This document shows, in pieces, positions 1-64,000 of a DNA stretch of 64,000 nt. Source of the stretch: an uncultured Actinomycetes bacterium (GTDB lineage: Bacteria > Actinomycetota > Thermoleophilia > UBA2241); assembly GCA_963755025.1 (NCBI GenBank), contig CAVWIH010000037.1, positions 1 through 64,000 of the forward strand, in the 5' to 3' direction. Under the pieces are notes generated by a model. That model searched no databases. It was not told where the DNA came from and saw nothing but the letters and a program-made list of their open reading frames with translations. Numbering within the stretch: position 1 is the stretch's first letter; every line of letters starts with the position of its first letter. The translations under genes and the position numbers were made by a program.

Positions 1-2
1 TC

Positions 3-191
3 GTGCGGGGCCGCCGTACCGCCGTCGCCCTGCAGGCACTCGCGACGGTCGCGGGCGTGTTCCTGCCGCTGGTCGCCGTGGTGGTCTATCTGGGACTCGC
101 CGTCTTCTTCTTCATCGACCCTCTCTGGATCGAGCGCGTCCGGCGCAAGGTCGGCAGCCGGAAGGCCTGGCGCCCACCCGGGCTGAGATAA
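3..191 (+). CDS. C-terminal fragment of a membrane protein (possibly TMEM175/DUF1211-like), truncated at the window edge
   Basis: Two hydrophobic segments (LATVAGVFLPLVAVVVYLGLAVFFFIDP) followed by a basic tail; converges on the ATPase stop. The family guess is weak. Confidence 0.4.
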   Translation: MRGRRTAVALQALATVAGVFLPLVAVVVYLGLAVFFFIDPLWIERVRRKVGSRKAWRPPGLR

Positions 192-214
192 GCATCGCTT
201 TCGTCGGGCGGCGC

Positions 215-2925
<2,711 letters not shown>

Positions 2926-2926
<1 letters not shown>

Positions 2927-4110
2927 CAGTGGGCCCCCTTGTCGACCGCCCCTCCGCCGGCTTCGGCGTCGTGCTCGGCGTTGCGAGACTCCCTTTCGTC
3001 TTCCTTGAGAGCATCCTGCTCGGTCTCCCGGCCCGCCTCCCGGGCCGCCTGTTCTACCTGACGGCGCGCCTTGTCCTCGGCCTTGGCGGCCTTCTTTGCG
3101 GCCTTCTTTGCCTTCGCCGCCTTCTTGCGGGCCTTTTTGCCGGCCTTTTTGCCGGCCTTCTGGGCGGCGCCGTCCACTTGCTGCGCGAACGGGTCGGGGG
3201 CCGCGCCCCGTGGCGCCTGGTCCTCGAGCTCGACCTTCGTCTGCTGCAGTGCGGCTCGTGCGTCGGGGGTCACCCTGGGATAGTGCGGGTCGATCTCGAT
3301 CAAGGCGTTGGCGATCACCGCCGAGGCGCAGATGCGCGCGAACCACTTGTGGTCGGCGGGGATCACATACCAGGGCGCCCACTCGCTGCTCGTCGCCGTC
3401 AGCATCTCGGAGAAGGCCCTCTGATAGGCGTTCCAACAGGTGCGTTCGTGGGCGTCGGCGGCGGAGAACTTCCAGTTGTGGTCGGGCAGGTCGATGCGCC
3501 GCAAGAAGCGCACGCGCTGCTCCTCTTGCGAGAGGTTCAGCAGGAGCTTGACGATCTTGAAGCCGTTGTCGCTTAAGTGGCGCTCCCAGTCGTTGATGTC
3601 GCGGTAGCGCAGCTTCCACACGTCTTTGCCGCGCGCCTCCTTGGGCAGGCGCTGGCGCTTGAGGTTCTCGGGGTGCACGCGCACCACGAGGACCTCCTCG
3701 TAGTGCGAGCGGTTGAAGATGCCGATCTCGCCGCGACCGGGCAGGCACCTGGCATAGCGCCACAGGTAGTCGTGATTGATCTCCTCGGGCGACGGCACCT
3801 TGAAGGAGTGCACCGCGACGCCCTGCGGGTTGACGCCGCTCATCACGTGGCGGATGGTGCCGTCCTTGCCGGCGGCGTCGAGGGCCTGGAGCACCACCAG
3901 GACGCCGTAGGTGTCCTGCGCGGCGAGACGAGTCTGGTACTCGGTCATGATCTCGACGCCGCGCTTCAGGAGCTCACGGCCGTCCCTCTTCTTGACGAAC
4001 TCCGCCTTGTAGCCGGGGTCGAAGTCCTTGGCCAGTCTCACTTTGGAGCCCGGTGCGACGCGCAAGGGCTCGATGAACTCCGTGATGCGCTTTGCCGTCT
4101 CGTCGGCCAT
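2926..4110 (-). CDS. ppk2: Polyphosphate kinase 2 family protein with a Lys/Ala-rich C-terminal tail
   Basis: Motifs LQALDAAGKDGTIRHV, FKVPS, HDYLWR, FNRSHYEEVLV and APWYVIPADHKW; GGAG RBS upstream. Confidence 0.95.
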
Positions 4111-4410
4111 GGAGAAGCTCCTTTCGCGTTGTCGTCCTTCGGCTCGCAGTCGAGCTCAAGATGGCCCGTACGCCGGGACCTCTCTTACCTGGTTCCTCCG
4201 GTGGCGCTCGCGCTCCGGGAGCAGGAAGGAGCGGTGACGGTGACCAGGGAGGTGGGACCCGCAAGGGGTTCGGAGATCCGTCCCTTACCGGACGATCAGT
4301 CCTTTCTTGCCGCCCCCGAACCGCATAGTCCGTGGTCGAGCAAAGTCTTGCCGAGCCGCCATCCCAATACACCTGTTGAGCTCTTGGCTGCACACGTCCT
4401 GCTTCATCCC

Positions 4411-4439
4411 TTGACACCGACTTCGCTGAGGTATATGCC
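4411..4439 (+). promoter_or_regulatory. Candidate sigma70-type promoter upstream of the APC permease
   Basis: TTGACA at 4411-4416 followed by GGTATATGCC at about 4430-4439; -10 spacing is imperfect. Confidence 0.35.
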
Positions 4440-4713
4440 GCTCGCATGGAGGGGGGTGAGGCTGTTTGACCATGCGGTCGTGCTTCAGTCTCGGCGCGGG
4501 CGATCGCCCGATCGGCGCGTCGGCCGTACCAACGGCGATGACTCGTTCTCTCGAAGACGACCGCTGTTGAGCATGCCACGCTTCGGCGTCCCCATGCTTC
4601 CGTCGGGAAGAGGGGGCGACCCGAGCAGGCAGCTCGCATCGCTAGCAGTGGTTGTCGGCTGCCCTTCGCAGACCGTCGGGCCGCCGGCGCCAGGGGACAT
4701 AAGGGGGGCGATA

Positions 4714-6363
4714 GTGTCTGACGAACTGGCGTATGCACGCAAAGCGAGCGGCCTGGTGCGCGGTCTCTCCATGATGGACGCGTTCGCGGTCGGCTTTATG
4801 AACCAGGGACTGACGCCCAGCATCTGGGTGATCGTCAGTCTTGGCCTCGGGGTCTTCCTCGGCGGCAACCTCATCTACGCCTGCATCATCTCGGCCGTGC
4901 TGGCCGGCATCGGCTTTCCGCTGGTCTGGGGCATCCTCGGCGGTTCGATGCCGCGGTCCGGCGGTGAATACGTCTACAACTCGCGCATCATCCACCCGGT
5001 CTACGGTATTGCGCAGAGCTTCGGCGACGCCGCCATCTGGCTGATGTGGCTCTACGTGCTGGCGCCACTGGCCGTCGACCCGGGTCTGACGATGACGTTC
5101 AACTACCTGGGCTGGACGGGCGGAGCGAACTGGCTGACGAGCGCCACGTGGCACACCTTCGTCGTCGCCACGATCTTCAACATCGTCGGCTTTCTGTTCG
5201 TGGTCTTCGGCATCAAGATCTTCGCCCGCGTGCAGAAGATCGTCATGTTCTTCGGCATCGGCGGTTGTGCGCTGATCGGCGTCGTGCTCACCATCACGTC
5301 GCGGTCCGCGTTCACGAACAAGTGGAACGCGGCGGCGGCGGCCAGCACTCCCCGCGGGCCCAGCTACCACGCCTTCATCGCCCAGGTCAGTGCGCAGGCC
5401 GGGCAGGTCATGCCCACGCACACCAACTGGACCGCGACCTTCGGCACGATGGTCGCCATGTCGTGGCTGTTCGCCTACGCCTACTCGATCGCCTTCATCG
5501 CCGGCGAGGTCAAGCGCCCCGACAAGTCGATCATCTGGGCCAACACGTTCGCCATCCTCGTGCCGTTCGTGTTCATGATGTGGATCGGCCTCATGCTCTA
5601 CAAGACGGTCGGCTTTCAGTTCCTGAACGCGACCGCCTGGAACGACAACTGGTACTCGACCACCGGCGGCGTGCTGCACTCCATGACCGGCATGCCGCAC
5701 GGTACGAACTTCATCGACATAGCGGTCTACTGCCTCGGCTCGTCGGCGGTCTGGGCACGGATCCTCGCGGCGATCATGGGCTTCTCGTATGTGGCCTTCA
5801 CCGTGTGGTGGCTGGCCCTGTCGTATCTGGCCTTCCCGCGCATCCTGTTCGCCTGGGGCATGGACCGCATGGGCCCGAAGTGGTTCACCGACATCAACCC
5901 GCGCTACGCGAGCCCGGTCAAGAACCACATCCTCTGCCTCGTCCTGGGCGAGGCTCTGCTCGTGCTCTACTTCACGCTCCTGCAGAACACCATGCAGAAC
6001 ATCGTGCTCACCGGCATGCAGGTGACGTCGGTGTTCATCCCCACGGCGATCGCCGCCATCTACTTCCCGTACTCCAAGCGGGCCAAGGGCGTCTGGGACT
6101 CGTCGCCCTACAAGAAGTGGATGTTCCTCGGCCTGCCGGTGATCGTCTGGGGCGCCGGAGTAGACCTCGTCTATCTCGGCATCCTGCTCTACTACTTCGT
6201 CTTCAACTCGGCGGCCAAGCAGTTCACCGGTCCCTCCGTCATCCTCTTCGTCGGAGTGTGGGTCGCGGGCATCGTCTGGTACTTCGCCTGGAGTGCCTAC
6301 AACAAGGCGAAGTCCGGCATGGACATCTCGGCCGTCACCTACGGCGAGCTGCCTCCGGAGTAA
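4714..6363 (+). CDS. APC-family amino acid/amine permease
   Basis: GTG 4714 after AAGGGGGG; N-terminal ARKASGLVR, MPRSGGEYVY and IAGEVK motifs; about 12-14 TM segments; C-terminal ELPPE. Confidence 0.9.
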   Translation: MSDELAYARKASGLVRGLSMMDAFAVGFMNQGLTPSIWVIVSLGLGVFLGGNLIYACIISAVLAGIGFPLVWGILGGSMPRSGGEYVYNSRIIHPVYGIAQSFGDAAIWLMWLYVLAPLAVDPGLTMTFNYLGWTGGANWLTSATWHTFVVATIFNIVGFLFVVFGIKIFARVQKIVMFFGIGGCALIGVVLTITSRSAFTNKWNAAAAASTPRGPSYHAFIAQVSAQAGQVMPTHTNWTATFGTMVAMSWLFAYAYSIAFIAGEVKRPDKSIIWANTFAILVPFVFMMWIGLMLYKTVGFQFLNATAWNDNWYSTTGGVLHSMTGMPHGTNFIDIAVYCLGSSAVWARILAAIMGFSYVAFTVWWLALSYLAFPRILFAWGMDRMGPKWFTDINPRYASPVKNHILCLVLGEALLVLYFTLLQNTMQNIVLTGMQVTSVFIPTAIAAIYFPYSKRAKGVWDSSPYKKWMFLGLPVIVWGAGVDLVYLGILLYYFVFNSAAKQFTGPSVILFVGVWVAGIVWYFAWSAYNKAKSGMDISAVTYGELPPE

Positions 6364-6377
6364 CTCGTTCGCCCCGC

Positions 6378-6407
6378 GGGGGCTGGAGAGGGAGAGCTCC
6401 AGCCCCC
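6378..6407 (+). terminator. Hairpin after the permease
   Basis: GGGGGCTGGAG ... CTCCAGCCCCC inverted repeat just after the stop codon. Confidence 0.55.
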
Positions 6408-6538
6408 GTTCCGTAGGCAGGCGTCCGGTCGCGGCCCGTTGCACCTTCTGTCGCGTCTTCTCCGAAGATGACCAAACGCCTTCGGTCGCAGCTCCGACCG
6501 GATATACTGCCGCCGACGACTAGCAAGGGGGGTGGCGT

Positions 6539-8020
6539 ATGTCTATCGCCAGAGTGTCCGCAGGTCGTTCGTCGGGGTCGAGCCGCAAGGCCTCGCCCGG
6601 TCCTCGGCAGTCTCCCAGGAGGCATCGGCGCGGCGCGCCGCCCAAAGGAGCCGCCGCCGGGCTCATCCTCGTCGTCGTCGTGGCCCTCGTGGCTGCGGCC
6701 GCGGCTTCGCCGGCACTGGCCCGAACGGGCCCCGACGCTCGCGCCGCGAGCGTTCCCAACGCGCACGCGGTGACCGTCCCCAGCACCCACGTCGCGACCG
6801 TCCCCAGCACCCACGCCGCCGCCACGACCTACAGCATCGGCGGGTCCGTGCTCGGTTACTCCGGAGCGCCGGTCGCCGGAGCGGGCGTCTATTGGGGCTG
6901 GTTCAACGCGGCGTCGTTCCGTTCGACCTGGCAGCAGGGCGGCGCCCAGACCACCGGCAGCGCCGGCGCCTTCTCGTTCGCGGCAGTCACGGCGCACCCC
7001 GGCAACGACGCCCTGTTCGCCTACTACAACCCGGTCTCCACCGGGCTGTGGCTGCTGGAGTCCTGGAACCTCGACTTCTCGACGCAGAGCAGTTTCACGT
7101 TCCAGCCGGGCCACGTGGCCGTCACCATCAGCCACGCCCCCAAGGGCTCGAAGGTCGCCGACGCCGAAGTGGGCGGCGCCGCCGGCATAGCCGAGAGCAG
7201 GCTGGCGCTCAGTGCGGGAGCCGGCGCCGCGGGCGCGCTGCCGCCCGGTTTCAACGACGTGGTCGCGTGGTTCGGCCCGCAGGCCGGCCGTTACCGGAAC
7301 CAGCTCTCGACAGGCACGCGCCTGGCCGAGGCTGAGTGGCTGAGCCCCGCCGACGCCCAGGTCGCCGTGAGCTCGGGAGCGCCGGCCGCGCAGAGCGTCG
7401 CCCTCGACTGGAGCCAGGCGCTGCGCGCGCACCTGTACGGCCCCGTCTGCCGGCACTCCGGCCGGCCGGGCAGCGTCGCCAGGATCGTCGCGCAGGGGTG
7501 GCCCGCCGGTTCGCAGGCCTCGTTCTACGGCTATTCGCTGTCGGGCTCGGGCGATGTCGCGCAGCCCTATGCCGACCAGGTCGATTCGACTAGCCCCGCG
7601 ACCGCCTACACCGTGCCCCTCACGATCCCCACGACGGCTACGGTGGGCGAGATCTACCTGATCGACACCTGGCGTTCCGACGACACCGCGAGTCTCGTCA
7701 ACCTTTACGACTACTTCCAGGTCTGCACCTTCAAGGCCACCGCCGCCTCGGTCGCGCGCGGCGGGACCGTGCGCCTCTCCGGCCACGTGCCGGGCTCGGG
7801 GTACGTCGAGGTGTTCCTGTGCCACGGCGCCGCCGGGCAGCCGGCGACGCTCAAGGCGAAGGGCTGGACCGCCGTGGGGCGCTACCCCCTCAAGTCGGGC
7901 AAGTTCGCGACGCCGGCGATCCACCTGAGCCGCTCCACCTGGTTCGTGGCGCGCTACCCCGGCCAGAAGGGCGAGTACTTCTCGGCCTTCACCAGCGTCG
8001 TCAAGGTGGCCGTGCGCTGA
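6539..8020 (+). CDS. Secreted/surface protein of unknown function (beta-rich, Ig-like modules)
   Basis: Basic N-terminus plus hydrophobic signal (LILVVVVALVAAAAASPALA); T/V-rich beta-strand composition; short (T)VPSTH repeat; coding-like GC3. Confidence 0.75.
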   Translation: MSIARVSAGRSSGSSRKASPGPRQSPRRHRRGAPPKGAAAGLILVVVVALVAAAAASPALARTGPDARAASVPNAHAVTVPSTHVATVPSTHAAATTYSIGGSVLGYSGAPVAGAGVYWGWFNAASFRSTWQQGGAQTTGSAGAFSFAAVTAHPGNDALFAYYNPVSTGLWLLESWNLDFSTQSSFTFQPGHVAVTISHAPKGSKVADAEVGGAAGIAESRLALSAGAGAAGALPPGFNDVVAWFGPQAGRYRNQLSTGTRLAEAEWLSPADAQVAVSSGAPAAQSVALDWSQALRAHLYGPVCRHSGRPGSVARIVAQGWPAGSQASFYGYSLSGSGDVAQPYADQVDSTSPATAYTVPLTIPTTATVGEIYLIDTWRSDDTASLVNLYDYFQVCTFKATAASVARGGTVRLSGHVPGSGYVEVFLCHGAAGQPATLKAKGWTAVGRYPLKSGKFATPAIHLSRSTWFVARYPGQKGEYFSAFTSVVKVAVR

Positions 8021-8210
8021 GCCATGCTGCCCAGGGCGCCCGGCCGGCGCACGGCAGCGCCGGCCGGACGCCGGCGCGCCCTTGTGCCCCTCAGGTGCGG
8101 CGCTCGGACTGACGATACGTGACGAAGTACTAGTGACTAGTGACGAGGTCGCACCCTCCACACGACCGCGGCCTCGCCTTGTTGCGTCCAACGGTTCGAG
8201 GAGCCCGCCC

Positions 8211-10160
8211 ATGTCTCAGCGCAGTCGTCGTGCGATCGTCCTTGTCGGAGTGGCTGCGGCGTGTGCCGCGCTCATCGCCGCGGCGGTCGCCGCGCCGACC
8301 GCGAGGGCCGCGAGGTCTGCGCCCGCGCTGCCCGCCGTCGGTGGGCTCGTCTCGCCGACTCACCCCTTGAGCGACCACTGGTACTCGAACGCGACGCCCG
8401 CGTTTGCCTGGCCGGACGCCCTCAGTAAGCCGGGCTACGCTTTCGCCATCGACCAGCTCGCGAGCGGCGACCCCGGCGTCACGGCGGGCACGCCCTCGGT
8501 CACCACGGATCCGGCCACGACATTCGACCCTGAAGTCGCCTTTACCATCGGTGCCGAACCCGCCGGCTTCGGCCAGTCGCTGGCCGCGGGTGACCTGAAC
8601 CGCGACGGGGTGAGCGACCTCGTGGTCGCCGACCTGAACAACGACGGCCGGCTCGACGCGGTCGTGGGTGAGGACGGGCAGGTCAGCACGCTGCTGGGCA
8701 ACGGTGACGGCACCTGGCAGGCGCCGCAAGACACGAGCGTGGGTGGCAACCCCGTGACCGGACTTGCGGTAGCCGACTTCAACGGCGACGGCCACGCCGA
8801 CGTCGCCGCCTCGTCGTTCGACGGCGCGTTCTTCATGGCCGGCGACGGCGCCGGAGGCCTCGCCGACCCGGTCACCTTGGGCGGGGGCTACGACCCGTCC
8901 GTTGTGACCGCCGACTTCAATCGCGACGGACGCGCCGACCTGGCGCTCGTCGACATGGACGACTCCGGCTTTGTCGGCGTGCTGACCGCGGCCTCGCCGA
9001 CCGTCAACGTGAGCGAAGGCCCGCTGGCCGACGGGACCTGGTACTTCCACGTGCGCGCCGTCGACGGCGCCGGCAACGGCGGCAAGATAACGACCCTGCC
9101 GGTCAACATCGACACGGTGGCGCCGATCAGCACGCTGAGCGGCCTCGACGACGCCTGGCACGGTGTCGGCGACATTCCCGTCACCATCGACGCCTCGGAC
9201 CCCGGCTACCCCGCTGCGGCAGGCGTAACCGAGATCCAGCTGCAGGCCCTGTGGGGCGGCGAGCTCGCCATTCCGTGGGATGCCGAAGGCGGTCCCGCTC
9301 CGGTCGACGGGGCGATCCACTTCGACGGCGACTGGGGAGGTCTTCCCGACGGCGTCTGGACGCTGCAGATGCGGGCGGTCGACGGCGCCGGCAACGTCGA
9401 AACGGCCCACGACTACACGATCAAGCAGGACACGACCGCGCCGACCGTCGCCCTGACCGGCGTGCGCGACGGCGCCACCTACACGAGCGCTCAGACGGCC
9501 GTCCTCACGGCCACCGACCCCGTGCCGACGCTCGACCTCGGCGCCTCGCGCGGGCAGACCGGGTCGTTCGCGCACAGGCTGTCCGCCGTGCGCGTGCGCG
9601 AAGTGGCGGGCGGCGCGGCAAGGGGCGGCGACGGCGCGGCAAGGAGCGGCGATGACGCGGCCATGAACTCCGGCGTCGCCTCGGTGTCGTGGCGTGCCGG
9701 AGACAGCGGCGCGTTCACCACCGTCGCAGGCGACACCGTGAGCATCCCGATCGCGACGCGCCTCGCCAAGCAGACCTTCGAGTACTACTCGACCGACGCC
9801 GTCGGCAACACCTCGGCGACGGCCAGCTTCGCGGTGACGGCGATGCCCGCCGCGCCGCGTGTCCTGGCCCTGAACGCGGCGCACGTCGTGCGCGGCGGTA
9901 CGGTGCGCCTGCGCTACAGCATGAGCGACACCGCCGTGGCCAAGCTCTCGTGCCGGCTCTTCGTGACGCGGTACGGCAAGAGCAGGCTCGCCGTGGCGCT
10001 CGGAGACCAGCCGGTCGGCACAACGCTGGCCGCAGCCGCGCGGGTCACGCTGCCGGTGGGGTACTACACGTGGCGCGTGCGCGCCCACGAGGCCGGCGGG
10101 CGCACGGCCTGGAGCAACGGCCGCACGCTGCTCGTCTACCCGCACAACCTGGCCGCGTAG
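8211..10160 (+). CDS. Secreted FG-GAP/VCBS-repeat and Ig/FN3-like domain protein
   Basis: ATG 8211 after GAGGAG; signal peptide; repeats AGDLNRDGVSDL, ADFNGDGHADV and ADFNRDGRADL; RAVDGAGN and DTTAPT Ig-like motifs. Confidence 0.85.
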   Translation: MSQRSRRAIVLVGVAAACAALIAAAVAAPTARAARSAPALPAVGGLVSPTHPLSDHWYSNATPAFAWPDALSKPGYAFAIDQLASGDPGVTAGTPSVTTDPATTFDPEVAFTIGAEPAGFGQSLAAGDLNRDGVSDLVVADLNNDGRLDAVVGEDGQVSTLLGNGDGTWQAPQDTSVGGNPVTGLAVADFNGDGHADVAASSFDGAFFMAGDGAGGLADPVTLGGGYDPSVVTADFNRDGRADLALVDMDDSGFVGVLTAASPTVNVSEGPLADGTWYFHVRAVDGAGNGGKITTLPVNIDTVAPISTLSGLDDAWHGVGDIPVTIDASDPGYPAAAGVTEIQLQALWGGELAIPWDAEGGPAPVDGAIHFDGDWGGLPDGVWTLQMRAVDGAGNVETAHDYTIKQDTTAPTVALTGVRDGATYTSAQTAVLTATDPVPTLDLGASRGQTGSFAHRLSAVRVREVAGGAARGGDGAARSGDDAAMNSGVASVSWRAGDSGAFTTVAGDTVSIPIATRLAKQTFEYYSTDAVGNTSATASFAVTAMPAAPRVLALNAAHVVRGGTVRLRYSMSDTAVAKLSCRLFVTRYGKSRLAVALGDQPVGTTLAAAARVTLPVGYYTWRVRAHEAGGRTAWSNGRTLLVYPHNLAA

Positions 10161-10167
10161 CCAAAAT

Positions 10168-10203
10168 GCGCGGGCGGGGCGGCCAAGGCCGCCCCGCCCG
10201 CGC
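10168..10203 (+). terminator. Perfect GC-rich hairpin
   Basis: GCGCGGGCGGGGCGGCC-AA-GGCCGCCCCGCCCGCGC immediately after the stop at 10160. Confidence 0.7.
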
Positions 10204-10247
10204 TGGAGCCGCCGCCGCGCGGCCGCACCGCCCGCGCGCGTGGCCGC

Positions 10248-10324
10248 CGCCGGGGCCACCACGGTCGTCGTGCGAGCGGCTGTCGCCGGGGCCACCACGG
10301 GTCGTCGTGCGAGCGGCTGTCGCC
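10248..10324. repeat. Tandem duplication, 36/37 bp x2
   Basis: CGCCGGGGCCACCACGG(G)TCGTCGTGCGAGCGGCTGT repeated head to tail. Confidence 0.85.
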
Positions 10325-10462
10325 CAGGGCCGCCGCAACGGCACAATAGTCTCCCGAGCGGCTGACAGAGCGAACAATGCGCCGGGGACTGTAGCGGCAG
10401 GCGATCTTCGTTTAGAATAGCCCGGTCGATCGTCACCCCTTGCAGTCGAGCCGGAGCTACGC

Positions 10463-11590
10463 ATGAAGATCGCCGCCATCAGAACGACTCCCCTGGCGCT
10501 CGCCTACCGCGAGCCCTACCACTGGGCAGGCCGCGTCGACTACGCCGCCGCCGTCGTGCTCGTCGAGGTCGAGACCGACGACGGCCTCGTCGGTGTCGGC
10601 GAGTCCGTGTCGGCGTTTCCCGCCGAGGGCACCGTCGCCGCGCTGCAGGGCGTGGCGCCGCTGTTCGTCGGCCAGCCCGCTCACGATATCGAACGGCTGA
10701 TCACGGCGGCCCGCCACCTGGGCAGCTTCAACCACACGCCGTGGGCCGCCAACTTCGTGCTCGCCGGCCTCGAGATGGCCCTCTGGGACGTGCTCGGCAA
10801 GGCCGCCGGCTGGCCGGTGCACCGCCTGCTGGGGGGCGCCGTGCGCGACAGCGTCGACTACTTCGGCTTCGTGCAGGGCGACACCACCGACGAGCTCGCC
10901 GAAGACGCCCGCGACCTGGCGGCGGCCGGCTACGGGGTGATCTACCTCAAGGTGGGGCGCGGCGAAGCGGCCGACCTGGCCAACACCGCCGCCGTGCGCG
11001 ACGTCATCGGTGACCGCCGCCTGCGGCTCGACCCCAACTGCGCCTGGAGCGTGGGCGAGGCCATCCACATGATTAGCCGCCTCGCCGAGTTCGAGCCCGA
11101 GTGGATCGAACAGCCCACGCCGCTCATGAGCATCGCCGCGATGCGCCAGGTCAAAGAGACGGTGGGCGTGCCCATCGCCGCCGACCAGTCGGTCTTCACC
11201 CCGGCCGACGTCTACGAGATCTGCCGGCAGCGCGCGGCCGACGTCATCGTCCTCTCGCCCCACGAGGCCGGCGGCTTCATCAACTTCGGCAAGGCCGCCG
11301 CCATCGCCGAGGCGGCGGGCGTGTCGGTCTGCCTGCACGGCCAGGGCGTGTCGGGCGTGACCGACGCGGCCCAGCACCAGCTCGGCCTGCGCACCGCCAA
11401 CTTGACCGACGGCAACCAGATCATGCACCAGCTCCTGGTCGAAGACCTCGTCACCGCGCCCGACCTCACTCCGGTCCAGGGCAAGCTCGGGCTGGTCGAG
11501 GCGCCGGGCCTGGGCATCGAGCTCGATCGCGACGCCGTCGAACGGGCTGCCGAACTGTACCGGCGCGACGAGCGCTACCATCATTCCTAG
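10463..11590 (+). CDS. Mandelate racemase/muconate-lactonizing enzyme (enolase) superfamily protein
   Basis: Capping domain VEVETDDGLVGVGE and GLEMALWD; barrel motifs YLKVG, RLDPN, WIEQP and IAADQS; C-terminal PGLGIELD. Confidence 0.92.
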   Translation: MKIAAIRTTPLALAYREPYHWAGRVDYAAAVVLVEVETDDGLVGVGESVSAFPAEGTVAALQGVAPLFVGQPAHDIERLITAARHLGSFNHTPWAANFVLAGLEMALWDVLGKAAGWPVHRLLGGAVRDSVDYFGFVQGDTTDELAEDARDLAAAGYGVIYLKVGRGEAADLANTAAVRDVIGDRRLRLDPNCAWSVGEAIHMISRLAEFEPEWIEQPTPLMSIAAMRQVKETVGVPIAADQSVFTPADVYEICRQRAADVIVLSPHEAGGFINFGKAAAIAEAAGVSVCLHGQGVSGVTDAAQHQLGLRTANLTDGNQIMHQLLVEDLVTAPDLTPVQGKLGLVEAPGLGIELDRDAVERAAELYRRDERYHHS

Positions 11591-11626
11591 AGTCGTACGC
11601 GCACCGCAAGTCAGGAGAGTAGACCG

Positions 11627-13063
11627 ATGACAGACGTGGGCAAGCAGGCCGCTGTCGGCCTCACGAGTTTTCTCACCGAGCCGCAGAAGCAGCAGATCTA
11701 CGACACCGCCCTCGGCATTCTCGCCGACATCGGTATGAAGGTGCACCACGACGAAGGCGAAGCGGTCATGCTCGCGGGCGGCGCCACGCGCGACGCCGCC
11801 GGCCTCGTGCACGTGCCGGCCGAGATGGTGCGCGCGGCGCGGGCCACCGTGCCCGCGAGCTTCACGGTCTACGACCGCGACGGCGAGCCGGCCATGGAGG
11901 TCGGCGGTCGCAACTCCTACTACGGCAACGGCTCCGACCTCATGCACCTCTTCGACCTCGAGACGCGCGAGCGCCGTCTGGCCAGCCTGGCCGACGTCAC
12001 GGTGGCCGCGCGCCTGTGCGACGCGCTGCCCGACATCGACTTCGTCATGTCGGGGGCCTACCCCGACGGCATGGAGGCGCAAGAGGCTTACCCGCGGCAG
12101 TTCAACGCCATGATCAAGGCCACCACCAAGCCGCTCGTCATGACCGCCGGCGGGGTCGAGACCGTCGATCCCATGTGGCGCATGGCCTGCGAGGTGCGCG
12201 GCAGCGCCGACGCCCTGCGCGCCAAGCCTTACTTCGTCATGTACAACCAGCCGGTCACGCCGCTCAAGCACCCCTTCGAGACGGTCGACAAGCTGCTCTT
12301 CTGCGCCGACCGCGGCATACCGTCGACGTACGTGCCCTCGCCGATCGCCGGCGGCACCGCCCCCATCACCACGATCGGGCAGATCACGCTGGGCCTGGCC
12401 GAGGGTCTCTTTGGCCTGGTCATGCACCAGCTGCGCGCACCCGGCGGGCCGTTCGTTTTGGGCCAGGGCCCCAACGTGCTCGACATGGCCACCGCGCAGT
12501 CCATGTACAACTCGCCCGAGTTCGTGCGCGCGTACGCCTGCGAGGTCGAGATGGCCAAGTGGCTCGAGCTGCCCAACTGGGGTTTCAGCGGGCACACCGA
12601 CTCGCAGCTGATCGACGCCCAGGCCGGCATGGAGGCCGACGAAATGACCAAGCTCTCCATGCAGCTCGGCTCCAACCTGAACCACGACGTCGGCTACCTC
12701 GACTTCGGCCTCACCGGCTCGCTCGAAGAGATCGTCATGGTCGCCGAGTTCATCGCCCGCAACCGCTGCCTGCTGGCCGAGCTCGAAGTCTCGCCCGATA
12801 CGCTGGCGGTCGACGTGCTGGTCAAGGTCGGGCCGGGCGGCGACTTTCTGGGTCAGCGCCACACCTCGCGCCACCTGCGCTCGAGCCAGTGGCGCCCCGA
12901 GCTGCTCAACCGCATGAGCCACGACCGCTGGCTCGAGACCGGCGGGCTCGACCTCACCGAAAAGGCGCACGCCAAGGCGCGCGAGATCGTGGCCACCCAC
13001 CAGACGCCGCCGCTGGCCGCCGACCTCGTCGCCCGCATCGATGCCGCCATCGCCGGGCTCTGA
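11627..13063 (+). CDS. Trimethylamine methyltransferase (MttB) superfamily protein, non-pyrrolysine
   Basis: AGGAG RBS; motifs ILADIGMKV, GGTAPIT, DSQLIDAQAGME, HDVGYLDFGLTGSLE and VGPGGDFLGQRHT; no in-frame amber codon. Confidence 0.9.
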   Translation: MTDVGKQAAVGLTSFLTEPQKQQIYDTALGILADIGMKVHHDEGEAVMLAGGATRDAAGLVHVPAEMVRAARATVPASFTVYDRDGEPAMEVGGRNSYYGNGSDLMHLFDLETRERRLASLADVTVAARLCDALPDIDFVMSGAYPDGMEAQEAYPRQFNAMIKATTKPLVMTAGGVETVDPMWRMACEVRGSADALRAKPYFVMYNQPVTPLKHPFETVDKLLFCADRGIPSTYVPSPIAGGTAPITTIGQITLGLAEGLFGLVMHQLRAPGGPFVLGQGPNVLDMATAQSMYNSPEFVRAYACEVEMAKWLELPNWGFSGHTDSQLIDAQAGMEADEMTKLSMQLGSNLNHDVGYLDFGLTGSLEEIVMVAEFIARNRCLLAELEVSPDTLAVDVLVKVGPGGDFLGQRHTSRHLRSSQWRPELLNRMSHDRWLETGGLDLTEKAHAKAREIVATHQTPPLAADLVARIDAAIAGL

Positions 13064-13192
13064 GGGTCGCGCGACAGGTCGTGAGGGGCGCGGCGGCCGT
13101 GACGGTAACGGCGGCCGCGCCGGGCGCGGCGGTCGCGGCCGCCGCGCGGGTCAGCACGGCTGGGCCGTGAGCGCGCTCGTGCTGTCTGTTCC

Positions 13193-13894
13193 GTGAGCAA
13201 GCTCGTCATGCTCGACTTCGACGGCGTGATCGCCGACTCGCTCGAGCCGACCGTGCTGGCGGCCAACGCCGTGCTCGAAGAGCACGGCTTCGCTCACCTG
13301 GCGTCGCGCGAGGCCATGCTGCGCCTCGTCGAATCGAACTGGTTCGAGGGGCTGCGCGAGGCGGGCGTGCCGCAGCGCACGGCCGACGCCATCGACGACC
13401 GCGTCGCTGGTGTGGTGCGCGCGGGCGGTCTCGCGCCGTATGCGGCCATGCCGGGCGTCATCGCGCACCTGGCGGAGCGCCACCACGTGCTCATCGTCAC
13501 CTCGAACCGCAGCGACATCGTCGAGGCGTTCCTCGCGCACTGGGCCATCACCGGGGTGAGCGAGGTGCTGGGCTGCGACAAGGGCCAGAGCAAGGTGCAC
13601 AAGATCCGCGACGTCGTGCAGCGTTTTGCCGAGGCGGGATCGGGCCGGCCCGGCACGCTCGACGCAGTGCGCTCAGGAGCCGCCGCCGGGGACCGCCCCA
13701 ACGGGGACGCCGCGGCTCCGGCGCCCGAAAGCTGGTTCGTGGGCGACACCGTGGGCGACATCGCCGAGGGTCGCGAGGCGGGCGTAGGAACCATAGCCGC
13801 GGGCTGGGGCTGGCACACGAGCGTGCAGCTCGCCGCCGCGGCGCCCGACCACCTGGCCGCCGCGCCCGCCGACCTGCTCGCGCTCCTGCTCTAG
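13193..13894 (+). CDS. HAD-superfamily hydrolase (phosphoglycolate phosphatase-like)
   Basis: Motif I LDFDGVIADS, VTSN, and motif IV FVGDTVGDI. Confidence 0.88.
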   Translation: MSKLVMLDFDGVIADSLEPTVLAANAVLEEHGFAHLASREAMLRLVESNWFEGLREAGVPQRTADAIDDRVAGVVRAGGLAPYAAMPGVIAHLAERHHVLIVTSNRSDIVEAFLAHWAITGVSEVLGCDKGQSKVHKIRDVVQRFAEAGSGRPGTLDAVRSGAAAGDRPNGDAAAPAPESWFVGDTVGDIAEGREAGVGTIAAGWGWHTSVQLAAAAPDHLAAAPADLLALLL

Positions 13895-14030
13895 GCAGCC
13901 GCCCTGCCGCCCTGCCTGCTCGACCTCCCGCCGGCGACGCGCCGGGCCCGTCGGGGCAGGCATTTGCCCTTCGCAGGGCGAACCTCAGACGGACCACGTT
14001 CGCGCTCTCGCTTTGAAGGAGGCCCCCCGC

Positions 14031-14495
14031 ATGCCTGGCATCTTCGAGTACATCCAGCACCCACACGTCGAGGCTCGCAAGGCGGCGGGGCCACCGACGG
14101 TCGCGGCGGCTGTCGCCAGCCTGCACGGCCCCGGCCCGATCGGCCGCCTGAACGCCAAGGTCGGCCTGAAGATCACCGTCATCGTCGGCACCATGTGGTG
14201 CGCCTACCTGTTCACGCTGCTCGCGCTGGTCAGCGCCCCGACCGCGTTCCGCAGCGGTAACAAGCTGATCATCGTCTCGTGGATCGCCCAGACCTTCCTG
14301 CAGCTCGTGCTGCTGCCCATCATCATCGTCGGTCAGAACGTGCAGGCCGCGGCCGCCGACGCGCGCTCGGAGGCCACCTACAAAGACGCCGCCGCCGTGC
14401 TCGAAGAGGCCAAGCAGATCCAGGCCCACCTGCTGGCTCAGGACACCGAGATCGAGAAGATCGTAGCGGCACTCGGCACCGCGACCGCCAGGTGA
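14031..14495 (+). CDS. Small membrane protein, DUF1003-like
   Basis: ATG after GAAGGAGG; two TM helices with VGTMWCAY and FLQLVLLPIIIVGQN; C-terminal coiled segment. Confidence 0.75.
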   Translation: MPGIFEYIQHPHVEARKAAGPPTVAAAVASLHGPGPIGRLNAKVGLKITVIVGTMWCAYLFTLLALVSAPTAFRSGNKLIIVSWIAQTFLQLVLLPIIIVGQNVQAAAADARSEATYKDAAAVLEEAKQIQAHLLAQDTEIEKIVAALGTATAR

Positions 14496-14622
14496 ACCAC
14501 GGCGGCCGGCATCACGATCGCCGGGTGAACTACGGCGGCCGGCGTCACGACCGCCGGGTGAACCACGGCGGCCGGCATCACGATCGCCGGGTGAGCTACG
14601 GCGGCCCGCGTCATGATCGCCG
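14491..14622. repeat. 33-bp tandem repeat x4
   Basis: Unit GGTGAACCACGGCGGCCGGCATCACGATCGCCG with few substitutions at 14491, 14524, 14557 and 14590. Confidence 0.92.
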
Positions 14623-14680
14623 CGACGTCGGCCGTGCCATGAAGGCCACATCGGGTCTCACGCTCCGCCGCGCGGCGTGA
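14492..14680 (+). CDS. Putative small His/Arg-rich repeat protein (62 aa)
   Basis: GTG start overlaps the upstream stop (GTGA) and the stop overlaps the MFS start (GTGA); encodes (VNHGGRHHDRR)-like x4. Confidence 0.4.
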   Translation: MNHGGRHHDRRVNYGGRRHDRRVNHGGRHHDRRVSYGGPRHDRRDVGRAMKATSGLTLRRAA

Positions 14681-15948
14681 GGCGACTGCCCCTCATCGAC
14701 CTCGGACCGCTGCGGCGCTACCCGCAGTTCCGCCGCCTGTGGCTCGGCCTGGCCGTCTCGCAGATAGGCTCGCAGCTCACCATGGTGGCCATCTTCTACC
14801 AGGTCTACGTGATCACGGGCTCGTCGCTCGACGTGGGCCTCGTGAGCCTGGCGCAGCTTGGACCGGCGCTCATCGGCTCGCTGCTGGGCGGCTCGGTGGC
14901 CGACGCCGTCGACCGGCGCCGCATGCTCGTCGTCACCCAGATCGCCATGGCGCTGTGCAGCGTGGGGCTTGCCCTCAACAGCTCCAGCGGTGCGCCGGCC
15001 CTGTGGCCGGTCTTCGTGCTGGCGGCGCTGAGCGCCGGCTTTGCCGGCGCCGACAGCCCAGCGCGCACTGCCATCATGATGAACCTCGTGCCCTGGGACT
15101 CCTACGCCACCGCCAACGTGCTGCGCCAGCTGCTGCTGCAGCTCTCGATCGTCGTCGGTCCGGCGCTCGGCGGCCTGCTGCTCGCTCGCTTTGGCGTGAC
15201 CACCGTCTACTGGGTCGACGTGGCGAGCTTCGTCGCCGCCGTAGCGGTGTCGCTGGCGCTACCCGCCATGGCGCCCGAAGGCGAGGGCACCAGGTTCGGG
15301 CTGCGCTCCATCGTCGAAGGCTTTCACTACCTGCGCGGCCGCCAGGCCATTCAGGGCTGCTTCGTGGCCGACCTGAACGCCATGATCCTCGGCATGCCCA
15401 CGGCGCTGTTCCCGGCGATCGCCCTCGAGCACTTCCACGGCGGGCCGCAGACGGTCGGCTACCTCTACGCGGCGCCCGGCGTGGGCGCTCTGGCGGGCAT
15501 GCTGCTCTCGGGCTGGACGGCGCGCGTGCCGCGTCCGGGGCGCGCGGTGGTCGCGTCGATCGCGGTGTGGGGAGTGGCGATCGCCGCCTTTGGCCTGTCG
15601 CCCTGGCTGTGGGTCGCCCTCGTCATGCTGGCGGTCGCCGGCTGGGCCGACGTCATCTCGGCCGTGTTTCGCAGCACCATCCTGCAGGTCGAGGCGCCCG
15701 ACCGCCTGCGCGGCCGCCTGTCGGCCATTCAGACGGCGGTGGTGGGGGGCGGGCCGCGCCTCGGCAACTTCGAGGCGGGCGTCGTGGCGGCGCTGGTCGG
15801 CGCGCAGGCGTCGGTGGTGTTCGGCGGCGTGGCCTGCGTGGCCGGCATCGCGGCGGTGGCGCGTTTCATGCCGCGCTTCGTGGGCTACCGGCTCGACGTG
15901 GGCGGCGAGGGCGGCGGCGGCCCGGCGGAGGACGCCGGCGCCGTCTAA
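14677..15948 (+). CDS. MFS transporter (EntS/DHA3-like)
   Basis: About 12 TM segments; motifs GGSVADAVDRRRML and APDRLRGRLSA. Confidence 0.92.
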   Translation: MRRLPLIDLGPLRRYPQFRRLWLGLAVSQIGSQLTMVAIFYQVYVITGSSLDVGLVSLAQLGPALIGSLLGGSVADAVDRRRMLVVTQIAMALCSVGLALNSSSGAPALWPVFVLAALSAGFAGADSPARTAIMMNLVPWDSYATANVLRQLLLQLSIVVGPALGGLLLARFGVTTVYWVDVASFVAAVAVSLALPAMAPEGEGTRFGLRSIVEGFHYLRGRQAIQGCFVADLNAMILGMPTALFPAIALEHFHGGPQTVGYLYAAPGVGALAGMLLSGWTARVPRPGRAVVASIAVWGVAIAAFGLSPWLWVALVMLAVAGWADVISAVFRSTILQVEAPDRLRGRLSAIQTAVVGGGPRLGNFEAGVVAALVGAQASVVFGGVACVAGIAAVARFMPRFVGYRLDVGGEGGGGPAEDAGAV

Positions 15949-16025
15949 GGCGGCGCTGGCTGCCCCGCCGAGCACGGCGCCGGCGGCTCCACCGAGCATG
16001 GCGCCGACCCCAGAGGCAATGAGAA

Positions 16026-16065
16026 ACGGGCGGGGCGGGGCGCTTGTGCGCCCCGCCCCGCCCGT
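16026..16065. terminator. Bidirectional hairpin between the convergent MFS and helicase genes
   Basis: ACGGGCGGGGCGGGGCGC-TTGT-GCGCCCCGCCCCGCCCGT. Confidence 0.75.
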
Positions 16066-16105
16066 CTGACGCTGCGAGTGGGCCTGTGTGTGCTACCCGG
16101 CGGCT

Positions 16106-17368
16106 TTAGCGGCTGGGCTTCTTGGCAAAGCGAAAGCCGCGCTGCATGGCGCGCTGGGCGCCGCCGCGGTAGAGCATCTTGCCGGGCCGCTTGGGCACAT
16201 CTTTGGAGTCGGGGATGTGGCGGTGCTCGTACTCGAAGCCGGGCAGGTCGCGGCGCTCGATCTCGGCGCCGATCAGGCGCTCGATGGCCTTGAGCTCGTG
16301 CACGTCTTCGGCGGTGAGCAGAATGACGGCCTCGCCGCTGGCGCCGGCGCGCGCGGTGCGGCCGATGCGGTGGACGTAGTCTTCGGGCTTGGTCGGTATG
16401 TCATAGTTGACGACGTGCGAGATGCCGTCGACGTCGATGCCGCGCGCCACGATGTCGGTGGCGATGAGCACCGAGAAGCGCCCGTTCTTAAAGCCTTCGA
16501 GCGCCTTCTCGCGCTGCGACTGCGTGCGGTTGGAGTGCATGATGGTGCCCTTGATGCCGTGCTTGGCGAGATGGGTCTCGAGGCGGTCGGCGCGGTGTTT
16601 GGTACGCGTGAAGATCAGGGCGCGGGCGGGCTTGTGATGGCGCAGGAAGCTGATGAGGAGCTCGGTCTTTTGCTCGGCGGTGACAGGGTAGACCGCCTGG
16701 TTGACCTCGTCGACCGGCATGGCGACCTCGCCGATCTGGATGCGTACGGGGTCGTGCAGGGTGTCGCGCACGGCTTCGAGGACGCCGCGCGACATGGTGG
16801 CCGAGAAGAGCAGGTTCTGGCGCTTTGCCGGCAGCTTGCGGATGATGCGCTGCACGTCGGGCCAGAAGCCCATGTCGAGCATGCGGTCGGCTTCGTCTAA
16901 CACGACGATCTCGACCTTGGAGAGGGTGAGGTCGCCGCGCTGGATCATGTCGAGCAGGCGGCCCGGCGTGGCGATGACGAGGTCGACCCCGCGGCGCACA
17001 GCTTTCATCTGGGGCTCGTACGGCACGCCGCCGTAGACGGCCACGACGTGCTGGCCGGTGTGTTTGCAGCAGGCGCGGGCGACTTCGTCGATCTGGGCGC
17101 AGAGCTCGCGCGTGGGGGTGACGACGAGGGCGCGCACGCCCTGGCCGCGACCGAGGCGCTGCAGGATGGGCAGCACGAAGGCCGCCGTCTTGCCGGTGCC
17201 CGTCTGGGCGCAGCCGACGACGTCGCGGCCGTCGAGCACCTGGGGGATGGCTTGTTCCTGGATGGGCGTCGGCGTGTCGTAGCCGAGGGCTTCGACGGCG
17301 TCGAGCATGGCGCCCTCGAGACCGAGGTCGGCGAAACGGCTAGCGGTTCGGGTAGTCATGAGTGTCAT
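16106..17368 (-). CDS. DEAD-box RNA helicase (RhlE-like)
   Basis: Q motif TPIQ, AQTGTGKT, PTREL, TPGR, DEAD, SAT, ARGID and HRIGRTAR; start after AGGAGAC. Confidence 0.95.
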   Translation of the reverse strand: MTLMTTRTASRFADLGLEGAMLDAVEALGYDTPTPIQEQAIPQVLDGRDVVGCAQTGTGKTAAFVLPILQRLGRGQGVRALVVTPTRELCAQIDEVARACCKHTGQHVVAVYGGVPYEPQMKAVRRGVDLVIATPGRLLDMIQRGDLTLSKVEIVVLDEADRMLDMGFWPDVQRIIRKLPAKRQNLLFSATMSRGVLEAVRDTLHDPVRIQIGEVAMPVDEVNQAVYPVTAEQKTELLISFLRHHKPARALIFTRTKHRADRLETHLAKHGIKGTIMHSNRTQSQREKALEGFKNGRFSVLIATDIVARGIDVDGISHVVNYDIPTKPEDYVHRIGRTARAGASGEAVILLTAEDVHELKAIERLIGAEIERRDLPGFEYEHRHIPDSKDVPKRPGKMLYRGGAQRAMQRGFRFAKKPSR

Positions 17369-17643
17369 TGGTGAAAAAGTCTCCTTCTGAGGCCGTGTCC
17401 GCCGGCGGCGCTGCCGGCGCGCGGTAGCGCGCCTGGGCCACACGTCTCGACACTCGGCGGTCCGCGCGTGAACGCGGGTATGCCGAGTGGAGCTGCGACG
17501 GAAGAATGGGGATGACAGCTTCCTTTCTAAGGCGAGAAAGCTGCCGGTGGCACTCAGGTTTCTCTGTTCGGCTAAGAAGAGGATCGGGGTCGCGGGGTGC
17601 GACCTACGGGATCTGCACCGGCTCTTCGTTATCTACGATAGTG

Positions 17644-17673
17644 ACAATAGCATGTATGGCCCCATCGTGGCAA
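17644..17673 (-). promoter_or_regulatory. Candidate sigma70 promoter of the helicase
   Basis: Minus strand TTGCCA-18 nt-TATTGT with an extended TG, in a locally AT-richer stretch. Confidence 0.45.
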
Positions 17674-17711
17674 GGAGCAAACCTGCCCGCTTGCAGGGAG
17701 AGTGCGCGACG

Positions 17712-18416
17712 CTAGCGGCTGGCGAGCCCGCCGGCCGTCTCGCCGCCGTCGATGACGACCGACGAACCGGTCATGTAGGCGGCTTCGTCGCAGGCCAGAA
17801 AGGCGAGCAGCGCGGCGATCTCGGTGGGCCGCGCGTGGCGGCCCAGGGGGATCTTGGCGTTGACCGCGGCCATCATCTCGGGGGTGTACTCGGCCTCCTG
17901 CATGGGCGTGAGCACATAGCCCGGGCACACGGCGTTCACGCGCACTTTGGGCGCCCACTCGAGCGCCAGGGTGCGGGTGAGGGCGAGCACGGCCGCCTTG
18001 GTGGCGTTGTAGTCGGCGTAGTGGGGGTGGCCGACCAGGGCGTTGGTCGAGGCCACATTGATGACCGTACCGCCGCCGCCGGCGAGCATGACACGGCCGG
18101 CGACCTGGGCGACGTTGAAGACGCCGGTGAGGTTGGTCTGCAGCACCTGCTGCCAGTCGGCGGGCGTGATCTCGAGGGCGAGGTGACGAACGCTGGTGCC
18201 GGCGTTGCTCACCACCACGTCGGCCGTGCCGATCTGGGCGAACGCCGCCTCGACCTGGGCGAGGTCGCCGACGTCGCAGGCGATGCCGCCGGGCGAGGGG
18301 TGGCGCGACAGGTCGAACACCGTGCAGCCCTCGTCGCGAAAGCGCGCCACCGTGGCGGCGCCTATGCCGCTGCTGCCGCCGGTCACCACGACCGTCTTGC
18401 CCGAAAGCCCGTTCAT
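17712..18416 (-). CDS. Short-chain dehydrogenase/reductase
   Basis: TGGSSGIG, SNAG, YNATK catalytic motif, VRVNAVCPG and IDGG. Confidence 0.95.
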   Translation of the reverse strand: MNGLSGKTVVVTGGSSGIGAATVARFRDEGCTVFDLSRHPSPGGIACDVGDLAQVEAAFAQIGTADVVVSNAGTSVRHLALEITPADWQQVLQTNLTGVFNVAQVAGRVMLAGGGGTVINVASTNALVGHPHYADYNATKAAVLALTRTLALEWAPKVRVNAVCPGYVLTPMQEAEYTPEMMAAVNAKIPLGRHARPTEIAALLAFLACDEAAYMTGSSVVIDGGETAGGLASR

Positions 18417-18537
18417 GCGACGCTCCTTCTGTCAGTTCGCCGGCGCCAGGGCTGTGCCCGCCAGATCCAGCCCGACGCCGAGCGCGATTCTAGCAGGCGG
18501 CAGAGCACGGCGGGGCAGAGGCCTGTAGCATGACGAA

Positions 18538-18635
18538 GACGGCTGCGAGCGGCTGCGGCACTGCGACGGTCGCGAGAGGCTGCGGCGCCGCGGAGACGGT
18601 CGCGAGAGGCTGCGGCGCCGCGGCGACGGTCGCGA
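18538..18635. repeat. 30-bp tandem repeat (~3 copies) in a divergent intergenic region
   Basis: GACGGTCGCGAGAGGCTGCGGCGCCGCGGM at 18565 and 18595, a partial copy at 18625 and a degenerate copy at 18538. Confidence 0.85.
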
Positions 18636-18665
18636 AAAACTCGAGCGAAACGGGCGGGAGGCAGG

Positions 18666-19157
18666 GTGACCGAGATCGACGGCGCAAGGCTGGGCGTGCT
18701 CTCCGATACGCACGGCAGGTTCGACCCTGCCCTGCACGACGTCTTCGCCGGCGTGGCGCACATCGTGCACGCCGGCGACGTGGGCAGCCGCGACGTGCTG
18801 CTCGAGCTGACCACCATCGCCCCGGTGACCGCCGTGGGCGGCAACACCGACGCCTGGTTCGGCGCCGAGGAGCTGCCCGACGAGGCCGTCGTCGAGATCG
18901 CCGGCCACCGGCTGCTGGTGGGCCACATCAGCGCCGTCCTGCTGGGCCGCCATGCGCCGGCGCTCGAGGGCTTCGACGCGGTCATCACCGGCCACTCTCA
19001 CCGCTACGCCATGTCGCGCAACGACGACGTGCTGTACCTGAACCCGGGGTCGGCGGGGGCGGCGCGCTTTGGCCTGCCGCGCACCGTGGCGATCGTCGAG
19101 CTTGGCGGCGGGGGCCTGAAGGTGACGCGGGTCGATCTGAGCGTGCAGGTGGGGTGA
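18666..19157 (+). CDS. YfcE/MJ0936-family metallophosphoesterase
   Basis: Motifs SDTHG, HAGDV, GNTD, GHSH and LNPGSAG. Confidence 0.92.
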   Translation: MTEIDGARLGVLSDTHGRFDPALHDVFAGVAHIVHAGDVGSRDVLLELTTIAPVTAVGGNTDAWFGAEELPDEAVVEIAGHRLLVGHISAVLLGRHAPALEGFDAVITGHSHRYAMSRNDDVLYLNPGSAGAARFGLPRTVAIVELGGGGLKVTRVDLSVQVG

Positions 19158-19220
19158 CGCGCATCGGGTCGAGTGGGCGGGCGGTGTGACGTGCGGGTGC
19201 TCGTTACCGCGCCCGCCGAC

Positions 19221-19643
19221 CTAGGAAGCCGGTATCGGCGCCGTTGTGGTGCTCGATACCTTCACGAGAGTCACCGGCATCATCATGACAAAGGCCAGGT
19301 AGCCAGGTCCCTCCTGGCCCGCCACCACCTCCTCTGTTGCCAGCAGGCAGGAGTGGGGGCGGACCGTCAGTCCGATCGTCTCGGTCTTTGCGGGGGGCGA
19401 AGCGGTGCCGCCAAAGCTGACGGTGAGCGTGTCGTCGTGCCCGTCAAGAACTCCAACGCCCTTGAAATCGTCGCCCCCGGGGTCGGCCACGACGAGATAG
19501 CCCGGGTGGGCCTTGCTGATCACGAAGATCGGCCCGTCGTTGGTCTGAGTCCGCCACGTTCCCACAAACGGGTCCTTCGCGTGCCCGCAGCCGGCGAGCA
19601 GCAAGACGGCGGCGAAGACGATGAGGGTGATAGCGCGTTTCAT
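19221..19643 (-). CDS. Putative lipoprotein
   Basis: MKRAITLIVFAAVLLLAGC lipobox followed by DPFVGTW. Confidence 0.75.
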   Translation of the reverse strand: MKRAITLIVFAAVLLLAGCGHAKDPFVGTWRTQTNDGPIFVISKAHPGYLVVADPGGDDFKGVGVLDGHDDTLTVSFGGTASPPAKTETIGLTVRPHSCLLATEEVVAGQEGPGYLAFVMMMPVTLVKVSSTTTAPIPAS

Positions 19644-19726
19644 ACGCACAGCATAGCAGGGGCGGGCGACGCGGGCGTCCGACCCATGTGGAGCCGGCGC
19701 GCGGGCTGGATGGCGAAGAAAACCAG

Positions 19727-19803
<77 letters not shown>

Positions 19804-19831
19804 ACGGGGAGTGCGAAGTATACCCGACGCC

Positions 19832-21220
19832 CTACAGGTCGTCGACCGACTCGTCGCCCACCGCGGCCGCGGTGACCGTGGGCGCCACGCGCGGCACGCC
19901 GTGGCTACGGCCCTCGCGCACGAGCTCGAGAGCGCCGGGGAACGGCTGCAGGGCGCGCTCGAAGATGCCCAGGCTGTAGGCGATGACGAGGCCGTAGTTG
20001 GTGATCGGCACGCCGGCTTCGCGGCAGCGCACGATGCGGCTCAGCATCTCGCGGCGGTTGGCGGTGCAGGCGCCGCAGTGGATCACGAGGCTGTACTGCG
20101 CGAGCGCCGCCGGGTCGGGAAAGTCGTGGCCCTGCACGTGCTCGACCTCGAGCTTGCCGCCCACGTACTGCGTGAGCCAGCGCGGTATCTTGACGCGCCC
20201 GATGTCTTCGCCGATGGGGTGGTGGCTGCAGTGCTCGGCGATGAGTATGCGGTCGCCGGAGCGCAGCTCCTCGATCGCCAGGGCGCCGGCGACCTGCGAG
20301 GTGAGGTCGCCCTTGAAGCGCGCGAAGAGGATGGAGAAGCTCGTCATGGGCACGTCGGGCGGCGTGTCGGCGGCCACCTTGAGGAACGCCTGCGAGTCGG
20401 TCACCACCAGCTTGGGCGGGCGGTTGAGCCGGGCGATGGCGTCGCGCAGCTCGCGCTCTTTGACCACCAGGGCCATGGCGTCGGCGTCCATGAGGTCGCG
20501 GATCGACTGCACCTGCGGAAGTATCAGGCGGCCGCGCGGCGCCTCTTTGTCGATCGGCACGACCAGCACGGCGAGCTCGCCGGGGCCGACCAGGTCGCCG
20601 AGGATGGTGGGGTTGTCGACGAAGTCGGCGGGCGCCGCGGCCAGCAGCGCCTGGCGAAAGTCGAGCACGCCGCGCCCCAGGGAGGCGGCGGTACGCACTA
20701 CTTTGGCGCCGCCGGCCCGGAGGCTGTCTTCGCGCGCCGAGGGCGGCGTCGCCAGGTCGATCTTGTTGAAGACGACGACCGTGGGGATCTCGCGGGCGGC
20801 GAACTCCTCGAGGATCATGTCTTCGTAGTCGCCCCAGTCGTCGGCGGCCACGACCAGTACGCCCAGGTCGGTGCGCTCGAAGACCTGCATGGTGCGCGCC
20901 GCGCGCAGTTCGCCGAGGGCGCCGACGTCGTCGATGCCGGCGGTGTCGATGAACAGCACCGGCCCCAGGGGCAGCAGCTCCATCGGTTTCTCGACCGGGT
21001 CGGTGGTGGTGCCGGCCTGGTCTGAGACGATCGAGACGTCCTGGCGGGTGATGGCGTTCAGCAGGCTCGACTTGCCCACGTTGCGGCGGCCGAACAGGCC
21101 GATGTGCAGCCGCATGCCCTTGGGAGCGCCGGTCATGCTCATGCAGGGGATCTCTGTCGATGGGGCGAGGGCGTCGATCATTCGCTGATCCTCCGTCGAT
21201 GGGGCGAGGGCGTCGATCAT
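19832..21220 (-). CDS. hydF: [FeFe]-hydrogenase H-cluster maturation GTPase HydF
   Basis: GRRNVGKSS, GTTTDPV, DTAG, NKID, APRGRLILPQVQ, TDSQ and CSHH...HCGAC FeS motif. Start uncertain: 21220 (coupled to the aspA stop), 21181 or 21142. Confidence 0.95.
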   Translation of the reverse strand: MIDALAPSTEDQRMIDALAPSTEIPCMSMTGAPKGMRLHIGLFGRRNVGKSSLLNAITRQDVSIVSDQAGTTTDPVEKPMELLPLGPVLFIDTAGIDDVGALGELRAARTMQVFERTDLGVLVVAADDWGDYEDMILEEFAAREIPTVVVFNKIDLATPPSAREDSLRAGGAKVVRTAASLGRGVLDFRQALLAAAPADFVDNPTILGDLVGPGELAVLVVPIDKEAPRGRLILPQVQSIRDLMDADAMALVVKERELRDAIARLNRPPKLVVTDSQAFLKVAADTPPDVPMTSFSILFARFKGDLTSQVAGALAIEELRSGDRILIAEHCSHHPIGEDIGRVKIPRWLTQYVGGKLEVEHVQGHDFPDPAALAQYSLVIHCGACTANRREMLSRIVRCREAGVPITNYGLVIAYSLGIFERALQPFPGALELVREGRSHGVPRVAPTVTAAAVGDESVDDL

Positions 21221-21246
21221 TCGCTCGATCCTCTCGTCGATGGGGT
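21156..21246. repeat. ~39-bp duplication spanning the aspA stop/hydF start junction
   Basis: GTCGATGGGGCGAGGGCGTCGATCATTCGCT occurs twice plus a partial copy, giving [10 protein letters not shown] x2. Confidence 0.85.
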
Positions 21247-22648
21247 CGGGGTGCCCAGGCGGCAGACCGCCTCGGCGGTGAGCAGCTCGTCGAAGCGCGC
21301 GGCGGTGACAAAGCCGCCGTCGACGGCGGCCGTGCGCACCGTGGCGCCGCTTTCGGTGGCCGCCTTGACGACCTCGCAAGCGGCGTCGTAGCCGATCTCG
21401 GGCACGAGCGCCGTGGCGGCCGCCGACGAGGCCTCGACGTGGCGCCGGCAGGCGGCTTCGTCGGCCACGATGCCCTCGACGCAGGAGCGCCGCAGCATGA
21501 GGCAGGCGCGCTGCAGGAGCAGCAGGCTCTCGAGCAGGCAGGCGGCGACGAGCGGCAAGAAGGGGTTGAGCTCGAGGCTGCCGGCCGCCGCGGCCTGAGC
21601 GACGGTGGCGTCGTAGCCCATCACCAGCATGGCGCCTCGCTGACCGCCTCGGGGATCACCGGGTTGACCTTCCCGGGCATGATGGACGAGCCCGGCCTGG
21701 CGCGCCGGCAGGCGGATCTCGCCCAGGCCGGCTCGGGGCCGGACAGCAGCCGCAGGTCGGAGCAAATCTTCCAGAGCGACGAGACGGCGCAGCGCCTTGA
21801 GCATGCCCGAGACTTCCACGAAGACGTCGGCGTTCTGGGTGGCCTCCACCAGATTCTCGGCGCGCGCGAAGCCGATGCCGGTGATGGCGCGAAGCTCCTC
21901 GACCACGCGGAAAATGTAGGCACGCGGCGCGGCCAAACCCGTGCCGATGGCGGTGCCGCCCAGGTTGACCACCCGCAGCCGTTCCTCGCATTTGTAGATG
22001 CGCCAGCGGTCGCGGCCCAGGGCCTCGGCATATGCGCCCATTTCGCGGCCCAACGTGGTGAGCACGGCGTCCTGCATCTCGGTGCGGCCGGTCTTGACGA
22101 TCGTGGCGAAGCGGCTTTCCGCGTCCTGGAACGCCTGCTGCAGGGCGACCACGCGCTCCTGTAACGCCGTCAGGCGGCGAATGGCGGCCAGGTGCAGCGC
22201 GGTGGGGTAAGGTGTCGTTGGTCGACTGGTGCAGGTTGACGTCGTCGAGCGGCGAGACGCGCTCGTAGGCGCCGTGGGGCTCGCCCAGCAGCTCGAGGGC
22301 GCGGTTGGCGATGACCTCGCTCACGTTCATGTTGGTCGAGGTGCCGGCGCCGCCTTGCAGGCGCTCGACGATCACGGCGTCGTCGTGGAGGCCGTCGGCG
22401 AGCTCGCGGCAGGCGCGCTCGATGGCGTCGGCCTTGGCCGGGTCGGCGGCCCAGGCGCCGAGGTCGCGGTTGGTGAGGGCGGCGGCGAGCTTGACCGTGC
22501 CGAAGGCACGGACAAGCTCGCCGTGCACCGGCAGCCCCGTCAGGTGAAAGTTGTCGCGCGCCCGCACGGTGTGCACGCCGTAGAGCGCGGCGGCGTCGAC
22601 CGGCACGGCGCCCAGCAGGTCGTGTTCGGTGCGGACGTCGCCGTTCAA
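21217..22648 (-). CDS. aspA: Aspartate ammonia-lyase (frameshifted in this assembly)
   Basis: [76 protein letters not shown] and GSLELN, spread over three frames (shifts near 22210 and 21620-21800). Start approximate. Confidence 0.88.
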
Positions 22649-22682
22649 GGCCGTCTCGGCCGCTGTCGCGCGAGCGTCGGCG

Positions 22683-22949
22683 TCAGCCGGCGTGAGCGAA
22701 CTCGACCTTCTGCACCTCGACGCCGGTGATGGCGCCCAGGGCGCCGGCGATGTCGGCGGTGATCGTGGCGGGCCCCACGAGCTCGAGGATGACCACGCCG
22801 CCCGGCGCGCAGACGTCGCCCGCGACGTCGTGCAGGCCGACACGCGTCTTGATGTTGCAGCCGTACTCGGTGAAGACCTTCTGCACCGAAGCGGCGTCCT
22901 TCATGCGGTCGGTGATGTGTACGGCGAGGATCTTGTGGCTCTCGGTCAT
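22683..22949 (-). CDS. Small iron-only hydrogenase system regulator (TM1266-like, ACT-like fold)
   Basis: DR...VQKVFTEYGCNIKTRVGLH...GVVILEL pattern; located beside the maturation genes. Confidence 0.8.
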   Translation of the reverse strand: MTESHKILAVHITDRMKDAASVQKVFTEYGCNIKTRVGLHDVAGDVCAPGGVVILELVGPATITADIAGALGAITGVEVQKVEFAHAG

Positions 22950-23027
22950 CTGCGCGTCCTTTCGTGGGGTCTCCGTGCGGTCCTGTGGTCGGTCGGTGCG
23001 GTCGTTCTCGTCCGCTCGTTTGCGCTT

Positions 23028-24497
23028 CTACGTCGGCCCGGTGCGCTCCTGCTCGTCGACAGGTTCCTGCGACTGGCCGGCGCGCTCGTCGGCGACGTCG
23101 GCCGGGCACAGGGGTTGCGGTAGCTCGAAGGTGAATTCGGCCCACGCGCCCGTCTTGGCGTCGGCCTTGATGTGGCCGTGGTGCAGCTGCACGATCCGCC
23201 ACGAATTGTACAGTCCCAGGCCGGTGCCCCGCCGTTGTCCGGCGCCCGCGGCGTGCAGCCGCGAGAACTTGCGGAACAGGCGGGCGCGCTCGGCCGCCGA
23301 AAAGCCCGGGCCTTCGTTCCAGACCGAGACGCGCAGGCGGCGCGCACTTGGGGCGACGGTGAGGCGCAGGGCGCCGCCCGAGGCGCCGTAGTGCACCGCG
23401 TTGCTCAGCAGGTTGACGAGCACGATGATCAGCAGCGACGGGTCGCAGTCGACCGCGAAACCGTGGTCGTCGGGCAGCTCGGTGGTGAGCACCATGCCGG
23501 CCGCCTCGATCTGGGCGCGCACGAGCTCGACCGCGGGCTCGACCACCCTGTCGACGAAGGGCACGCCGCACTGCACCGCGACCTGCAGCTCGCCGCCCTC
23601 GACGCGCGCCAGGTCGAGGTACTCGCGCACCAGGTCGAGCAGGTACTCGCCCTTGGTGATGAGCCGCTCGAGCTTGACCTTCTGGCGCTCCTCGACCGGG
23701 CCCAGGTAGCCGTCGGCGAGCAGCCGGGCGTCGGTCACCATAGAGGCCACCGGGTTCTTGAGCTCGTGGCTGACGAAGCCCAGCATCTCGAGGTAGTTGC
23801 GGTTGGCCGCGGTGAGCTGTTCTATGCGCCAGGCCTTCTCGACCGCCTGGCTCAGGCGCTCGGTGAGCGCCATCTGCAGCTCGACGTGGTGCTGGGTGTA
23901 GGCGTGGGGCAGGCGCGAGCTGCGGAACATGAAGCCCACGATGCGCCCCTCGACGATCAGCGGGCAGGTGAGGCTGGAGCGCACGCCCTCGCGCAGCAGC
24001 AGCTTCGTGGAGCGGCTGCCGGGGTGCTCGGCGAGGTAGAGCTCGAGGTCGTCGATGATGCGCGGCGTGCCCTGCCGCAGCACGCGCTCGAGCGAGCTGT
24101 CGCGCAGGTCTTCGCTGTAGCCCTTGGCCAGCAGCACCTTGTCGTAGGCGGCGCGCACGTAGCGCGACACCACCCGGCGGCCGTCTTCTTCGACGAAGGA
24201 GAGGCCGATGCGATCGAACGGAAAGATGCCGGCGGTGCGCTCGAACAGCAGGTCGATGACGTCGTCGAGTGTGGGCAGCGCCGAGACGCGCTGATTGACC
24301 ATGCGCAGCACGGCGCGCTCGCCGTCGGTCAGCGGGGTGATGCCGACAGGCTCGCGATACAGGTCGAAGTAGCGCGGCCGGCCGTCGGTGGCCGCGTCGT
24401 GCGCGGCGTCGGCAGCCAGAGCGGCGGTGCCGTCGGCGGCCTGGTCGTCTGAGGCGGCCGTCGGCGTGCTCTGCGCTGTGGGTCGTTCGTCGGTCAT
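23028..24497 (-). CDS. GAF-domain sensor histidine kinase
   Basis: GAF region (IIDDL...EGVRSSLTCPL), H-box SHELKNP, N-box NLLSNA, NEGPG and GTGLGL. Confidence 0.92.
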   Translation of the reverse strand: MTDERPTAQSTPTAASDDQAADGTAALAADAAHDAATDGRPRYFDLYREPVGITPLTDGERAVLRMVNQRVSALPTLDDVIDLLFERTAGIFPFDRIGLSFVEEDGRRVVSRYVRAAYDKVLLAKGYSEDLRDSSLERVLRQGTPRIIDDLELYLAEHPGSRSTKLLLREGVRSSLTCPLIVEGRIVGFMFRSSRLPHAYTQHHVELQMALTERLSQAVEKAWRIEQLTAANRNYLEMLGFVSHELKNPVASMVTDARLLADGYLGPVEERQKVKLERLITKGEYLLDLVREYLDLARVEGGELQVAVQCGVPFVDRVVEPAVELVRAQIEAAGMVLTTELPDDHGFAVDCDPSLLIIVLVNLLSNAVHYGASGGALRLTVAPSARRLRVSVWNEGPGFSAAERARLFRKFSRLHAAGAGQRRGTGLGLYNSWRIVQLHHGHIKADAKTGAWAEFTFELPQPLCPADVADERAGQSQEPVDEQERTGPT

Positions 24498-24643
24498 CGG
24501 TCGGCCCTGGTCGGTCGGGAAAGGCCGGGCGTGACGCGGCCGGCGCTTGCGCCGGTCACCCGTGTTCTACGCCCCTAGCCTAGCACTGCGCCGACGGTGA
24601 CGGGTGGGTCTGCAGGGCGCGGGGGGCACGTACGTGCGCACCG

Positions 24644-24690
24644 AAAAAGAACAGGGGCCGGGGCGCCGGCAGGCGCCCCGGCCCCTGTTC
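24644..24690 (-). terminator. Rho-independent terminator after hydrogenase 1
   Basis: GAACAGGGGCCGGGGCGCC / GGCGCCCCGGCCCCTGTTC stem followed by TTTTT on the minus strand. Confidence 0.85.
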
Positions 24691-24698
24691 GGGTCAGG

Positions 24699-26624
24699 TC
24701 AATCCATGAACTTGCCGCGCGCCGTGTAGGTGGTGTGCAGCAGCTTGTGGCTCTTGTGGCCGCAGGGGCCGTCGGTGAGGAACTCGGCGTAGGTCTGCAA
24801 CACGGCCGGGTTCTCGTGTGACTTGCGCACGGCGTACGACGAGTCTTCGGAGTAGATCACCCGGGCGCGGGCGGCGCGGATGGCGTCGCTCGTGGGGATC
24901 GGCTGACCGCCGCCGCCCAGGCAGCCGCCCGGGCAGGCCATGAACTCGATGAAGTGGCACTCGCTGAACTTGCCGCCGGCCTTGATGTCGTCCATGACCT
25001 TCTTGGCGTTGGCGGTGCCGTGAGCGACCGCGACCTTGACCGTGGCGCCGTTCAGCCAGTCCCAGTTGGGCACGAGGTGCGCGACGATCTCGGGCACGGG
25101 GCCGACCTTGGGGATGGTGATCTCGGCGTACTTCACGCCTTCGAAGCCGCGCAGCGGGATGATGTCGCCGTGGTCGTAGATGCTCTCGACCTTCTCGCCG
25201 GTGACCATCTCGATGACGGTGCGCAGGGCGGCCTCCATGACGCCGCCCGTGGCGCCGAAGATGACGCCCGAGCCGGTGGCCGAGCCGAAGGGGTCGTCGA
25301 AGTCGGACTTCGGCAGGTGCGGCACGTCGAGCCCGGCTTCTTTGAACATCTTGGCGAGCTCGCGCGTGGTGAGCCCGTAGTCGACGTCCTGGTAGCCGGA
25401 GTCGTGCATCTCGGGGCGGTTGCACTCGAACTTCTTGGCCGAGCACGGCATGAGCGCGACGCTCACGATGTTGGCCGGGTCGAGGGCCAGCTTTTCGGCG
25501 TAGTACGTTTTGATGAGCGCGCCGAACATCTGCTGCGGGCTCTTGGCCGACGAGGCGTTGGGCAGGTACTCGGGGTAGAAGTGCTCGAGGAACTTGACCC
25601 AGCCCGGCGAGCAGCTCGTGAACTGCGGCAGGGCGATCGTCTCGTCTTTTTCGACGAGCGCCTTGTAGAGACGCAGGATGAGCTCGGTGCCTTCTTCGAT
25701 GATGGTGAGGTCGGCCGTGAAGTTGGTGTCGAACACCTTGTCGAAGCCGGCCCGCCGCAGGGCGGTGTTCATCTCGAAGGTCACGCCGGTGCCCGCCTCG
25801 AGGCCGAAGCACTCGCCCATGGCGGAGCGCGGCGCCGGCGCCGTCTGAATGACGACGTGCTTGGTGGGATCGTCGATGGCCGCCCACACGGCGTCGGTCT
25901 CGTCTTTGGCGTAGAGCGCGCCGGTGGGGCAGCGGTTGATGCACTGCCCGCAGTTGATGCAGACCACCGAGCCGAGCGGACGGTCGGCGAACGTGGTGAT
26001 CTCGGTCTGGTCGCTGCGGCTCACGGCTTCGAGCACGCCGACCTCCTGCAGGTCGATGCAGGTGCGCACGCAACGGCGGCAGCGGATGCACTTGTTCATG
26101 TCGCGCACGACCGAGTAGCTCGAGGAGTCGACCTCGGCCACCGGCGCCTCGGGGTGCCCGAAGGTGAAGTCGGTGATGCCGTACTCCTCGGCCAGGGCCT
26201 GGAGCTCGCAGTTGCCGTTGCGCTGGCACGAGTAGCACTCGCCGTAGTGCTCGCTGAGCAGCAGCTCGAGCACGTTACGGCGCGCCAGGCGCACGCGGCG
26301 GCTGTGGGTGTCGATCGTCATCTGGTTGGTGACGGGGAAGACGCAGGCCGGCTGCAGCAGGCGCTGGCCTTCGACTTCGACCACGCAGATGCGGCAGATG
26401 CCGGCGACGTCGAGGTCGGGGTGGTGACAGAGCGTGGGGATGTGGACGCCGATGCTCTCGGCGGCCTGCAGGATGGTGGAACCGAACGGTACCTTGGCCT
26501 CGACGCCGTCGATCTTGACGGTGACGGTGGCGCCGATGGCGTCGGGGCTCGTGGTCGTGACCACACGCCGCGTCTGCTGCGACAGCGGAGCGCGGTGAAG
26601 GCGGGTCGTCACTGAGTCAGACAT
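24699..26624 (-). CDS. hydA: Group A [FeFe]-hydrogenase catalytic subunit (system 1)
   Basis: N-terminal [2Fe-2S], His-ligated [4Fe-4S] (EHYGECYSC) and 2x[4Fe-4S]; H-cluster motifs FTSCSPGW, MPCSAKKFE and EFMACPGGCLGGGGQP; GAGGAG RBS. Confidence 0.96.
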   Translation of the reverse strand: MSDSVTTRLHRAPLSQQTRRVVTTTSPDAIGATVTVKIDGVEAKVPFGSTILQAAESIGVHIPTLCHHPDLDVAGICRICVVEVEGQRLLQPACVFPVTNQMTIDTHSRRVRLARRNVLELLLSEHYGECYSCQRNGNCELQALAEEYGITDFTFGHPEAPVAEVDSSSYSVVRDMNKCIRCRRCVRTCIDLQEVGVLEAVSRSDQTEITTFADRPLGSVVCINCGQCINRCPTGALYAKDETDAVWAAIDDPTKHVVIQTAPAPRSAMGECFGLEAGTGVTFEMNTALRRAGFDKVFDTNFTADLTIIEEGTELILRLYKALVEKDETIALPQFTSCSPGWVKFLEHFYPEYLPNASSAKSPQQMFGALIKTYYAEKLALDPANIVSVALMPCSAKKFECNRPEMHDSGYQDVDYGLTTRELAKMFKEAGLDVPHLPKSDFDDPFGSATGSGVIFGATGGVMEAALRTVIEMVTGEKVESIYDHGDIIPLRGFEGVKYAEITIPKVGPVPEIVAHLVPNWDWLNGATVKVAVAHGTANAKKVMDDIKAGGKFSECHFIEFMACPGGCLGGGGQPIPTSDAIRAARARVIYSEDSSYAVRKSHENPAVLQTYAEFLTDGPCGHKSHKLLHTTYTARGKFMD

Positions 26625-26636
26625 GCTCACTCCTCG

Positions 26637-28322
26637 CTACGCGCGCTGCGGACGGTTGGTGACGTCGTCGGCAAAGGCCCCGACGATCGACAGGAATGCG
26701 CTCGGGCTGGTCTGCCCGAGGCCACACTTGGCGGCGACCTGCATGGTCGCCCCCAGGGCCTTGAGGTCGGCCAGGTGGGCGGCCGAGCACTCGCCGTTCT
26801 TGAGCAGCTCGACGCCTTCGAGGAGCTGGTGGTTGCCCAAGCGGCACGGCGTGCACTGGCCGCACGACTCTTCGACGAAGAACTCGAGGAAGTTCTCGGC
26901 GACGTCGAGCAGGTCGCGCTGCGGGCCGATCACCATGACCGATCCGCCGGTGGGGATGTCTTCGAAGGCCAGCCGGCGCTCGAAGTCGTTGGCCGGCACG
27001 CAGACGCCCGAAGCGCCGCCGATCTGGACGGCCTTGGCGCCCGTGCCGCCGACCTCTTTGAGCAGGTCGGCCACCGTGATGCCCCAGGGGAACTCGTACA
27101 CGCCGGGCTTTTCGCAGTCGCCCGAGATGCTGAAGAGCTTGTAGCCCGTCGACTTGTCGGTGCCGAAGCCCTTGAACCACTCGGTGCCCTTGGCGAAGAT
27201 GCAGGCCACCGAGGCCAGCGTCTCGACGTTGTTGACCACCGTGGGGTGGTTGAGGAAGCCGGCGACGGCCGGGAACGGCGGCCGGTTGCGGGGCTCGCCG
27301 CGGAACCCTTCGAGCGACTCGATCAGGGCGGTCTCTTCGCCGCAGACGTAGGCGCCGGCGCCGCGCGCCAGCACGATGTCGAAGTCGAAGCCCTCGACGC
27401 CGCCGATGTTGGCGCCGAGCAGGCCGGCTTGCCGGCGCTTGTGGATGACGTCGTTCAGGTGGGCGCGCAGGTAGGCGTATTCGGCGCGCAGGTAGACGAT
27501 GCCCATGTTGGCGCCGATGGCGCGGCCGCCGATGGTCATGCCCTCGAAGACGAGGTCGGGGAAGTCGCGCAGGATGACGCGGTCTTTGAAGGTGCCGGGC
27601 TCGCCTTCGTCGGCGTTGCAGATGATGTACTTCTGGTCGCTCTTTTCAGCGGCGCAGAAGTTCCATTTCATGCCGGTCGGGAAGCCGGCGCCGCCGCGGC
27701 CCTTGAGGGCCGCCCCGGAGAGCGTGTCGACGATGTCGCCGCGGCGCATGGTGAGCGCGGTCTTCATGCCGGCGTTGGGCTCGATCGTGGCGTAGGTCAG
27801 CTGGTTGCGGCTGGTGACGATGTCCTGGCGCTCTTCGTCGGCCGCCTTGGTGCGGTAGTCGGCGACGATCTCGGCGACCTTCTCGGGCGTGACGCGCGTG
27901 AAGACACGGTCGTTGACGAGCAGGGCCGGGCCCTGGTCGCACATGCCGACGCAGCTCGCCCACTCGAGGGTGAAGACGCCGTCGTCGGTGGTGGCGCCGA
28001 AGTCGATGCCGAGCGCCACGCGCAGGGCCTCGGCGACGGCCGTCTTGCCGGCGAAGTCGCACGACAGCGTGCCGCAGAGCCGCACGACAAAGCGCCCCTC
28101 GGGCGCGCCGTGCAGGAAGGCGTAAAAGGTGGCCACGCTGAAGACTTCGACCGGGTGCACGCCGACCAGGTCGGCGACGATCTGCATGGCTTCGTCGGTG
28201 ATCTCGTGCTGGGCCGTCTTGACGTCTTGCAGGATGGGGATGAGCGAGGTGCGCTCACCGCCGTGACGTTCGACAATGGCGACGATCTCGTCGCGCGCCG
28301 GAGAGTCGGTGATGGTCAGCAT
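26637..28322 (-). CDS. NAD(H)-dependent diaphorase subunit, NuoE-NuoF fusion (HoxF-like), partner of hydrogenase 1
   Basis: NuoE-like N-terminus (CGTLSC...CVGMC) fused to NuoF ([42 protein letters not shown]...CGLG); no C-terminal dicluster domain. Confidence 0.93.
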   Translation of the reverse strand: MLTITDSPARDEIVAIVERHGGERTSLIPILQDVKTAQHEITDEAMQIVADLVGVHPVEVFSVATFYAFLHGAPEGRFVVRLCGTLSCDFAGKTAVAEALRVALGIDFGATTDDGVFTLEWASCVGMCDQGPALLVNDRVFTRVTPEKVAEIVADYRTKAADEERQDIVTSRNQLTYATIEPNAGMKTALTMRRGDIVDTLSGAALKGRGGAGFPTGMKWNFCAAEKSDQKYIICNADEGEPGTFKDRVILRDFPDLVFEGMTIGGRAIGANMGIVYLRAEYAYLRAHLNDVIHKRRQAGLLGANIGGVEGFDFDIVLARGAGAYVCGEETALIESLEGFRGEPRNRPPFPAVAGFLNHPTVVNNVETLASVACIFAKGTEWFKGFGTDKSTGYKLFSISGDCEKPGVYEFPWGITVADLLKEVGGTGAKAVQIGGASGVCVPANDFERRLAFEDIPTGGSVMVIGPQRDLLDVAENFLEFFVEESCGQCTPCRLGNHQLLEGVELLKNGECSAAHLADLKALGATMQVAAKCGLGQTSPSAFLSIVGAFADDVTNRPQRA

Positions 28323-28332
28323 CGCGCGCCCC

Positions 28333-28704
28333 CTAAAGGCCCAGTAGCTCGTTGACCTGGGCGACCAGCGTGGCCGGCTCGACCGGCTTGGACTGGAACT
28401 TCTCGACCGGCACGATCTCGTCGTCGCGGTCGATGGTGAGGCCCATGGCGGCATTGACGGAGGTGAGCATGATGATCGGCTGGGCGAAGCCCTGGCGGCG
28501 CAGCTCGCGCGCCATGATGAGCCCGTCGTCGGGCTCTTCCATCATGACGTCGAGGATGAGCAGATCGGGCTTGACGTCGGCGACCTGCTGCAGGCCTTCG
28601 ACACGGTTCGAGGCGCATTTGACCTGGAACCCCTCTTTTTCCAGGACGAGTTTGCAGGCCTCCTGGATGTCGGGGTCGTCGTCGACGATCAGGATCTTGG
28701 ACAC
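28333..28704 (-). CDS. Single-domain response regulator
   Basis: GTG after AAGGAG; ILIVDDD, LILDVMM, IIMLTS and KP; no output domain. Confidence 0.92.
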   Translation of the reverse strand: MSKILIVDDDPDIQEACKLVLEKEGFQVKCASNRVEGLQQVADVKPDLLILDVMMEEPDDGLIMARELRRQGFAQPIIMLTSVNAAMGLTIDRDDEIVPVEKFQSKPVEPATLVAQVNELLGL

Positions 28705-28823
28705 CTTGCACTCCTTCAGCTCGATTGCCAGCGTCGTCACGGTGTTTCGCGCGGCCCCGTCGGGTGCGTGCGAACGTGGGCCGAGCCCCAGTGGCGCACT
28801 GTGCGCCGGGGGCAGGAGTCGCT

Positions 28824-28841
28824 TTGCAGATTCTTTCACAC
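28824..28841 (-). promoter_or_regulatory. Possible degenerate Rex box upstream of the RR-diaphorase-hydA1 unit
   Basis: Minus strand GTGTGAA-AGAA-TCTGCAA versus consensus TTGTGAA-N4-TTCACAA (4 mismatches). Confidence 0.3.
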
Positions 28842-29018
28842 GACGAGCCCAACGGCCAGAGTAAAACGACGCTCTGGAGCAGGGGAAACAGCGTGCGCGC
28901 GGGGCATCGCTGTGGCGGGCCGCGGGATCGCGGGGCGGCTGGGGCCGAAAAGGGCGCTCAAGCCCGTCGACTGCGCGCCGCACCGTTCGGGACCGCCGCC
29001 CGCGGGGGGCTGGCGGCT

Positions 29019-30185
29019 TCAGCTCGCCGAAGCCGTCTCGGGGGCCGCCGTCTCGGCCGGCACCTCGGCGTCGTGCAGGGTGACGGTGAAGGTGCTGCCC
29101 TCGCCGGCGACCGACGTTACAGAGGCGTCGCCACCGTAGAGGTTGGCGAGCTTCTTGACGGTCGACAGGCCGAGGCCACTGCCCAGGATGTTCACGGTGT
29201 GCTCGTTCTTGATGCGCGTGAACTCGTTGAAGAGCTTGGCCGCCTCGCCGGCGGTGAGGCCGATGCCGGTGTCGGCCACGGTCAGGGTGACGGTGTCGTC
29301 GGCGCGCCGCAGCGCGACGTCGACGCGGCCGCCGTCGCGGTTGTACTTGACCGCGTTCGAGACGAGGTTGTTGAGCACGATCTCGATCTCACCGGAGTCG
29401 GCGCGCAGCGACAGGTCGGCCGGGCAGTCGACGGCGATCGTAATGCCGCGCTCGGCGGCCTCGCCCTGGAACAGGTCGATCGAGGTCGCCACCAGCTCGC
29501 CCAGGGCGACGTCGGTGAACACGCGCTGCTTCTGGCCCGACTCGATGCGCGTAAGGTCGAGCAGGTCGAAGATGAGCTTCTTCATGCCGTCGAGGCGCAG
29601 CAGCGAGCGCTCGATCATGCGGCGGTCGTCGGCGGGCACGTCGTCGCGCAGGATATTGAGGTAGCCCTGCACGGCGTTCAGCGGCGACTTGAGCTCGTGG
29701 GCCAGCACCGAGATGAAGTTGAAGCGGATCTGGCGGCGTTCCTCGGCGAGCTGGCGGGCCTGGCGGCTGAGGATGAGCTGGGTCGAGGCCTTGCGCAGGC
29801 CGTAGCGCAGCTCGTCGGGCGAGAACGGCTTGGGCAGAAAGTCGTAGGCGCCGAGCTTGGTCGCCTTGACCGCCGTCTCGAAGGTGGCGTAGGCGGTGAT
29901 GAACAGCGTGAGCGCCTCGTGGCCCTGGTCGCTGACCTCCTGCAGCACGTCGAGGCCGTCGATGCCGGGGAGCTTGAGGTCGAGCAGCAGCAGGTCGAGG
30001 TCGGCGCCCGCGGCCAGGGCCGCGAGAAAGTCCTCGCCCGACTGAAAGTGGGAGAACTCGTAGCGCACGTCGATCTGCACGTCGGGCAGGTGGAACGTGT
30101 AGCGGTTGACGATGCGCTGTACGCCCAGGCACAGCGCCTCTTCGTCGTCGACCATGACGACTTTGAGGGTCTGGCTCTCGCTCAC
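29019..30185 (-). CDS. Hybrid response regulator-histidine kinase (REC-HisKA-HATPase)
   Basis: VMVDDE, LLLDLKLP, ITAY, KPF, then AHELKSPL, NLVSNAVKY, DTGIG and GSGLGL. Confidence 0.93.
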   Translation of the reverse strand: MSESQTLKVVMVDDEEALCLGVQRIVNRYTFHLPDVQIDVRYEFSHFQSGEDFLAALAAGADLDLLLLDLKLPGIDGLDVLQEVSDQGHEALTLFITAYATFETAVKATKLGAYDFLPKPFSPDELRYGLRKASTQLILSRQARQLAEERRQIRFNFISVLAHELKSPLNAVQGYLNILRDDVPADDRRMIERSLLRLDGMKKLIFDLLDLTRIESGQKQRVFTDVALGELVATSIDLFQGEAAERGITIAVDCPADLSLRADSGEIEIVLNNLVSNAVKYNRDGGRVDVALRRADDTVTLTVADTGIGLTAGEAAKLFNEFTRIKNEHTVNILGSGLGLSTVKKLANLYGGDASVTSVAGEGSTFTVTLHDAEVPAETAAPETASAS

Positions 30186-30222
30186 GACCGTCCTTTCGCC
30201 TTGCCCCGGCTGCGCGCCAAGT

Positions 30223-32229
30223 CTACAGCTCGTGCCGCGGCAGCGTGACGACGAAGGTCGTCTCGGTGGGTCCGGCGGCTGGGTCGGCGTTCGATTCGAC
30301 CTTGATCTGGCCGCGGTGCATCTTGACGATGCCGTGGGTGACCGCCAGGCCAAGGCCGGTGCCCTTGCCCACCTGCTTGGTGGTGAAGAAGGGGTCGAAG
30401 AGCTTGTCCATGTTGGCGCGGGGAATGCCCACGCCGGTGTCGGTGACCATGAAGGTGACCTCGTCGGCCGTGTCGCTCAGGCGGATGATGAGGGCGCCGC
30501 CCTCGGGCATGGCCTGCTGGGCGTTCGAGACGAGGTTGGTCAGCACCTGGACCATCTGGTCGGCGTCAAGCTCGGCGACCGGGTCGTCCATGGTGCTCTC
30601 GACGCGCACCATGATGTTCTCGTCGAGCGGCATGGTGCGCAGCGTGTCGTTCACGAGCTCGACCAGGTTGGTGGGCTGGCGCACGACGCGGCTCTGACGG
30701 GCGAAGTTGAGCAGCCCGGAGATGATCTTCTTGCAGCGGTTGGCCTGGTCGACGATGAGCTTCAAGTCGTCGGCCATCTCGGCGTTCTGGTCGATCTCTT
30801 CGAGCAGTATGTTGGCCTGCAGCAGGAGGATGCCGAGCGGGTTGTTGACCTCGTGGGCGATGCCGGCGGCGAGCTGCCCCATGCTGGCGAGCTTCTCGGA
30901 CTTGACCAGAGCCTCTTTGGTCGACTCGAGCGAGCGGTGCGAGTCTTCGAGGTCGCCGACGGTGGTCGAGAGCTTCTCGATCACGAACGGCAGGCACATG
31001 GTCTCTTCGGCGATGCCCTGGTAGACGGCCACGGCGTGGCGCCGGCAGGTGCCGTAGCCGCAGGCGCCGCAGTTGAGCTCGTCTTCGGGAGTGGTCTTGT
31101 TCATGCGCCGCAGGATGGCGGTGATGTCGGCCTCGGTGGGCTCGACCAGGAAGCGCTCGTCTTGCGGGGTGAAGGTGCGCGACAGGTCGATGCCGGCGAA
31201 GGCTTGCATGTTGGCCTCCCAGGCGGCCTGGTCGAAGCCCTCGCTCAAGTGCTTGGCGTGGCGGCTGATCTGGGCGCGACGCCGGTAGAGCGGTTCGTCG
31301 TTGCTGAAGCCCACCCCGGCGATGCAGCCCTCGCAGGCGAGGATGTCGAGCAGGCGGACTTCGGATTCGCCGTGCTCGAAGTCGTTGATGGCCTCGACGA
31401 AGTGCTCCATGCCGTCGGCGGCGATGATCTCGCCGGTCATGAGGTCTTCGGGCAGATTCGCGGCCTGCAGCAGGCCGCGCGCCAGCGGGAACAGCGAACC
31501 CTGCGAGCCGTGCGGCGGGTCGAACGAGTCGCCGGCGCCGGGCTTGGGGACGATGTGGCGCTCGGCGAACATCTGGCGCAGCTCGGCGAAGGTGAGCACG
31601 GCGTCGATCTCAAAGAGGATGTCGGCGCTCGCCGCCTCGCCTTTCTTGGCGATGCAGGGGCCGATGAACACGACCTTGGCGTCGGGGCCGTGCACCGACG
31701 GGTCGTGCAGCACGCGCGACATGGCGATCATCGGCGAGGCGATGGGCGCCAGCGACGACGTGAGGTCGGGGTGGTACTTGCGCACAAACGAGACCACGGC
31801 CGGGCAGGGCGTGGCGATGTAGCGCGCGTCGCTGTTGTCCTCGAGGAGCTTCGCGAAGGCGCGCGCCACGAGGTCGGCGCCGAAGGCCACTTCGTGCACG
31901 GCGGCAAAGCCGAGCTCGCGGGTCATGGCGACCAGCTGGGCTTCGTCTAAGTCGGTGAACTCGGCCGGGAAGCTCGGCGCGATGATGGCCATGACCGAGC
32001 GGCTCGAGTCGAGCAGGTCGAACGTGCGGTCGACCTCGCCGTAGGCCTGCTTGGCGTTCTGCGAGCAGACCCGAAAGCAGTTGGCGCAGCCGATGCAGCG
32101 CGAAGGAATGACGCTGGCGCGCCCGTCGACCACGCGGATGGCTTCGGCGGGGCACTCGCGCACGCACGCATAACAGCGCCGGCAGCGCTCCTTGATGGTG
32201 GTGACGAGTCCGTCTTCGCCGATCAGCAT
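30223..32229 (-). CDS. Sensory (group C-like) [FeFe]-hydrogenase fused to a histidine kinase
   Basis: 2x[4Fe-4S]; variant H-cluster motifs ATPCPAVV, IGPCIAKKGE and LACEGCIAG; NCGACGYGTC...MCLP FeS domain; then SEKLASMG...AHEVNNPL, DTGVG and FDPFFTTK...GTGLGL. Confidence 0.9.
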   Translation of the reverse strand: MLIGEDGLVTTIKERCRRCYACVRECPAEAIRVVDGRASVIPSRCIGCANCFRVCSQNAKQAYGEVDRTFDLLDSSRSVMAIIAPSFPAEFTDLDEAQLVAMTRELGFAAVHEVAFGADLVARAFAKLLEDNSDARYIATPCPAVVSFVRKYHPDLTSSLAPIASPMIAMSRVLHDPSVHGPDAKVVFIGPCIAKKGEAASADILFEIDAVLTFAELRQMFAERHIVPKPGAGDSFDPPHGSQGSLFPLARGLLQAANLPEDLMTGEIIAADGMEHFVEAINDFEHGESEVRLLDILACEGCIAGVGFSNDEPLYRRRAQISRHAKHLSEGFDQAAWEANMQAFAGIDLSRTFTPQDERFLVEPTEADITAILRRMNKTTPEDELNCGACGYGTCRRHAVAVYQGIAEETMCLPFVIEKLSTTVGDLEDSHRSLESTKEALVKSEKLASMGQLAAGIAHEVNNPLGILLLQANILLEEIDQNAEMADDLKLIVDQANRCKKIISGLLNFARQSRVVRQPTNLVELVNDTLRTMPLDENIMVRVESTMDDPVAELDADQMVQVLTNLVSNAQQAMPEGGALIIRLSDTADEVTFMVTDTGVGIPRANMDKLFDPFFTTKQVGKGTGLGLAVTHGIVKMHRGQIKVESNADPAAGPTETTFVVTLPRHEL

Positions 32230-32630
32230 GGCGGCTCTCCAAGCAGCTCGCGGACCTTGGCGACCAGGGCCGTGGCATCGAGGGGTTTGTCGAAGTAGGC
32301 GTCGACCTTCATAGAGGCGAGGTCGGCCGCCGAGTGCGGCGTGAAGTCGAGGCCCAGCGCGGTGGTGACCGACGTCGACATGATGATCGGCACGGCCGTG
32401 GTGCGGGGGTCGTCGCGCAGCCGCTTCGACAGCGAAAAGCCGGAGTCGACCTCGCTCATCATGAGGTCGGTGATGACCAGGTCGGGCGTCTCGGCCTCGA
32501 CCTTGTCCATGGCCTGCGAGGGGCTGCCGGCGGTGACCACGCGAAAGCCTGCCCTCTCGAGGATGCGGCGGTTGATCTCGAGGAAGTCGTAGTCGTCGTC
32601 GACGATCAGGATGAGTCGCTCGTCTGCCAT
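32223..32630 (-). CDS. Single-domain response regulator
   Basis: ILIVDDD, VITDLMM, IIMSTS and DKP; stop overlaps the start of the sensory hydrogenase. Confidence 0.92.
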   Translation of the reverse strand: MADERLILIVDDDYDFLEINRRILERAGFRVVTAGSPSQAMDKVEAETPDLVITDLMMSEVDSGFSLSKRLRDDPRTTAVPIIMSTSVTTALGLDFTPHSAADLASMKVDAYFDKPLDATALVAKVRELLGEPPC

Positions 32631-32655
32631 GAATCGTCTCCCGCGGTGTGGGCTC

Positions 32656-32692
32656 GGCGGGCGGCGGCGACTGTAAGTCGCCGCCGCCCGCC
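32656..32692 (-). terminator. Hairpin between hydA2 and the phosphorelay genes
   Basis: GGCGGGCGGCGGCGACT-GTA-AGTCGCCGCCGCCCGCC perfect stem with no U tract. Confidence 0.6.
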
Positions 32693-32717
32693 AGCTTACC
32701 ACGCCGCTCGTTGTGCC

Positions 32718-34490
32718 CTAGACGCGGTCCTTGCCCGCGTAGTGCGTGTGCAGGAGGTGGTGAGCCTTCTCGCCACCGGCTTCGCCGAGCCACGTGCTGT
32801 AGAGCTCGAGGACGGCCGGGTTCTCGTGGCTCTTGCGCAGCTCACGGCCCTCGTCTTCGCGGTAGATGGCGGCGATGCGCGCCTCACGCACGGCGTTCGT
32901 GGTGAGCCGCGGCTGGCCGCCGCCGCCGATGCAGCCGCCGGGGCAGGTCATGACCTCGACGAAGTGGTACTCGGCCTCGCCGCTCTTGATGGCGTCGATG
33001 ACCTTCTGGGCGTTGCCCAGCGTGTGGGCCACGGCGACCTTCACCGTGACGCCTTCGAGGAACGACCACTCCGGCACGGCGCCTTCGATCAGCACTTCGG
33101 CGTGCTTGACGCCTTCGAGCCCTTCGATCGGGGCGACGTGCAGGTTCTCGAACGGGAACGGCCGGCCGGTCACGAGCTCGTAGACCGTGCGCAGCGCGGC
33201 TTCCATGACGCCGCCCGTGTTGGCGAAGATGTCGGCGGCGCCGGTCGACAGACCGAGCGGCTTGTCCATCTTCTCGTCGGGCAGGCTGTCGAAGTCGATG
33301 CCGCCCTGCTTGATCATGCGCACCAGTTCGCGCGTGGTCAGCACGACGTCGACGTCCTGCACGCCCGAGTCGTCCATCTCGGGACGCTGGCACTCGAACT
33401 TCTTGGCGGTGCAGGGCATGACGCTGGCCACGAAGATGTCCTCGGGCCGCTTGCCGAGCTTCTCGGCGTAGTAGGTCTTGGCCACCGCCCCGAACATCTG
33501 CTGCGGGCTCTTGCAGCTCGAGAGGTTGGGCAGGAAGTCGGGGTTGTAGTGCTCCATGTAGTTGATCCAGCCCGGCGAGCAGCTCGTGAACATCGGCAGG
33601 GCGACCTCTTGCTTGTCGACCAGCGCCGCCTTGAGGCGCATGAGCAGCTCGGTGCCTTCCTCGATGATGGTGAGGTCGGCGGCGAAGTTGGTGTCGAACA
33701 CGCCGTCGAAGCCCAGGCGGCGCAGGGCGGCGACCATCTTGCCGGTCACCACGGTGCCGGGCTCGTAGTCGAAGCCCTCGCCCAGGGCGGCGCGGATGGC
33801 CGGAGCCGTCTGCACCACGACGTACTTGTCGGGATCGTCGAGGGCCTGCCAGACCGTGTCGATCTGGTCGCGCTCGATGATGGCCCCGACCGGGCAGACC
33901 GCGGCGCACTGGCCGCACTGCACGCAGGTCACGTCGGAGAGGTCGGAAGCAAACGCCGGTCCGATCACCGTCGTGAAGCCGCGGCCCTGCGGGAACAGGG
34001 CGCCCACGCCCTGGGTCTCGTTGCACACCGTGACGCAGCGCCGGCACATGATGCACTTGCCGCTGTCGCGGATGAGCGCGGGCGTGGAGTCGTCGATGGT
34101 CTTGGTGGTCTTCTCGCCTTCGTAGCGGATCTGGTCGATGCCCAGATCGCGCGCCAGGGTGCGCAGTTCGCAGTCGGCGCTGCGGGCGCAGGTCTGGCAG
34201 TTGCCGTCGTGCTCGGAGAGGAGCAGCTCGACGACGGTCTGGCGGCCCTTGCGGGCGAGCGCCGAGTTGGTCTTGACGACCATGCCCTCGGCCACCGGAG
34301 CGGCGCACGAGGCCACGAGCGCCTTGGCGCCCTGGACTTCGACGAGGCAGACGCGGCAGGCGCCGATCGTCTGCACGTCTTCGAGGTAGCACAGGCTCGG
34401 CACCTTGGAGCCGACCTGACGGGCGGCCTGCAGGATGGTGGTGCCGTCCGGGACCTCGACCTTGATGTCGTCTACAGTGAGGGTTGGCAT
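32718..34490 (-). CDS. hndD: Group A [FeFe]-hydrogenase catalytic subunit, HndD-like (system 2)
   Basis: [2Fe-2S], EHDGNCQTC and 2x[4Fe-4S]; H-cluster motifs FTSCSPGW, MPCTAKKFE and EVMTCPGGCIGGGGQP. Confidence 0.95.
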   Translation of the reverse strand: MPTLTVDDIKVEVPDGTTILQAARQVGSKVPSLCYLEDVQTIGACRVCLVEVQGAKALVASCAAPVAEGMVVKTNSALARKGRQTVVELLLSEHDGNCQTCARSADCELRTLARDLGIDQIRYEGEKTTKTIDDSTPALIRDSGKCIMCRRCVTVCNETQGVGALFPQGRGFTTVIGPAFASDLSDVTCVQCGQCAAVCPVGAIIERDQIDTVWQALDDPDKYVVVQTAPAIRAALGEGFDYEPGTVVTGKMVAALRRLGFDGVFDTNFAADLTIIEEGTELLMRLKAALVDKQEVALPMFTSCSPGWINYMEHYNPDFLPNLSSCKSPQQMFGAVAKTYYAEKLGKRPEDIFVASVMPCTAKKFECQRPEMDDSGVQDVDVVLTTRELVRMIKQGGIDFDSLPDEKMDKPLGLSTGAADIFANTGGVMEAALRTVYELVTGRPFPFENLHVAPIEGLEGVKHAEVLIEGAVPEWSFLEGVTVKVAVAHTLGNAQKVIDAIKSGEAEYHFVEVMTCPGGCIGGGGQPRLTTNAVREARIAAIYREDEGRELRKSHENPAVLELYSTWLGEAGGEKAHHLLHTHYAGKDRV

Positions 34491-37400
34491 CAGCGGTTCA
34501 CCTCGGTCTTGGCACAGGTCTTTCCGTAGTCACAACGCAGGCAGCGCCGCGCTTCGGCGACGGCCGTCTCGGCCGCCCACGAGAGCTCGACTTCGTCGAA
34601 GCCGCCGACACGCGCGCTGGCGGCCAGCTCGGGCACGACGGCGCGCGGCGTCTCGACGGGGATCGGCGTCGGGGTCGAACGCGGTGTCGACCGCGACGTC
34701 GCGACGCCAGAAGGCATGGTTGGCGCCGGTGAGGAACGAATCGATGGAGACGGCGGCCTTCTCGCCGGCTCCGATGGCGGCCACGACCGAGGCCGGACCC
34801 GTGACGGCGTCGCCGCCGGCGAAGATCCACTCGACCGAGGTACGGCCGTCCTTGTCGGTCTTGAGCCAGCCCTTCCTGGTGGTCTCGACCGAGACGCCGT
34901 CGAACAGCGGCGCGCTGTCGAGCCACTGGCCGATGGCGGCGATGACCTGGTCGCACTCGACGACGAAGTCGGCGTTGCGGCCGGCGACCGGGCGGCGACG
35001 GCCGCTCGAGTCGTAGTCGCCCAGGGTCATCGGGCGGCACTTCACGCCGACCAGCTTGCCGGCGGCGTCGTGCACGATCTCGACCGGCGCGACGAGCGGC
35101 TGAAGCACGATGCGCTCGTCTTCGGCGGCGTCGATCTCTTCGGCCCACGCGGGCATCTGGGCGCGCGTGCGGCGGTAGAGGATGGTGACCTGGTCGGCGC
35201 CGAGGCGCAGGGCGGTGCGGGCCGCGTCGATGGCGGAGTTGCCGCCGCCGATGACCGCGACGCGCTTGCCGACCTCGACCGTGCCGTCGACGTTGTAGGT
35301 CTTGAGGAACGACAGCGCTTCGGTGACGCCCTCGCCGTCTTCGCCGGGCACGCCGATGTTGGAGCCCTGCGGGGCGCCGACGCCGAGGAACACGGCCTCG
35401 AAGCCGTCGTCGTGCAGGCCCTGGAGGGTGAAGTCGCGCCCGAGCGCCTTGTCGCACTCGAGGGCGACGCCCATCTCCTGGATCATCGAGATCTCGCGGC
35501 CGAGCTCTTCGCGCGGCAGCCGGTAGGCCGGGATGGCCTGCACGAGCATGCCGCCGGGGGTCGAGGCGGCCTCGAAGATGGTCGGCTTGTAGCCCAGGCG
35601 AGCCAGGAAGTAGGCGCACGACAGGCCGGCCGGACCGGAGCCGATCACGGCGACCTTGCGCTTGGCGTTCTCGTCGCTCACGAGGACCTCGGGCAGGGCG
35701 ACCACGGTCTCCTGCTCGGTCATGAAGCGCTTGACGCCACGGATGGCGACGGGCGCGTCGAAGCCGGCGCGCTGGCACTTGCTCTCGCAGGGGTGGAAGC
35801 ACACGCGGCCGCAGATCGAGGCCAGCGGGTTGCGCTCGCGATGCAGCACGAGGGCCTCGTCGAAGCGCTTCTCGCCGACCAGGCTCACGAAGCCCGGCAC
35901 GTCGACGTCGGCGGGGCAGGCGTTGGTGCAGCGCGCCTTGAACATGGTCGCGCAGACGCCGGCTTCGCAGTGCTTGTCGAGGATGTGGGCTTCCCACTCG
36001 TGACGGAAGTGGCGGATCATCGACAGCACCGGGTTGGGGGCCGTCTGGCCGAGGCCGCACAGCGCGGTCTCCTTGATCATGGCGCCGAGCTCCTGCAGAC
36101 GCTCGATGTCGCCCTCTTCGCCCTGGCCGTCGCAGATGCGGTCGACGATCTCGAGCATGCGCTTGGTGCCGACCCGGCAGGGCGGGCACTTGCCGCAGCT
36201 CTCTTCCTGGGTGAACTCGAGGAAGAAGCGCGCCATGTCGACCATGCACGAGTCCTCGTCCATGATGACGAGGCCGCCGGAGCCCATGATGGCGCCGAGC
36301 TCCTGGAGCGACTCGTAGTCGACCGGACGTGTCGAGGTGCTCAGTAGGGCACGCAGCCGCCGGAGGGACCGCCGATCTGCACGGCCTTGAGCGCCTTGCC
36401 GCCGGGCACGCCGCCGCCGATCTCGTTCATGATCTCGCCGAGCTGCATGCCGATCGGCACTTCGACCAGGCCGGTGTTGGTGATGTTGCCGCCCAGGGCG
36501 AAGACCTTGGTGCCCTTGCTCTTCTCGGTGCCCGTCGCGGCGAACCACTCGGCGCCCTTGAGGATGATGGGGTTGATGTTGGCGTAGGTCTCGACGTTGT
36601 TGAGCACGCTGGGCTTGCCCCAGAGGCCCTTGACCGCCGGGAACGGCGGGCGCGGGCGCGGCTCGCCGCGGTGACCTTCGATCGAGGTCATGAGCGCGGT
36701 CTCTTCGCCGCAGACGAAGGCGCCGGAGCCCATGCGGATCTCGAGGTCGAAGGCAAAGCCCGTGCCGAGGATGTCGTCGCCGAGGAGGCCGTAGTCGCGC
36801 GCCTGGTCGATGGCGTACTGCAGGCGCTCGACGGCCAGCGGGTACTCGGCGCGCACGTAGACGTAGCCCTGATGGGCGCCGATCGCGTAGGCGCCGATGG
36901 CCATGCCCTCGATCACCGAGTGCGGGTCGCCTTCGAGCACCGAGCGGTCCATGAACGCGCCCGGGTCGCCTTCGTCGGCGTTGCAGAGGATGTACTTGGT
37001 CTCCTCTTTCTGCTGCTGGGCGAAGCGCCACTTGAGGCCGGTCGGGAACCCGGCGCCGCCGCGGCCGCGCAGGCCCGAGGCGAGCACTTCGTCGACGATG
37101 CTCTCGGGGGTCATCTCGGTGATCGCCTTGGCGAGCGCGCCGTAGCCGTCGCGGGCGATGTAGTCCTCGATGCTCAGCGGGTCGATGAGGCCCGAGTTGC
37201 GCAGCACGATCTTGACCTGGCGGTTGAAGAACTCGACGTCGTGCATCTCGGCGATCGACTTCTCGGTGCCGGGCGCGGTGCTCACGAGGCGCGGTACGAC
37301 GCGGCCCTTGAGCAGGTGCTCTTCGACGATCTCAGCGACGTCGGGCACCTTGATGTTCTGGTAGAAGACGCCGTCGGGGTAGACGAGCGCGACCGGGCCC

Positions 37401-37561
37401 ACGGCGCACGGCCCCAGGCAACCGGTCTCGACGACCTGGACTTCGCTCGCCAGGCCGTGCTTTTCGAGCTCCTCGCTGAACGCGGCGCTGACGGCCAGCG
37501 CGCCCGAGGCGATGCAACCGCCGCCGGTGCAGACGAGGACGTGGCTTCTGAACTGCTCCAT
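34490..37561 (-). CDS. HndC/HydB-like flavin subunit fused to a GltD-like FAD/NADP(H) oxidoreductase (frameshifted near 36340 and 34670)
   Basis: Thioredoxin-like [2Fe-2S] N-terminus, [36 protein letters not shown] and [10 protein letters not shown]; then [43 protein letters not shown] and EARRCLRC. Stop overlaps the hndD ATG. Confidence 0.88.
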
Positions 37562-37574
37562 ATCCGCTTCCTTC

Positions 37575-37946
37575 CTACGACCGGATCAGCAGCGCGTCGA
37601 CCGGCTTGCCGCCGACGAGGTGCTCGGTGACGATCGTCTTGACCTTCGCGTCGTCGAGCAGCCCGTAACGGTAGGGCGTGTCGCTCGCGTCGCGGACGGT
37701 GATCATGGGCTCCTGCTCGCAGAGGCCGGCGCAGCCGGCCTGGCGCAGCGTGACGTCGTCGACGCCGGCCGCGGCCATCTCGCGCATGAAGGCGGCGATC
37801 ACGCCGCGCGCTCCGGCGGCGATGCCACAGGTGCCCATATGGACCGTCACCTGGATCTCCTTGGTCCCCTCACGCAGCTCGACCGAGGCCTTCGCCCTGT
37901 CGGCCATCGCCTTGAGGTCTGCGGCGCTCTTGATCTTCTCGGCCAT
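37575..37946 (-). CDS. hndB: HndB-like thioredoxin-type [2Fe-2S] subunit
   Basis: VHMGTCGIAAGA, GCAGLCEQEP and EHLVGGKPV motifs. Confidence 0.9.
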   Translation of the reverse strand: MAEKIKSAADLKAMADRAKASVELREGTKEIQVTVHMGTCGIAAGARGVIAAFMREMAAAGVDDVTLRQAGCAGLCEQEPMITVRDASDTPYRYGLLDDAKVKTIVTEHLVGGKPVDALLIRS

Positions 37947-37950
37947 GGCG

Positions 37951-38481
37951 TCAGGCACTCCTTTCGGCTGCGGCGGTCTCGGCGGCGTACTCTTCGAGGA
38001 TCGCGCCGATGCGCTTGGGCTTGACGCGGTGGTGCACGTCGTCGTCGATCATGATGACCGGCGCGAGTCCGCAGGCGCCGAAGCAGCGGCCGACCTCGAG
38101 CGAGAAGTTACGGTCGTCGGTGGTGCCGCCGACGTCGATGCCCAGATCTTTTTTGAGCGCGTCGAGCACGCCGACGCCGCCGCGCACGTAGCAGGCCGTC
38201 CCCAGGCAGACCCTGATGACGTGCTTGCCGCGGGGCACGGTCGAGAAGAACGAATAGAAGCCGACCACGCCGGCCACCTCGCTGTAGGGCTTGCCCAGTT
38301 TGAGGGCGACGTGCTTGAGGGCGACCTCGGGCAGGTAGCCGAAGATGCCCTGGGCCAGCTGGAGCACCGGGATAAGGGCGCCCGGCTTGTCCTTGTAGCC
38401 CGCGATCACGTCGTCGAGACGGGCGAGAAGCTCCTCCTCGCTTGCCTCCTCGCAACTGCACTGTTGCAAGACTTCAGTCAT
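37951..38481 (-). CDS. hndA: HndA/HydC/NuoE-like [2Fe-2S] subunit
   Basis: ATG after AAGGAG; LIPVLQLAQGIFGYLP, VCLGTACYVRG and RCFGACGLAP. Confidence 0.93.
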   Translation of the reverse strand: MTEVLQQCSCEEASEEELLARLDDVIAGYKDKPGALIPVLQLAQGIFGYLPEVALKHVALKLGKPYSEVAGVVGFYSFFSTVPRGKHVIRVCLGTACYVRGGVGVLDALKKDLGIDVGGTTDDRNFSLEVGRCFGACGLAPVIMIDDDVHHRVKPKRIGAILEEYAAETAAAERSA

Positions 38482-39143
38482 CCCACGCTCCTTTGCTGCT
38501 GTCGTAAGTCCACAGGATCCACCGTTTGAGTCGTAGCTGTCGGTGCTTTTGGGCCGGATGGTTCGTGCGTCGGGGGTTGGTTCGGGTCGGGTGTGCGACG
38601 CCCGTGGGTGACGGGCGTGGTGGTCGGCATGGCGGCGGGCTCGTCGGCGGTGGCCAGCAGGGCCGTGCAGCGCGCGGCGACCGCGCCGAAGGCGGCCAGC
38701 TCGGCGCCCTGCGCCAGGCAACTGTCGGCGCCGGCCTGGACGTCGAGCACGAGGGTCGCCTGGGGGTTGGTCGCGGCCATCACGGCCACCGACTCGCAGA
38801 CGTCGCCGAGCGGCGCGCGGTCGACGTGCGACAGGCTCATGACGACCTCGATCGCGACGCCGCCCAGGGTGGGCGAGCGCTGCAGGGTGAGGCTGCCGTC
38901 GGCCTCTTCGGCGGCCTCGCGGAACAGCGGCAGGCCGAGGCCCGTGCGCTTGCCGGCCTTGGTCGTGAAGAAGGGGTCGGTCGCCTGGTCGGCGCTCACG
39001 TCGAGGCCGGGGCCGTCGTCGTCGACCGAGATCGCCAGGCGGTCGTGCATGGGGTCGATGACGACCCGCACAGCGACGCGCTCGGCGCCGGCGCGCAGCG
39101 AGTTCTCGATCATCTCGAGCGTGTAGAGGGAGAGGTCATGCAT
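38478..39143 (-). CDS. Stand-alone HATPase_c (kinase-like ATP-binding) protein of hydrogenase loci
   Basis: MHDLSLYTLEMIENSLRAGA, DDGPG, DPFFTTK...GLGLP and HVDRAPLGD; no H-box. Confidence 0.85.
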   Translation of the reverse strand: MHDLSLYTLEMIENSLRAGAERVAVRVVIDPMHDRLAISVDDDGPGLDVSADQATDPFFTTKAGKRTGLGLPLFREAAEEADGSLTLQRSPTLGGVAIEVVMSLSHVDRAPLGDVCESVAVMAATNPQATLVLDVQAGADSCLAQGAELAAFGAVAARCTALLATADEPAAMPTTTPVTHGRRTPDPNQPPTHEPSGPKAPTATTQTVDPVDLRQQQRSVG

Positions 39144-39891
39144 TGACGACCGCCCTGCCTTGCGCCGTTCTGACGGCGAGGGCGACCTCGGCGAAGGTCG
39201 GCGCCTCGAGGGTGAGCGTGGTGGTCGCGCAGCCAACGTCGGCGAGGTAGTGGCTGTCGGAGGAGTGCATGATCGGCAGGCCGTAGTCGGCGCAGGCCGC
39301 CGCCGCCGGCGAGTCGGGCGGCGCGAAGCGCGACAGCTCGACGGCGTCGAAGCCGGCCTCGAACGGAAAGAAGCCGAGCTGGGCGATCACGCCGAAGGTG
39401 GGGCGGTCGATGTGGGCGGCCACGACCAGGCCGCCGAAGCGCTTGACGAGGGCGACCGCTTCGTCGAGCCGCAGCGAGGTCGCCAGGGCGAGCGCGTGGC
39501 CTTCGTGGCCGCACACCGTGCCGGCCGAGTCCATGAGGTACTGCTCGCCGAAGAAGCGCGTGTAGTCGTCGTCGGTGGGCGGCAGCGTGGCGCAGACCTC
39601 GCCGGCCGCGTTGGCCGCCGCGGCGGCGGTGGGGAAGAGGCCGAGGACGTGCACCTCTTCGACCGTGGTGATCTCGATGCCCGAGATGACCGCGAGGCGC
39701 GCGCCGGCGGCTTCGCCCACGGCCCGCGTGTTGCCGGCGGCGTTGTGGTCGCACACGGCGATCATGTCGAGGCCCGCCGCGAGGGCGGCGTCGACGATGG
39801 CCGGCGGCGACATCTCGTCGTCGCCGCAGGGCGACAGCGCGGTGTGCACGTGAAAGTCGGCGAGCAGGGTTTTCACGGCGTCAGGCGACAC
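39136..39891 (-). CDS. PHP-domain phosphoesterase
   Basis: DFHVHTALSPCG, CDHN, GIEITTVEEVH, AHIDR and SSDSH motifs. Confidence 0.9.
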   Translation of the reverse strand: MSPDAVKTLLADFHVHTALSPCGDDEMSPPAIVDAALAAGLDMIAVCDHNAAGNTRAVGEAAGARLAVISGIEITTVEEVHVLGLFPTAAAAANAAGEVCATLPPTDDDYTRFFGEQYLMDSAGTVCGHEGHALALATSLRLDEAVALVKRFGGLVVAAHIDRPTFGVIAQLGFFPFEAGFDAVELSRFAPPDSPAAAACADYGLPIMHSSDSHYLADVGCATTTLTLEAPTFAEVALAVRTAQGRAVVNA

Positions 39892-40237
39892 GACCGCTGC
39901 ATACCCCCAGTGCCCAGAGGCGGCCGACGACCTCGAAGGTGTCGGCCTCGGTGGTGAACAGGTGCAGGTCTTCGGCGACGGCCTTGGCGATCACGTCGGC
40001 GTCGGGCACGCGGCCCGACGAGAAGATGACGGCGGCGAGCTCGGCGTGGCTGGCCACGGCGACGACGTTCAGGTGCACCTGGAGCGTGACGAGCACGCCG
40101 CCCTCGGGCGCGTTGGCGAGCACGTCGGAGAGCAGGTCGGAGGCGTACCCGGCCGTGAGCTCGGCGGTCACGGGGGCGTCGAGCGCCGGCGTCAGGTGCT
40201 CGAGGCCGAGCTCGGTAGCGATGGTCTCCAGGTTCAT
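39881..40237 (-). CDS. DRTGG/HPr-kinase N-terminal-like domain protein
   Basis: GYASDLLSDVLA and VTLQVHLNVVAVA...FEVVGRL, typical of hydrogenase-linked DRTGG proteins. Confidence 0.85.
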   Translation of the reverse strand: MNLETIATELGLEHLTPALDAPVTAELTAGYASDLLSDVLANAPEGGVLVTLQVHLNVVAVASHAELAAVIFSSGRVPDADVIAKAVAEDLHLFTTEADTFEVVGRLWALGVCSGRVA

Positions 40238-40243
40238 TTCTGT

Positions 40244-41794
40244 TCAGCCTCCGTCGGTCGAGCGGTAGGGGCACAGGGTGGCGTCGGCGCGTGCGAGCAC
40301 CACGTCTTCGGCCAGGGCCGCGCACGTGGGGGCGCCGCAGGCGCCGCAATCTTTGCCGGGCAGCGAACGCCGCACGGTCTCGAGGCGGGCGAGCTTCTTG
40401 ATGGCCTTGGCCATGTCGGCGTCGAGGCGTATGCCGGGGCGCGCCGCGAACGGTTCGAGCGGCGCCGCGGTGGGCGGTGCGCTGGCCGCGGGCGCGGCGG
40501 ACGCCGGCCAGCGCGCTTCGGAGAGAAAGGGGTCGTCGGCCAGCATGGGCGAGCCGAAGCAGCCGCCGTCGCACACGAAGAGCTCGAGCGCCGCGGTGGT
40601 CGTGAGCAGGCCGTTCTCTATTTGCTCGAGCACGGCGATCACGTGCTCGATGCCGGTCACGCGCAGCACGCCGTCGTCGGGCCGGGCGGCGGCCAGCGGC
40701 GCAGCCGACTCGTCGTGCCGGTCGGCGAGGTGCGAGAGCACGAGGTCGCGCAGCAGGGCGGGCTCGACGGCGCGGCTCGCGGCGTCGACGCCGCGCGCGG
40801 CCAGCGCGCTGCGCTGGCCCGGGCACGACACCACGTAGGCGGCGCTTGGGTCGGTGCTGACGGCGGCCAGCGACTCCCAGGGCGAGGCGAAGGGCGCCAG
40901 GTGAGCCAGGAGCGAGGGAAAGCGCAGCTCGATCAGGTCGACGACCGAGGGGCAGGCCGGCGAGAGCACCGGCCAGGGGCGCTCGTGGGCCTGGGCCTGG
41001 GCCATGACCTCGCGGCGCAGGGCGTCTTCGAAGTCGTCGACCGAGTGCACGTCGGCAAAACCGGCCTGGGCCAGGGCGTCGCGCACGGAGGCGGCGGGCA
41101 CGTGCTCGCCGAACCCGGCGAGAAAGGCGGGCGGCACGGCGAGCGAGCCGGCGCCGAGGCGCTGCGCGTCGGGCGCCGTGGCGGCCAGGCACAGCGCGCC
41201 CGAGTCGCACACCGCGATGCAGCAGGTGCAGTCGATGCAGAGGTGGGCGAGCACCGACGGCACGCCGTCGCGCACGCGGATGGCGTTGGTGGGGCAGGCG
41301 GTGAGGCAGCGCCGGCAGTCGCGGCACAGCTCGGCGATGACGGCCAGCGACAAGACGGGGTGGGCGACCGCGCGCTCGGGCTGCAGCAGCACGGTGAAGT
41401 GCACCGTGGTGCCCTTGTCGACCTCGCTTTCGAGGGCGAAGACGTCGGAGTTGCTGCGGATGTTGGGCAGGCCCAGGCCGGCGCCGAAGCCCAGGGCGCG
41501 CGCTTCGGCGGGGGCTGTGGACCAGCCCGGCGTGAGCGCCTTCTCCAGGTCGGCGATGCCGGGCCCCTCGTCGATCACGTCGACCTCGAGGCGGCGCTCG
41601 TCGAAGGCCGCGTCGAGGCGCCCGCGATGGGCGTGGATGACGACGTTCATCTCGGCTTCGTAGGCGGCGATCATGGCGCGGCGGATGGCGTCGGAGCGCG
41701 CTCCGATCGACTTGAGGTGGGCTTTGATGGCGCGCGACGCGCCGCCCGCCTCGTTGTAGTCGCCGCCCTCGATGTCGTAGCTGACATGCTCCAC
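40244..41794 (-). CDS. RsbT/anti-sigma-type Ser/Thr kinase fused to a degenerate [FeFe]-hydrogenase-like FeS protein
   Basis: Kinase part AGGAS...IAAYEAEMNVVIHA, DEGPGI, GWSTA and GFGAGLGLPNI; then 2x[4Fe-4S], LSPACPSV, VSCPGQR, VCDGGCFGSP and LPGKDCGACGAPTC. GTG start at 41794. Confidence 0.85.
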   Translation of the reverse strand: MEHVSYDIEGGDYNEAGGASRAIKAHLKSIGARSDAIRRAMIAAYEAEMNVVIHAHRGRLDAAFDERRLEVDVIDEGPGIADLEKALTPGWSTAPAEARALGFGAGLGLPNIRSNSDVFALESEVDKGTTVHFTVLLQPERAVAHPVLSLAVIAELCRDCRRCLTACPTNAIRVRDGVPSVLAHLCIDCTCCIAVCDSGALCLAATAPDAQRLGAGSLAVPPAFLAGFGEHVPAASVRDALAQAGFADVHSVDDFEDALRREVMAQAQAHERPWPVLSPACPSVVDLIELRFPSLLAHLAPFASPWESLAAVSTDPSAAYVVSCPGQRSALAARGVDAASRAVEPALLRDLVLSHLADRHDESAAPLAAARPDDGVLRVTGIEHVIAVLEQIENGLLTTTAALELFVCDGGCFGSPMLADDPFLSEARWPASAAPAASAPPTAAPLEPFAARPGIRLDADMAKAIKKLARLETVRRSLPGKDCGACGAPTCAALAEDVVLARADATLCPYRSTDGG

Positions 41795-41802
41795 GGCGGC
41801 GT

Positions 41803-42873
41803 TCAGACCCGCGCCGACTGGGGGGTCGCCGGAGCGGCCGTGAGGGACTGGTAGATGAGGCCGCAGGTCTCGAACACGCCGATCGGCGAGACCATGAGCG
41901 TGGTGCCCGCGCTGTCGGCCTTGGCGACGATCTCGGGTTCGGGCGAGGCGCCGTTCACAAAGCAGACCGCGGGCACGTCCATGAGCTCGGCGACGCGGAT
42001 CATCTGCAGGCTCATGAGGTTGGTCACCAGCAGGGTGCGGTCGGAGGCTTCGTTCAACAGGTCGCTCACGCGGTCGCCGGCGTAGATCTTCTCGACGATG
42101 CGCTGCGGGCACGACTCGCCCGAGATGATGGTGGCGCCGATGCAGCGCGCCAGTTCGTCGAGTCGCACCTCGCCGCCGGCCAGCAGCGAGTCGAGCTGGC
42201 GCATGAGCGGCACGGCGGCCTTTTCGGCTTCGGCCTCGGCCTCGGCTTCGGCTTCGAGCGGCGTCTCGCGGGCGATATAGGCGGCGGTCTCGAGGGCGGC
42301 GGTGATGTCGACATCGATCACCGAGACGCCCTCGGGTACCTGCAGCGGCGTGGCGGCGAAGCTCACGATGGAGCGCACGCCCGCGCGCACGAGGGTGTCG
42401 GTGACTTCTTGCGCGGCGGCCGGCGGCGTGGTCACCACGGCGATCTGCACGCCGAGGTCGCGCACGGTCGATTCCATGATGGCGGCGGGAAAGCAGCGGC
42501 AGCCTTCGACCCGCACGTCGACCTTGGCGGGGTCGTTGTCGAAGGCCGCGACGATGGCGAGCTTGGGGCGGCGGCCGGCGGAGTGGGCGATGACCGAGCG
42601 CCCCAGCTTGCCGACGCCGACGAGCGCCACGTCCTGGCGGATGGGGCCGTCGAGAAAGCCGCCGATGCTCTCGATGCATTTGTCGACTTCGTAGCCGTGC
42701 GTGGGGCTGCCCGAGTAGCCGATCGACATGAAGTCGCGGCGCACCTGGGCGGCCGTCAGGCCGGCGAGCTTGGCGAGCTGATGGGAGAACACGTGGCTCG
42801 TGCCCGCGTCGCGCAGCGAGATGAGCAGGCGCCGATAGAGGCTCATGCGAGCGATCGTCTTGCGCGAGACCAT
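41803..42873 (-). CDS. rex: Redox-sensing transcriptional repressor Rex fused to a C-terminal DRTGG domain
   Basis: GAGGAGGA RBS; RMSLYRR, SHQLAKLAGLTAAQVRRDF...GY and VALVGVGKLG...AAFDND; (EA)n linker; then IYAGDRVSDLL...LLVTNL...FETCGLIY. Confidence 0.9.
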   Translation of the reverse strand: MVSRKTIARMSLYRRLLISLRDAGTSHVFSHQLAKLAGLTAAQVRRDFMSIGYSGSPTHGYEVDKCIESIGGFLDGPIRQDVALVGVGKLGRSVIAHSAGRRPKLAIVAAFDNDPAKVDVRVEGCRCFPAAIMESTVRDLGVQIAVVTTPPAAAQEVTDTLVRAGVRSIVSFAATPLQVPEGVSVIDVDITAALETAAYIARETPLEAEAEAEAEAEKAAVPLMRQLDSLLAGGEVRLDELARCIGATIISGESCPQRIVEKIYAGDRVSDLLNEASDRTLLVTNLMSLQMIRVAELMDVPAVCFVNGASPEPEIVAKADSAGTTLMVSPIGVFETCGLIYQSLTAAPATPQSARV

Positions 42874-42938
42874 GATCCTCCTCTGACTGACGGGCTGGCC
42901 GGACAGCGGGTGGTGGTGCGTGGTTACGTTACGTAACG

Positions 42939-42956
42939 TTGTGAACTGATTCACAG
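42939..42956. promoter_or_regulatory. Rex operator (ROP)
   Basis: TTGTGAA-CTGA-TTCACAG, one mismatch to TTGTGAA-N4-TTCACAA, about 66 bp upstream of rex. Confidence 0.88.
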
Positions 42957-43229
42957 CGTAACCGGGGACCAAAAGGGTGTCAAGGGCCGCCGGGCGGCCC
43001 GCCGGAAAGGCTTGCGGGCCGCCTTGGACACGGCGTCCAAACGGGTGGGCTCGTCTTCACCTCGCGCGTCAGCGCGCGACGCTATCGCGGCGCCGGGGAG
43101 TCGTTAAGATGACGCTGGAGCTCAGGCGCCGCCAACGCGGTGTGCCCGCAGCGCTCCAGACTCTCGATGCAGTCAGCAAGGTTCTCCGGTTTGGCCAAAC
43201 CGGGGGGCGATCCAGGTGCGGAGGTTCCC

Positions 43230-44504
43230 ATGACGGTGGTCGCGCAAGACAAGAAGACCCGCATTCCCGGTTTTATCGGGCACAGCTCTCCCATCACCAT
43301 CGACCACGGCGAGGGCGCCTGGGTCTACGGCACCGACGGCAGCAAGTGGCTCGACTTCTGCATGGGCATCGCCGTGGCCAACACCGGCCACAGCCACCCG
43401 CGCGTCGTCAAGGCCGCCCAGGACCAGCTCGGGCGCATGATCCACGCGCAGATGAACATGTACTACCACCAGCCCATGCTCGACCTCGCCGACACGCTCT
43501 GCCAGATCGTGCCGGGCAGCCTCGACCAGGTGCTCTTCGCCAACTCCGGCGCCGAGGCCGTCGAGAACGCCGTGAAGCTCGCCAAGGGCACCCTGCGGCG
43601 CCCCGGCGTGATCGCCTTCCAGAACGCCTTCCACGGCCGCACGCACCTCGCCATGGCGATGACCGACTCGGTCGTGCACTACCGCGGCCACATGCAGCCG
43701 CTGGTGCCCTGCATCTATCACGCCCGCTACTGCGATCCCTTCCACACGCCGGCCGGCCTCGACCCGACCGAGTACGCCATCGAAGACCTGCGCCGCATCC
43801 TGCGCGCCGAGATCTACGGCGAAGACGTGGCCTGCATCGTGGTCGAGCCCATCCAGGGCGAGGGCGGCTTCATCGTGCCGACGCCCGAGTTCTTCAGCGA
43901 GCTGCGCAAGATCGCCGACGAGATCGGCGCCTACCTCGTGATCGACGAGATCCAGTCGGGTATGGGGCGCACCGGCAAGTGGTTCTGCCACGAGCACTTC
44001 GGCGTCACCGCCGACATCGTCACTGTCGCCAAGGGCATCGCCAGCGGCCTGCCGCTCGCGGCCGTCGTCTCGCGCAAGGAGATCTGGGACAAGGTCACCC
44101 CCGGCTCCATGGGCGGCACGTTCGGCGGCAACATCGTGGCCTGCGCCGCGGCCAACGCCACCATCGAGGTCATGAAAGACGAAGACCTGCTGGGCAACGC
44201 CGCCCGCCAGGGCGACAAGCTCATGAGCTTCTTCAAGGACCTGCAGAAGACCTATCCCGCCATCGGCGACGTGCGCGGCAAGGGCCTCATGGCCGCCATC
44301 GAGGTCGTCAAGCCGGGCACCCGCGAGCCCGACGCCGGCCCCGCCAAGGCGTTCGTCGCCGAGGCCGCCAAGCGCAACACCATCCTCATGGGCGCCGGCA
44401 GCGCCGGCAACTGCGTGCGCTTCCTGCCGCCCCTCGTGGTCACCGACTCAGACATGGAGCACGCCTTCGGCGTCTTCGAAGAGGTCGCCAAGGTCGTCTT
44501 CTAG
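43230..44504 (+). CDS. Class III PLP aminotransferase (GabT-like)
   Basis: GGAGG RBS; NSGAEAVENA, FHGRT, EPIQGEGG, DEIQSGMGRTG, AKGIASG and GTFGGN. Confidence 0.93.
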   Translation: MTVVAQDKKTRIPGFIGHSSPITIDHGEGAWVYGTDGSKWLDFCMGIAVANTGHSHPRVVKAAQDQLGRMIHAQMNMYYHQPMLDLADTLCQIVPGSLDQVLFANSGAEAVENAVKLAKGTLRRPGVIAFQNAFHGRTHLAMAMTDSVVHYRGHMQPLVPCIYHARYCDPFHTPAGLDPTEYAIEDLRRILRAEIYGEDVACIVVEPIQGEGGFIVPTPEFFSELRKIADEIGAYLVIDEIQSGMGRTGKWFCHEHFGVTADIVTVAKGIASGLPLAAVVSRKEIWDKVTPGSMGGTFGGNIVACAAANATIEVMKDEDLLGNAARQGDKLMSFFKDLQKTYPAIGDVRGKGLMAAIEVVKPGTREPDAGPAKAFVAEAAKRNTILMGAGSAGNCVRFLPPLVVTDSDMEHAFGVFEEVAKVVF

Positions 44505-44548
44505 ACCGACCTTCGCACGGCCGCTCGCGCGCGGCCGACAACAGCGTG

Positions 44549-44587
44549 GGCGGGCCCGGCTTTTCCCTACGGATCGCCGGGCCCGCC
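44549..44587 (+). terminator. Hairpin after the aminotransferase
   Basis: GGCGGGCCCGGC ... GCCGGGCCCGCC inverted repeat. Confidence 0.5.
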
Positions 44588-44642
44588 TGTTGCGTGGCGC
44601 CGCGTCGAGCCCGCCCGGGCCGCTGTGCTAGACTTCGCCACC

Positions 44643-45191
44643 ATGCATGACTCGCTGCCGGCCGCCGGGCCGTTCCACACTCCCATCCGGGTCCGTTACG
44701 AAGAGACCGACGCCGCCGGCGTGGTCTACTACGCGAACTACCTCGTCTACTTCGAGGTCGCGCGCGTCGAGTCGTTGCGCGCCGTGGGCATGCCGATCAC
44801 CGAAGTCGAGCGCCGCGGCGTGCTGCTGCCGGCCGTGAGCGCGAACTGCACCTACCACTGCCCCGCGCACGTCGACGACCTGCTCGACGTCGCCATGTGG
44901 ACCGACCACGTCGGCCGCGCCTCGTTCGGCTTCGGCTACGAGGTGCGCCGCGTCGCCGACGGGGCGGGCGAGCGCGACGCCGAGGGTGCGGCGACAGGCG
45001 CCGCGGGCGCGGGCACAGGCGCCGCGGGCGCGGGTACTGCCGCGGCTACGGCCGGCGCGCCGGGCACGCTGATCGCGAGCGGTTCGACCCGCCACGCCGT
45101 CGTGGCGCGCGACACCATGCGTCCGGTACGCATAGAGGGCTGGATTGCCGACCTCGTGGCGCGGGCACAAGAGTGGCGGCCGCCCTCATGA
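44643..45191 (+). CDS. YbgC/FadM-family acyl-CoA thioesterase
   Basis: RVRYEETDAAGVVYYANYLVYFEVAR; contains a Gly/Ala low-complexity insert (21-bp repeat at about 44994-45035). Confidence 0.9.
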   Translation: MHDSLPAAGPFHTPIRVRYEETDAAGVVYYANYLVYFEVARVESLRAVGMPITEVERRGVLLPAVSANCTYHCPAHVDDLLDVAMWTDHVGRASFGFGYEVRRVADGAGERDAEGAATGAAGAGTGAAGAGTAAATAGAPGTLIASGSTRHAVVARDTMRPVRIEGWIADLVARAQEWRPPS

Positions 45192-46177
45192 GCACGACAC
45201 CCCCTATCGAGGATTTCGAAGTGCACATGCCCGACGATCTCGATGTCGAGCACTGCTACCGCCACCCCGACCGCGAGACCGGCGTGCGCTGTGCCAACTG
45301 TGGCCGGCCGATCTGTCACGAGTGCATGGTGCCGGCGGCGGTCGGCTTTCGCTGCCCCGAGTGCATGGCCGAGCAGCGCCGCGGCTCGGGGCGCCCCCAC
45401 GTGATCACCCGCCAGCAGACGCGCGGCCGCTGGCAGCGCAACACCGCCATGGGCGGCGGCGCCGGCTGGACGGTGACCAAAGCGCTCGTCGCCATCAACG
45501 TCGTCGTGTTCCTGATCGAGATCGTGACCGGCGCCGGCAGCCTCACGCTCACCGGCGCCGGCAGCGGCCTGGCCCTGCACAACATGGGCTCGCTCAGGCC
45601 CTACGACGTGCTCGCCCTGCACCAGTACTGGCGCATGGTCACGGTCATGTTCCTGCACCTCGATCTCCTCCACATCGCCTTCAACATGTGGGCGCTGTGG
45701 GTGATCGGGCAGTACGTCGAAGGCATCCTCGGCCACCTCAAGTTCCTCGTGCTCTACCTCATCTCGGGCCTCGCCGGCTCAGTGCTGATCGTCTATGCGG
45801 CGCCGCTGCTCGGTCAGACCGTCGGCGCCTCCGGGGCGATCTTCGGTATCTTCGGGGCACTCGCCATCTACGCGTTCATCAACCGCAACCGCGACTTCGC
45901 CTCGCGCGCCATCCTGGGTCAGATCGTCTTTCTGCTGATCCTCAACCTGGCGCTCACCTTCGGCGCCGGCGGCATCTCCTGGCAGGGACACGTCGGCGGC
46001 CTCGCAGGCGGCACCGCGCTCATGGCCGGTTACATGCTGCTCGGCCGCAAGAACCCGGGCGGCCGCTTCACGAACAGCGACATCGCCTTCACGGTGGCGG
46101 CGCTCGTGCTGATCGTGGCGCTCACGTTCTGGCGCGTGCAGACCTTCACGCTGGCGAGCTTCATCCCCTGGTTGTAG
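45188..46177 (+). CDS. Rhomboid intramembrane serine protease with N-terminal Zn-finger (B-box-like)
   Basis: CYRHPDRETGVRCANCGRPICHEC...CPEC; WR, FLH...HIAFNM, GASGA and HVGG; ATGA overlap with the upstream gene. Confidence 0.93.
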   Translation: MSTTPPIEDFEVHMPDDLDVEHCYRHPDRETGVRCANCGRPICHECMVPAAVGFRCPECMAEQRRGSGRPHVITRQQTRGRWQRNTAMGGGAGWTVTKALVAINVVVFLIEIVTGAGSLTLTGAGSGLALHNMGSLRPYDVLALHQYWRMVTVMFLHLDLLHIAFNMWALWVIGQYVEGILGHLKFLVLYLISGLAGSVLIVYAAPLLGQTVGASGAIFGIFGALAIYAFINRNRDFASRAILGQIVFLLILNLALTFGAGGISWQGHVGGLAGGTALMAGYMLLGRKNPGGRFTNSDIAFTVAALVLIVALTFWRVQTFTLASFIPWL

Positions 46178-46229
46178 CCGCCCGCCGGCGCCGCTCGGGC
46201 GCCGCGCGGGCCGACGGCAAGGAGACCCC

Positions 46230-47453
46230 GTGCAGGCAGCAGACCGCGAGTCGTCGTTCGTAGAGCCACGCGCCGTCACGGCGCCGCCCGCCGAGATCGA
46301 GCGCCGCGTCGCCGCGTTTCAACGGGCGCTGCGCGCCGCGGGCATCGAGGCCGCGCTGGTCGTGCAGAACGCCGACCTCTTCTACCTGGCCGGCACGGTG
46401 CAGCAGTCGCACCTGCTGGTGCCGGCCGCCGGCGAGCCCGTGCTGCTCACGCGTAAAACGGTCGATCGCGCGCGCGAGGAGTCGCCGCTCGCCGTCGAGC
46501 CGCTGCCCAGCCAGCGCGACCTCGGCGAGCTGGTCGCGCGGCACTGCGGCGGCGCCCCGCAGGTCGTCGGCCTCGAGCTCGACGTGCTGCCGGTCGCCCA
46601 GTTTCGCCGCTACGAGCGTCAGTTCCCGGGCGCGTCGTTTGCCGACGTGGGGGCGCTGCTCGTGGCGCAGCGCGCGGTCAAGTCGCCCTGGGAAGTCGCC
46701 CGCATCGCCGCCGCCGCGGCGCTCGGCGACGAGGTCTGCAAGGCGATTCCCGACCTGCTGCGCGAGGGTGTGACCGAGGCCGCCTTCGCCGGCGCGGTCG
46801 AAGCCCGGGCGCGGGCGCTGGGCCACCAGGGCGTGGTGCGCATGCGCGCCTTCAACGGCGAGATGTTCTACGGTCAGCTGCTCTCCGGCGCGAGCGGCGC
46901 CGTGCCTTCGTACCTCGACACGCCGCTGGCCGGCATGGGCCTGAGCCCGGCGATCGCCCAGAGCGTGAGCTTCAAGGCGATCGGCCGCGGCGAACCGGTG
47001 ATCTTCGACTTTGTGCCGGCGCTCGACGGCTACACGTCGGACTTCACCCGCATCTTCTCGCTCGGCGAGCTGCCCGAGCAGCTCACGGGCGCCTACGCCT
47101 GCTCGCTGCGGGCGCAGGCGGCGGTCACCGCCGCCGCGCGGCCGGGCGCGGTCTGCCGCGACCTCTACGAGACGGCGCTCGCCGTGGCGCGCGACGCCGG
47201 GCTCGAGGCCCACTTCATGGGCTACGGCCCGGCCCAGGTGCGCTTCGTCGGTCACGGCGTGGGCGTCGAACTGGACGAGCTGCCCGTGCTCTCTCCCAAC
47301 GACCGGGTGCTCGAAGAGGGCATGGTGTTCGCCCTCGAGCCCAAGTTCGTCTTTCCGGGCGTGGGGGCGATCGGCATCGAGAACACCTGGGCGGTGACGG
47401 CCGACGGCGTCGCCCGGCTCTCGCGCGCGCCCGAGGAGATCGTCGTTCTGTAG
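46230..47453 (+). CDS. Xaa-Pro aminopeptidase / M24 family protein
   Basis: RAVKS, DGYTSDFTR, GHGVGVELDE, ALEPK and GIENT motifs. Confidence 0.92.
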   Translation: MQAADRESSFVEPRAVTAPPAEIERRVAAFQRALRAAGIEAALVVQNADLFYLAGTVQQSHLLVPAAGEPVLLTRKTVDRAREESPLAVEPLPSQRDLGELVARHCGGAPQVVGLELDVLPVAQFRRYERQFPGASFADVGALLVAQRAVKSPWEVARIAAAAALGDEVCKAIPDLLREGVTEAAFAGAVEARARALGHQGVVRMRAFNGEMFYGQLLSGASGAVPSYLDTPLAGMGLSPAIAQSVSFKAIGRGEPVIFDFVPALDGYTSDFTRIFSLGELPEQLTGAYACSLRAQAAVTAAARPGAVCRDLYETALAVARDAGLEAHFMGYGPAQVRFVGHGVGVELDELPVLSPNDRVLEEGMVFALEPKFVFPGVGAIGIENTWAVTADGVARLSRAPEEIVVL

Positions 47454-47529
47454 CGCACTTGCGCGCGCCCGAGGAGATCGTCGTTCTGTAGCGCACTTGC
47501 GCGCGCCCGAGAAGATCGTCGCCCTGTAG
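47423..47529. repeat. 38-bp tandem repeat (2.8 copies) duplicating the 3' end of the M24 gene
   Basis: GCGCGCGCCCGAGGAGATCGTCGTTCTGTAGCGCACTT at 47423 and 47461, with a variant copy at 47499. Confidence 0.92.
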
Positions 47530-47663
47530 GGTTCGGGGCGCTGCCGCGGGCGGGGTAGCCGCGAGCTGCCGCAAGGCCCGGTAGCCGAGTTGCCGCCACG
47601 ACACGAGACGGCTCCAACGGCGACCAACTCGACAAAGAAGCCTTTTTGGTCCACAATGGCGTC

Positions 47664-48116
47664 ATGAAGCTTTCCACACAAGCCGACTACGCCGTCCGCG
47701 CCGTCTACGAGCTCGCCATGCGCGAGCCCGGCGCCGTGGTGCAGACGCGCGACATAGCGGCCGCCCAGGGTCTGCCCGAAGGCTACCTGGCCAAGGTCAT
47801 CCAGAGCCTCGTGCGCGCCGGCGTGCTGCACTCGTCGCGGGGCACCGGCGGCGGCGTCTCGCTCGCGCGGCCGCGCTCCGACCTGACGGTGCGCGACGTG
47901 TTCGAGGCGGTCGACGGGCCGCTCGAACTGCATCGCTGCGACGGCCACACCCAGCCCTGCGAGTCGGGGCCGTGCGGCACCCACAGTTTTTGGCAGCGCA
48001 TCGAGGACGTGCTCAAAGCCGAGCTCGAGCGCACAGATTTCGAGGCGCTGGCCACCTGCCGGCATGGCGCAGAGGCGGGCGACTCGGCAGTCGCCACCAC
48101 CCAAGCGGGGAGGTGA
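47664..48116 (+). CDS. Rrf2-family transcriptional regulator (IscR-like, three Cys)
   Basis: MKLSTQADYAVRA, YLAKV, SSRGTGGG and C-x6-C-x4-C-x2-H. Confidence 0.92.
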   Translation: MKLSTQADYAVRAVYELAMREPGAVVQTRDIAAAQGLPEGYLAKVIQSLVRAGVLHSSRGTGGGVSLARPRSDLTVRDVFEAVDGPLELHRCDGHTQPCESGPCGTHSFWQRIEDVLKAELERTDFEALATCRHGAEAGDSAVATTQAGR

Positions 48117-48121
48117 ATCAC

Positions 48122-48349
48122 ATGAAGGAAGAGGTCGAAAAGGCTCTTGGCGACATTCGTCCGGCCCTGCAGGCCGACGGTGGCGACATCGAGCTCGTCG
48201 GCGTCACCGACGACGGCGTCGTGCAGGTACGGCTCGTGGGCCATTGCGCGGGTTGCCCGATGTCGCAGATGACCCTCACGCACGGCGTCGAGCGCCATCT
48301 CAAGAACGTGGTGCCGGGCGTCGAGCGCGTCGAGAACGTGCTCGCGTAA
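48122..48349 (+). CDS. NifU/NfuA C-terminal domain Fe-S scaffold protein
   Basis: GGAGG RBS; IRPALQADGGDIEL and GHCAGCPMS. Confidence 0.93.
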   Translation: MKEEVEKALGDIRPALQADGGDIELVGVTDDGVVQVRLVGHCAGCPMSQMTLTHGVERHLKNVVPGVERVENVLA

Positions 48350-48399
48350 GCTGCTCAGGCACTTCGCATGGGGCGCACGCCCCGGCGCGGACAGAACAA

Positions 48400-48442
48400 G
48401 GGGCGGGGCCCCGGTCGACAAAGTCGACCGGGGCCCCGCCCC
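48400..48442. terminator. Bidirectional hairpin between convergent genes
   Basis: GGGGCGGGGCCCCGGTCGAC-AAA-GTCGACCGGGGCCCCGCCCC. Confidence 0.8.
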
Positions 48443-48476
48443 CTGTTTGCCTTGTCTGTCTGGCGCCTGGTGCGGC

Positions 48477-49145
48477 TTACTCGCCGCCGAAGGCGTCGAG
48501 CTTGACGTCGTCGGCCACGGTGTAGGCCAGGTCCGTGCAGGCGGCGATGTCGTCGAGGCTGTAGCCCACGGCGACCTCTTCGAGCACCCAGCCCTTGTCG
48601 GGGAAGCGGCGCAGTACGGCGCGCTCGGTGATGATGACGTCGGCCTCTTTGGCGCCGGTCAGCGGGAACGTGCACTGCTTCATGAGCTTGGTGCTGCCGT
48701 CGCGGGCGCAGTGCTCGGTGACGATGTGGACGATCTTGGCGCCGGTCACGAGGTCCATGGCGCCGCCCATGCCGGCCAGCATGCCGCCGGGCACGATCCA
48801 GTTGGCGATGTTGCCCTCTTCGTCGACCTGCAGCGTGCCCAGGAAGGTGGCGTCGACATGGCCGCCGCGGATCATGGCGAACGAGGTCGCCGAGTCGAAG
48901 TAGCTGCCGCCGGCGATGAGGCTGATGGGCTGGTTGCCGGCGTTGGCGCGGTCGCGGTCTTCGCAACCGGGCTCTGGCGCGGGGCCGACCCCGATGCCGC
49001 CGTTCTCGGTCTGGAAGACGACGTCGACGCCCTCGGGCACGTAGTTGGCGATCATGGTGGGCAAGCCGATGCCCAAGTTGATGATCTGGCCGTCCTTGAG
49101 CTCGCCGGCGGCGCGCTGCGCGATGATCTGCTTTGGCTTGGCCAT
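48477..49145 (-). CDS. 3-oxoacid/acetate CoA-transferase subunit B
   Basis: NLGIGLPT, TENG catalytic Glu, MIRGGH, IANW and GMGGAMDL. Confidence 0.93.
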   Translation of the reverse strand: MAKPKQIIAQRAAGELKDGQIINLGIGLPTMIANYVPEGVDVVFQTENGGIGVGPAPEPGCEDRDRANAGNQPISLIAGGSYFDSATSFAMIRGGHVDATFLGTLQVDEEGNIANWIVPGGMLAGMGGAMDLVTGAKIVHIVTEHCARDGSTKLMKQCTFPLTGAKEADVIITERAVLRRFPDKGWVLEEVAVGYSLDDIAACTDLAYTVADDVKLDAFGGE

Positions 49146-49858
49146 CACTTGCTCCTTGTGGCCGACTCGTCGAGCGGCGTCTCGCGGACGGTGCAGTAGC
49201 TCACGTTGGCGCGCACCACGGCGTCGACGAAGATGCCCGAGGTGTGGATGGCCTCGGGGTCGAGCTCGCCCATGGTGTAGAGGTTCTCGACCTCGGCGAT
49301 GACGAAGTCGGCGCAGGTCGAGGCCGGCCCGTTGAAGTTGCGCGACGTGCCGCGGAAGATGAGGTTGCCCCAGGTGTCGCCGCGGTGGGCGCGCACCAGG
49401 GCGATGTCGCAGTGCACTGCGGGTACGAGGATGTAGGGTTTGCCGTCGACCTCGACTATCTGCTTGCCCTCTTCGGCGATGGTGCCTATGCCGGTCGGCG
49501 TGAGAAAGCCGCCCAGGCCGGCGCCGCCGCAGCGCAGCATCTCGGCGAGCGTGCCCTGCGGGGTGGCTTCGACTTCGAGGCGACCCTCGTTCATGGCCTT
49601 GGCGATGTCGGGCGTGGTGCCCACGTGGCTGGCGACGATCTTCTTGACCTTGCCCTGGTTGACGAGCTCGACCGTGCCGCGCTGGCCAAAGCCGGCGTCG
49701 TTCTCGTAGATGGTGAGGTCGCTCACGTCCATCGTCTTCAGGTAGTCGATGAGCGTCAGCGGGTCACCCTGGCCGATGAAGCCGCCGATGGCGATGCTCA
49801 TGCCGCTCTTTATGTGCGACATCGCCTCTTCGATAGGTAGGACCTTGTTCTTGGGCAC
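49145..49858 (-). CDS. 3-oxoacid/acetate CoA-transferase subunit A
   Basis: IAIGGF, PQGTLAE...GGAGLGGFLTPTGIGT, GNL...RNFN and IHTSGIFVD. Confidence 0.93.
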   Translation of the reverse strand: MPKNKVLPIEEAMSHIKSGMSIAIGGFIGQGDPLTLIDYLKTMDVSDLTIYENDAGFGQRGTVELVNQGKVKKIVASHVGTTPDIAKAMNEGRLEVEATPQGTLAEMLRCGGAGLGGFLTPTGIGTIAEEGKQIVEVDGKPYILVPAVHCDIALVRAHRGDTWGNLIFRGTSRNFNGPASTCADFVIAEVENLYTMGELDPEAIHTSGIFVDAVVRANVSYCTVRETPLDESATRSK

Positions 49859-50132
49859 CTTTCACTCCTCCGTCGCCGGGGACGTGTGCTGCGCAACGCA
49901 GGCGGGCCGCCGGCCCGCCTGCCAAAAGGCTACCATCGGCGTCGGCGGTTGTCGCGCCCGGGCGCGTCGCCGGCGCCAGGCGTTCGACTGGTGCGGCCGC
50001 GGGGCTCCGGCACGCGCCTCCCTGGCCACCTTGGGGCCGACGAGTACGCCGTACGGTCGCAGGCATTTTGAGGGCTGTTGGGCACCCTGTATACTCTCGC
50101 GATCATTCCGCACATCGATCCGGAGGTCGTTC

Positions 50133-51002
50133 GTGAGCGCAGCGAGTGGGCAGGCAAAGGTCGGCGTTATCGGTGGATCGGGCTTCTACGAGCTCCTCGA
50201 GGGCGCTCGCGAGGTCAAGCTCGACACGCCCTTCGGCCCGCCGAGCGACTCGTTCTTCGTGGGCGACCTGGGCGGCGTTCCCACCGCTTTTCTGCCGCGC
50301 CACGCGCGCGGCCACCGCATTCTGCCCTCCGAGGTCAACTACCGCGCGAACGTCTGGGGCATGAAGTCACTGGGCGTCGAGATGATCGTCTCGGCGAGCG
50401 CGGTGGGCAGCCTGCGCGAAGAGCTCAAGCCGCTCGACATCGTCGTGCCCGACCAGCTCTTCGACCGCACCAAGGGCCGTCCCAGCACCTTCTTCGGCGA
50501 CGGCGTCGTGGTGCACATGGGCTTCGCCGACCCCTTCTGCCCGCACGTCGCGGCGGCCATCGCCAAGGCCGGCCGCGAGGTGGGCGCGACCATCCACGAG
50601 GGCGGCACCTATGTGTGCATCGAAGGTCCTCAGTTCTCCACCCGGGCCGAGTCGCGCACCTACCGGCAGTGGGGCATGGACGTCATCGGCATGACCAACT
50701 TGCAAGAGGCCAAGCTGGCTCGCGAAGCCGAGATCTGCTACGCGACAATGGCGCTCGTCACCGATTATGACGTATGGTACGAAGGTGAGGAAGACGTCAC
50801 CCTCGAACAGGTGCTGTCCAACGTACGGCGCAACGTCGAGACGGCCCAGGCGATCGTCCGCCGGGTCGTGCCGGCGCTCGACCTGCAGGCCGACTGCCCG
50901 TGTCATCACGCCATCGAGACGGCCATCAACACGCCGGCCGACCTCATTCCCGCGGCGACCAAGACCAAGCTCGACCTGCTGATAGGCAGGTACGTGCGCT
51001 GA
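50133..51002 (+). CDS. mtnP: S-methyl-5'-thioadenosine phosphorylase
   Basis: GTG after GGAGG; [46 protein letters not shown] and VTDYD. Confidence 0.93.
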
Positions 51003-51183
51003 CTCCTCGCGGACGCGCGCGGCGGCGACGAGAAAGGACGGCGGTCCGACTCGACAAGCGAACGTGAGGCCCGAGAAGAACGGCACACCGCTGCGCGGGG
51101 CACCCGCGCCAGCGCCACTTGAGGGGGTTTCCTCGCCGCCGCTCGTGCACGGGTGGCGGCGAGATCGAAAGGAGTCGTGCGAG

Positions 51184-53310
51184 GTGGGTTCATTCGTATC
51201 CGGTAACGCGGTGTTGATAGCCGTTATCTGCGGCGTGGTGGCTGTTGTATATGGCGTCCTGCTCATTCGCTGGTTGCTGGCGCTGCCGGCGGGCGACGAA
51301 AAGATGCGCGAGGTGGCCGGCGCTGTGCAAGAGGGCGCCAAGGCCTACCTGGTCCGCCAATACCGCACCATCACGGCGGTGGGGGCGGTCGCCTTCGTCA
51401 TCCTCGGCGTCGCGCTCGGCGTCAAGCAGGGCTGGGGCCTGGGCTGGGAGACGGCCATCGGCTTTGCCGTCGGCGCCATCCTCTCGGCCGCCGCCGGCTT
51501 CATCGGCATGATGGTCAGCGTGCGCGTCAACGTGCGCACCGCCGAGGCCGCCAAACAGGGCCTCGGGCCGGCGCTCTCGGTCGCCTTTCGCGGCGGCTCG
51601 GTGACCGGCCTCATGGTCGTCGGCCTGGCGCTTTTGGGCGTCACCGGCTACTACTTCATCGGCACGCACCTGTGGGCCGACCACGCCGTGCGCGCCCTCA
51701 TAGGCCTGAGCTTCGGCGGCAGCCTCATCTCGGTCTTCGCCCGCGTGGGCGGCGGTATCTACACCAAGGCCGCCGACGTCGGCGCCGACCTCGTCGGCAA
51801 GGTCGAAGCCGGCATCCCCGAAGACGACCCGCGCAACCCGGCCGTGATCGCCGACAACGTGGGCGATAACGTGGGCGACTGCGCCGGCATGGCCGCCGAC
51901 CTCTTCGAGACCTACGCGGTGACCACCGTGGCCGCCATGCTCCTCGCCTACCTGTTCTGGCCGCACGCCGGATCGGCGGTCATCACCTACCCGCTGGTGC
52001 TGGGCGGCGTCTCTATCCTCGCCAGCGTCATCGGCACCTTCTTCGTGCGCCTCGGCAAGGGCGCCAAGCCGAACATCATGAACGCCCTCTACAAAGGTCT
52101 CGCGGTGGCCGCCGTGGTCGCCATCGCCCTGTTCTACCCGGTCACCACCTGGATGCTGGGCGCCGCCAGGTACCGCGTCGCCGGCATTCCCAGCGTGCCC
52201 CGCCTGTTCCTCTGCGCAGCCACCGGCATCATCGTGACCGCCCTCATCGTGGTCATCACCGAGTACTTCACCGCCACCCGCTACAGGCCAGTCAAGAGCA
52301 TCGCCAAGGCGAGCGTCACCGGCCACGCCACCAACATCATCCAGGGCCTTGCGGTCTCCATGCAGTCGACCGCGGCGCCGGTGCTGGTCATCGCCGGCGG
52401 CATCCTGGCGAGCTACGTCGCCGCCGGCGGCCTCACGGCCGGGGGCGGCAACGGCGGCCTCTACGGCATCGCCGTGGCGGTCGTGGCCATGCTCTCCATG
52501 ACCGGCATCATCGTCGCCATCGACGCCTACGGGCCGATCACCGACAACGCCGGCGGCATCGCCGAGATGGCCGACCTGCCCGAATCGGTGCGCGCCACCA
52601 CCGACCCGCTCGACGCGGTCGGCAACACCACCAAGGCCATGACCAAGGGCTACGCCATCGGCTCAGCCGGCTTTGCCGCCCTCATCCTGTTCGTCTCGTA
52701 CACCAACGACTTAAAGACGAACTTCGGCACGGGCGTGGTCGACCTCTTCCGCGTCAACTCGCCCTGGGTGCTGGTCGGCCTGCTCATCGGCGGCCTGCTG
52801 CCCTACCTGTTCGCCAGCCTGTGCATGCAGGCGGTGGGGCGCGCCGGTGGCAAGGTGGTCGAAGAGGTACGCCGCCAGTTCCGCGAGATCCCCGGCATCA
52901 TGAAGGGCACCGCCAAACCCGAGTACGGCCGGGCGGTCGACATCGTCACGCGGTCGGCCATACGCGAGATGATGCTGCCGGCGGCCATCCCGGTGCTCAC
53001 GCCGATCCTCGTGGCCGTCATCTTCTGGAACAAGGCCTACCTGGTGCTCGGCGGAGTGCTCATGGGGGCCATCATCACCGGCATCTTCCTGGCCATCTCC
53101 ATGACGAGCGGCGGCGGCGCCTGGGACAACGCCAAGAAGCTGATCGAAGACGGCGAGTACGGCGGCAAGGGCTCTCCGGCCCACGCCGCGGCGGTCACCG
53201 GCGACACGGTCGGCGATCCCTACAAAGACACGGCGGGCCCGGCGATCAACCCGATGATCAAGGTCATCAACATCGTCGCCCTGCTGGTCATACCGTTCCT
53301 CGTCCACTGA
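51184..53310 (+). CDS. hppA: Membrane-bound H+-translocating pyrophosphatase, K+-independent type
   Basis: [35 protein letters not shown] (Lys at the K+-dependence position), GGAWDNAKK and [11 protein letters not shown]. Start approximate. Confidence 0.95.
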
Positions 53311-53322
53311 CGGCGCGCTTTA

Positions 53323-53365
53323 GGCGCGGGGAGCCTGCGGCCGCAGGCCGCAGGCTCCCCGCGCC
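53323..53365 (+). terminator. Hairpin after hppA
   Basis: GGCGCGGGGAGCCTGCGGCC-GCA-GGCCGCAGGCTCCCCGCGCC. Confidence 0.7.
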
Positions 53366-53470
53366 CGTCCGCCGGCGCGCCCTTCGGGCGTCTTTTCGGG
53401 CCGTCTCGCCATACCCCCCCACGAAGTGCTATCGTACCCAAGTTGCCCCGCCCCTCGGCGGGGCGTCGGT

Positions 53471-53629
53471 ATGAAGAGAGCACATCAGATACTGGCCGTC
53501 GTCTTCTTTGTGATCGGGACGGCGTTGATCGTGAGGGGGGTCACAGGTGGCTTTTGGCCCGTGTCTTTGCAGGCCCTGGCAGGGGTGCTCATGCTCGTCC
53601 TGGCAGTGCTGCGCTGGTGGTACGCGTAG
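53471..53629 (+). CDS. Small two-TM membrane protein (52 aa)
   Basis: MKRAHQILAVVFFVIGTALIV...LAGVLMLVLAVLRWW; first gene before the APC-USP transporter. Confidence 0.6.
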   Translation: MKRAHQILAVVFFVIGTALIVRGVTGGFWPVSLQALAGVLMLVLAVLRWWYA

Positions 53630-53693
53630 CGCGCGCAGCCTGACCATGTCGACCGAAGCGCCGGTTCGGGCGCTCCCGAGGTGAGGCGCTAAC

Positions 53694-55830
53694 ATGGCCC
53701 GCCGCAAGAAGCGCGAAGCGCACCTCCACAAGGTACTGGGCGTTCCCGCCCTGTTCAGCACGGCCTACGGCAACGTAGGGTCGTCTATCTACTACGCCCT
53801 GGGCGTCGTCGCCCTCTACGCCCTGGGCCTTACGCCGCTCGTCTTCGGCCTCACCGGCCTGCTCTTCGTGATGACCGCCTTCTCCTACGCCGAGGCGACC
53901 ACGATCTTCCCCGAGGCCGGCGGTTCGTCGAGCTTCGCGCGCCACACCTTCAACGAGTTCGTGAGCTTCGGCGCCGGCTGGGCGCTCATGCTCGACTACA
54001 TCATCACGATCGCCATCTCGGCGTTCTTCGTGCCCAACTACCTGGCCACGTTCTGGCCCATCCTCAAGACTTGGCCGTACAACTCGATCGGCGGCATCGC
54101 GGTCATCGTCTTCCTCGTGACCATCAACATCTTTGGCATCAAAGAGGCGGCTCGGCTCAACATCGTCCTGGCCATCGCCGACCTCTCCACCCAGGTGCTG
54201 CTGGCGGTCGTCGGGCTGTTCGTCTTTCTGTCGCCGCGCCTGCTGATTAACCAGATCCAGTTCGGCAAGGCGCCGACCATGCATCAGTTCATCTACGGCA
54301 TCTCGATCGGCACGGTGGCCTACACTGGCATCGAGACCATCTCGAACATGGCCGAGGAGTCGGCCAACCCGGGCCGCGACGTGCCCAAGGCGGTCAAGTT
54401 CGTGCTCGTCGCCGTGCTCGGGGTGTATCTGGCGATCTCAATGGTCGGGTTGTCGGCCATGCCCGTGCGCTCCAACGTAGTGCCGGTGAACCCCACGACG
54501 CACATGACGATCCCGCAGGCGATCGTGCCCGATCCGGGCAAGCTGGTGAAAGCGGGCCCGTGGCACTATGCCGCTCCGCCGTACGACAAGGTCTACATGC
54601 TGCCCAACACCGCCGGCACGGCCACGCTGTCGGTCAAGGCGACTGGCGCGATCTACAAGCAGAGCGGCCAGTACGTCACGAGGGTCTACGGCACGCAGCT
54701 CGCGACCGTCTACGAGGCCGATCCGCTGCAGGGCATCGTGCAGAACCTGCCCCACAGCCTCGCTTGGATGCGCATCATCCTGGCGCCCTGGATCGCCATG
54801 CTGGCGGCCACCATCCTGATCATCGGCACCAACGCCGGCATCATCGGCTCGTCGCGCCTCGCCTACTCCATGGCCAACCACAAGCAGCTGCCGCCGATCC
54901 TGTCGCCGCGTGCACCCGACGCGCTTCACGCCCTACGTCTCGATCATCCTGTTCGGCACGATCGCCTCGGCGCTCATCTTGCCTGGCCGGATCGGCTTGC
55001 TGGCCGACCTCTACGCTTTCGGCGCCATGATCTCGTTCACGGTGGCTCACGTCTGCGTGGTGGCGCTGCGCTATAAGGCGCCCGACATCGAGCGCCCCTG
55101 GAAGGCGCCGTTCAACGTGCGCATCGGCAAGGCCAAGGTGCCTCTTACGGCCGTGGTCGGCGGCATCGGCACAGCTACCGTGTGGGTGGTCGTCGTCCTG
55201 ACCCATGTCGACGGGCGCATCGTCGGCCTGTCGTGGATGGGGATCGGCTTCCTCATCTACATCGTCTATCGCAAGCGCAAGGGCTACTCGCTGACCAAGA
55301 CGGTCAAGTCGGTGCCGCTGCCCGAGTCGGTCTCCGAAGACATCGTCTACAACCAGCTCCTGGTGCCCATCATGGGCTCGCGCATCAGCGACGAGATGAT
55401 GGTGCTCGCCTGTCAGCTCGCCACCGAGAAGCAGTCGGCGGTCGACGCGCTCTACGTCATCGAGGTGCCCTTCAACCTGCCGCTCGACGCGCGCCTGCCC
55501 CAGGAGCGCGAGAAGGCCAAGGCGGTGCTCGAGCAGGCGGCCGTGGTCGCCGACCAGTTCGGCGTGCTCATGACGCCCATCATGGTGACCGCGCGCGCCG
55601 CCGGCCGAGCGATCGTCGACGAAGCCAAGGAGCGGCGCTCCGAGATCATCATACTGGGCGCCACCCGCAAGCGGCGCTTCACCGAACGCGCGCTGGGCAC
55701 CACTATCGACTACGTGCTGCAGCACGCGCCCTGCGAGGTGCTGATCAATCTGGTGCCGCTCGAGGGCGTCTACGTCGAAGAGGTCAAGCAGGTCGCGGCC
55801 GCTGCGGCGCAGCCGCCATCAGACGTTTGA
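53694..55830 (+). CDS. APC-family transporter fused to a universal stress protein domain (frameshift near 54905)
   Basis: AYGNVGSSIYYA, AGGSSSF, YTGIETIS, LIIGTNAG...SRL; next frame HPTRFTPY, LYAFGA; USP part LLVPI...IILGA...LGTTIDYVLQHAPCEV. Confidence 0.88.
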
Positions 55831-55953
55831 GCGAACCCCGGTTCGCAGTATGCTGCCCCCTGGAAAAACTGTAGGTAGCCCGGCCGCGCAGGCGGCCGGC
55901 GCGCCGCAACGACAAGGCGCCCTTCCGCGGGGCGCTTTTGTGAGGTGAGGGCC

Positions 55954-56361
55954 ATGTATGTCGTTATCGCAGGCTGTGGTCGGGTAGGGTCGAGCCTGGC
56001 CATAGCGCTCAGCCACGAGGGACACGACGTCTGCGTGATCGACGAGAGCCCCGAAGCGCTCTCGCTGCTCGGCGACGACTTCCCGGGCCAGTTCGTCATA
56101 GGCCAGGCGATCGACTGGACCACGCTGAACGAGGCGCGCCTGAGCGAAGCCGACGCCTACGTCACGGCGACCGACGGCGACAACACCAACATCGTCTCGG
56201 CGCAGATCGCCCACGAGCACTTCGGCGTGCGCTGCTGCGTGGCGCGCGTGTTCGACCCGCTGCGCGCCGACCTGTTCGAGCAGACCGGCATTCGCACCGT
56301 ATGTCCCACCAAAGACGCCCACGACCTGCTGCACGACGCCGTGCGCTCGTGCAGGCTGTAG
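55954..56361 (+). CDS. TrkA-N (RCK) domain potassium-uptake regulatory protein
   Basis: VIAGCGRVG, TDGDNTN and VARVFDP...VCPT. Confidence 0.9.
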   Translation: MYVVIAGCGRVGSSLAIALSHEGHDVCVIDESPEALSLLGDDFPGQFVIGQAIDWTTLNEARLSEADAYVTATDGDNTNIVSAQIAHEHFGVRCCVARVFDPLRADLFEQTGIRTVCPTKDAHDLLHDAVRSCRL

Positions 56362-56374
56362 GAGGCGAACCAGC

Positions 56375-57099
56375 ATGTTCATCGTCATCGTCGGCTGCGG
56401 CAAGGTAGGGGTCAACACCGCGCGCAGCCTGTTGCACATGGGCCACGAAGTCATCGTCATCGAGCAACGCAAGTCGCGCTACGACCTGCTGGTCGACGAG
56501 CTGGGCTCGAACCTCATGCTCGGCGACGGCACCGAGATCTGGGTGCTCGAAAAGGCGGGCATCGCGCGCGCCGACCTGGTCGTCTCGGTGACCGGCGACG
56601 ACGAAGACAACATCATCATCTCGCAGATCGCCAAGCTCAAGTACCAGGCGCCTAAGGTCGTGGCGCGCGTCAACAACCCGTTCAACCAGCCCACCTTCGA
56701 CGTGCTCGGCATCGACGCCACGATCTGCGCCGCCACCAACATGCTGCGCCTCATCATGCACGAGCTTCCCGCCCACAAGTTCGTGCCCCTGCTCAACTTC
56801 AAGCGCGAGAACATCGAGATCGTCGAGATCGAGGTGGGGGAGACCTCGCCGTTCGCCAACCGCGCGATCGCCGACATGCAGTTGCCCGAGGGCGTGCTCG
56901 TCTGGCCATCCTGCGTAACGGCAAGGCGCTGCTGCCCGACCACGCCGGCAAGATCGTCCCCGACGACTACCTGATCTGCCTGCTCGAGCCCGGTCGCACC
57001 AAGGAGCTCATCCACGCCTTCCTGCCCGAGGAGAACCCTGCAGAGGTGCAGAGCGAGGGCGAGATCGACGTGTTCGGCAGCGAGGCCCCGACCGACTGA
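56375..57099 (+). CDS. trkA: TrkA-family protein (RCK-N + RCK-C), frameshift near 56903
   Basis: IVGCGKVG, GDGT, TGDDEDN and VARVNNP; continues in another frame as AILRNGK...DDYLICL to TGA at 57097-57099. Confidence 0.85.
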
Positions 57100-57127
57100 G
57101 GTCCGCGCCCGAGGGGGCCAGCTGCCG

Positions 57128-57570
57128 TTGAGCCCCAGGCTTCCGCTGCTGCCCGACCGCCTGGGCGATGTCACTCTGCTCGTGGTCGACCGCGAGCCGA
57201 CCCCTGTCGTGTGCGTGCGCACCGCCGACGAGCCGGCCGCCATGACGCGCGGCTGGACCGCCCTCGAAGCGCGCACCGGCGCCCGGGGCCGGCGCTTCTA
57301 CGGCGTCTTCGACGCGGGCAGCGGTGAGTACCGCGTGTCGGCCCAGGTCAGAGAGGGCGACGACGCCGCCGCGCTTGGCCTCGAGCCGCGCCTGCTGCCC
57401 GGCGGGCGCTACCTGCGAGCCCGGCTGCGCGGCCAGCCTCCGGCCAGCTAGAGCGCATCGCCCCGACCTTCGCCGCGCTCGAGAAGCTCGTCGCCGTAGA
57501 TCGCGCTCGGCCCTACCTCGAGTTCTACCGGCGCCACGACCTAGTCGAGCTGTTCGTGCCGCTCTGCGAG
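57128..57570 (+). CDS. GyrI-like small-molecule-binding protein (frameshift near 57449; end approximate)
   Basis: WTALE...RGRRFYG, LPGGRYLRARL; next frame ERIAPTF...DRARPYLEFYRR...ELFVP. Confidence 0.65.
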
Positions 57571-57710
57571 CGTCGAGCTTGTGTTCGGCGGCGGACCGGG
57601 CCCCGAAGCGTCAGACTAGGGGGCGCGCGGCGCGGGCGTGGCGGCCCGGCTGTGCGGGTACGAGCCCTGCAACGGCACGGTCCCGGCCTTCGCGGCGGGG
57701 CCACTGGCGG

Positions 57711-57739
57711 TTGACCGCCGACTGCCGCGTCTTTACGAT
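57711..57739 (+). promoter_or_regulatory. sigma70 promoter of tRNA-Phe
   Basis: TTGACC-17 bp-TACGAT, ending 29 bp before the tRNA. Confidence 0.7.
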
Positions 57740-57768
57740 AGAGCGCGCTCTACGGAGCCCCAATCGGT

Positions 57769-57844
57769 GGCGAGGTAGCTCAGTTGGTAGAGCACATGAC
57801 TGAAAATCATGGTGTCGACAGTTCAATTCTGTCCCTCGCCACCA
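57769..57844 (+). tRNA. tRNA-Phe (anticodon GAA)
   Basis: GGCGAGG/CCTCGCC acceptor, GCTCAGTTGGTAGAGC D arm, CATGA-CTGAAAA-TCATG anticodon arm, TTCAA T loop, encoded CCA; 76 nt. Confidence 0.97.
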
Positions 57845-58503
57845 GCTCTTTCCCCTGCACAGTGCCGTGTTCTGCCGCGCCACAGTGACCCTCCAGCGCG
57901 TTCTTGCGCGCCTGAATCTTGCGAAATGTCGGCCGGCGGCCGACATGTTGCCGACATTGGCCCTCTGGCACTCAGAGAGTCGAGTCAGCCGGGTGCGCCG
58001 GCATCTGAGCCCTGCCAGTACGAAACGTTGTCGTTGGAGCCGATAGTGGCGAGGTCGGCAGGCGCGACCCAACAAGTAGCGCACGTCCGCCTCACGGCCG
58101 GGCGGCAGGACGCCCCGGGTGGCGATGGCGCGCAGACGCTGGGCCGCGGCGGGCGCCTCACCGGCGGCAAGCAGCCGCCCGGCCGCCCGCAGCTCGCTCT
58201 CGGCTCGACGCCGGTCTGCGGCTCCGCCACTTGCGCTCGATCCCGCGCACTTCTGGCTCTCCGGGACATGCCCCCATCATAGACTGGACTACACGCACCT
58301 AGCCGCCGTCGCGCGCAGTGGCGAGTGAGAAGCCAGGCCCCGTTGAAAGAACCCTCAGAGCGGCAGCCGGGAGCACGCAGGATCGGCCCTCTCCGTGAGC
58401 CTCATGGAATCCGTCCGGTCACATGAGTATGGTAGACATCATGCGATCCCGGCCGGCTGAGGCAGGAGTGGGCGGCTGCCGCTGGTTCGCGGAACTTCGG
58501 TAG

Positions 58504-61143
<2,640 letters not shown>

Positions 61144-61146
61144 CTC

Positions 61147-63372
61147 ATGCCAGACGTGTTGCTAGGCGGCTGCGCCTCCGAGCCCCTGCTGAACTACCTA
61201 AAGGCCCTGGGCGTCCTGCGGCTGGTCGCAGAACAGGCCGATGCTGAAGCCCGGGCGAGCTGGCACAAGGACCGTCTCGTGCTGCGCTCACGGCTGGATG
61301 GCGATGCCCTGCTGGAGTTCTTCCTGGCAGACTACCGACCGACGCCGATCGTGGGGCCGTGGGCCGGCGGCAGCGGATTCTTCGACAAGGACAGAAAGAC
61401 AGCGGTGCTGGCGATCTCGGCAAGCACCAACCAGCGCCTTGAGCCCTACCGCGAGGTCATCGGTCGCGTACAGGCGGTCCTTGCGTCACGCGGCATTACC
61501 GAGAAGCCTCGCGACGACGTGAAACGTGACTTGCTGCGTTGTTATCGGGCAGTCCTGCCCGACGAGGCCATCCTCTGGCTGGACGCAGCGATCGTCCTGG
61601 GAGAGGCGAGAGACGCCTCGGCTCCGATCCTCGGCTCGGGCGGCAACGACGGACGGCTCGATTTCGGTCGCAACTTCATGGAGCGGCTCGTCGACTTAGG
61701 CTTTGACGATGACTCAACCGCATCGTCTGGCGGTCTACTGCAGGCCGCCCTCTTTGGCGAAGTCGTCTCGGGATTGGGCAGCGACGCTGTGGGACAGTTC
61801 CACCCCGGCGGCTCGGGCGGACCCAACGCCACGATCGGCATGGAGGCCGACTCCCAGGTAAACGGCTGGGACTGGGTGCTTGCCCTGGAGGGTGCTCTGC
61901 TGCTTGGCGGAGCGGCGAGTCGTCGCTACGGCACGTCAGGACAGCGGCGGGCGGCCTTTCCGTTTACCGTGGAGAGCGTCGCCGTTGGCGACAACGCCCC
62001 CAGCGAGAGCGAGACCGCATCAAGCCGTCGCGGCGAGCTCTGGCTACCCCTCTGGGATCGCTGGACCGCCCTGCCAGAGCTGCGCGCCCTCTTTGCGGAA
62101 GGTCGGCTCACGCTCGGGCGCGAGCAGGCACGTGATGGCGTGGAGTCTGCCCGTGCGGTTACCACGCTCGGCGTGCAACGCGGGCTTTCGCAGTTCGTGC
62201 GCTACGGCTTTTTGGAGCGCAACGGGCGCAGCTACCTGGCCACGCCGATGGGCCGGTTTGCGGTGCGTCGCGAGCAGAGCATGGAGCTGCTCGACTGGGG
62301 CGATGCCGGTCAGTGGCTCCACCGGTTCCGCGATGCCGCGAAGTCTTCCACCGCACCACCGCGTTTCAGCGTCGCCTTGCGTCGCCTCGACGAAGCGGTG
62401 CTTGCTGCCGCGCGCTTCGGTGGTCCGCAGCGAGTCGCAGGTGTCCTTGCGTCCCTGGGCGCCATCGAGCGAGAGCTGTCGATCACTGGTCGCCCCGGTC
62501 ACGTCGGTACGCTCGACCTGGCGCCGTTGCCGCTGCTTCACCGGGACTGGTGGCGCCTCGCCGACGACGGCAGTTGCGAGTTTCGCCTGGCGCGTGCCCT
62601 GGTCTCGCTCGGGCAGATCGATGGCGGCGAGCCGCTGCGGGCCAACCTGGAGCCGCTGCGCGGCGACACAAGCCGGGTGTGGTGGGACACACAAGAGGCG
62701 CGCTGCGTGGTGCGCGCCCCCGGTGTCGTGCGTCTGCTTGCCGGTGTTCTGGAGCGCCGCCTGCTCGACTTGGGCATCGACGGCCTGCGGGCGGCTAGCA
62801 GCGTGTCACTCGGCGACGCCGCGCACTTCCTTGCAGGAACACTCGACGAACGTCGCCTGCTCGATCTCATCTGGGGCCTGGCGCTGGTTGCCCAGCCTGG
62901 AGGCGGCCGGGCCCAAGACACCCGTCCTGCGCCAAGAATAGACGCCTCGGTTCAGGACGACGTCATCGTGCCGCGAGCCTGGGCGCTTGCGAAGCTGGTC
63001 TTCATCGCGCCGCGCCATCACACAGACGGCGAAAGCGCAGCGGATGCTGACACTCAAGCCGCACCGCGTCGCCTCATCCTGGGCCGTCTGCGGGCCGGCG
63101 ATCTCGACGGTGCGGCCCGTGAAGCCTCGCGGCGGCTGCGCGTTGCCGGGCTCGTGCCGCTGCCCGGCCCACGCTCCGGAGGAGGCGAGCGCCCCACGCA
63201 CTTCTTGCCAGGCGCCGATCCGGGGCACCTCCAAGCCGCGCTTCTGCTGCCCATCTCGCGCAGGGCCGAGGCGCAGCTTCTGCGCCTCGTGGTGCGCGAG
63301 AGCTCCTCTGCACTCAGCGCCGCTGGCGCCCATGATGAACCGAAGGATCACCCCAAAGGAGGGGCCCGATGA
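61147..63372 (+). CDS. csx17: Type I-G large subunit Cas8g (Cas8u1/Csx17)
   Basis: PLLNYLKALGVLRLV, YRPTPI..PW.GGSGF, LGSGGNDGRLDF, NGWDWVLALEG, FPFTV, GELWLPLW and F.RY.F.ERNG.SY. Confidence 0.92.
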   Translation: MPDVLLGGCASEPLLNYLKALGVLRLVAEQADAEARASWHKDRLVLRSRLDGDALLEFFLADYRPTPIVGPWAGGSGFFDKDRKTAVLAISASTNQRLEPYREVIGRVQAVLASRGITEKPRDDVKRDLLRCYRAVLPDEAILWLDAAIVLGEARDASAPILGSGGNDGRLDFGRNFMERLVDLGFDDDSTASSGGLLQAALFGEVVSGLGSDAVGQFHPGGSGGPNATIGMEADSQVNGWDWVLALEGALLLGGAASRRYGTSGQRRAAFPFTVESVAVGDNAPSESETASSRRGELWLPLWDRWTALPELRALFAEGRLTLGREQARDGVESARAVTTLGVQRGLSQFVRYGFLERNGRSYLATPMGRFAVRREQSMELLDWGDAGQWLHRFRDAAKSSTAPPRFSVALRRLDEAVLAAARFGGPQRVAGVLASLGAIERELSITGRPGHVGTLDLAPLPLLHRDWWRLADDGSCEFRLARALVSLGQIDGGEPLRANLEPLRGDTSRVWWDTQEARCVVRAPGVVRLLAGVLERRLLDLGIDGLRAASSVSLGDAAHFLAGTLDERRLLDLIWGLALVAQPGGGRAQDTRPAPRIDASVQDDVIVPRAWALAKLVFIAPRHHTDGESAADADTQAAPRRLILGRLRAGDLDGAAREASRRLRVAGLVPLPGPRSGGGERPTHFLPGADPGHLQAALLLPISRRAEAQLLRLVVRESSSALSAAGAHDEPKDHPKGGAR

Positions 63373-64000
63373 CAACGACGACGCTTCTCACCGACCTGGC
63401 CGAAGAGCCCAGACTCACAGTCGAAGCCGAACTGCAGCCCGTGCAAGGCAGCCGCTTTCAGGCAACCGGATTCCCCGATCTCGGCCCGGCGCGCTACCAG
63501 CGCCCGGATGGCACCGAGATGTTGCTCGTGGAGTCCGCGCAGTCGATGGCCAACCGCCTTGAGGCGGTCTGCTGGGACGAGGCCCGGGGCGAACTTGTCG
63601 AGACACTTGAGGGGATGCCCTACGTGCGTGTCGAGACCGCTGATGGGGCGGCGGTCACCAACAGCATTCTGGAGGCGCATCGCGTCAACTCGCCGTACAT
63701 CCTCGAAGGCCAGGATCGTTCGTTTGTCGATCTTCTCAAAGAGAAGGCAGGAGGACTCGACTGGGGTCCGATCGACTGGACTCGCCTGGCCGCCATGGTG
63801 TTCAGCTACGACCCCAACTCGGTCATGCATGGTGTCTTTCTGGCCAAAAAAGAGCTTCGCCCGCGGACGCCTGCGCCTCACCCTGGGCGTCGAGTCTCCT
63901 TTATTGAGGCAGAAGGCGTCGTCGAGGCAGAGAGCGGCGGGGTCAAAAACGACCGCGCTTCATCCCTCGGGCGCCACCAGTGAGGGCTTTGGCAACGTGC
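63369..64000 (+). CDS. csb1: Type I-G backbone Cas7 (Csb1), partial at the window edge with frameshifts near 63860-63970
   Basis: LQPVQGSRFQATGFPDLG, LLVESAQSMANRLE, EAHRVNSPY, DPNSVMHGVF, SGGVKND, then GFGNV in a shifted frame. Confidence 0.9.

Follow-up and report, generated by a model that had tools for sequence, protein, structure and literature searches.

A hydrogenase island of two modules in an uncultured actinobacterium, with a receiver that may gate one of its enzymes

Why should two different NADH-linked iron hydrogenases adjoin in an uncultured peat/wetland actinobacterium, with signalling genes beside each? The window, a stretch of 64,000 nucleotides, holds all four H-domain matches of this 84%-complete genome, in which no [NiFe] large subunit was found. 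The genes of both systems lie on its minus strand, as do the accompanying genes whose coordinates are given below, and hydF and an aspartase-like gene come next to the array. An initial annotation placed genes and motifs where the sequence and domain searches also place them, and read the locus as a switch between a confurcating enzyme (system 2) and an NADH-only one (system 1), worked by a sensory relay. On balance, and with moderate confidence, we favour a hydrogenase island of two modules that are also found apart, in which the receiver REC2 gates the NuoEF flavoprotein of system 1 and the frame breaks in the system 2 flavoprotein gene are assembly errors. The observed part of this explanation consists of the domains and motifs, the conservation of the array, the independence of the modules and the strict joint occurrence of REC2 and the system 1 flavoprotein. 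The individual parts are already known from genome surveys; neither the linkage of these parts nor that of REC2 was found in the published literature.

The system 1 flavoprotein (26637–28322), assigned from domains and solved matches, is a NuoE–NuoF fusion corresponding to HydB of dimeric HydAB and resembling sub-type II beta subunits. Its 2Fe-2S_thioredx, Complex1_51K, SLBB and NADH_4Fe-4S domains end at residue 556 of 561 with none after, which bears out the earlier statement that additional FeS domains are lacking, and its motifs are DEGEPGTFKDR, GAGAYVCGEE and GGASG. HydA1 (24699–26630) is a catalytic [FeFe] hydrogenase subunit of the M3 type (best solved match 7q4v_A, 2.1e-174), and a GAF-histidine kinase (23028–24497), recognised from its domains and relatives, accompanies the system. 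Residue sets that separate bifurcating from non-bifurcating beta subunits are proposed in the part of Losey et al. 2020 (PMC7311640) available to us, and the rule used in the initial annotation agrees with them. As it claimed, the two flavoproteins carry opposite sets, and these states hold in orthologues: system-1-like rows have T..K in 10 of 10 readable cases, Y in 9 of 9 and GGASG in 8 of 8, and system-2-like rows have A..M in 13 of 14 (the exception, L031, has AFT), F in 15 of 15 and GGPSG in 13 of 13. The states are kept in a further genome set (6/6 system-1-like, 3/3 system-2-like). Solved bifurcating beta subunits align as AFM, F and GGPSG, whereas the best solved match of NuoEF, the non-bifurcating HoxF (5xf9_A, 2.3e-110), reads TFK, Y and SGPSG. 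HoxF, from an NAD+-reducing soluble [NiFe] hydrogenase, resembles NuoEF over the NuoE-like and NuoF parts and in the TFK and Y states but, unlike NuoEF, partners a [NiFe] module.

The domain make-up of system 1 supports its assignment as a non-bifurcating dimeric HydAB. Likened by domains and residues, it matches the Syntrophus aciditrophicus type in pairing HydA with a flavoprotein that has only the NuoE-type [2Fe-2S] and N3 [4Fe-4S] clusters, in being without N-terminal B5 or C-terminal B3/B4 domains, and in its T..K and Y states without GGPSG. NuoE and NuoF are fused in system 1, and the same is deduced for S. aciditrophicus from the cluster count in the available text of PMC7311640. The system 1 genes differ in being flanked by the stand-alone receiver REC2 and the GAF kinase.

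System 2, called HndA-B-C-D-like in the initial annotation, has the genes and motifs given there, GGPSG in HndC included. HndA/HydC, the NuoE-like [2Fe-2S] subunit, lies at 37951–38481 (2Fe-2S_thioredx, 3.6e-47) and HndB/BfuD, a small thioredoxin-like [2Fe-2S] protein, at 37575–37958; the latter matches the same profile at 8.6e-05, with 22.9 bits below the curated cut-off of 24.8, and its gene is retained in relatives. HydA2 (32718–34490), also of the M3 type, has as its best solved match 7q4v_A (1.3e-187), the HydA of bifurcating HydABC, and carries TSCSPGW, MPCTAKK and CPGGC. The flavoprotein gene hndC::gltD (34490–37561), characterised from domains, solved matches and orthologues, encodes an N-terminal [2Fe-2S] domain, FMN/NADH and SLBB domains, the N3 cluster, Fer4_20 and an FAD/NAD(P)H module. 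Because HndC carries Fer4_20 and Pyr_redox_2 (GltD-like) domains in place of a ferredoxin-like one, describing it as HndC-like with added FeS domains is too simple, and a canonical HndC is ruled out: a GltD/NfnB-like FAD module replaces the C-terminal 2×[4Fe-4S] domain. The best solved matches of this module (9bov_A, 1.3e-104; 9n5u_A; 4ylf_B; 8oh5_C) are NfnA/StnC/NfnB-type chains, and CxxCxxCxxxC motifs number zero in all six full-length fused orthologues against two in each of seven unfused HndC. By its sequence, the system 2 flavoprotein combines the 'bifurcating' residue set with the absence of the ferredoxin-docking B3/B4 domain. The available portions of Furlan 2022 and Schut 2022 count a B3/B4 ferredoxin-like domain in every bifurcating core, and the earlier label of a confurcating HydABC is therefore not safe. 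The same replacement is described, in the part of PMC11406978 (mSystems 2024) at hand, as sub-type I BfuB.

Module A, from 42956 to 29019, would accordingly be named for a four-subunit Bfu/HydABC-type [FeFe] hydrogenase of the sub-type I BfuABCD kind. System 2 shares with that group A3 sub-type, as far as PMC11406978 was available, DPD_II (Fer4_20) plus an FAD/NAD(P)-binding domain for B3/B4, and the presence of a BfuD/HndB gene. It differs in that the module opens with Rex, followed by a HATPase-fused sensory-type hydrogenase, a PHP protein and a small ATPase, and in that HydS::HK, REC1 and REC::HK come after system 2. The Nfn-Bfu and StnABC transhydrogenases (8oh5, 9bov, 9n5u; available text of PMC11829005) likewise have an NfnB/GltD-like FAD module on a Bfu core; in system 2, however, the module sits on BfuB in the B3/B4 place and a true HydA is present.

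At the head of module A, rex (41803–42873; Put_DNA-bind_N 3.3e-14, CoA_binding 1.6e-12) has a C-terminal DRTGG-like extension that matches at 0.0028, under the curated cut-off. The Rex consensus is TTGTGAA-N4-TTCACAA. Directly upstream of rex, a predicted Rex-type operator, TTGTGAACTGATTCACAG (42939–42956), overlaps a promoter-like site, TTGACA-17-TACGCT; it has one mismatch to the consensus and is the sole match in the window at up to three mismatches, at least one match being found in 24 of 100 shuffles. Rex would tie module A to the NADH/NAD+ ratio. Between rex and system 2 lie a second sensory-type hydrogenase-like protein (40244–41794, its GTG start at 41794 a tentative reading), composed of HATPase_c_2, 2×[4Fe-4S], an H-domain and a C-terminal Cx2Cx4Cx16C; a PHP-domain protein (39136–39891; PHP 3.8e-07, PHP_C 1.4e-06); and a small histidine-kinase-like ATPase (38478–39143; HATPase_c 1e-11), tentatively read from M32 of its ORF.

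The module ends with a putative H2 sensor: REC1, a stand-alone receiver (32223–32630) whose 3' end overlaps the start of hydS::HK by 7 nt; HydS::HK (30223–32229), with 2×[4Fe-4S], H-domain, Cx2Cx4Cx16C, HisKA and HATPase_c; and REC::HK (29019–30188, start approximate), a hybrid of receiver, HisKA and HATPase_c. HydS::HK would convey the H2 level to module A. It resembles the putative sensory hydrogenases of groups C and D (among them TmHydS, TamHydS and the HydDB class C1, 'histidine kinase-linked') in its two N-terminal [4Fe-4S] motifs, in an H-domain that lacks the proton-relay residue Cys299, in the C-terminal Cx2Cx4Cx16C and in lying next to a group A3 enzyme. The Met353 place holds Gly in HydS::HK, as is reported for TmHydS; in the upstream paralogue it is occupied by Ser, like that of TamHydS, and the L2 and L3 motifs of this paralogue are VSCPGQR and VCDGGC. 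Unlike those groups, HydS::HK has no PAS domain detectable by domain search, and its C-terminal cluster motif runs nearly straight into HisKA. Its third H-cluster motif is ACEGC here and CCNGC in other phyla, against CPGGC in catalytic HydA; the first Cys is displaced by one place, so that H-cluster binding is not certain. Kinase-fused BfuT is placed under C3 in PMC11406978, the main text of which does not contain the term 'response regulator'.

Module B would run from 28863 to 23028 with its own upstream control region, and would encode REC2, the NuoE–NuoF fusion and HydA1, making a dimeric NADH-only hydrogenase of the S. aciditrophicus HydAB kind, and then the GAF histidine kinase. The upstream gap claimed earlier for system 1 lies not directly before nuoEF but, as a 314-nt spacer, before REC2 (28705–29018, minus strand), only 10 nt separating REC2 from nuoEF downstream of it. 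A block of the spacer conserved in relatives, with TACTCT at 28863–28858 and TGTGAAAGAATCTGCAA at 28830–28814, may be a promoter or operator. As for the claimed terminator, the only strong terminator-like hairpin follows hydA1 (24690–24649, minus strand; 19-bp stem with 16 GC pairs, followed by a run of T); the scan gave seven terminator-like sites, where shuffles lead one to expect 8.3, and the stem of this one is by far the longest.

Among 41 relatives the full array is kept in 13; HydS::HK occurs in 13, all with both flavoproteins. In ten loci of other phyla, HydS::HK, REC and REC::HK follow HndA–HndC–HydA with no system 1 nearby, and the relay, by this gene order, belongs to the system 2 operon type. 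The unit REC2–NuoE–NuoF–HydA1–GAF::HK occurs without HydS::HK in four of the five such genomes fetched (G014, G015, G018, G019), module A stands alone in G020, and in L029, L037 and G027 the module B unit has the opposite orientation. System 1, as the initial annotation had suggested, is a separate module, REC2–NuoE/F–HydA1(–GAF kinase).

Does HydS::HK nevertheless sense H2 and, through the receivers, switch transcription between a confurcating enzyme at high H2 and the NADH-only enzyme at low, syntrophic H2? The relay does lie between the systems in the window and, where contigs permit a view, in the relatives that bear it (13 of 41), and system 1 has its conserved upstream region. According to the available text of PMC7311640, the H2 pressures reached by the non-bifurcating S. 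aciditrophicus HydAB are only 2.2–40.2 Pa, so enzyme choice should depend on H2. Precedent comes from Ruminococcus albus 7, in which, in the part of PMC10838669 available, the transcript of HydA2, co-transcribed with HydS, falls 90-fold when an H2 consumer is grown alongside. There too, with HydABC and HydA2–HydS, two H2-producing hydrogenases accompany a sensory one and the expression of one enzyme responds to H2 removal; its alternative enzyme, however, is ferredoxin-only and its HydS has PAS but no kinase, whereas here the alternative is NADH-only with its own receiver. Against such a switch, domain searches found no DNA-binding output domain in REC1, REC2, REC::HK or any array product apart from Rex, and it is therefore without a visible output; the fusion of a sensory-type hydrogenase to a histidine kinase is there as claimed, but in the ten loci elsewhere the relay is conserved as an accessory 3' of HydABC-type operons alone. 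REC2 and the GAF kinase, moreover, stay with system 1 in the four genomes where the relay was not found, and system 2 is without the canonical ferredoxin-docking domain. We consider the switch unlikely.

It is also improbable that adjacency has no regulatory meaning, the site being merely where this lineage keeps [FeFe] hydrogenase and maturase genes, with Rex/HydS and GAF kinase/REC2 acting separately. Confinement of the four H-domain matches to the window, the neighbouring hydF and aspartase-like genes, modules that can be solitary, and a module B that can be inverted all fit this account; but module B is present in 13 of 13 relatives with HydS::HK, adjoining wherever contigs permit a view, and REC1 shares 43% identity with its paralogue REC2, so that cross-talk is possible.

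The two-module reading has also to accommodate the state of hndC::gltD, which is split here over three frames by one-base insertions at 36341, 36327 and 34657; the HndC frame ends six codons past GGPSG, the first insertion making a TGA. Orthologues are unbroken, at 1022 aa. The insertions are probably assembly errors, since the extra bases are absent from four of four congeners and from every public contig covering the sites (X1 and X2 at 34657; X1, X15 and X16 at 36327/36341); one X1 piece differs from the window over 827 letters by one letter and that one gap. Their clustering within one 3-kb gene is odd for random error. That they are real, system 2 being a pseudogene in this strain and the NADH-only enzyme working alone, is very improbable: three uncompensated insertions in a single gene, the first giving TGA, and the lack of any further such indel in the 10.7 kb compared with G004, of which 7.7 kb lie outside this gene, speak for it, but the upstream two are absent from contigs of three metagenome runs (one DNA, two RNA) and the third from two DNA runs, the sum of +3 restores the frame, several other MAG loci of the group, such as L037 and L041, are full of frame breaks, and the aspartase-like gene near 22205 in the window is also split.

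The gating part of the two-module explanation concerns REC2 (28333–28704), a stand-alone receiver that has an unusual insertion following beta-4, studied by domain search, relatives and a complex model. Of the 18 genomes with a system 1 beta subunit, 17 have an adjacent REC2 orthologue of at least 59% identity; none of the 23 without that subunit has one. The REC2–NuoEF model gave ipSAE values of 0.71, 0.69 and 0.69 against 0.00 for the best of three controls, with contact agreement of at least 98% and partner pLDDT of at least 90; these scores express model confidence from shallow alignments of 14 and 40 rows, and the ipSAE mark is passed for 58 of 80 solved complexes, for 2 of 110 mismatched pairs and also for 7 of 44 blind-picked neighbours. 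In the model, REC2 lies next to the NADH/FMN loop of NuoEF. At the interface, R195, N221 and A224–E226 are constant in REC2-linked betas, whereas the sole REC2-less orthologue (L057) and every A-type beta differ there; these patterns are not independent, being drawn from related sequences and a single REC2-less genome. Because of this predicted docking, module B may be controlled after translation: the GAF kinase, and perhaps the neighbouring relay as well, would set the phosphorylation state of REC2, and this state would gate the access of NADH. The predicted position of REC2 at the NADH entry of the system 1 enzyme is a hint that hydrogen production may be switched on and off directly.

Every gene from 42956 to 23028 in the window lies on the minus strand. 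The array begins at 42956 with a Rex operator and rex, whose product has a weak DRTGG-like tail, followed by a sensory-type hydrogenase with an N-terminal RsbW-like HATPase_c_2 domain (40244–41794, minus strand). Behind this lie genes for a PHP protein, a small HATPase and system 2 (hndA, hndB, the fused hndC::gltD and hydA2), and then the relay of REC1, hydS::HK and REC::HK. A 314-nt spacer separates these from REC2, the nuoE–nuoF fusion (NuoEF) and hydA1 of system 1, a strong hairpin terminator and a GAF histidine kinase gene ending at 23028. An aminotransferase is encoded upstream of rex; directly downstream of the array, past the GAF kinase, are a split aspartase-like gene and the gene for the HydF maturase (19832–21379, minus strand; HydF_tetramer 1.3e-42, HydF_dimer 1.2e-38). 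The initial annotation, which placed two opposed hydrogenases about a phosphorelay, described a real yet incomplete arrangement, and its interpretation was supported in part only.

The host metagenome-assembled genome (MAG; 3.37 Mb, 39 contigs, 84% complete, 64–74% G+C) has four H-domain matches, all inside the window on contig C37, and public sequencing runs that contain the stretch derive from metagenomes of soil, peat, bog, wetland, rhizosphere and freshwater. The nearly identical proteins and loci carry labels that put it in uncultured Thermoleophilia / Actinomycetota. POR_N is matched four times in the MAG, once in a 1217-codon frame. Neither a [NiFe] large subunit nor RnfD was found in it, each a weak absence at that completeness; as far as such absences go, system 2 is the only visible route in this MAG from reduced ferredoxin to H2.

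The two flavoproteins had been told apart by six motif strings, all of which are present as quoted, and section 17 of Losey 2020 (PMC7311640) gives the rule by which they were read. There, bifurcating beta subunits have Ala or Glu at position 232, Met at 234, Phe at 367 (TmHydB numbering) and GGPSG, and non-bifurcating ones have Thr or Ser at 232, Lys, Ser or Ala at 234 and Tyr at 367, without GGPSG. The DEGEPGTFKDR string of NuoEF has the non-bifurcating states at 232 and 234, and T..K is kept in 10/10 readable rows of system 1 orthologues and in 6/6 of a second set. GAGAYVCGEE supplies Tyr367 and GGASG stands where GGPSG would be, with Tyr in all nine and GGASG in all eight readable orthologue rows. 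The only Fe–S domains that Pfam finds in NuoEF are the NuoE-type [2Fe–2S] and NADH_4Fe-4S domains, the C-terminus following five residues after the latter; this agrees with the earlier remark that system 1 lacks the extra Fe–S domains, and with the smaller cluster content of non-bifurcating enzymes in Losey 2020. The best solved match of NuoEF is the non-bifurcating HoxF 5xf9_A (states TFK, Y and SGPSG), and alignment to solved bifurcating and non-bifurcating beta subunits splits the two flavoproteins in the same way. Both HydA1 and HydA2 are M3-type catalytic subunits with intact H-cluster motifs; their best solved relative is the HydA of bifurcating HydABC (2.1e-174 and 1.3e-187, respectively). 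System 1 has the sequence characters of the non-bifurcating HydAB, Hyd1ABC and sub-type II enzymes. Judged by these characters, it is predicted to work in their manner and to pass electrons from NADH to H2 without ferredoxin.

HndC of system 2 carries the bifurcating set at 232, 234 and 367 together with GGPSG, the same states (AFM, F and GGPSG) as the solved NfnB 9n5u_B, NiFe-HydB 7t2r_B and HydB 7q4v_B. It retains the N-terminal B5 domain (2Fe-2S_thioredx, residues 5–81), and HndA is a BfuC with C1 (2Fe-2S_thioredx, 3.6e-47). After the N3-cluster domain, Pfam finds Fer4_20 and Pyr_redox_2, a pyridine-nucleotide-disulphide oxidoreductase domain; among solved structures, this GltD module is closest to the modules that bind NADPH in Nfn-Bfu/Stn and NfnB (9bov_A at 1.3e-104, 9n5u_A, 4ylf_B and 8oh5_C). 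No CxxCxxCxxxC motif, the mark of B3/B4, is found in the fused HndC or in any of six full-length fused orthologues, and two such motifs occur in each of seven unfused HndC proteins of other phyla. The confurcating HndABCD-like enzyme of the initial annotation is therefore borne out in its residue set, B5 and C1, but not in B3/B4, whose place is taken by the GltD-like module.

This departure matters for classification. According to Furlan 2022, every characterised bifurcating [FeFe] hydrogenase has this B3/B4 domain, which is believed to be essential, and Schut 2022 defines the Bfu family by the conserved cofactor set of BfuBC; compared with that canonical core, system 2 lacks one defining feature, B3/B4. 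The same swap, of B3/B4 for DPD_II and a C-terminal FAD/NAD(P) domain, is described in PMC11406978 as 'sub-type I BfuB', and system 2 is accordingly a sub-type I BfuABCD. That paper speculates that sub-type I has a second, FAD-based bifurcation site; its 'sub-type II', without B3, B4 and B5, is presented there as non-bifurcating, and nearly all sub-type II strains also hold another sub-type. From these descriptions, both kinds of enzyme and their co-existence within single genomes are already known from genome surveys. In the literature on sub-type I BfuB we found no assay of such an enzyme.

The fusion of HndC to GltD is widespread, being present in all of the at least 120 90%-identity clusters among the matches listed, down to 68% identity. 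An intact orthologue (L007:1339–4407) of the window gene at 34490–37561 extends into a C-terminal tail of about 60 residues containing a Cys pair, which we take to resemble the pair that opens stand-alone GltD and NfnB proteins; to judge by sequence, the first cluster site of the GltD module may be completed from the C-terminus of HndC::GltD. Paralogous NuoF::GltD fusions (47–52% identity, 1063–1242-codon frames) lie elsewhere in seven relatives (G013, G001, G005, G018, G019, G023 and G027), so that more than a single complex of this lineage contains the fusion.

In the window itself the hndC::gltD frame is broken. A TGA six codons past GGPSG closes the HndC frame, and the remainder of the gene lies in two other frames. 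Programmed recoding at this stop can be dismissed, since congeners read TGG-CAC where the window reads TG-A-GCAC and two further single extra bases follow. Aligned with four congeneric genomes, the window has just three additional single bases (36341, 36327 and 34657), adding up to +3; the congener open frames are 1030–1036 codons long and the L007 gene encodes 1022 aa. The base at 34657 is missing from all covering Logan contigs (DNA runs X1 and X2), and those at 36327 and 36341 are missing from all covering contigs of DNA run X1 and RNA runs X15 and X16; one 827-letter X1 piece matches the window except for a single letter and that one gap. An aspartate ammonia-lyase/fumarase-like gene (21217–22843, minus strand) is also split over two frames near 22205, with Lyase_1 profile positions 4–116 in one ORF and 137–256 plus FumaraseC_C in the next. 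Its orthologue in a relative (G010) is a single 525-codon frame, and this split is probably a one-base assembly error. Several other MAG loci of the group, L037 and L041 among them, contain many frame breaks. Because of the covering contigs without the extra bases, the second split gene and these broken loci, we consider it highly probable that the three breaks in hndC::gltD are assembly errors. It does count against this reading that all three fall in one gene and that the other 7.7 kb shared with the relative G004 has no uncompensated indel.

The sensory hydrogenase HydS::HK has two N-terminal [4Fe–4S] motifs and a C-terminal Cx2Cx4Cx16C, as in sensory groups C and D; the latter motif occurs in 19 of 24 HydS-like ORF rows, four of the five misses being partial ORFs. 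About 35 residues beyond it lie HisKA, with its H-box, and HATPase_c. In the H-domain, Cys299 is gone (TPC-PAV) and Met353 is replaced by Gly (GPCIAKK). The H-cluster cysteines of L1 and L2 are present, and L3 reads ACEGC, where the first Cys is shifted one position downstream relative to CPGGC or CCNGC. This shift is common to close relatives; the loci from Planctomycetes, Acidobacteria and some Bacteroidetes (within L020–L039) have CCNGC or CCEGC. Pfam finds no PAS domain, a trait of M2f/group C, in HydS::HK. The protein thus fits the putative sensory group C/D enzymes as PMC8163306 describes them, except for the lack of PAS and the one shifted Cys. HydDB lists a putative class C1, 'histidine kinase-linked', and PMC11406978 places kinase-fused BfuT under C3. 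No solved sensory hydrogenase scored above catalytic HydA as a match of HydS::HK.

The paralogue upstream of the PHP gene, the small ATPase gene and system 2 has also lost Cys299 (SPACPS), has Ser in the place of Met353 (VSCPGQR) and retains both N-terminal [4Fe–4S] motifs and Cx2Cx4Cx16C; together with HydS::HK, it gives the array two different putative H2 sensors. REC1, REC2 and REC::HK match Response_reg at 4e-18 to 3.9e-19, and in REC1 and REC2 the receiver is the only domain found by Pfam, with no output or DNA-binding domain. No demonstrated signalling output was found in the literature on sensory [FeFe] hydrogenases. A precedent for picking a hydrogenase by H2 is given for Ruminococcus albus in a review (PMC10838669).

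A HydS::HK query yielded 34 fetched loci, of which 22 (L020–L041), including every full-length match, were annotated. The whole array is present in eight Actinomycetota loci, is spread over two contigs (L035 and L036) in one further MAG and is represented by its middle part on a 5.3-kb contig (L020); in L029 and L037 the REC2–NuoEF–HydA1 unit is inverted. Ten loci belong to other phyla (labelled Planctomycetes, Sedimentisphaerales, Thermoanaerobaculaceae, Acidobacteria, Lentisphaerales and Bacteroidetes), and here HydS::HK, a receiver and REC::HK stand directly behind HndA–HndC–HydA, with Rex near the operon in seven. System 1 is absent from the fetched flanks of these ten loci, which reach 4.5–10 kb downstream.

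Among 41 related genomes, the host included, 13 have a HydS::HK orthologue, in each case together with the system 1 beta subunit and the fused HndC; five more have only the system 1 beta and two only the fused HndC. These counts describe a pattern and do not test it, related genomes not being independent samples. The seven single-beta genomes and G027 were also fetched. REC2–NuoE–NuoF–HydA1 is found in G014, G015, G018 and G019, with the GAF kinase next in the first three and the G019 contig stopping inside hydA1. G037 (locus L057, G037:C8:103000–120000) has NuoE–NuoF–HydA1 with neither REC2 nor the GAF kinase, G020 has Rex–HATPase–HndA–HndC::GltD–HydA2 without the relay, and G027 has the complete array with the system 1 module inverted. 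About 5 kb from the G037 genes is a second NuoE/NuoF set with a truncated HydA-like gene, its NuoF reading TYK and Y. REC2 orthologues (at least 59% identity) are present, always adjoining, in 17 of the 18 genomes with a system 1 beta and in none of the 23 without. A second REC2-like gene (G014:C4:147383–147742, 59% identity) lies away from the system 1 locus of its genome. From this distribution we assign the relay to the HydABC-type operon and conclude that system 1 comes with a separate receiver and kinase. The relay does lie between the two enzymes in gene order, as first proposed, but the locus survey resolves the supposed shared switchboard into two separable modules.

The upstream regions differ between these modules. 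A near-perfect Rex box precedes the rex-to-relay module and overlaps a promoter-like site; 24 of 100 shuffles had a hit somewhere in the window. Rex is the sole transcription factor encoded in the array, and the genes flanking the array (the aminotransferase gene upstream, the split aspartase-like gene and hydF downstream) supply no other. Before system 1 there is no Rex box at up to three mismatches. Relatives share a weaker TTGTGAAA...ATCCGCA block there, which was rejected by eye as a sigma-54 promoter, and a sigma-70 consensus scan of 23800–43500 returned no sites, a result of little weight at 68–70% G+C. The spacer of the inverted units in L029 and L037 retains TAGACT and ATCCGCA, like the other loci. 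In these units (L029:17493–17900 and L037:17432–17900) the protein encoded upstream of REC2 has the C-terminal string ...PGETLPRIC, presumably akin to that of HypE, of [NiFe] maturation. System 1 had been credited with an upstream gap and a terminator of its own; the hairpin does follow hydA1, but the gap is the 314-nt spacer and lies before REC2, not before nuoEF. Contigs from the RNA library X15 fall on both systems, and Logan contigs cannot rank genes. One 378-nt X15 piece bridges the REC2–nuoEF junction with one other letter, a weak hint of a shared transcript.

REC2 ends 10 nt from nuoEF. Its receiver residues (DDD...D52...T81...K106–P107) are invariant in 14/14 sequences, which have 50 invariant columns in all and an insert after beta-4. 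Prediction of the REC2–NuoEF complex gave ipSAE values of 0.71, 0.69 and 0.69, the best of three controls reaching 0.00. Of 80 solved complexes, 58 attain the mark applied, as do 2 of 110 mismatched pairs; these counts hold only roughly here because the prediction used alignments prepared for this analysis. Contact agreement is at least 98% and partner pLDDT at least 90. The predicted interface on NuoEF (193–202, 215–227 and 348–353) flanks the invariant GRGGAGFP loop (208–215) of the FMN/NADH domain, and that on REC2 (57–70 and 87–98) takes in both sides of the phospho-acceptor D52 and the insert. The most confident contacts, R195, N221 and A224–E226, are kept in REC2-linked beta subunits and differ in the REC2-less G037 orthologue and in all bifurcating-type ones. 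The model supports binding of REC2 to NuoEF without showing it, and we hold binding as such to be a possibility falling somewhat short of even. We know of no solved receiver–NuoF complex, and the literature yielded neither such a complex nor any hydrogenase or NuoF on which a receiver acts.

The complex model, the conservation of the interface, the lack of an output domain and the adjacency of REC2 to nuoEF lead us to propose that REC2 gates NADH. REC2 would turn its phosphorylation face to the NuoF domain and dock at the NADH/FMN entry there, and the phosphorylation state of REC2 would open or block NADH access to the NADH-only enzyme; the phosphate would come from the GAF kinase, the neighbouring H2 relay or both. 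Such gating is less likely than binding itself. The wider proposition, that the output of the two-component system is the enzyme, with REC2 gating NADH entry in NuoF and REC1 perhaps acting likewise on the sub-type I flavoprotein, is offered as a tentative and rather doubtful one.

The literature searched contains no conserved array that physically links sub-type I and sub-type II with a kinase-fused sensor, no receiver and GAF-kinase pair travelling with an NADH-only enzyme and no receiver–flavoprotein contact; the supplements of PMC11406978 and PMC7311640 (gene-cluster maps and non-bifurcating lists), which lay outside its scope, may show some of these. The array is built from known kinds of component, and the REC2 contact is the single testable proposal in it that could count as new. 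It bears on the choice that anaerobes make between NADH-only and bifurcating-type enzymes and on the actual target of sensory [FeFe] hydrogenases, in a lineage of peat, bog, wetland and soil metagenomes whose conserved array combines the two enzyme types with two hydrogenases of sensor type and three receivers that lack an output domain. If the enzyme is the output, a freely reversible NADH:H2 enzyme could be shut within seconds upon a change in H2 or redox state, and the absence of a DNA-binding partner from the HydS::HK–REC–REC::HK sets of at least six phyla would be explained. Binding and gating of NuoEF–HydA1 by REC2 would add receiver-based post-translational control to hydrogenase biology and would bear on H2 thresholds in methane-producing soils.

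Follow-up and report, generated by a model that had tools for sequence, protein, structure and literature searches.

In Bfu enzymes the low-potential electron path runs C1-B3-B4-Fd, with B3 and B4 located in the C-terminal domain of BfuB, and this mobile, ferredoxin-like 2x[4Fe-4S] domain normally hands low-potential electrons to ferredoxin. A fusion in which the domain is replaced by a GltD-type module is already known from genomes. In 2018 Vallitalea guaymasensis L81 was described as having a trimeric [FeFe]-hydrogenase whose enlarged HydB carries a GltD domain, after the FMN/NADH domain, where the two-[4Fe-4S] domain would be (PMC6163223). In 2024 Zheng & Huang (mSystems, PMC11406978) described such proteins as 'sub-type I' BfuB of group A3 [FeFe]-hydrogenases, encoded in BfuABDC clusters. 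The design is widespread, intact hydB::gltD orthologues (1000-1053 aa, about 1020 aa) being abundant; in the literature searched we found no biochemical characterization of any member.

The 64,000-nucleotide stretch of DNA analysed here (the window), from an uncultured Thermoleophilia-like actinobacterium, encodes such a fusion on its minus strand, in a four-subunit operon with the order hndA-hndB-hydB::gltD-hydA (Table 1). The hydB::gltD gene reads from an ATG at 37561 to a TGA stop at 34492-34490, which the hydA ATG overlaps (TGATG), and lies in three frame pieces (36344-37561, 34533-36338 and 34493-34717). In Pfam the first piece matched 2Fe-2S_thioredx (1e-06) and Complex1_51K (2.7e-47), together with an SLBB match below the cut-off (3.2e-04) that rises above it in the L010 orthologue (29 bits), while the second matched NADH_4Fe-4S (2.1e-35, residues 34-118), Fer4_20 (1.7e-18, residues 124-210) and Pyr_redox_2 (4.3e-33, residues 228-525). 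Ferredoxin-type Fer4 dicluster families gave no match in any of the three pieces, Fer4_20 alone being found. This domain order agrees with the preliminary description, which held that a GltD/NfnB-like module with FeS, FAD and NAD(P)H sites stands where NuoF-type proteins have their C-terminal 2x[4Fe-4S] domain. As it also proposed, the NuoF-to-GltD junction (~35969-35985) lies within one open frame: all three domains of the second piece, which span the junction, share that frame, and thus no shift in frame can have created the junction. The motifs named there, including GGGNSA and ILYRRT, are present in the translation, and, beyond the domain order from Pfam, the PDB search and Foldseek on an AlphaFold model both returned a HydB core followed by a Stn/Nfn-type module.

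Table 1. Coordinates of the operon, its flanking genes, the domains of the fused subunit and the three single-base insertions in the window.
Feature	Position	Strand	Basis or remark
Response regulator and HydS-like sensory hydrogenase::histidine kinase, downstream of hydA	30223..32630	minus	domain scan, synteny
hydA, catalytic [FeFe]-hydrogenase subunit, 590 aa	32718..34490	minus	Pfam, motifs
hydB::gltD (HndC/BfuB 'sub-type I')	34490..37561	minus	ORFs, Pfam, intact orthologues
hndB-like small thioredoxin-like [2Fe-2S] subunit	37575..37958	minus	PF01257 8.6e-05 (below cut-off); syntenic in relatives
hndA/hydC (NuoE-like [2Fe-2S] subunit)	37951..38481	minus	PF01257 3.8e-47
Histidine-kinase-like ATPase gene and PHP-domain gene, cluster head	38478..39891	minus	domain scan, synteny
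HydB N-terminal thioredoxin-like [2Fe-2S] domain	37319..37549	minus	PF01257, residues 5-81
HydB FMN/NADH-binding domain (Complex1_51K)	36575..37081	minus	Pfam PF01512
N3-type [4Fe-4S] domain (NADH_4Fe-4S, PF10589)	35985..36239	minus	Pfam
GltD-type FeS domain (Fer4_20, profile positions 19-108)	35709..35969	minus	Pfam, alignments
FAD and NAD(P)H Rossmann domains (Pyr_redox_2)	34764..35657	minus	GSGPAG, GGGNSA, YRRT..MPA; Pfam, alignments
C-terminal tail with 'EARRCLRC'	34511..34606	minus	Pfam, alignments
Extra base 1, A on coding strand	36341	minus	TGG (Trp) to TGA and frame shift
Extra base 2, T on coding strand	36327	minus	14 bases past the first; alignments with run contigs and relatives
Extra base 3, G on coding strand	34657 (some alignments: 34662)	minus	alignments

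The N-terminal half of the fused protein resembles the HydB subunit of bifurcating hydrogenases. Residues 3-541 matched 7t2r_B (1.2e-243) and 7q4v_B (3.9e-242) in the PDB sequence search, as well as T. kivui HydB, StnB and NfnB, and across the HydABC and NiFe-HydABCSL structures (A. woodii 7q4v, T. kivui 8a6t, T. maritima 7p5h, A. mobile 7t2r) E values ranged from 1e-243 to 1e-183, with ~48-68% identity in Foldseek. Residues 4-542 are ~63% identical to A. woodii HydB, and the similarity to HydB stops at residue 541-546. Directly after the N3-type domain lies a conserved H-x5-C-x4-C linker motif, common to the fused protein, HydB and StnB, whose residues H525, C531 and C536 are invariant in all 31 homologues, and Cys48 and Cys52 of the N-terminal domain are present in 29 of the 31. 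By these signatures the core is of the bifurcating type, with a predicted N-terminal [2Fe-2S] cluster, FMN with an NAD(H) site, an N3-type [4Fe-4S] cluster and the His/Cys linker. As in HydABC, HydC-like and HydA partners are encoded; unlike HydABC, the C-terminal 2x[4Fe-4S] domain (B3/B4, part of the ferredoxin site) is replaced by an FAD/NADPH module.

The module itself is, judged by its sequence, of the Stn/Nfn-Bfu kind. Residues 543-1010 aligned with residues 103-567 of C. saccharolyticus NfnA (2.1e-111) and 103-566 of StnC (1.7e-98) in the PDB sequence search, which also matched T. sibiricus NfnA, and NfnA and StnC outscored T. maritima NfnB (2.3e-92), P. furiosus NfnL (2.6e-83) and GltD (5e-51). 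Foldseek returned the same two sets of matches, to the HydB core and to the Stn/Nfn module, for the AlphaFold model of the whole protein (pLDDT 85, pTM 0.81; residues 971-1000 at pLDDT 85-90). With StnABC and Nfn-Bfu (S. ovata 8oh5, C. saccharolyticus 9bov, T. sibiricus 9n5u) the protein shares homology over the full length of the module and a HydBC-type core, and also three hallmarks. StnC, NfnA and the fused protein all have the 'EAxRCLxC' element behind the flavin domain, whereas NfnB and NfnL have it at the N-terminus; in the fused protein it corresponds to the opening element of the Fer4_20 profile (positions 3-33), and its C1006 and C1009 are invariant (31/31), as are all eight module cysteines and R797. 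The position of StnC K170, a ligand at the FAD-proximal cluster that is reported in the StnC paper as strictly conserved and as Glu in NfnB, aligns with a Lys in the Fer4_20 domain here (AIRGVKRFM), the 31 fused homologues having Lys in 27 cases, Glu in three and His in one. Finally, the YRRT..MPA stretch is common to the module and five NADPH-dependent enzymes among those aligned. Given these hallmarks, the FAD is probably a plain entry or exit site for NADP(H), placed at the position of the ferredoxin branch.

The location of the module, however, differs from that in Stn/Nfn-Bfu enzymes. Those enzymes carry it in the NuoG-like A subunit, as an insertion that separates the [2Fe-2S] domain from the remainder of the chain and serves the mid-potential input path. 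Here it makes up the C-terminal part of the B subunit, where the ferredoxin arm would be, and the A subunit is a genuine hydrogenase. That Stn bears a homologous module on another subunit, as stated in the preliminary description, was confirmed by the structure-sequence matches, which identify that subunit as StnC. The Stn-type loci L039, L040, L042 and L063 likewise have the module inserted in the A subunit; L063 is a separate Stn-type operon of the same genome, and its module is only 38% identical. The FeS-FAD-NADPH fold is also that of the large subunit of NfnAB/NfnSL (4ylf_B, 5jca_L) and of GltD. The module departs from NfnB and NfnL, however, in its C-terminal RCLxC element, in the ligand Lys instead of Glu and in its operon, in which no NfnA/NfnS-like partner was found among the genes scanned, and from the GltD of glutamate synthase in that no GltB-like gene occurs among the cluster genes scanned and in its score (5e-51 versus 2e-111 for the best match).

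The locus fits the published classes as follows. Examined with Pfam equivalents of the entries by which Schut et al. 2022 (PMC9304861) recognize BfuB (IPR011538, IPR019554, IPR019575, IPR017896), the protein contains FMN-binding 51K, SLBB (below cut-off in the window piece) and Nuo51-type [4Fe-4S] domains, and BfuC (IPR002023) and a BfuA with [2Fe-2S] and 4Fe-4S domains are encoded alongside, but it has no C-terminal ferredoxin-type 4Fe-4S dicluster (IPR017896, B3/B4). In its stead, NADH_4Fe-4S is followed, without a change of frame, by Fer4_20 (the family of DPD domain II) and Pyr_redox_2, the domain arrangement of 'sub-type I' BfuB. Under the HydDB rule (PMC5037454), NuoF in the protein adjoining the catalytic subunit denotes group A3, and A2 applies only where GltD 'but not NuoF' is present; applied to the Pfam domains, the rule places HydA, whose neighbour has both, in [FeFe] group A3. 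PMC11406978 describes for 'sub-type I' the replacement of B3/B4 by DPD_II (Fer4_20) and a C-terminal FAD/NAD(P)-binding domain, tetrameric clusters in the order C-D-B-A, an M3a-type HydA with Ser fifth in motif P1 (TSCSPGW here) and adjoining genes for H-cluster-like sensors, all of which recur at this locus; that description is based on Hydrogenedentota genomes, in contrast to the present actinobacterial copy. Set against the V. guaymasensis enzyme, which is trimeric and from a cultured Firmicute, the operon encodes a fourth, HndB-like subunit.

The surrounding genes are those of a hydrogenase locus. The hydA product matched Fe_hyd_lg_C (9.4e-97), Fe_hyd_SSU, Fer2_4, NADH-G_4Fe-4S_3 and Fer4_7, and has the H-cluster motifs TSCSPGW, MPCTAKKFE and EVMTCPGGCIGGGGQP. 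The operon, with an H-cluster HydA, recurs in 9 of 26 loci examined, and the ATPase and PHP-domain genes at its head are conserved in eight (L001, L002, L004, L005, L008, L015, L016, L058). The HydS-like gene downstream encodes Fe_hyd_lg_C (1.4e-43), HisKA and HATPase_c domains. The genome also encodes HydG and PFOR, the latter implying that reduced ferredoxin is made in the host organism.

The architecture, conserved ligands, operon, distribution and nature of the insertions are computed results, whereas the cofactors bound, the specificity for NADPH, the electron path and whether the two sites are energetically coupled are inferences. On balance we lean towards reading HndA-HndB-HydB::GltD-HydA as a cytoplasmic [FeFe]-hydrogenase, encoded by an intact gene, that links H2 to NAD(H) and NADP(H) without ferredoxin; coupling of H2 to both nucleotides would be its likeliest function. 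The ferredoxin-like domain would have been swapped for a complete GltD module with two [4Fe-4S] clusters, FAD and an NADP(H) site, so that the sequence naturally points to a second pyridine-nucleotide site in the subunit. H2 would be split at HydA and its electrons passed to the FMN/[4Fe-4S]/HndA-[2Fe-2S] centre. NAD+ would be reduced at the FMN, while the branch that usually ends at ferredoxin would lead through the two clusters of the module and its FAD to NADP+. As the AlphaFold model carries no cofactor distances, electron transfer into the module from the cluster of HndA or from N3 is an assumption. In reverse, the enzyme would evolve H2 from NADH plus NADPH. The module FAD would act, as in StnC, as a plain two-electron/one-electron converter and not as a second bifurcation site. 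NADP+ (E0' -320 mV) is not a low-potential acceptor, and thus there is no obvious need for strict bifurcation. Each nucleotide site may work on its own, and ferredoxin could still dock elsewhere, for example at HndB, the N-terminal domain of HydB or the HydA clusters.

It could be argued that the frameshifts are real and that hydB::gltD is a recent pseudogene, leaving the operon non-functional or HydA to act alone. Consistent with this view, all three insertions hit hydB::gltD and none of seven neighbouring genes has a frame-changing gap against L001 (95.3% identical to the window; six gaps in 10,688 nt, three being these insertions and three intergenic), the inserted bases lie outside homopolymers, and the comparison drew on relative loci and public-run contigs. 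In the four public runs and six relative loci aligned, however, the extra bases are missing wherever covered. Base 36341 is missing from L001, L002, L006, L007, L008, L015 and the run contigs X1 and X15 (the contigs covering this site and 36327, X1 record 6 and X15 record 11, being from strains ~96% identical), and base 34657 from X1, X2, X3 and the five covering loci (L001, L002, L006, L008, L015); over 34400-34719 (320 nt) the gap at 34657 is the sole difference between the X1 contig and the window. Nor are window-unique amino-acid changes in excess in HydB (9 of 1020 columns; five neighbouring genes together have 7 of 1263), and the corrected frames contain no stop codons. The three insertions sum to +3, so the last 60 codons return to the frame of the first 406. 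Frame-split genes are common in the assembly (5 of 62 ABC_tran domains), which, together with the lack of the insertions in every covering sequence, indicates that they are probably assembly errors. Thus, the preliminary description was right to treat the indels as errors to be corrected, but counted two where there are three. A pseudogene appears improbable; most likely, on this comparison, all three insertions are assembly errors and the natural gene is intact.

With an intact gene, the function could still differ from the ferredoxin-free coupling of H2 to both nucleotides. The module FAD might be a second, NfnL-like bifurcation site, with ferredoxin still a substrate and the enzyme a true H2/NAD/NADP/ferredoxin hub, a possibility raised for 'sub-type I BfuB' in PMC11406978, where a second bifurcating FAD is postulated. 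Arg stands at the NfnL R201 position in this protein (AYRLP) and in 31/31 homologues, which, with Glu at the K170 position in 3 of 31, makes a bifurcating FAD possible for some members; the match to T. maritima NfnB and the production of reduced ferredoxin via PFOR point the same way. The Stn-type hallmarks argue, however, for a non-bifurcating FAD: the module is closer to StnC/NfnA than to NfnB/NfnL, with which the permuted RCLxC element and Lys ligand are not shared, the operon genes scanned include no NfnA/NfnS-like partner, and the FAD of StnC was shown in the StnC paper to be non-bifurcating though the Arg is kept. We therefore regard a second bifurcation site as unlikely. Less easily dismissed, though still a minority possibility, is an uncoupled dual-specificity hydrogenase in which the H-cluster exchanges electrons independently with NADH (at the FMN) and with NADPH (at the FAD), with neither ferredoxin nor energetic coupling; such an enzyme would amount to a plain NAD(P)H-dependent hydrogenase, active at low H2 pressure only. 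Ferredoxin-free, non-bifurcating NADH-dependent [FeFe]-hydrogenases that lack B3/B4 exist (PMC7311640 and PMC11406978), at low H2 the potential of NAD(P)H is near that of H2 (PMC9304861, Table 1), and the runs with close relatives are labelled soil and bog metagenomes. The core, however, keeps the features that set bifurcating HydB apart from the non-bifurcating kind, namely the N-terminal [2Fe-2S] domain, the His/Cys linker and the identity to A. woodii HydB, and a separate hydrogenase, of the non-bifurcating HydAB type, is encoded elsewhere in the window, beside which an uncoupled fused enzyme would be redundant.

The protein encoded by hydB::gltD, a HydB/HndC/BfuB flavoprotein fused to a GltD-like module, is read in the window (G+C ~70%) as three stop-to-stop pieces. 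In a Pfam search piece A matched a thioredoxin-like [2Fe-2S] domain, the Nuo51 FMN domain (2.7e-47) and SLBB, piece B matched NADH_4Fe-4S (2.1e-35), Fer4_20 (1.7e-18, profile positions 19-108) and Pyr_redox_2 (4.3e-33), and piece C matched the beginning of the Fer4_20 profile (positions 3-33); the ferredoxin-type dicluster family had no match in any of the three. The preliminary description had proposed that the usual C-terminal 2x[4Fe-4S] domain is exchanged for a GltD-like module and that the junction between the NuoF and GltD parts lies in a single frame, and both proposals are borne out. Indeed the junction falls inside piece B and is thus not the product of a frame change. The domain-architecture search suggested at that stage, made with Pfam and a structure database, likewise returned a HydB core joined to a GltD-like module. 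A protein search with piece B gave at least 8000 matches at E <= 0.001 (8000 of 8000 scored candidates), of which the best 120 included 98 proteins of 974-1053 aa that combine the NuoF with the GltD Pfam set; the closest were 94-97% identical and came from MAGs labelled Thermoleophilia or Actinobacteria. For comparison with solved structures the intact orthologue P0007 stood in for the window protein. In the PDB sequence search its residues 3-541 resembled bifurcating HydB, that of the A. mobile NiFe-HydB (1.2e-243) and of A. woodii (3.9e-242) leading T. kivui, StnB, NfnB and T. maritima, and its residues 543-1010 resembled the GltD inserts of C. saccharolyticus NfnA (2.1e-111) and S. ovata StnC (1.7e-98), which outscored NfnB/NfnL, the large subunits of NfnAB/NfnSL, and by far GltD and DPD. 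An AlphaFold2 model made from 31 fused homologues (pLDDT 85, pTM 0.81) led Foldseek to the same two families.

HydB with HydC is the textbook pair; in the window the same-strand gene order is a PHP protein, a histidine-kinase-like ATPase, the NuoE-like HndA, a small HndB-like protein, hydB::gltD and HydA, followed 3' of HydA by a response regulator and then a HydS-like sensor fused to a histidine kinase. HydA (590 aa; Fe_hyd_lg_C 9.4e-97 in Pfam) starts with an ATG that overlaps the hydB stop (TGATG). Its H-cluster motif P1 is TSCSPGW, in which Ser replaces the second Cys of prototypical hydrogenases; in the accessible text of PMC11406978, Ser at that position is common in four of five sub-types, including sub-type I. 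The hndB-hydB spacer, at 37572-37574, is 17-18 nt shorter than in the relative loci L002, L007, L008 and L015 and not shorter than in L001; the ribosome-binding region here probably varies between strains.

Features in the window, in its own genome (G000, contigs C2 to C34) and in relative loci
Feature	Coordinates	Strand	Remarks
hydB::gltD piece A	36344-37561	minus	406 aa, stop-to-stop reading
hydB::gltD piece B	34533-36338	minus	602 aa, stop-to-stop reading
hydB::gltD piece C (tail)	34493-34717	minus	75 aa, stop-to-stop reading
HydA	32718-34490	minus	H-cluster motif P1
Second [FeFe]-hydrogenase pair	24699-28541	minus	directly downstream
HydA2	24702-26636	minus	Fe_hyd_lg_C 4.6e-84
HydB2, NuoE-NuoF fusion	26640-28541	minus	full 2Fe-2S_thioredx, Complex1_51K, NADH_4Fe-4S
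H-cluster-like sensor 1	30226-32292	minus	fused to HisKA and HATPase_c
Response regulator adjoining sensor 1	32226-32630	minus	Pfam
H-cluster-like sensor 2	40247-42679	minus	HATPase_c_2, Fer4 dicluster, partial Fe_hyd_lg_C (1.3e-11), C-terminal FeS motif
Frame-broken ABC_tran	C13:132477-132912		domain search of G000
Frame-broken ABC_tran	C11:125027-125453		domain search of G000
Frame-broken ABC_tran	C21:73276-73702		domain search of G000
Frame-broken ABC_tran	C2:22834-23281		domain search of G000
Frame-broken ABC_tran	C34:121448-121929		domain search of G000
Fusion with NiFe subunits	L010:5900-14250		Pfam
Stn/NfnABC-type operon (L063)	G000:C14:58000-68000		own genome
Fragmented matches to window genes	L058:7000-14400		labelled Actinomycetes MAG

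By its sequence the GltD-like module is of the Stn/Nfn-Bfu transhydrogenase kind, and three details place it there. Its EAxRCLxC element is located behind the flavin domain, an arrangement shared with StnC and NfnA, whereas in NfnB and NfnL the element stands at the N-terminus, aligned to residues 15-46. The idea that the module is a circularly permuted novelty was ruled out, the order being identical in StnC and NfnA. The residue aligned with StnC K170 is Lys here and in 27 of the 31 fused homologues; K170 is an unusual ligand of the cluster nearest the FAD and, according to the Stn paper, is strictly conserved in StnC, with Glu as its counterpart in NfnB. The two Cys of the tail, the six other Cys of the module and an H-x5-C-x4-C linker motif are invariant in all 31 homologues, and the tail is modelled at pLDDT 85-90 up to its second Cys. 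The preliminary description had read the fusion as a possible second pyridine-nucleotide site, a reading supported by the third detail, a YRRT..MPA stretch that in the alignments is common to the module and five NADPH-dependent enzymes; these residues, we presume, touch the 2'-phosphate. The linker motif is present also in HydB and StnB, and by analogy with Stn, where a Zn stabilizes the linker at this place (Stn paper), its residues in hydB::gltD may bind that Zn.

It could be argued that the broken reading frames mark hydB::gltD as a pseudogene. The preliminary description correctly placed frame breaks near 36340 and 34670 but counted two indels, where DNA alignment reveals three one-base insertions, at 36341, 36327 and 34657. 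Because these insertions total +3, piece C shares the frame of piece A. The gene may be a very recent pseudogene, and in keeping with this the inserted bases lie outside homopolymers. It is highly probable, however, from comparison with related DNA, that all three are assembly errors. The extra bases are absent from all six aligned relative loci wherever these cover the sites (L001, L002, L006, L007, L008, L015), and both broken regions, including DPDADP(L/E)ETPRA, read in one frame in close relatives. The window is 95.3% identical to L001 over 10,688 nt with six gaps only, three being the hydB insertions and three lying in the hydA-regulator spacer. In contigs from public sequencing runs the base at 34657 is missing from X1, X2 and X3, one X1 contig equalling the window over 34400-34719 except at that base, and the bases at 36327 and 36341 are missing from X1 and X15; X2 and X3, with zero depth at the latter two sites, are uninformative there. 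The X15 contigs, which span parts of hydB::gltD, come from an RNA library and are no proof of transcription. Read-contig joints were discounted, their sides being 20-35 letters and derived from conserved NuoF parts of other organisms. Window-unique amino-acid changes are not enriched in HydB (9 in 1020 columns, versus 7 in 1263 for five neighbouring genes). Programmed frameshifting was ruled out, since relatives encode the protein in a single frame.

The state of the assembly bears on the same issue. G000, at 3.37 Mb in 39 contigs and 84% complete, contains many frame breaks: of its 62 ABC_tran domains, 5 fall into neighbouring halves that lie in different frames, another two are half-domains and one has a TAA in it. 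A frame-breaking error seems to occur in this assembly roughly every few kb of coding sequence. A pseudogene call for the window's hydB::gltD is not to be trusted in an assembly so rich in such indels, and the frequency of these errors means that other 'pseudogenes' of this genome should be distrusted too. The locus L058 matches the window genes only as many short pieces in changing frames, and looks like another assembly with frequent indels.

Currently the site and manner of electron-pair splitting in HydABC/Bfu enzymes are still debated. In the model set out in the accessible text of PMC11829005 and PMC12018979, A-subunit electrons reach a centre made of FMN, an N3-type cluster and the [2Fe-2S] cluster of HydC; the FMN reduces NAD+, and low-potential electrons exit via clusters C1, B3 and B4 to ferredoxin, B3 and B4 lying in a mobile C-terminal domain of the B subunit that is also part of the ferredoxin site. 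In hydB::gltD, by contrast, the B3/B4 domain itself is replaced by two predicted [4Fe-4S] clusters, an FAD and an NADP(H) site. In the simplest reading, the ferredoxin branch would end at NADP(H) instead, and the enzyme would connect H2 with both NAD(H) and NADP(H), ferredoxin not being involved. The StnC FAD was shown to be non-bifurcating (Stn paper) and the module has the StnC hallmarks; thus we expect, by analogy, a plain converter flavin, and not the second bifurcation centre postulated in the available portion of PMC11406978. We consider it possible, though rather doubtful, that the enzyme is an H2:NAD+/NADP+ oxidoreductase that is energetically coupled and independent of ferredoxin. Were the two sites coupled, the 'high-potential' pair would pass from the Bfu flavin-bicluster centre to NAD+, while the fused module would carry the 'low-potential' electrons on to NADP+. 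In that scheme the exergonic reduction of NAD+ (NADH at ~-280 mV) would pay for the charging of the more reduced NADPH pool (~-380 mV; physiological potentials from the accessible text of PMC9304861) from dilute H2. In reverse, NADPH could replace reduced ferredoxin as the booster of H2 evolution from NADH.

Such coupling, if true, would define a new bifurcation class in which both acceptors are pyridine nucleotides, and nature would have supplied a construct with which to locate the site of bifurcation in Bfu enzymes. With the ferredoxin arm hard-wired to a predicted NADP(H) flavin, the output of the low-potential branch would be readable by a simple spectrophotometric assay. If the sites are coupled, soil and peat anaerobes could adjust NADPH/NADH to the ambient H2 directly, with no need of ferredoxin, and the reading of 'group A3' hydrogenase genes in metagenomes would change. 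The architecture will not surprise the specialist, but its predicted wiring bears directly on how these enzymes bifurcate. For Zheng & Huang 2024 (PMC11406978) this same replacement is what defines 'sub-type I' BfuB, of which, they remark, nothing is known biochemically. hydB::gltD adds an actinobacterial member to a published but uncharacterized variant of HydABC-type hydrogenases. The wording of the HydDB rule, 'GltD ... but not NuoF' (PMC5037454), suggests that GltD and NuoF neighbours of HydA had already been seen in 2016. A 2022 Bfu census required, according to its accessible text, a ferredoxin-type dicluster domain in BfuB (PMC9304861), and fused proteins would thus have been left out. 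No enzymology of the fused type was found in full-text literature searches, although supplementary files may list such proteins; PMC7325909, PMC10327494, PMC12918512, PMC3543383 and PMC6085437 treat GltD or HndC in other contexts only, and a search on Thermoleophilia and peat yielded nothing relevant.

A scan of the genome collection found 62 loci, 26 of which were examined. In nine (L001, L002, L003, L005, L008, L015, L016, L018, L058), labelled Actinomycetota/Thermoleophilia, Planctomycetota and Spirochaetaceae, the fusion is followed by an H-cluster HydA; L004 is cut by a contig end. In 13 others (Verrucomicrobiota, Armatimonadetes and one 'proteobacterium') it precedes a protein matching only the first ~200 HydA residues, and three (L039, L040, L042) are ordinary Stn-type operons. 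The Pfam scan of L010 revealed the fusion, a NuoG/molybdopterin-like protein that lacks the H-cluster, and then NiFe small and large subunits; this locus is an A. mobile-type HydABCSL NiFe cluster with the same predicted NADPH arm swap. That the swap recurs on the NiFe-type HydABCSL of Verrucomicrobiota suggests that anaerobes of peat and soil may have adopted it as a general solution. L009, L011-L014, L017, L023, L034, L037 and L038, from MAGs labelled Verrucomicrobiota and Armatimonadetes, were grouped with L010, the locus that the Pfam scan covered. Full-length fusions numbered nine among the best 150 representatives of 50%-identity clusters. A quick tree built from 109 HydB cores, to ask whether the fusion had a single origin, was poorly resolved (open at 49 of 106 inner branches). 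In it the fusion label changed seven times, only two changes being forced by starred branches, and several 'unfused' rows beside fused ones are probably contig-end fragments.

The window's own genome encodes HydG and PFOR; RnfD/E had no match, which in a genome 84% complete is not evidence of absence. It also holds a Stn/NfnABC-type operon (L063) with a NuoE-like gene, a HydB-like core 55% identical to that of hydB::gltD and a StnC-like A subunit whose GltD insert is 38% identical to the module. On its contigs C20, C27 and C30 there are at least three further large open frames with the trailing-RCLxC form of Fer4_20.

Directly downstream of the operon lies a second [FeFe]-hydrogenase pair, HydA2 and HydB2. 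In the Pfam search HydB2 lacked both the N-terminal HydB [2Fe-2S] domain and the C-terminal dicluster, and the predicted arrangement of the pair is that reported, in the accessible part of the source, for the non-bifurcating NADH-dependent HydAB of Syntrophus aciditrophicus. Two H-cluster-like proteins in the window, one of them adjoined by a response regulator, probably sense H2 and regulate the two hydrogenase operons.

Follow-up and report, generated by a model that had tools for sequence, protein, structure and literature searches.

The gene that heads a hydrogenase operon in the DNA analysed here, a 64-kb stretch that we call the window, encodes a genuine, lineage-wide variant of the repressor Rex of uncultured Thermoleophilia-type Actinomycetota, in which a complete Rex is fused to a DRTGG domain. 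We give a probability of roughly 0.5 to the reading that the product is an autoregulated NADH-sensing repressor whose DRTGG domain serves as a docking or phosphorylation target of the sensor kinase encoded next to it; we infer the binding and the phosphorylation, as well as the direction of any effect on DNA binding. The fusion protein, which carries the plain name "Rex" in the databases, consists of Rex (residues 1-203), an 18-residue linker and the DRTGG domain (residues ~222-346), and by our reading of the sequence a Shine-Dalgarno-like GAGGAG lies 5 nt ahead of its ATG. The gene and its parts are as follows.

41803-42873, minus strand: Rex-DRTGG fusion gene, a stop-free frame of 356 aa plus stop
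42730-42870, minus strand: winged helix-turn-helix (wHTH) DNA-binding domain, residues 2-48, by Pfam PF06971 and alignment with solved Rex structures
42265-42633, minus strand: Rossmann NAD(H)-binding domain and C-terminal Rex helix, residues 81-203, by Pfam PF02629
42211-42264, minus strand: flexible linker, residues 204-221, with pLDDT <50 over residues 205-233
41836-42210, minus strand: divergent DRTGG domain with an N-terminal helix, residues 222-346, by a sub-cutoff Pfam match, homology and fold
42064-42066, minus strand: codon of Ser270 in the DRVSD patch, a candidate phospho-acceptor by conservation and predicted kinase contact

Related genome loci were confirmed in 112 cases, and 80 of them were kept for comparison; all 80 are from metagenome-assembled genomes, with titles nearly all naming Thermoleophilia or Actinomycetota. 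Among 120 listed database relatives of the protein, 119 are 337-401 aa long, with a coverage of 89-100%.

Judging from sequence and fold matches, residues 1-203 make up a complete, working-looking Rex. Put_DNA-bind_N (PF06971) matches residues 2-48 at 53.1 bits against a Pfam cutoff of 27 and is found at E <= 0.01 in all 120 listed relatives, while CoA_binding (PF02629) matches residues 81-174 at 48.4 bits (cutoff 22.3). The NCBIfam Rex subfamily model NF003995 reaches 174.3 bits over residues 2-203 (cutoff 126), and other Rex models are also above their cutoffs (NF003994, 149.5 against 130; NF003996, 142.5 against 138). The solved Rex proteins that were matched are 207-224 aa long; 2vt2 aligns over its residues 10-207 of 215 (E 3.4e-27), 3keo across profile positions 4-203 (E 2.2e-46), and the Rex half matches 3ket structurally with a TM of 0.85. 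The GxGxxG glycines G86, G88 and G91 are invariant in 120/120 listed relatives, F111 and the acidic residue D112 are kept in 119/120, and the wHTH is the best-conserved portion of the Rex half, with a mean pairwise identity of 73%. Canonical Rex proteins (Streptomyces coelicolor Rex, Thermus aquaticus T-Rex, and Bacillus subtilis Rex/YdiH) share with the fusion the succession of wHTH, Rossmann domain and C-terminal helix, the GxGxxG motif and acidic residue within a full-length alignment to solved structures, and a TTGTGAA-N4-TTCACAA-type operator at the promoter. Unlike them, the fusion has ~150 extra C-terminal residues, made up of the linker and DRTGG.

The initial annotation described a complete Rex joined in frame through an EAEAEAEAEAE linker to a full DRTGG domain, and the 356-aa open reading frame with its domain and fold matches agrees with this description. 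The linker reads TPLEAEAEAEAEAEKAAV, and the EAEAEAEAEAE run occupies residues 207-217 (window positions 42223-42255). Could a lost stop codon or an indel in the assembly have merged two separate genes? The NuoF/GltD-like gene of the same operon does have three frame-breaking single-base insertions in the window, and the database contains proteins of 113-118 aa whose first residue coincides with a conserved Met inside the DRTGG domain. Close relatives with two separate genes would have spoken against the initial annotation; at 77 of the 80 independent loci both halves are encoded unbroken, in a single tblastn alignment running from query residue <=10 to >=340 with no stop between them. Of the other three, L005 and L046 are cut by contig ends, and at L002 the best tblastn alignment begins at query residue 76, while another search matched residues 1-355 there. 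The uniform length and coverage of the listed relatives argue the same way, as does their linker, which is rich in A, E, G, D, and P and varies in sequence and in length (12-32 residues in the 120 listed relatives) with the frame always kept. By eye, the 113-118-aa proteins are very similar to fused-clade sequences, and longer truncated calls starting within the Rossmann domain were also found, which together point to truncated gene calls. On this comparative evidence the fusion is not an assembly artefact, and we regard a merger of two genes as extremely improbable. An internal GTG at Val236 was considered as a second start and dropped, as the only Shine-Dalgarno-like bases abut the codon.

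The C-terminal domain belongs to a DRTGG subfamily that scores under the Pfam cutoff. Pfam DRTGG (PF07085) aligns over profile positions 1-104 of 105 with residues 240-342 at 17.9 bits, below the cutoff of 25.2, and matches 58 of the 120 listed relatives at E <= 0.01 (best 2.6e-4). Because whole-protein searches were weak for DRTGG (only E 0.4 for 3l31 in the profile search of solved structures) or dominated by Rex (3l2b at rank 44 in the fold search), the domain was modelled and searched alone. A phmmer search with the domain gave 722 matches at E <= 1e-3 and 160 at E <= 1e-10, stand-alone proteins of ~115 aa among them; when 62 relatives were chosen from 150 listed, 42 matched DRTGG at E <= 0.01 and 17 reached the Pfam cutoff. 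A profile built from the domain and its relatives matches AF1212 (2ioj, "Pfam DRTGG") at E 1.7e-6. The model of the domain alone (pLDDT 88.6, pTM 0.80) has 3l2b (E 1.4e-6), 2ioj and 3l31 as its top structural matches, with a TM of 0.75 and an rmsd of 2.5 Å over 116 columns for 2ioj, while the full-length model (pTM 0.56, linker pLDDT <50) leaves the placement of DRTGG relative to the Rex core undefined. Cluster look-ups of the stand-alone relatives returned just "hypothetical protein" and one Planctomycetota metagenome-assembled genome. In a protein atlas, DRTGG clusters score 0.86-0.88, below the 0.9 line, and are a lead only.

Among the possible counterparts of the name-giving residues D, R, T, G and G, D267 and R268 are invariant, and T284 is followed by N-L, not G-G. 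Mean pairwise identity among the listed relatives is 71% for the DRTGG domain (core, 77%) against 66% for Rex, and selection on the DRTGG domain is at least as strong as on Rex. The invariant patch of the domain is D267-R268-V269-S270-D271; position 270 is Ser in 120/120 listed fusion relatives and is at least 90% conserved across 82 domain and stand-alone sequences.

Upstream of the gene lie the following two elements.

42939-42956, no strand assigned: Rex operator TTGTGAACTGATTCACAG, which overlaps the -10 element and the probable start of transcription
42955-42983, minus strand: putative promoter, with -35 TTGACA at 42978-42983, a 17-nt spacer, and -10 TACGCT at 42955-42960

The operator had been pointed out before as a box at 42939, and it indeed has one mismatch to the Rex consensus and is the sole match within the window. 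As one or more matches at <=3 mismatches turned up in 24 of 100 shuffles of the window, the operator is statistically not compelling on the window alone, and its weight comes from position and conservation. A box with <=3 mismatches stands 60-138 nt upstream of the fusion gene in 59/78 relatives, and no box at that tolerance was found in the upstream regions of the other 19. The promoter was read from the sequence and an alignment of 22 upstream regions; an exact TTGACA is present in 54/78 upstream regions, and a consensus promoter and terminator scan over 42800-43200 called neither. Three conserved palindromes are found in the promoter region.

Downstream of the fusion gene, the operon continues with the following genes, annotated from Pfam matches.

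40244-41794, minus strand: sensor kinase with HATPase_c_2 (SpoIIAB-like), 4Fe-4S ferredoxin, partial [FeFe]-hydrogenase large-subunit and C-terminal FeS domains
39881-40237, minus strand: stand-alone second DRTGG protein, 118 aa (DRTGG, 19.6 bits)
39136-39891, minus strand: PHP-domain phosphoesterase (PHP and PHP_C), a candidate phosphatase
38478-39146, minus strand: second small HATPase_c protein (46 bits)
32718-38481, minus strand: hydrogenase structural genes, i.e., NuoE-like, small thioredoxin-like [2Fe-2S] ferredoxin-type, NuoF/GltD-like (frameshifted in the window), and HydA

The order of Rex-DRTGG, SpoIIAB-like kinase/Fe-S sensor, second DRTGG, PHP, HATPase, and then hydrogenase genes is held in almost every locus of sufficient length. 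The kinase gene, whose GTG start follows the stop of the fusion gene after an 8-nt gap in our reading, is directly downstream of the fusion in 70/71 eligible loci; the second DRTGG gene is present in 67/69 loci, the PHP gene in 65/67, the second HATPase gene in 65/66, and the hydrogenase genes in 62/63 (NuoE), 57/57 (NuoF), and 49/51 (HydA). At L059 the fusion is kept and the kinase, second DRTGG and PHP genes are absent beside it, which shows that the DRTGG domain can be retained where no kinase is encoded next to it. The second DRTGG protein shares 32% identity with the fused domain (E 9e-12). Its motif YASDLLSDVL is near-invariant, the majority residue at every position occurring in 95% or more of 62 sequences, and the Ser-Asp pair of the fused domain is near-invariant in this free paralogue too.

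The kinase carries HATPase_c_2 (PF13581) at 38.6 bits, and the best solved match of its kinase-domain profile is the anti-sigma F factor SpoIIAB (E 6.7e-8), with 1til, 1l0o, 1th8, and 1tid as the best solved entries at E of about 1e-7. In its segment YEAEMNVVIH (residues 45-54), E46, N50 and H54 are spaced as the corresponding residues are in SEAVTNAIIH of SpoIIAB. The kinase expected of a partner switch, a SpoIIAB-related HATPase_c_2 serine kinase, is thus present by homology. Pfam detected a STAS domain in none of the five proteins encoded ahead of the hydrogenase structural genes, and neither a PP2C-type phosphatase nor a sigma factor in the operon, which has the PHP protein instead; the system therefore may act like a partner switch but does not belong to that family.

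A structure prediction with the neighbouring kinase, suggested in the initial annotation, gave an ipSAE of 0.74 for the DRTGG domain and the kinase (0.74, 0.74, and 0.75 in three runs), while the best of three controls scored 0.00. This score is the model's own confidence; that mark was attained by 116/157 solved complexes and 2/215 mismatched pairs, counts that apply only approximately here because we supplied our own alignments. The runs have at least 96% of contacts in common, with a partner pLDDT of at least 74. The predicted interface on the domain comprises residues 267-271, 273-274, 277-278, 286, 288-290, 293-294, and 296-298, largely the invariant columns of the domain. In the model the DRVSD patch is set against the ATP-binding face of the kinase, formed by the N-box and the ATP lid, and Ser270 contacts kinase residues E46 and N111. 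Because solved SpoIIAB-SpoIIAA complexes exist (1th8, 1thn, 1tid, 1til), the model may, on the kinase side, partly reproduce structures it already knew. The complex model supports binding between DRTGG and the kinase without demonstrating it. Gene order, DRTGG conservation and the predicted complex in this way lend computational support to the earlier suggestion of a wiring between the repressor and the kinase/phosphatase module, a connection that stays a prediction.

We propose that a Rex dimer would bind the palindrome lying across the -10 element and the start site of the promoter that drives its own gene. As established Rex biology leads us to expect, it would thereby keep the whole operon, comprising the regulators and an [FeFe] hydrogenase linked to NADH and ferredoxin, repressed for as long as NADH stays low. 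The DRTGG domain on its flexible linker would offer a docking surface for the kinase of the next gene, and Ser270 would be the probable phospho-acceptor of this SpoIIAB/RsbW-type serine kinase with its Fe-S and hydrogenase-like sensor domains; we know of no DRTGG protein that is phosphorylated. The PHP protein would reverse the modification, and the free second DRTGG protein would act as a competitor for kinase binding. The outcome would resemble a partner switch with DRTGG in the role of STAS and Rex in that of the sigma factor, and the operon would be switched on only if a second signal, redox or H2, concurs with the NADH/NAD+ ratio. Electron-bifurcating HydABC-type enzymes use NADH and reduced ferredoxin together, and such dual gating would fit an enzyme of this type, bifurcation being assumed here. 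A further-reaching proposal, which we put forward only tentatively and think rather doubtful, is that, for SpoIIAB-type kinases, the DRTGG subfamily is the equivalent of STAS, both as partner and as serine phospho-acceptor, within a hitherto unrecognised partner switch with Rex as its output.

The domain might instead be a nucleotide- or metabolite-sensing module that tunes Rex allosterically while the kinase and phosphatase act elsewhere. CBS-pyrophosphatases respond to adenine nucleotides and Ap4A, although, in the available text of the preprint describing this, the nucleotides reportedly bind the CBS domains and not DRTGG (bioRxiv 10.1101/2020.04.07.028951). The N-terminal region of class II phosphotransacetylase is described, in the accessible part of a recent paper, as responding to pyruvate and NADH (PMC12724200), and an excerpt on streptococcal SpxR lists its DRTGG, CBS, and HotDog domains as "predicted ligand-binding domains" (PMC9888711). 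The locus that has the domain without an adjacent kinase would also suit a small-molecule sensor; however, the invariant patch of the domain is the predicted kinase contact, and the kinase, second DRTGG and PHP genes accompany the fusion in 65-70 of 67-71 loci, so we consider this explanation unlikely.

It is less probable still that DRTGG is mainly an oligomerisation module, joining Rex dimers to bridge several promoter palindromes. In the available portions of the respective sources, the regulatory part of CBS-pyrophosphatase (CBS plus DRTGG) is dimeric (bioRxiv 10.1101/2020.04.07.028951) and the phosphotransacetylase N-terminal region is linked with oligomerisation (PMC12724200), and the promoter does offer three conserved palindromes. 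The two beside the operator are, however, unlike Rex boxes, and bridging leaves unexplained the invariant Ser-Asp pair common to the free paralogue and the conserved kinase and PHP neighbours. In partner switching (SpoIIAA/SpoIIAB), the kinase is inhibited by its unphosphorylated antagonist, and signals might by analogy flow the other way here, with Rex-DRTGG as an NADH-dependent antagonist of a kinase whose target lies elsewhere (e.g., the hydrogenase or the second HATPase) and with DNA binding secondary. The predicted interface covers the ATP lid of the kinase, and the operon includes a second DRTGG and a second HATPase protein; on the other hand, the wHTH is the best-conserved part of the Rex half and the operator is conserved at the promoter, so DNA binding is clearly under selection, and we hold such a reversal to be highly unlikely.

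A repressor that would be addressed by the kinase encoded beside it recalls several described systems. Like the SpoIIAB-SpoIIAA and RsbW-RsbV pairs, the operon has a SpoIIAB-like kinase domain and a phosphoesterase gene alongside, and a small alpha/beta partner is predicted to place an invariant serine on the ATP face of the kinase. Unlike in those pairs, the partner has the DRTGG fold and not STAS, the candidate phosphatase is PHP and not PP2C, and there is no sigma factor; the output would be Rex. For Ruminococcus albus, a putative H2-sensing system of HydS/HfsB with a Ser/Thr kinase, a phosphatase, and Rex was proposed (Zheng et al., 2014, as excerpted in PMC5707799 and PMC10084766), which shares the idea that a hydrogenase-like sensor, a kinase/phosphatase pair, and Rex jointly control a bifurcating hydrogenase. 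As described in these excerpts, that system uses a PAS domain, Rex is apparently a separate protein, and nothing is said of a physical connection of Rex with the kinase module (PMC5707799, PMC10084766). Firmicutes have hydrogenase-linked regulatory operons as well, among them Halsa_1862-1871 of Halanaerobium hydrogeniformans. In that operon, as it appears in the available text, no Rex is listed; the first gene is an "unidentified ORF" where the present operon has Rex fused to DRTGG, and separate genes encode the kinase, the Fe-S domain protein and the hydrogenase-like protein, whereas the present kinase carries the sensor parts in one polypeptide (PMC4237134).

CBS-pyrophosphatase (3l2b, 3l31), AF1212 (2ioj), class II phosphotransacetylase, and SpxR have the same fold as the fused domain with weak full-length sequence similarity. 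SpxR is, in the part of the source available, another DRTGG-carrying transcription factor (PMC9888711); none of the DRTGG proteins compared has Rex or a SpoIIAB-like kinase, and most pair DRTGG with CBS domains. The function of DRTGG is still called unknown in the available text of a 2025 paper (PMC12724200). The view that this architecture is uncharacterised fits our literature searches, which found nothing linking DRTGG to Rex or hydrogenase regulation: where DRTGG and Rex were co-mentioned, "Rex" was the name of an instrument, and co-mentions of DRTGG and hydrogenase concerned other subjects by title or abstract. The same searches found no paper combining Rex, sensory hydrogenase, kinase and phosphatase, and none on a Thermoleophilia Rex with hydrogenase.

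Rex is viewed as a simple switch with a single input, the NADH/NAD+ ratio. To our knowledge, no function has been assigned to the DRTGG domain in the time since it was named, and we know of no output for the kinase/phosphatase/Fe-S gene clusters that stand beside HydABC-type hydrogenase genes. The Rex-DRTGG fusion beside its predicted kinase partner joins Rex, DRTGG, and the output of these clusters in one testable model, in which two redox signals would gate hydrogenase expression at a single promoter, the need for both NADH and reduced ferredoxin being assumed. Because the proteins are small and soluble-looking, the model can be tested directly in vitro. If the STAS-equivalent reading is true, it would provide the first function for the DRTGG domain and the first Rex under control of protein modification as well as NADH, and the fusion would be a "Rosetta stone" from which the small free DRTGG proteins of hydrogenase regulatory clusters, in the many bacteria where the genes are separate, would be predicted to act on Rex.

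The Rex-DRTGG protein is a real and conserved variant of Rex. Its gene (41803-42873, minus strand) is one uninterrupted reading frame of 356 codons with a GAGGAG ribosome-binding sequence ahead of it, and the Rex half (residues 2-203) is complete. The winged-helix domain of Rex and the Rossmann-type CoA_binding domain both score over their Pfam cutoffs (53.1 and 48.4 bits), and three NCBIfam Rex models exceed their curated cutoffs, the top one being NF003995 (174.3 bits; cutoff 126). B. subtilis Rex (2vt2) was aligned to the fusion end-to-end (residues 10-207 of 215; E 3.4e-27), the family profile matched 3keo at E 2.2e-46, and Rex crystal structures superpose on the predicted fusion structure (3ket, TM 0.85). 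Among the 120 database relatives listed, the NAD(H)-site residues G86, G88, and G91 are present in all, and F111 and D112 in 119. Every testable feature of the Rex family was found, which makes the protein a family member. The linker (residues 204-221, TPLEAEAEAEAEAEKAAV) contains the EA run at 42223-42255 and is predicted with pLDDT <50; among relatives its length is 12-32 residues, A, E, G, D, and P are frequent in it, and it stays in frame throughout. The complete Rex and the EA-run linker to DRTGG described in the initial annotation are therefore both borne out.

The same architecture, in one gene, recurs in relatives. Of the 120 listed database relatives, 119 are 337-401 aa long, with 89-100% coverage and 55-96% identity. 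A scan limited to a single genome for each species confirmed 112 loci; the 80 retained are all from metagenome-assembled genomes, and these are titled Thermoleophilia, Gaiellales, Actinomycetota, or Actinomycetes, with a single exception (Deltaproteobacteria). In 77 of the 80, one alignment runs from residue 10 or before to residue 340 or beyond with no stop between the halves. Contig ends cut two of the three loci lacking the full span (L005 and L046); in L002 the best tblastn alignment starts from query residue 76, although the genome scan matched residues 1-355 there. Stops lie inside six alignments, all at residues 346-358, the natural protein end. Shorter database proteins also exist. Some begin inside the Rossmann domain, and ~20 clusters of 113-118 aa (including P0309, P0313, P0321, and P0323) begin exactly at a conserved internal Met (consensus MKLEDLA), the equivalent of which in the window is Val236, a GTG codon at 42166-42168. 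The 113-118-aa proteins could be truncated gene calls or true split genes; because by eye the short proteins closely resemble members of the fused clade, we prefer, from their sequences, to take them as truncated calls. The internal Met could be a remnant of a start that was separate in an ancestor.

The C-terminal part is a divergent DRTGG domain on three independent lines, so that the full domain of the initial annotation stands by fold and homology, with a Pfam score below the cutoff. The Pfam DRTGG profile was matched over positions 1-104 of 105 at 17.9 bits (cutoff 25.2). When the 140-residue domain was searched with phmmer against 1.84 billion representative sequences, 722 matches had E <= 1e-3, including 160 with E <= 1e-10; the 150 listed are mostly free-standing, 112-125 aa long, and aligned from residue 2. 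We scanned 62 of these 150: DRTGG was matched at E <= 0.01 in 42, and 17 attained the gathering score. Built into a profile with 81 such relatives, the domain matched, among solved structures, AF1212 (E 1.7e-6; 2ioj, deposited as "Pfam DRTGG"), the HPr-kinase N-terminal domain (E 1.9e-5), and the CBS-pyrophosphatase regulatory region (E 1.2e-4). The isolated domain was modeled confidently (pLDDT 88.6, pTM 0.80), and its top fold matches were 3l2b and 3l31 (E 1.4e-6 to 9e-6) and 2ioj (TM 0.75). Just 58 of the 120 listed fusion relatives show Pfam DRTGG at E <= 0.01, and the precomputed Pfam annotation of these 120 lacks it altogether, which is why databases name such proteins plainly "redox-sensing transcriptional repressor."

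Selection on the DRTGG domain is no weaker than on Rex, with a mean pairwise identity of 71% for the former (core 77%) versus 66% for the latter. Invariant residues are concentrated in A265-G-D-R-V-S-D-L-L273 and the helices after it; in a set of 82 sequences, fused and free, conservation is 90% or more at just two positions, Ser270 and Ala319. The Ser-Asp pair is near-invariant in the free paralogue too (YASDLLSDVL, where the majority residue at each position occurs in 95% or more of 62 sequences). The 339-aa metagenomic protein P0138 joins an N-terminal DRTGG-like region (aligned to the fused domain over residues 3-102) to an EAL cyclic-di-GMP phosphodiesterase domain, and is a case of another output domain coupled to the DRTGG subfamily of the fusion.

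The fusion gene leads a tightly packed minus-strand operon, the order of which is retained in nearly all related loci long enough to show each gene.

Genes of the operon in order, with the loci that retain each in order
41803-42873, minus strand, Rex-DRTGG fusion
40244-41794, minus strand, sensor kinase of 516 aa, 8-nt gap after the fusion gene (70 of 71 loci)
After the kinase, minus strand, free DRTGG protein of 118 aa, 32% identity to the fused domain, E 9e-12 (67 of 69)
After the free DRTGG gene, minus strand, PHP phosphoesterase (65 of 67)
After the PHP gene, minus strand, second HATPase_c protein (65 of 66)
After the second HATPase_c gene, minus strand, hydrogenase genes in order: NuoE-like (62 of 63), small thioredoxin-like [2Fe-2S] ferredoxin-type, NuoF/GltD-like (57 of 57), HydA (49 of 51)

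The exceptions are L059 and L036, joined for HydA only by L048 and L060. Compared with L001, the NuoF/GltD-like gene of the window (34530-37561, minus strand) has three single-base insertions, near 36340, 36320, and 34660, which break it into three frame segments, the last insertion restoring the frame; in L001, L004, L007, and L009 the gene is a single ORF of 1017-1023 aa. The breaks are either assembly indels or marks of a decaying gene. Another candidate sensor of H2 or redox state, the second here, follows closely on hydA (30223-32793, minus strand) and has 4Fe-4S ferredoxin, full-length [FeFe]-hydrogenase large-subunit, FeS, and HisKA and HATPase_c domains. A receiver-histidine-kinase hybrid and two response regulators consisting of a receiver alone flank it (32223-32702, 29019-30353, and 28333-28983). 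Downstream of these regulators, a single ORF (26637-28454, minus strand) combines thioredoxin-like 2Fe-2S and 51-kDa FMN-binding domains with the 4Fe-4S region of the latter; by its domains, this NuoE-NuoF fusion is a second NADH-handling module.

The initial annotation had placed a Rex box at 42939, and such a match, TTGTGAACTGATTCACAG (42939-42956), was found with one mismatch as the sole match in the 64-kb window. Shuffled windows gave at least one match at up to three mismatches in 24 of 100 cases, so the box alone is statistically weak, and we credit the predicted operator because of its position and conservation. When 22 upstream regions were aligned, TTGACA (42978-42983) and TACGCT (42955-42960), separated by a 17-nt spacer, proved conserved; the box starts within the latter, the -10 element, and spans the expected transcription start. 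Of 78 relatives, 59 have such a box, at up to three mismatches, at 60-138 nt upstream of the gene; we estimate ~0.015 box per region by chance, a guide figure only as the regions share ancestry. This is a classic repressor position, and the placement implies autoregulation. Immediately downstream, likely in the 5' leader, is a perfect palindrome (ACGTTACGTAACGT, 42926-42939), retained in close relatives and represented in other clades by GTTCGTT-CTGT-AACGAAC in the corresponding position; it may serve as another operator or form an RNA hairpin. An inverted repeat, TTGGAC-N5-GTCCAA (43024-43040), ~40 nt upstream of the -35 element, is found in 22 of 78 upstream regions at up to one mismatch and 34 of 78 at up to two, and may be bound by some other regulator, perhaps an activator.

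The adjacent kinase combines a SpoIIAB-like HATPase_c_2 domain with 4Fe-4S ferredoxin, partial [FeFe]-hydrogenase large-subunit, and C-terminal FeS domains. The closest solved relatives of its kinase domain are SpoIIAB anti-sigma factors (E about 1e-7), and its N-box has the E46-N50-H54 spacing of SpoIIAB. Modeling of this domain with the DRTGG domain, as proposed in the initial annotation, gave an ipSAE of 0.74 in three runs (best of three controls, 0.00), with contact agreement of at least 96% and partner pLDDT of at least 74. Of 157 solved complexes 116 reach this ipSAE mark, as do 2 of 215 mismatched pairs; the benchmark is rough here as our own alignments were used. The predicted contact residues (267-271, 273-274, 277-278, 286, 288-290, 293-294, and 296-298) mostly coincide with the invariant patch, and Ser270 contacts kinase E46 and N111, adjoining the G102-G106 lid. 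The model supports binding of the DRTGG domain to the kinase. Its kinase side may be partly remembered, as solved SpoIIAB-SpoIIAA complexes exist; the partner fold is not STAS. The suggested wiring of the repressor to the kinase module thus gains a predicted contact, and we infer the phosphorylation that went with it.

Rex binds its operator at low NADH/NAD+ ratio and releases it as NADH rises. From the predicted contact, the invariant Ser270, and the SpoIIAB-like kinase, we propose that Rex-DRTGG and its neighbors form a partner-switch-like circuit. The Rex half would hold the operator at low NADH/NAD+ and let go as NADH increases, while the kinase, its activity set by the Fe-S/hydrogenase-like sensor, would bind and probably phosphorylate Ser270; the free DRTGG protein would compete for the kinase and the PHP protein would reset the circuit. 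Promoter occupancy would thereby depend both on NADH and on a further signal, redox or H2. Here kinase binding, phosphorylation of Ser270, and the direction of the effect are inferred. Alternatively, the DRTGG domain may be a ligand sensor or an oligomerisation module, or the signal may flow in the reverse direction. The main support for all three comes from L059 (10001-13328), where the Rex-DRTGG gene is followed directly by a small HATPase and NuoE, with the domain kept and the sensor kinase, second DRTGG, and PHP genes absent. The partner-switch-like circuit may resemble SpoIIAB/RsbW in its working, but falls outside that family, as it has no STAS domain, PP2C phosphatase, or sigma factor.

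A similar operon was described in Halanaerobium hydrogeniformans, where the parts are encoded separately and an "unidentified ORF" takes the first position (PMC4237134). In Ruminococcus albus, joint regulation of bifurcating hydrogenases by a hydrogenase-like sensor, a kinase/phosphatase pair, and Rex has been proposed, according to PMC5707799 and PMC10084766, but the descriptions excerpted from these papers include neither a physical link to Rex nor a role for DRTGG. The 18 papers found to mention DRTGG, in literature outside subscription journals and preprint supplements, included no work on Rex or, by title and abstract, on hydrogenase regulation. Within that literature the Rex-DRTGG variant is undescribed, in agreement with the initial annotation, which knew of no characterization of the architecture. 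The function of the DRTGG domain was still called unknown in 2025 (PMC12724200), and the Rex-DRTGG fusion gives it a concrete, testable candidate function.
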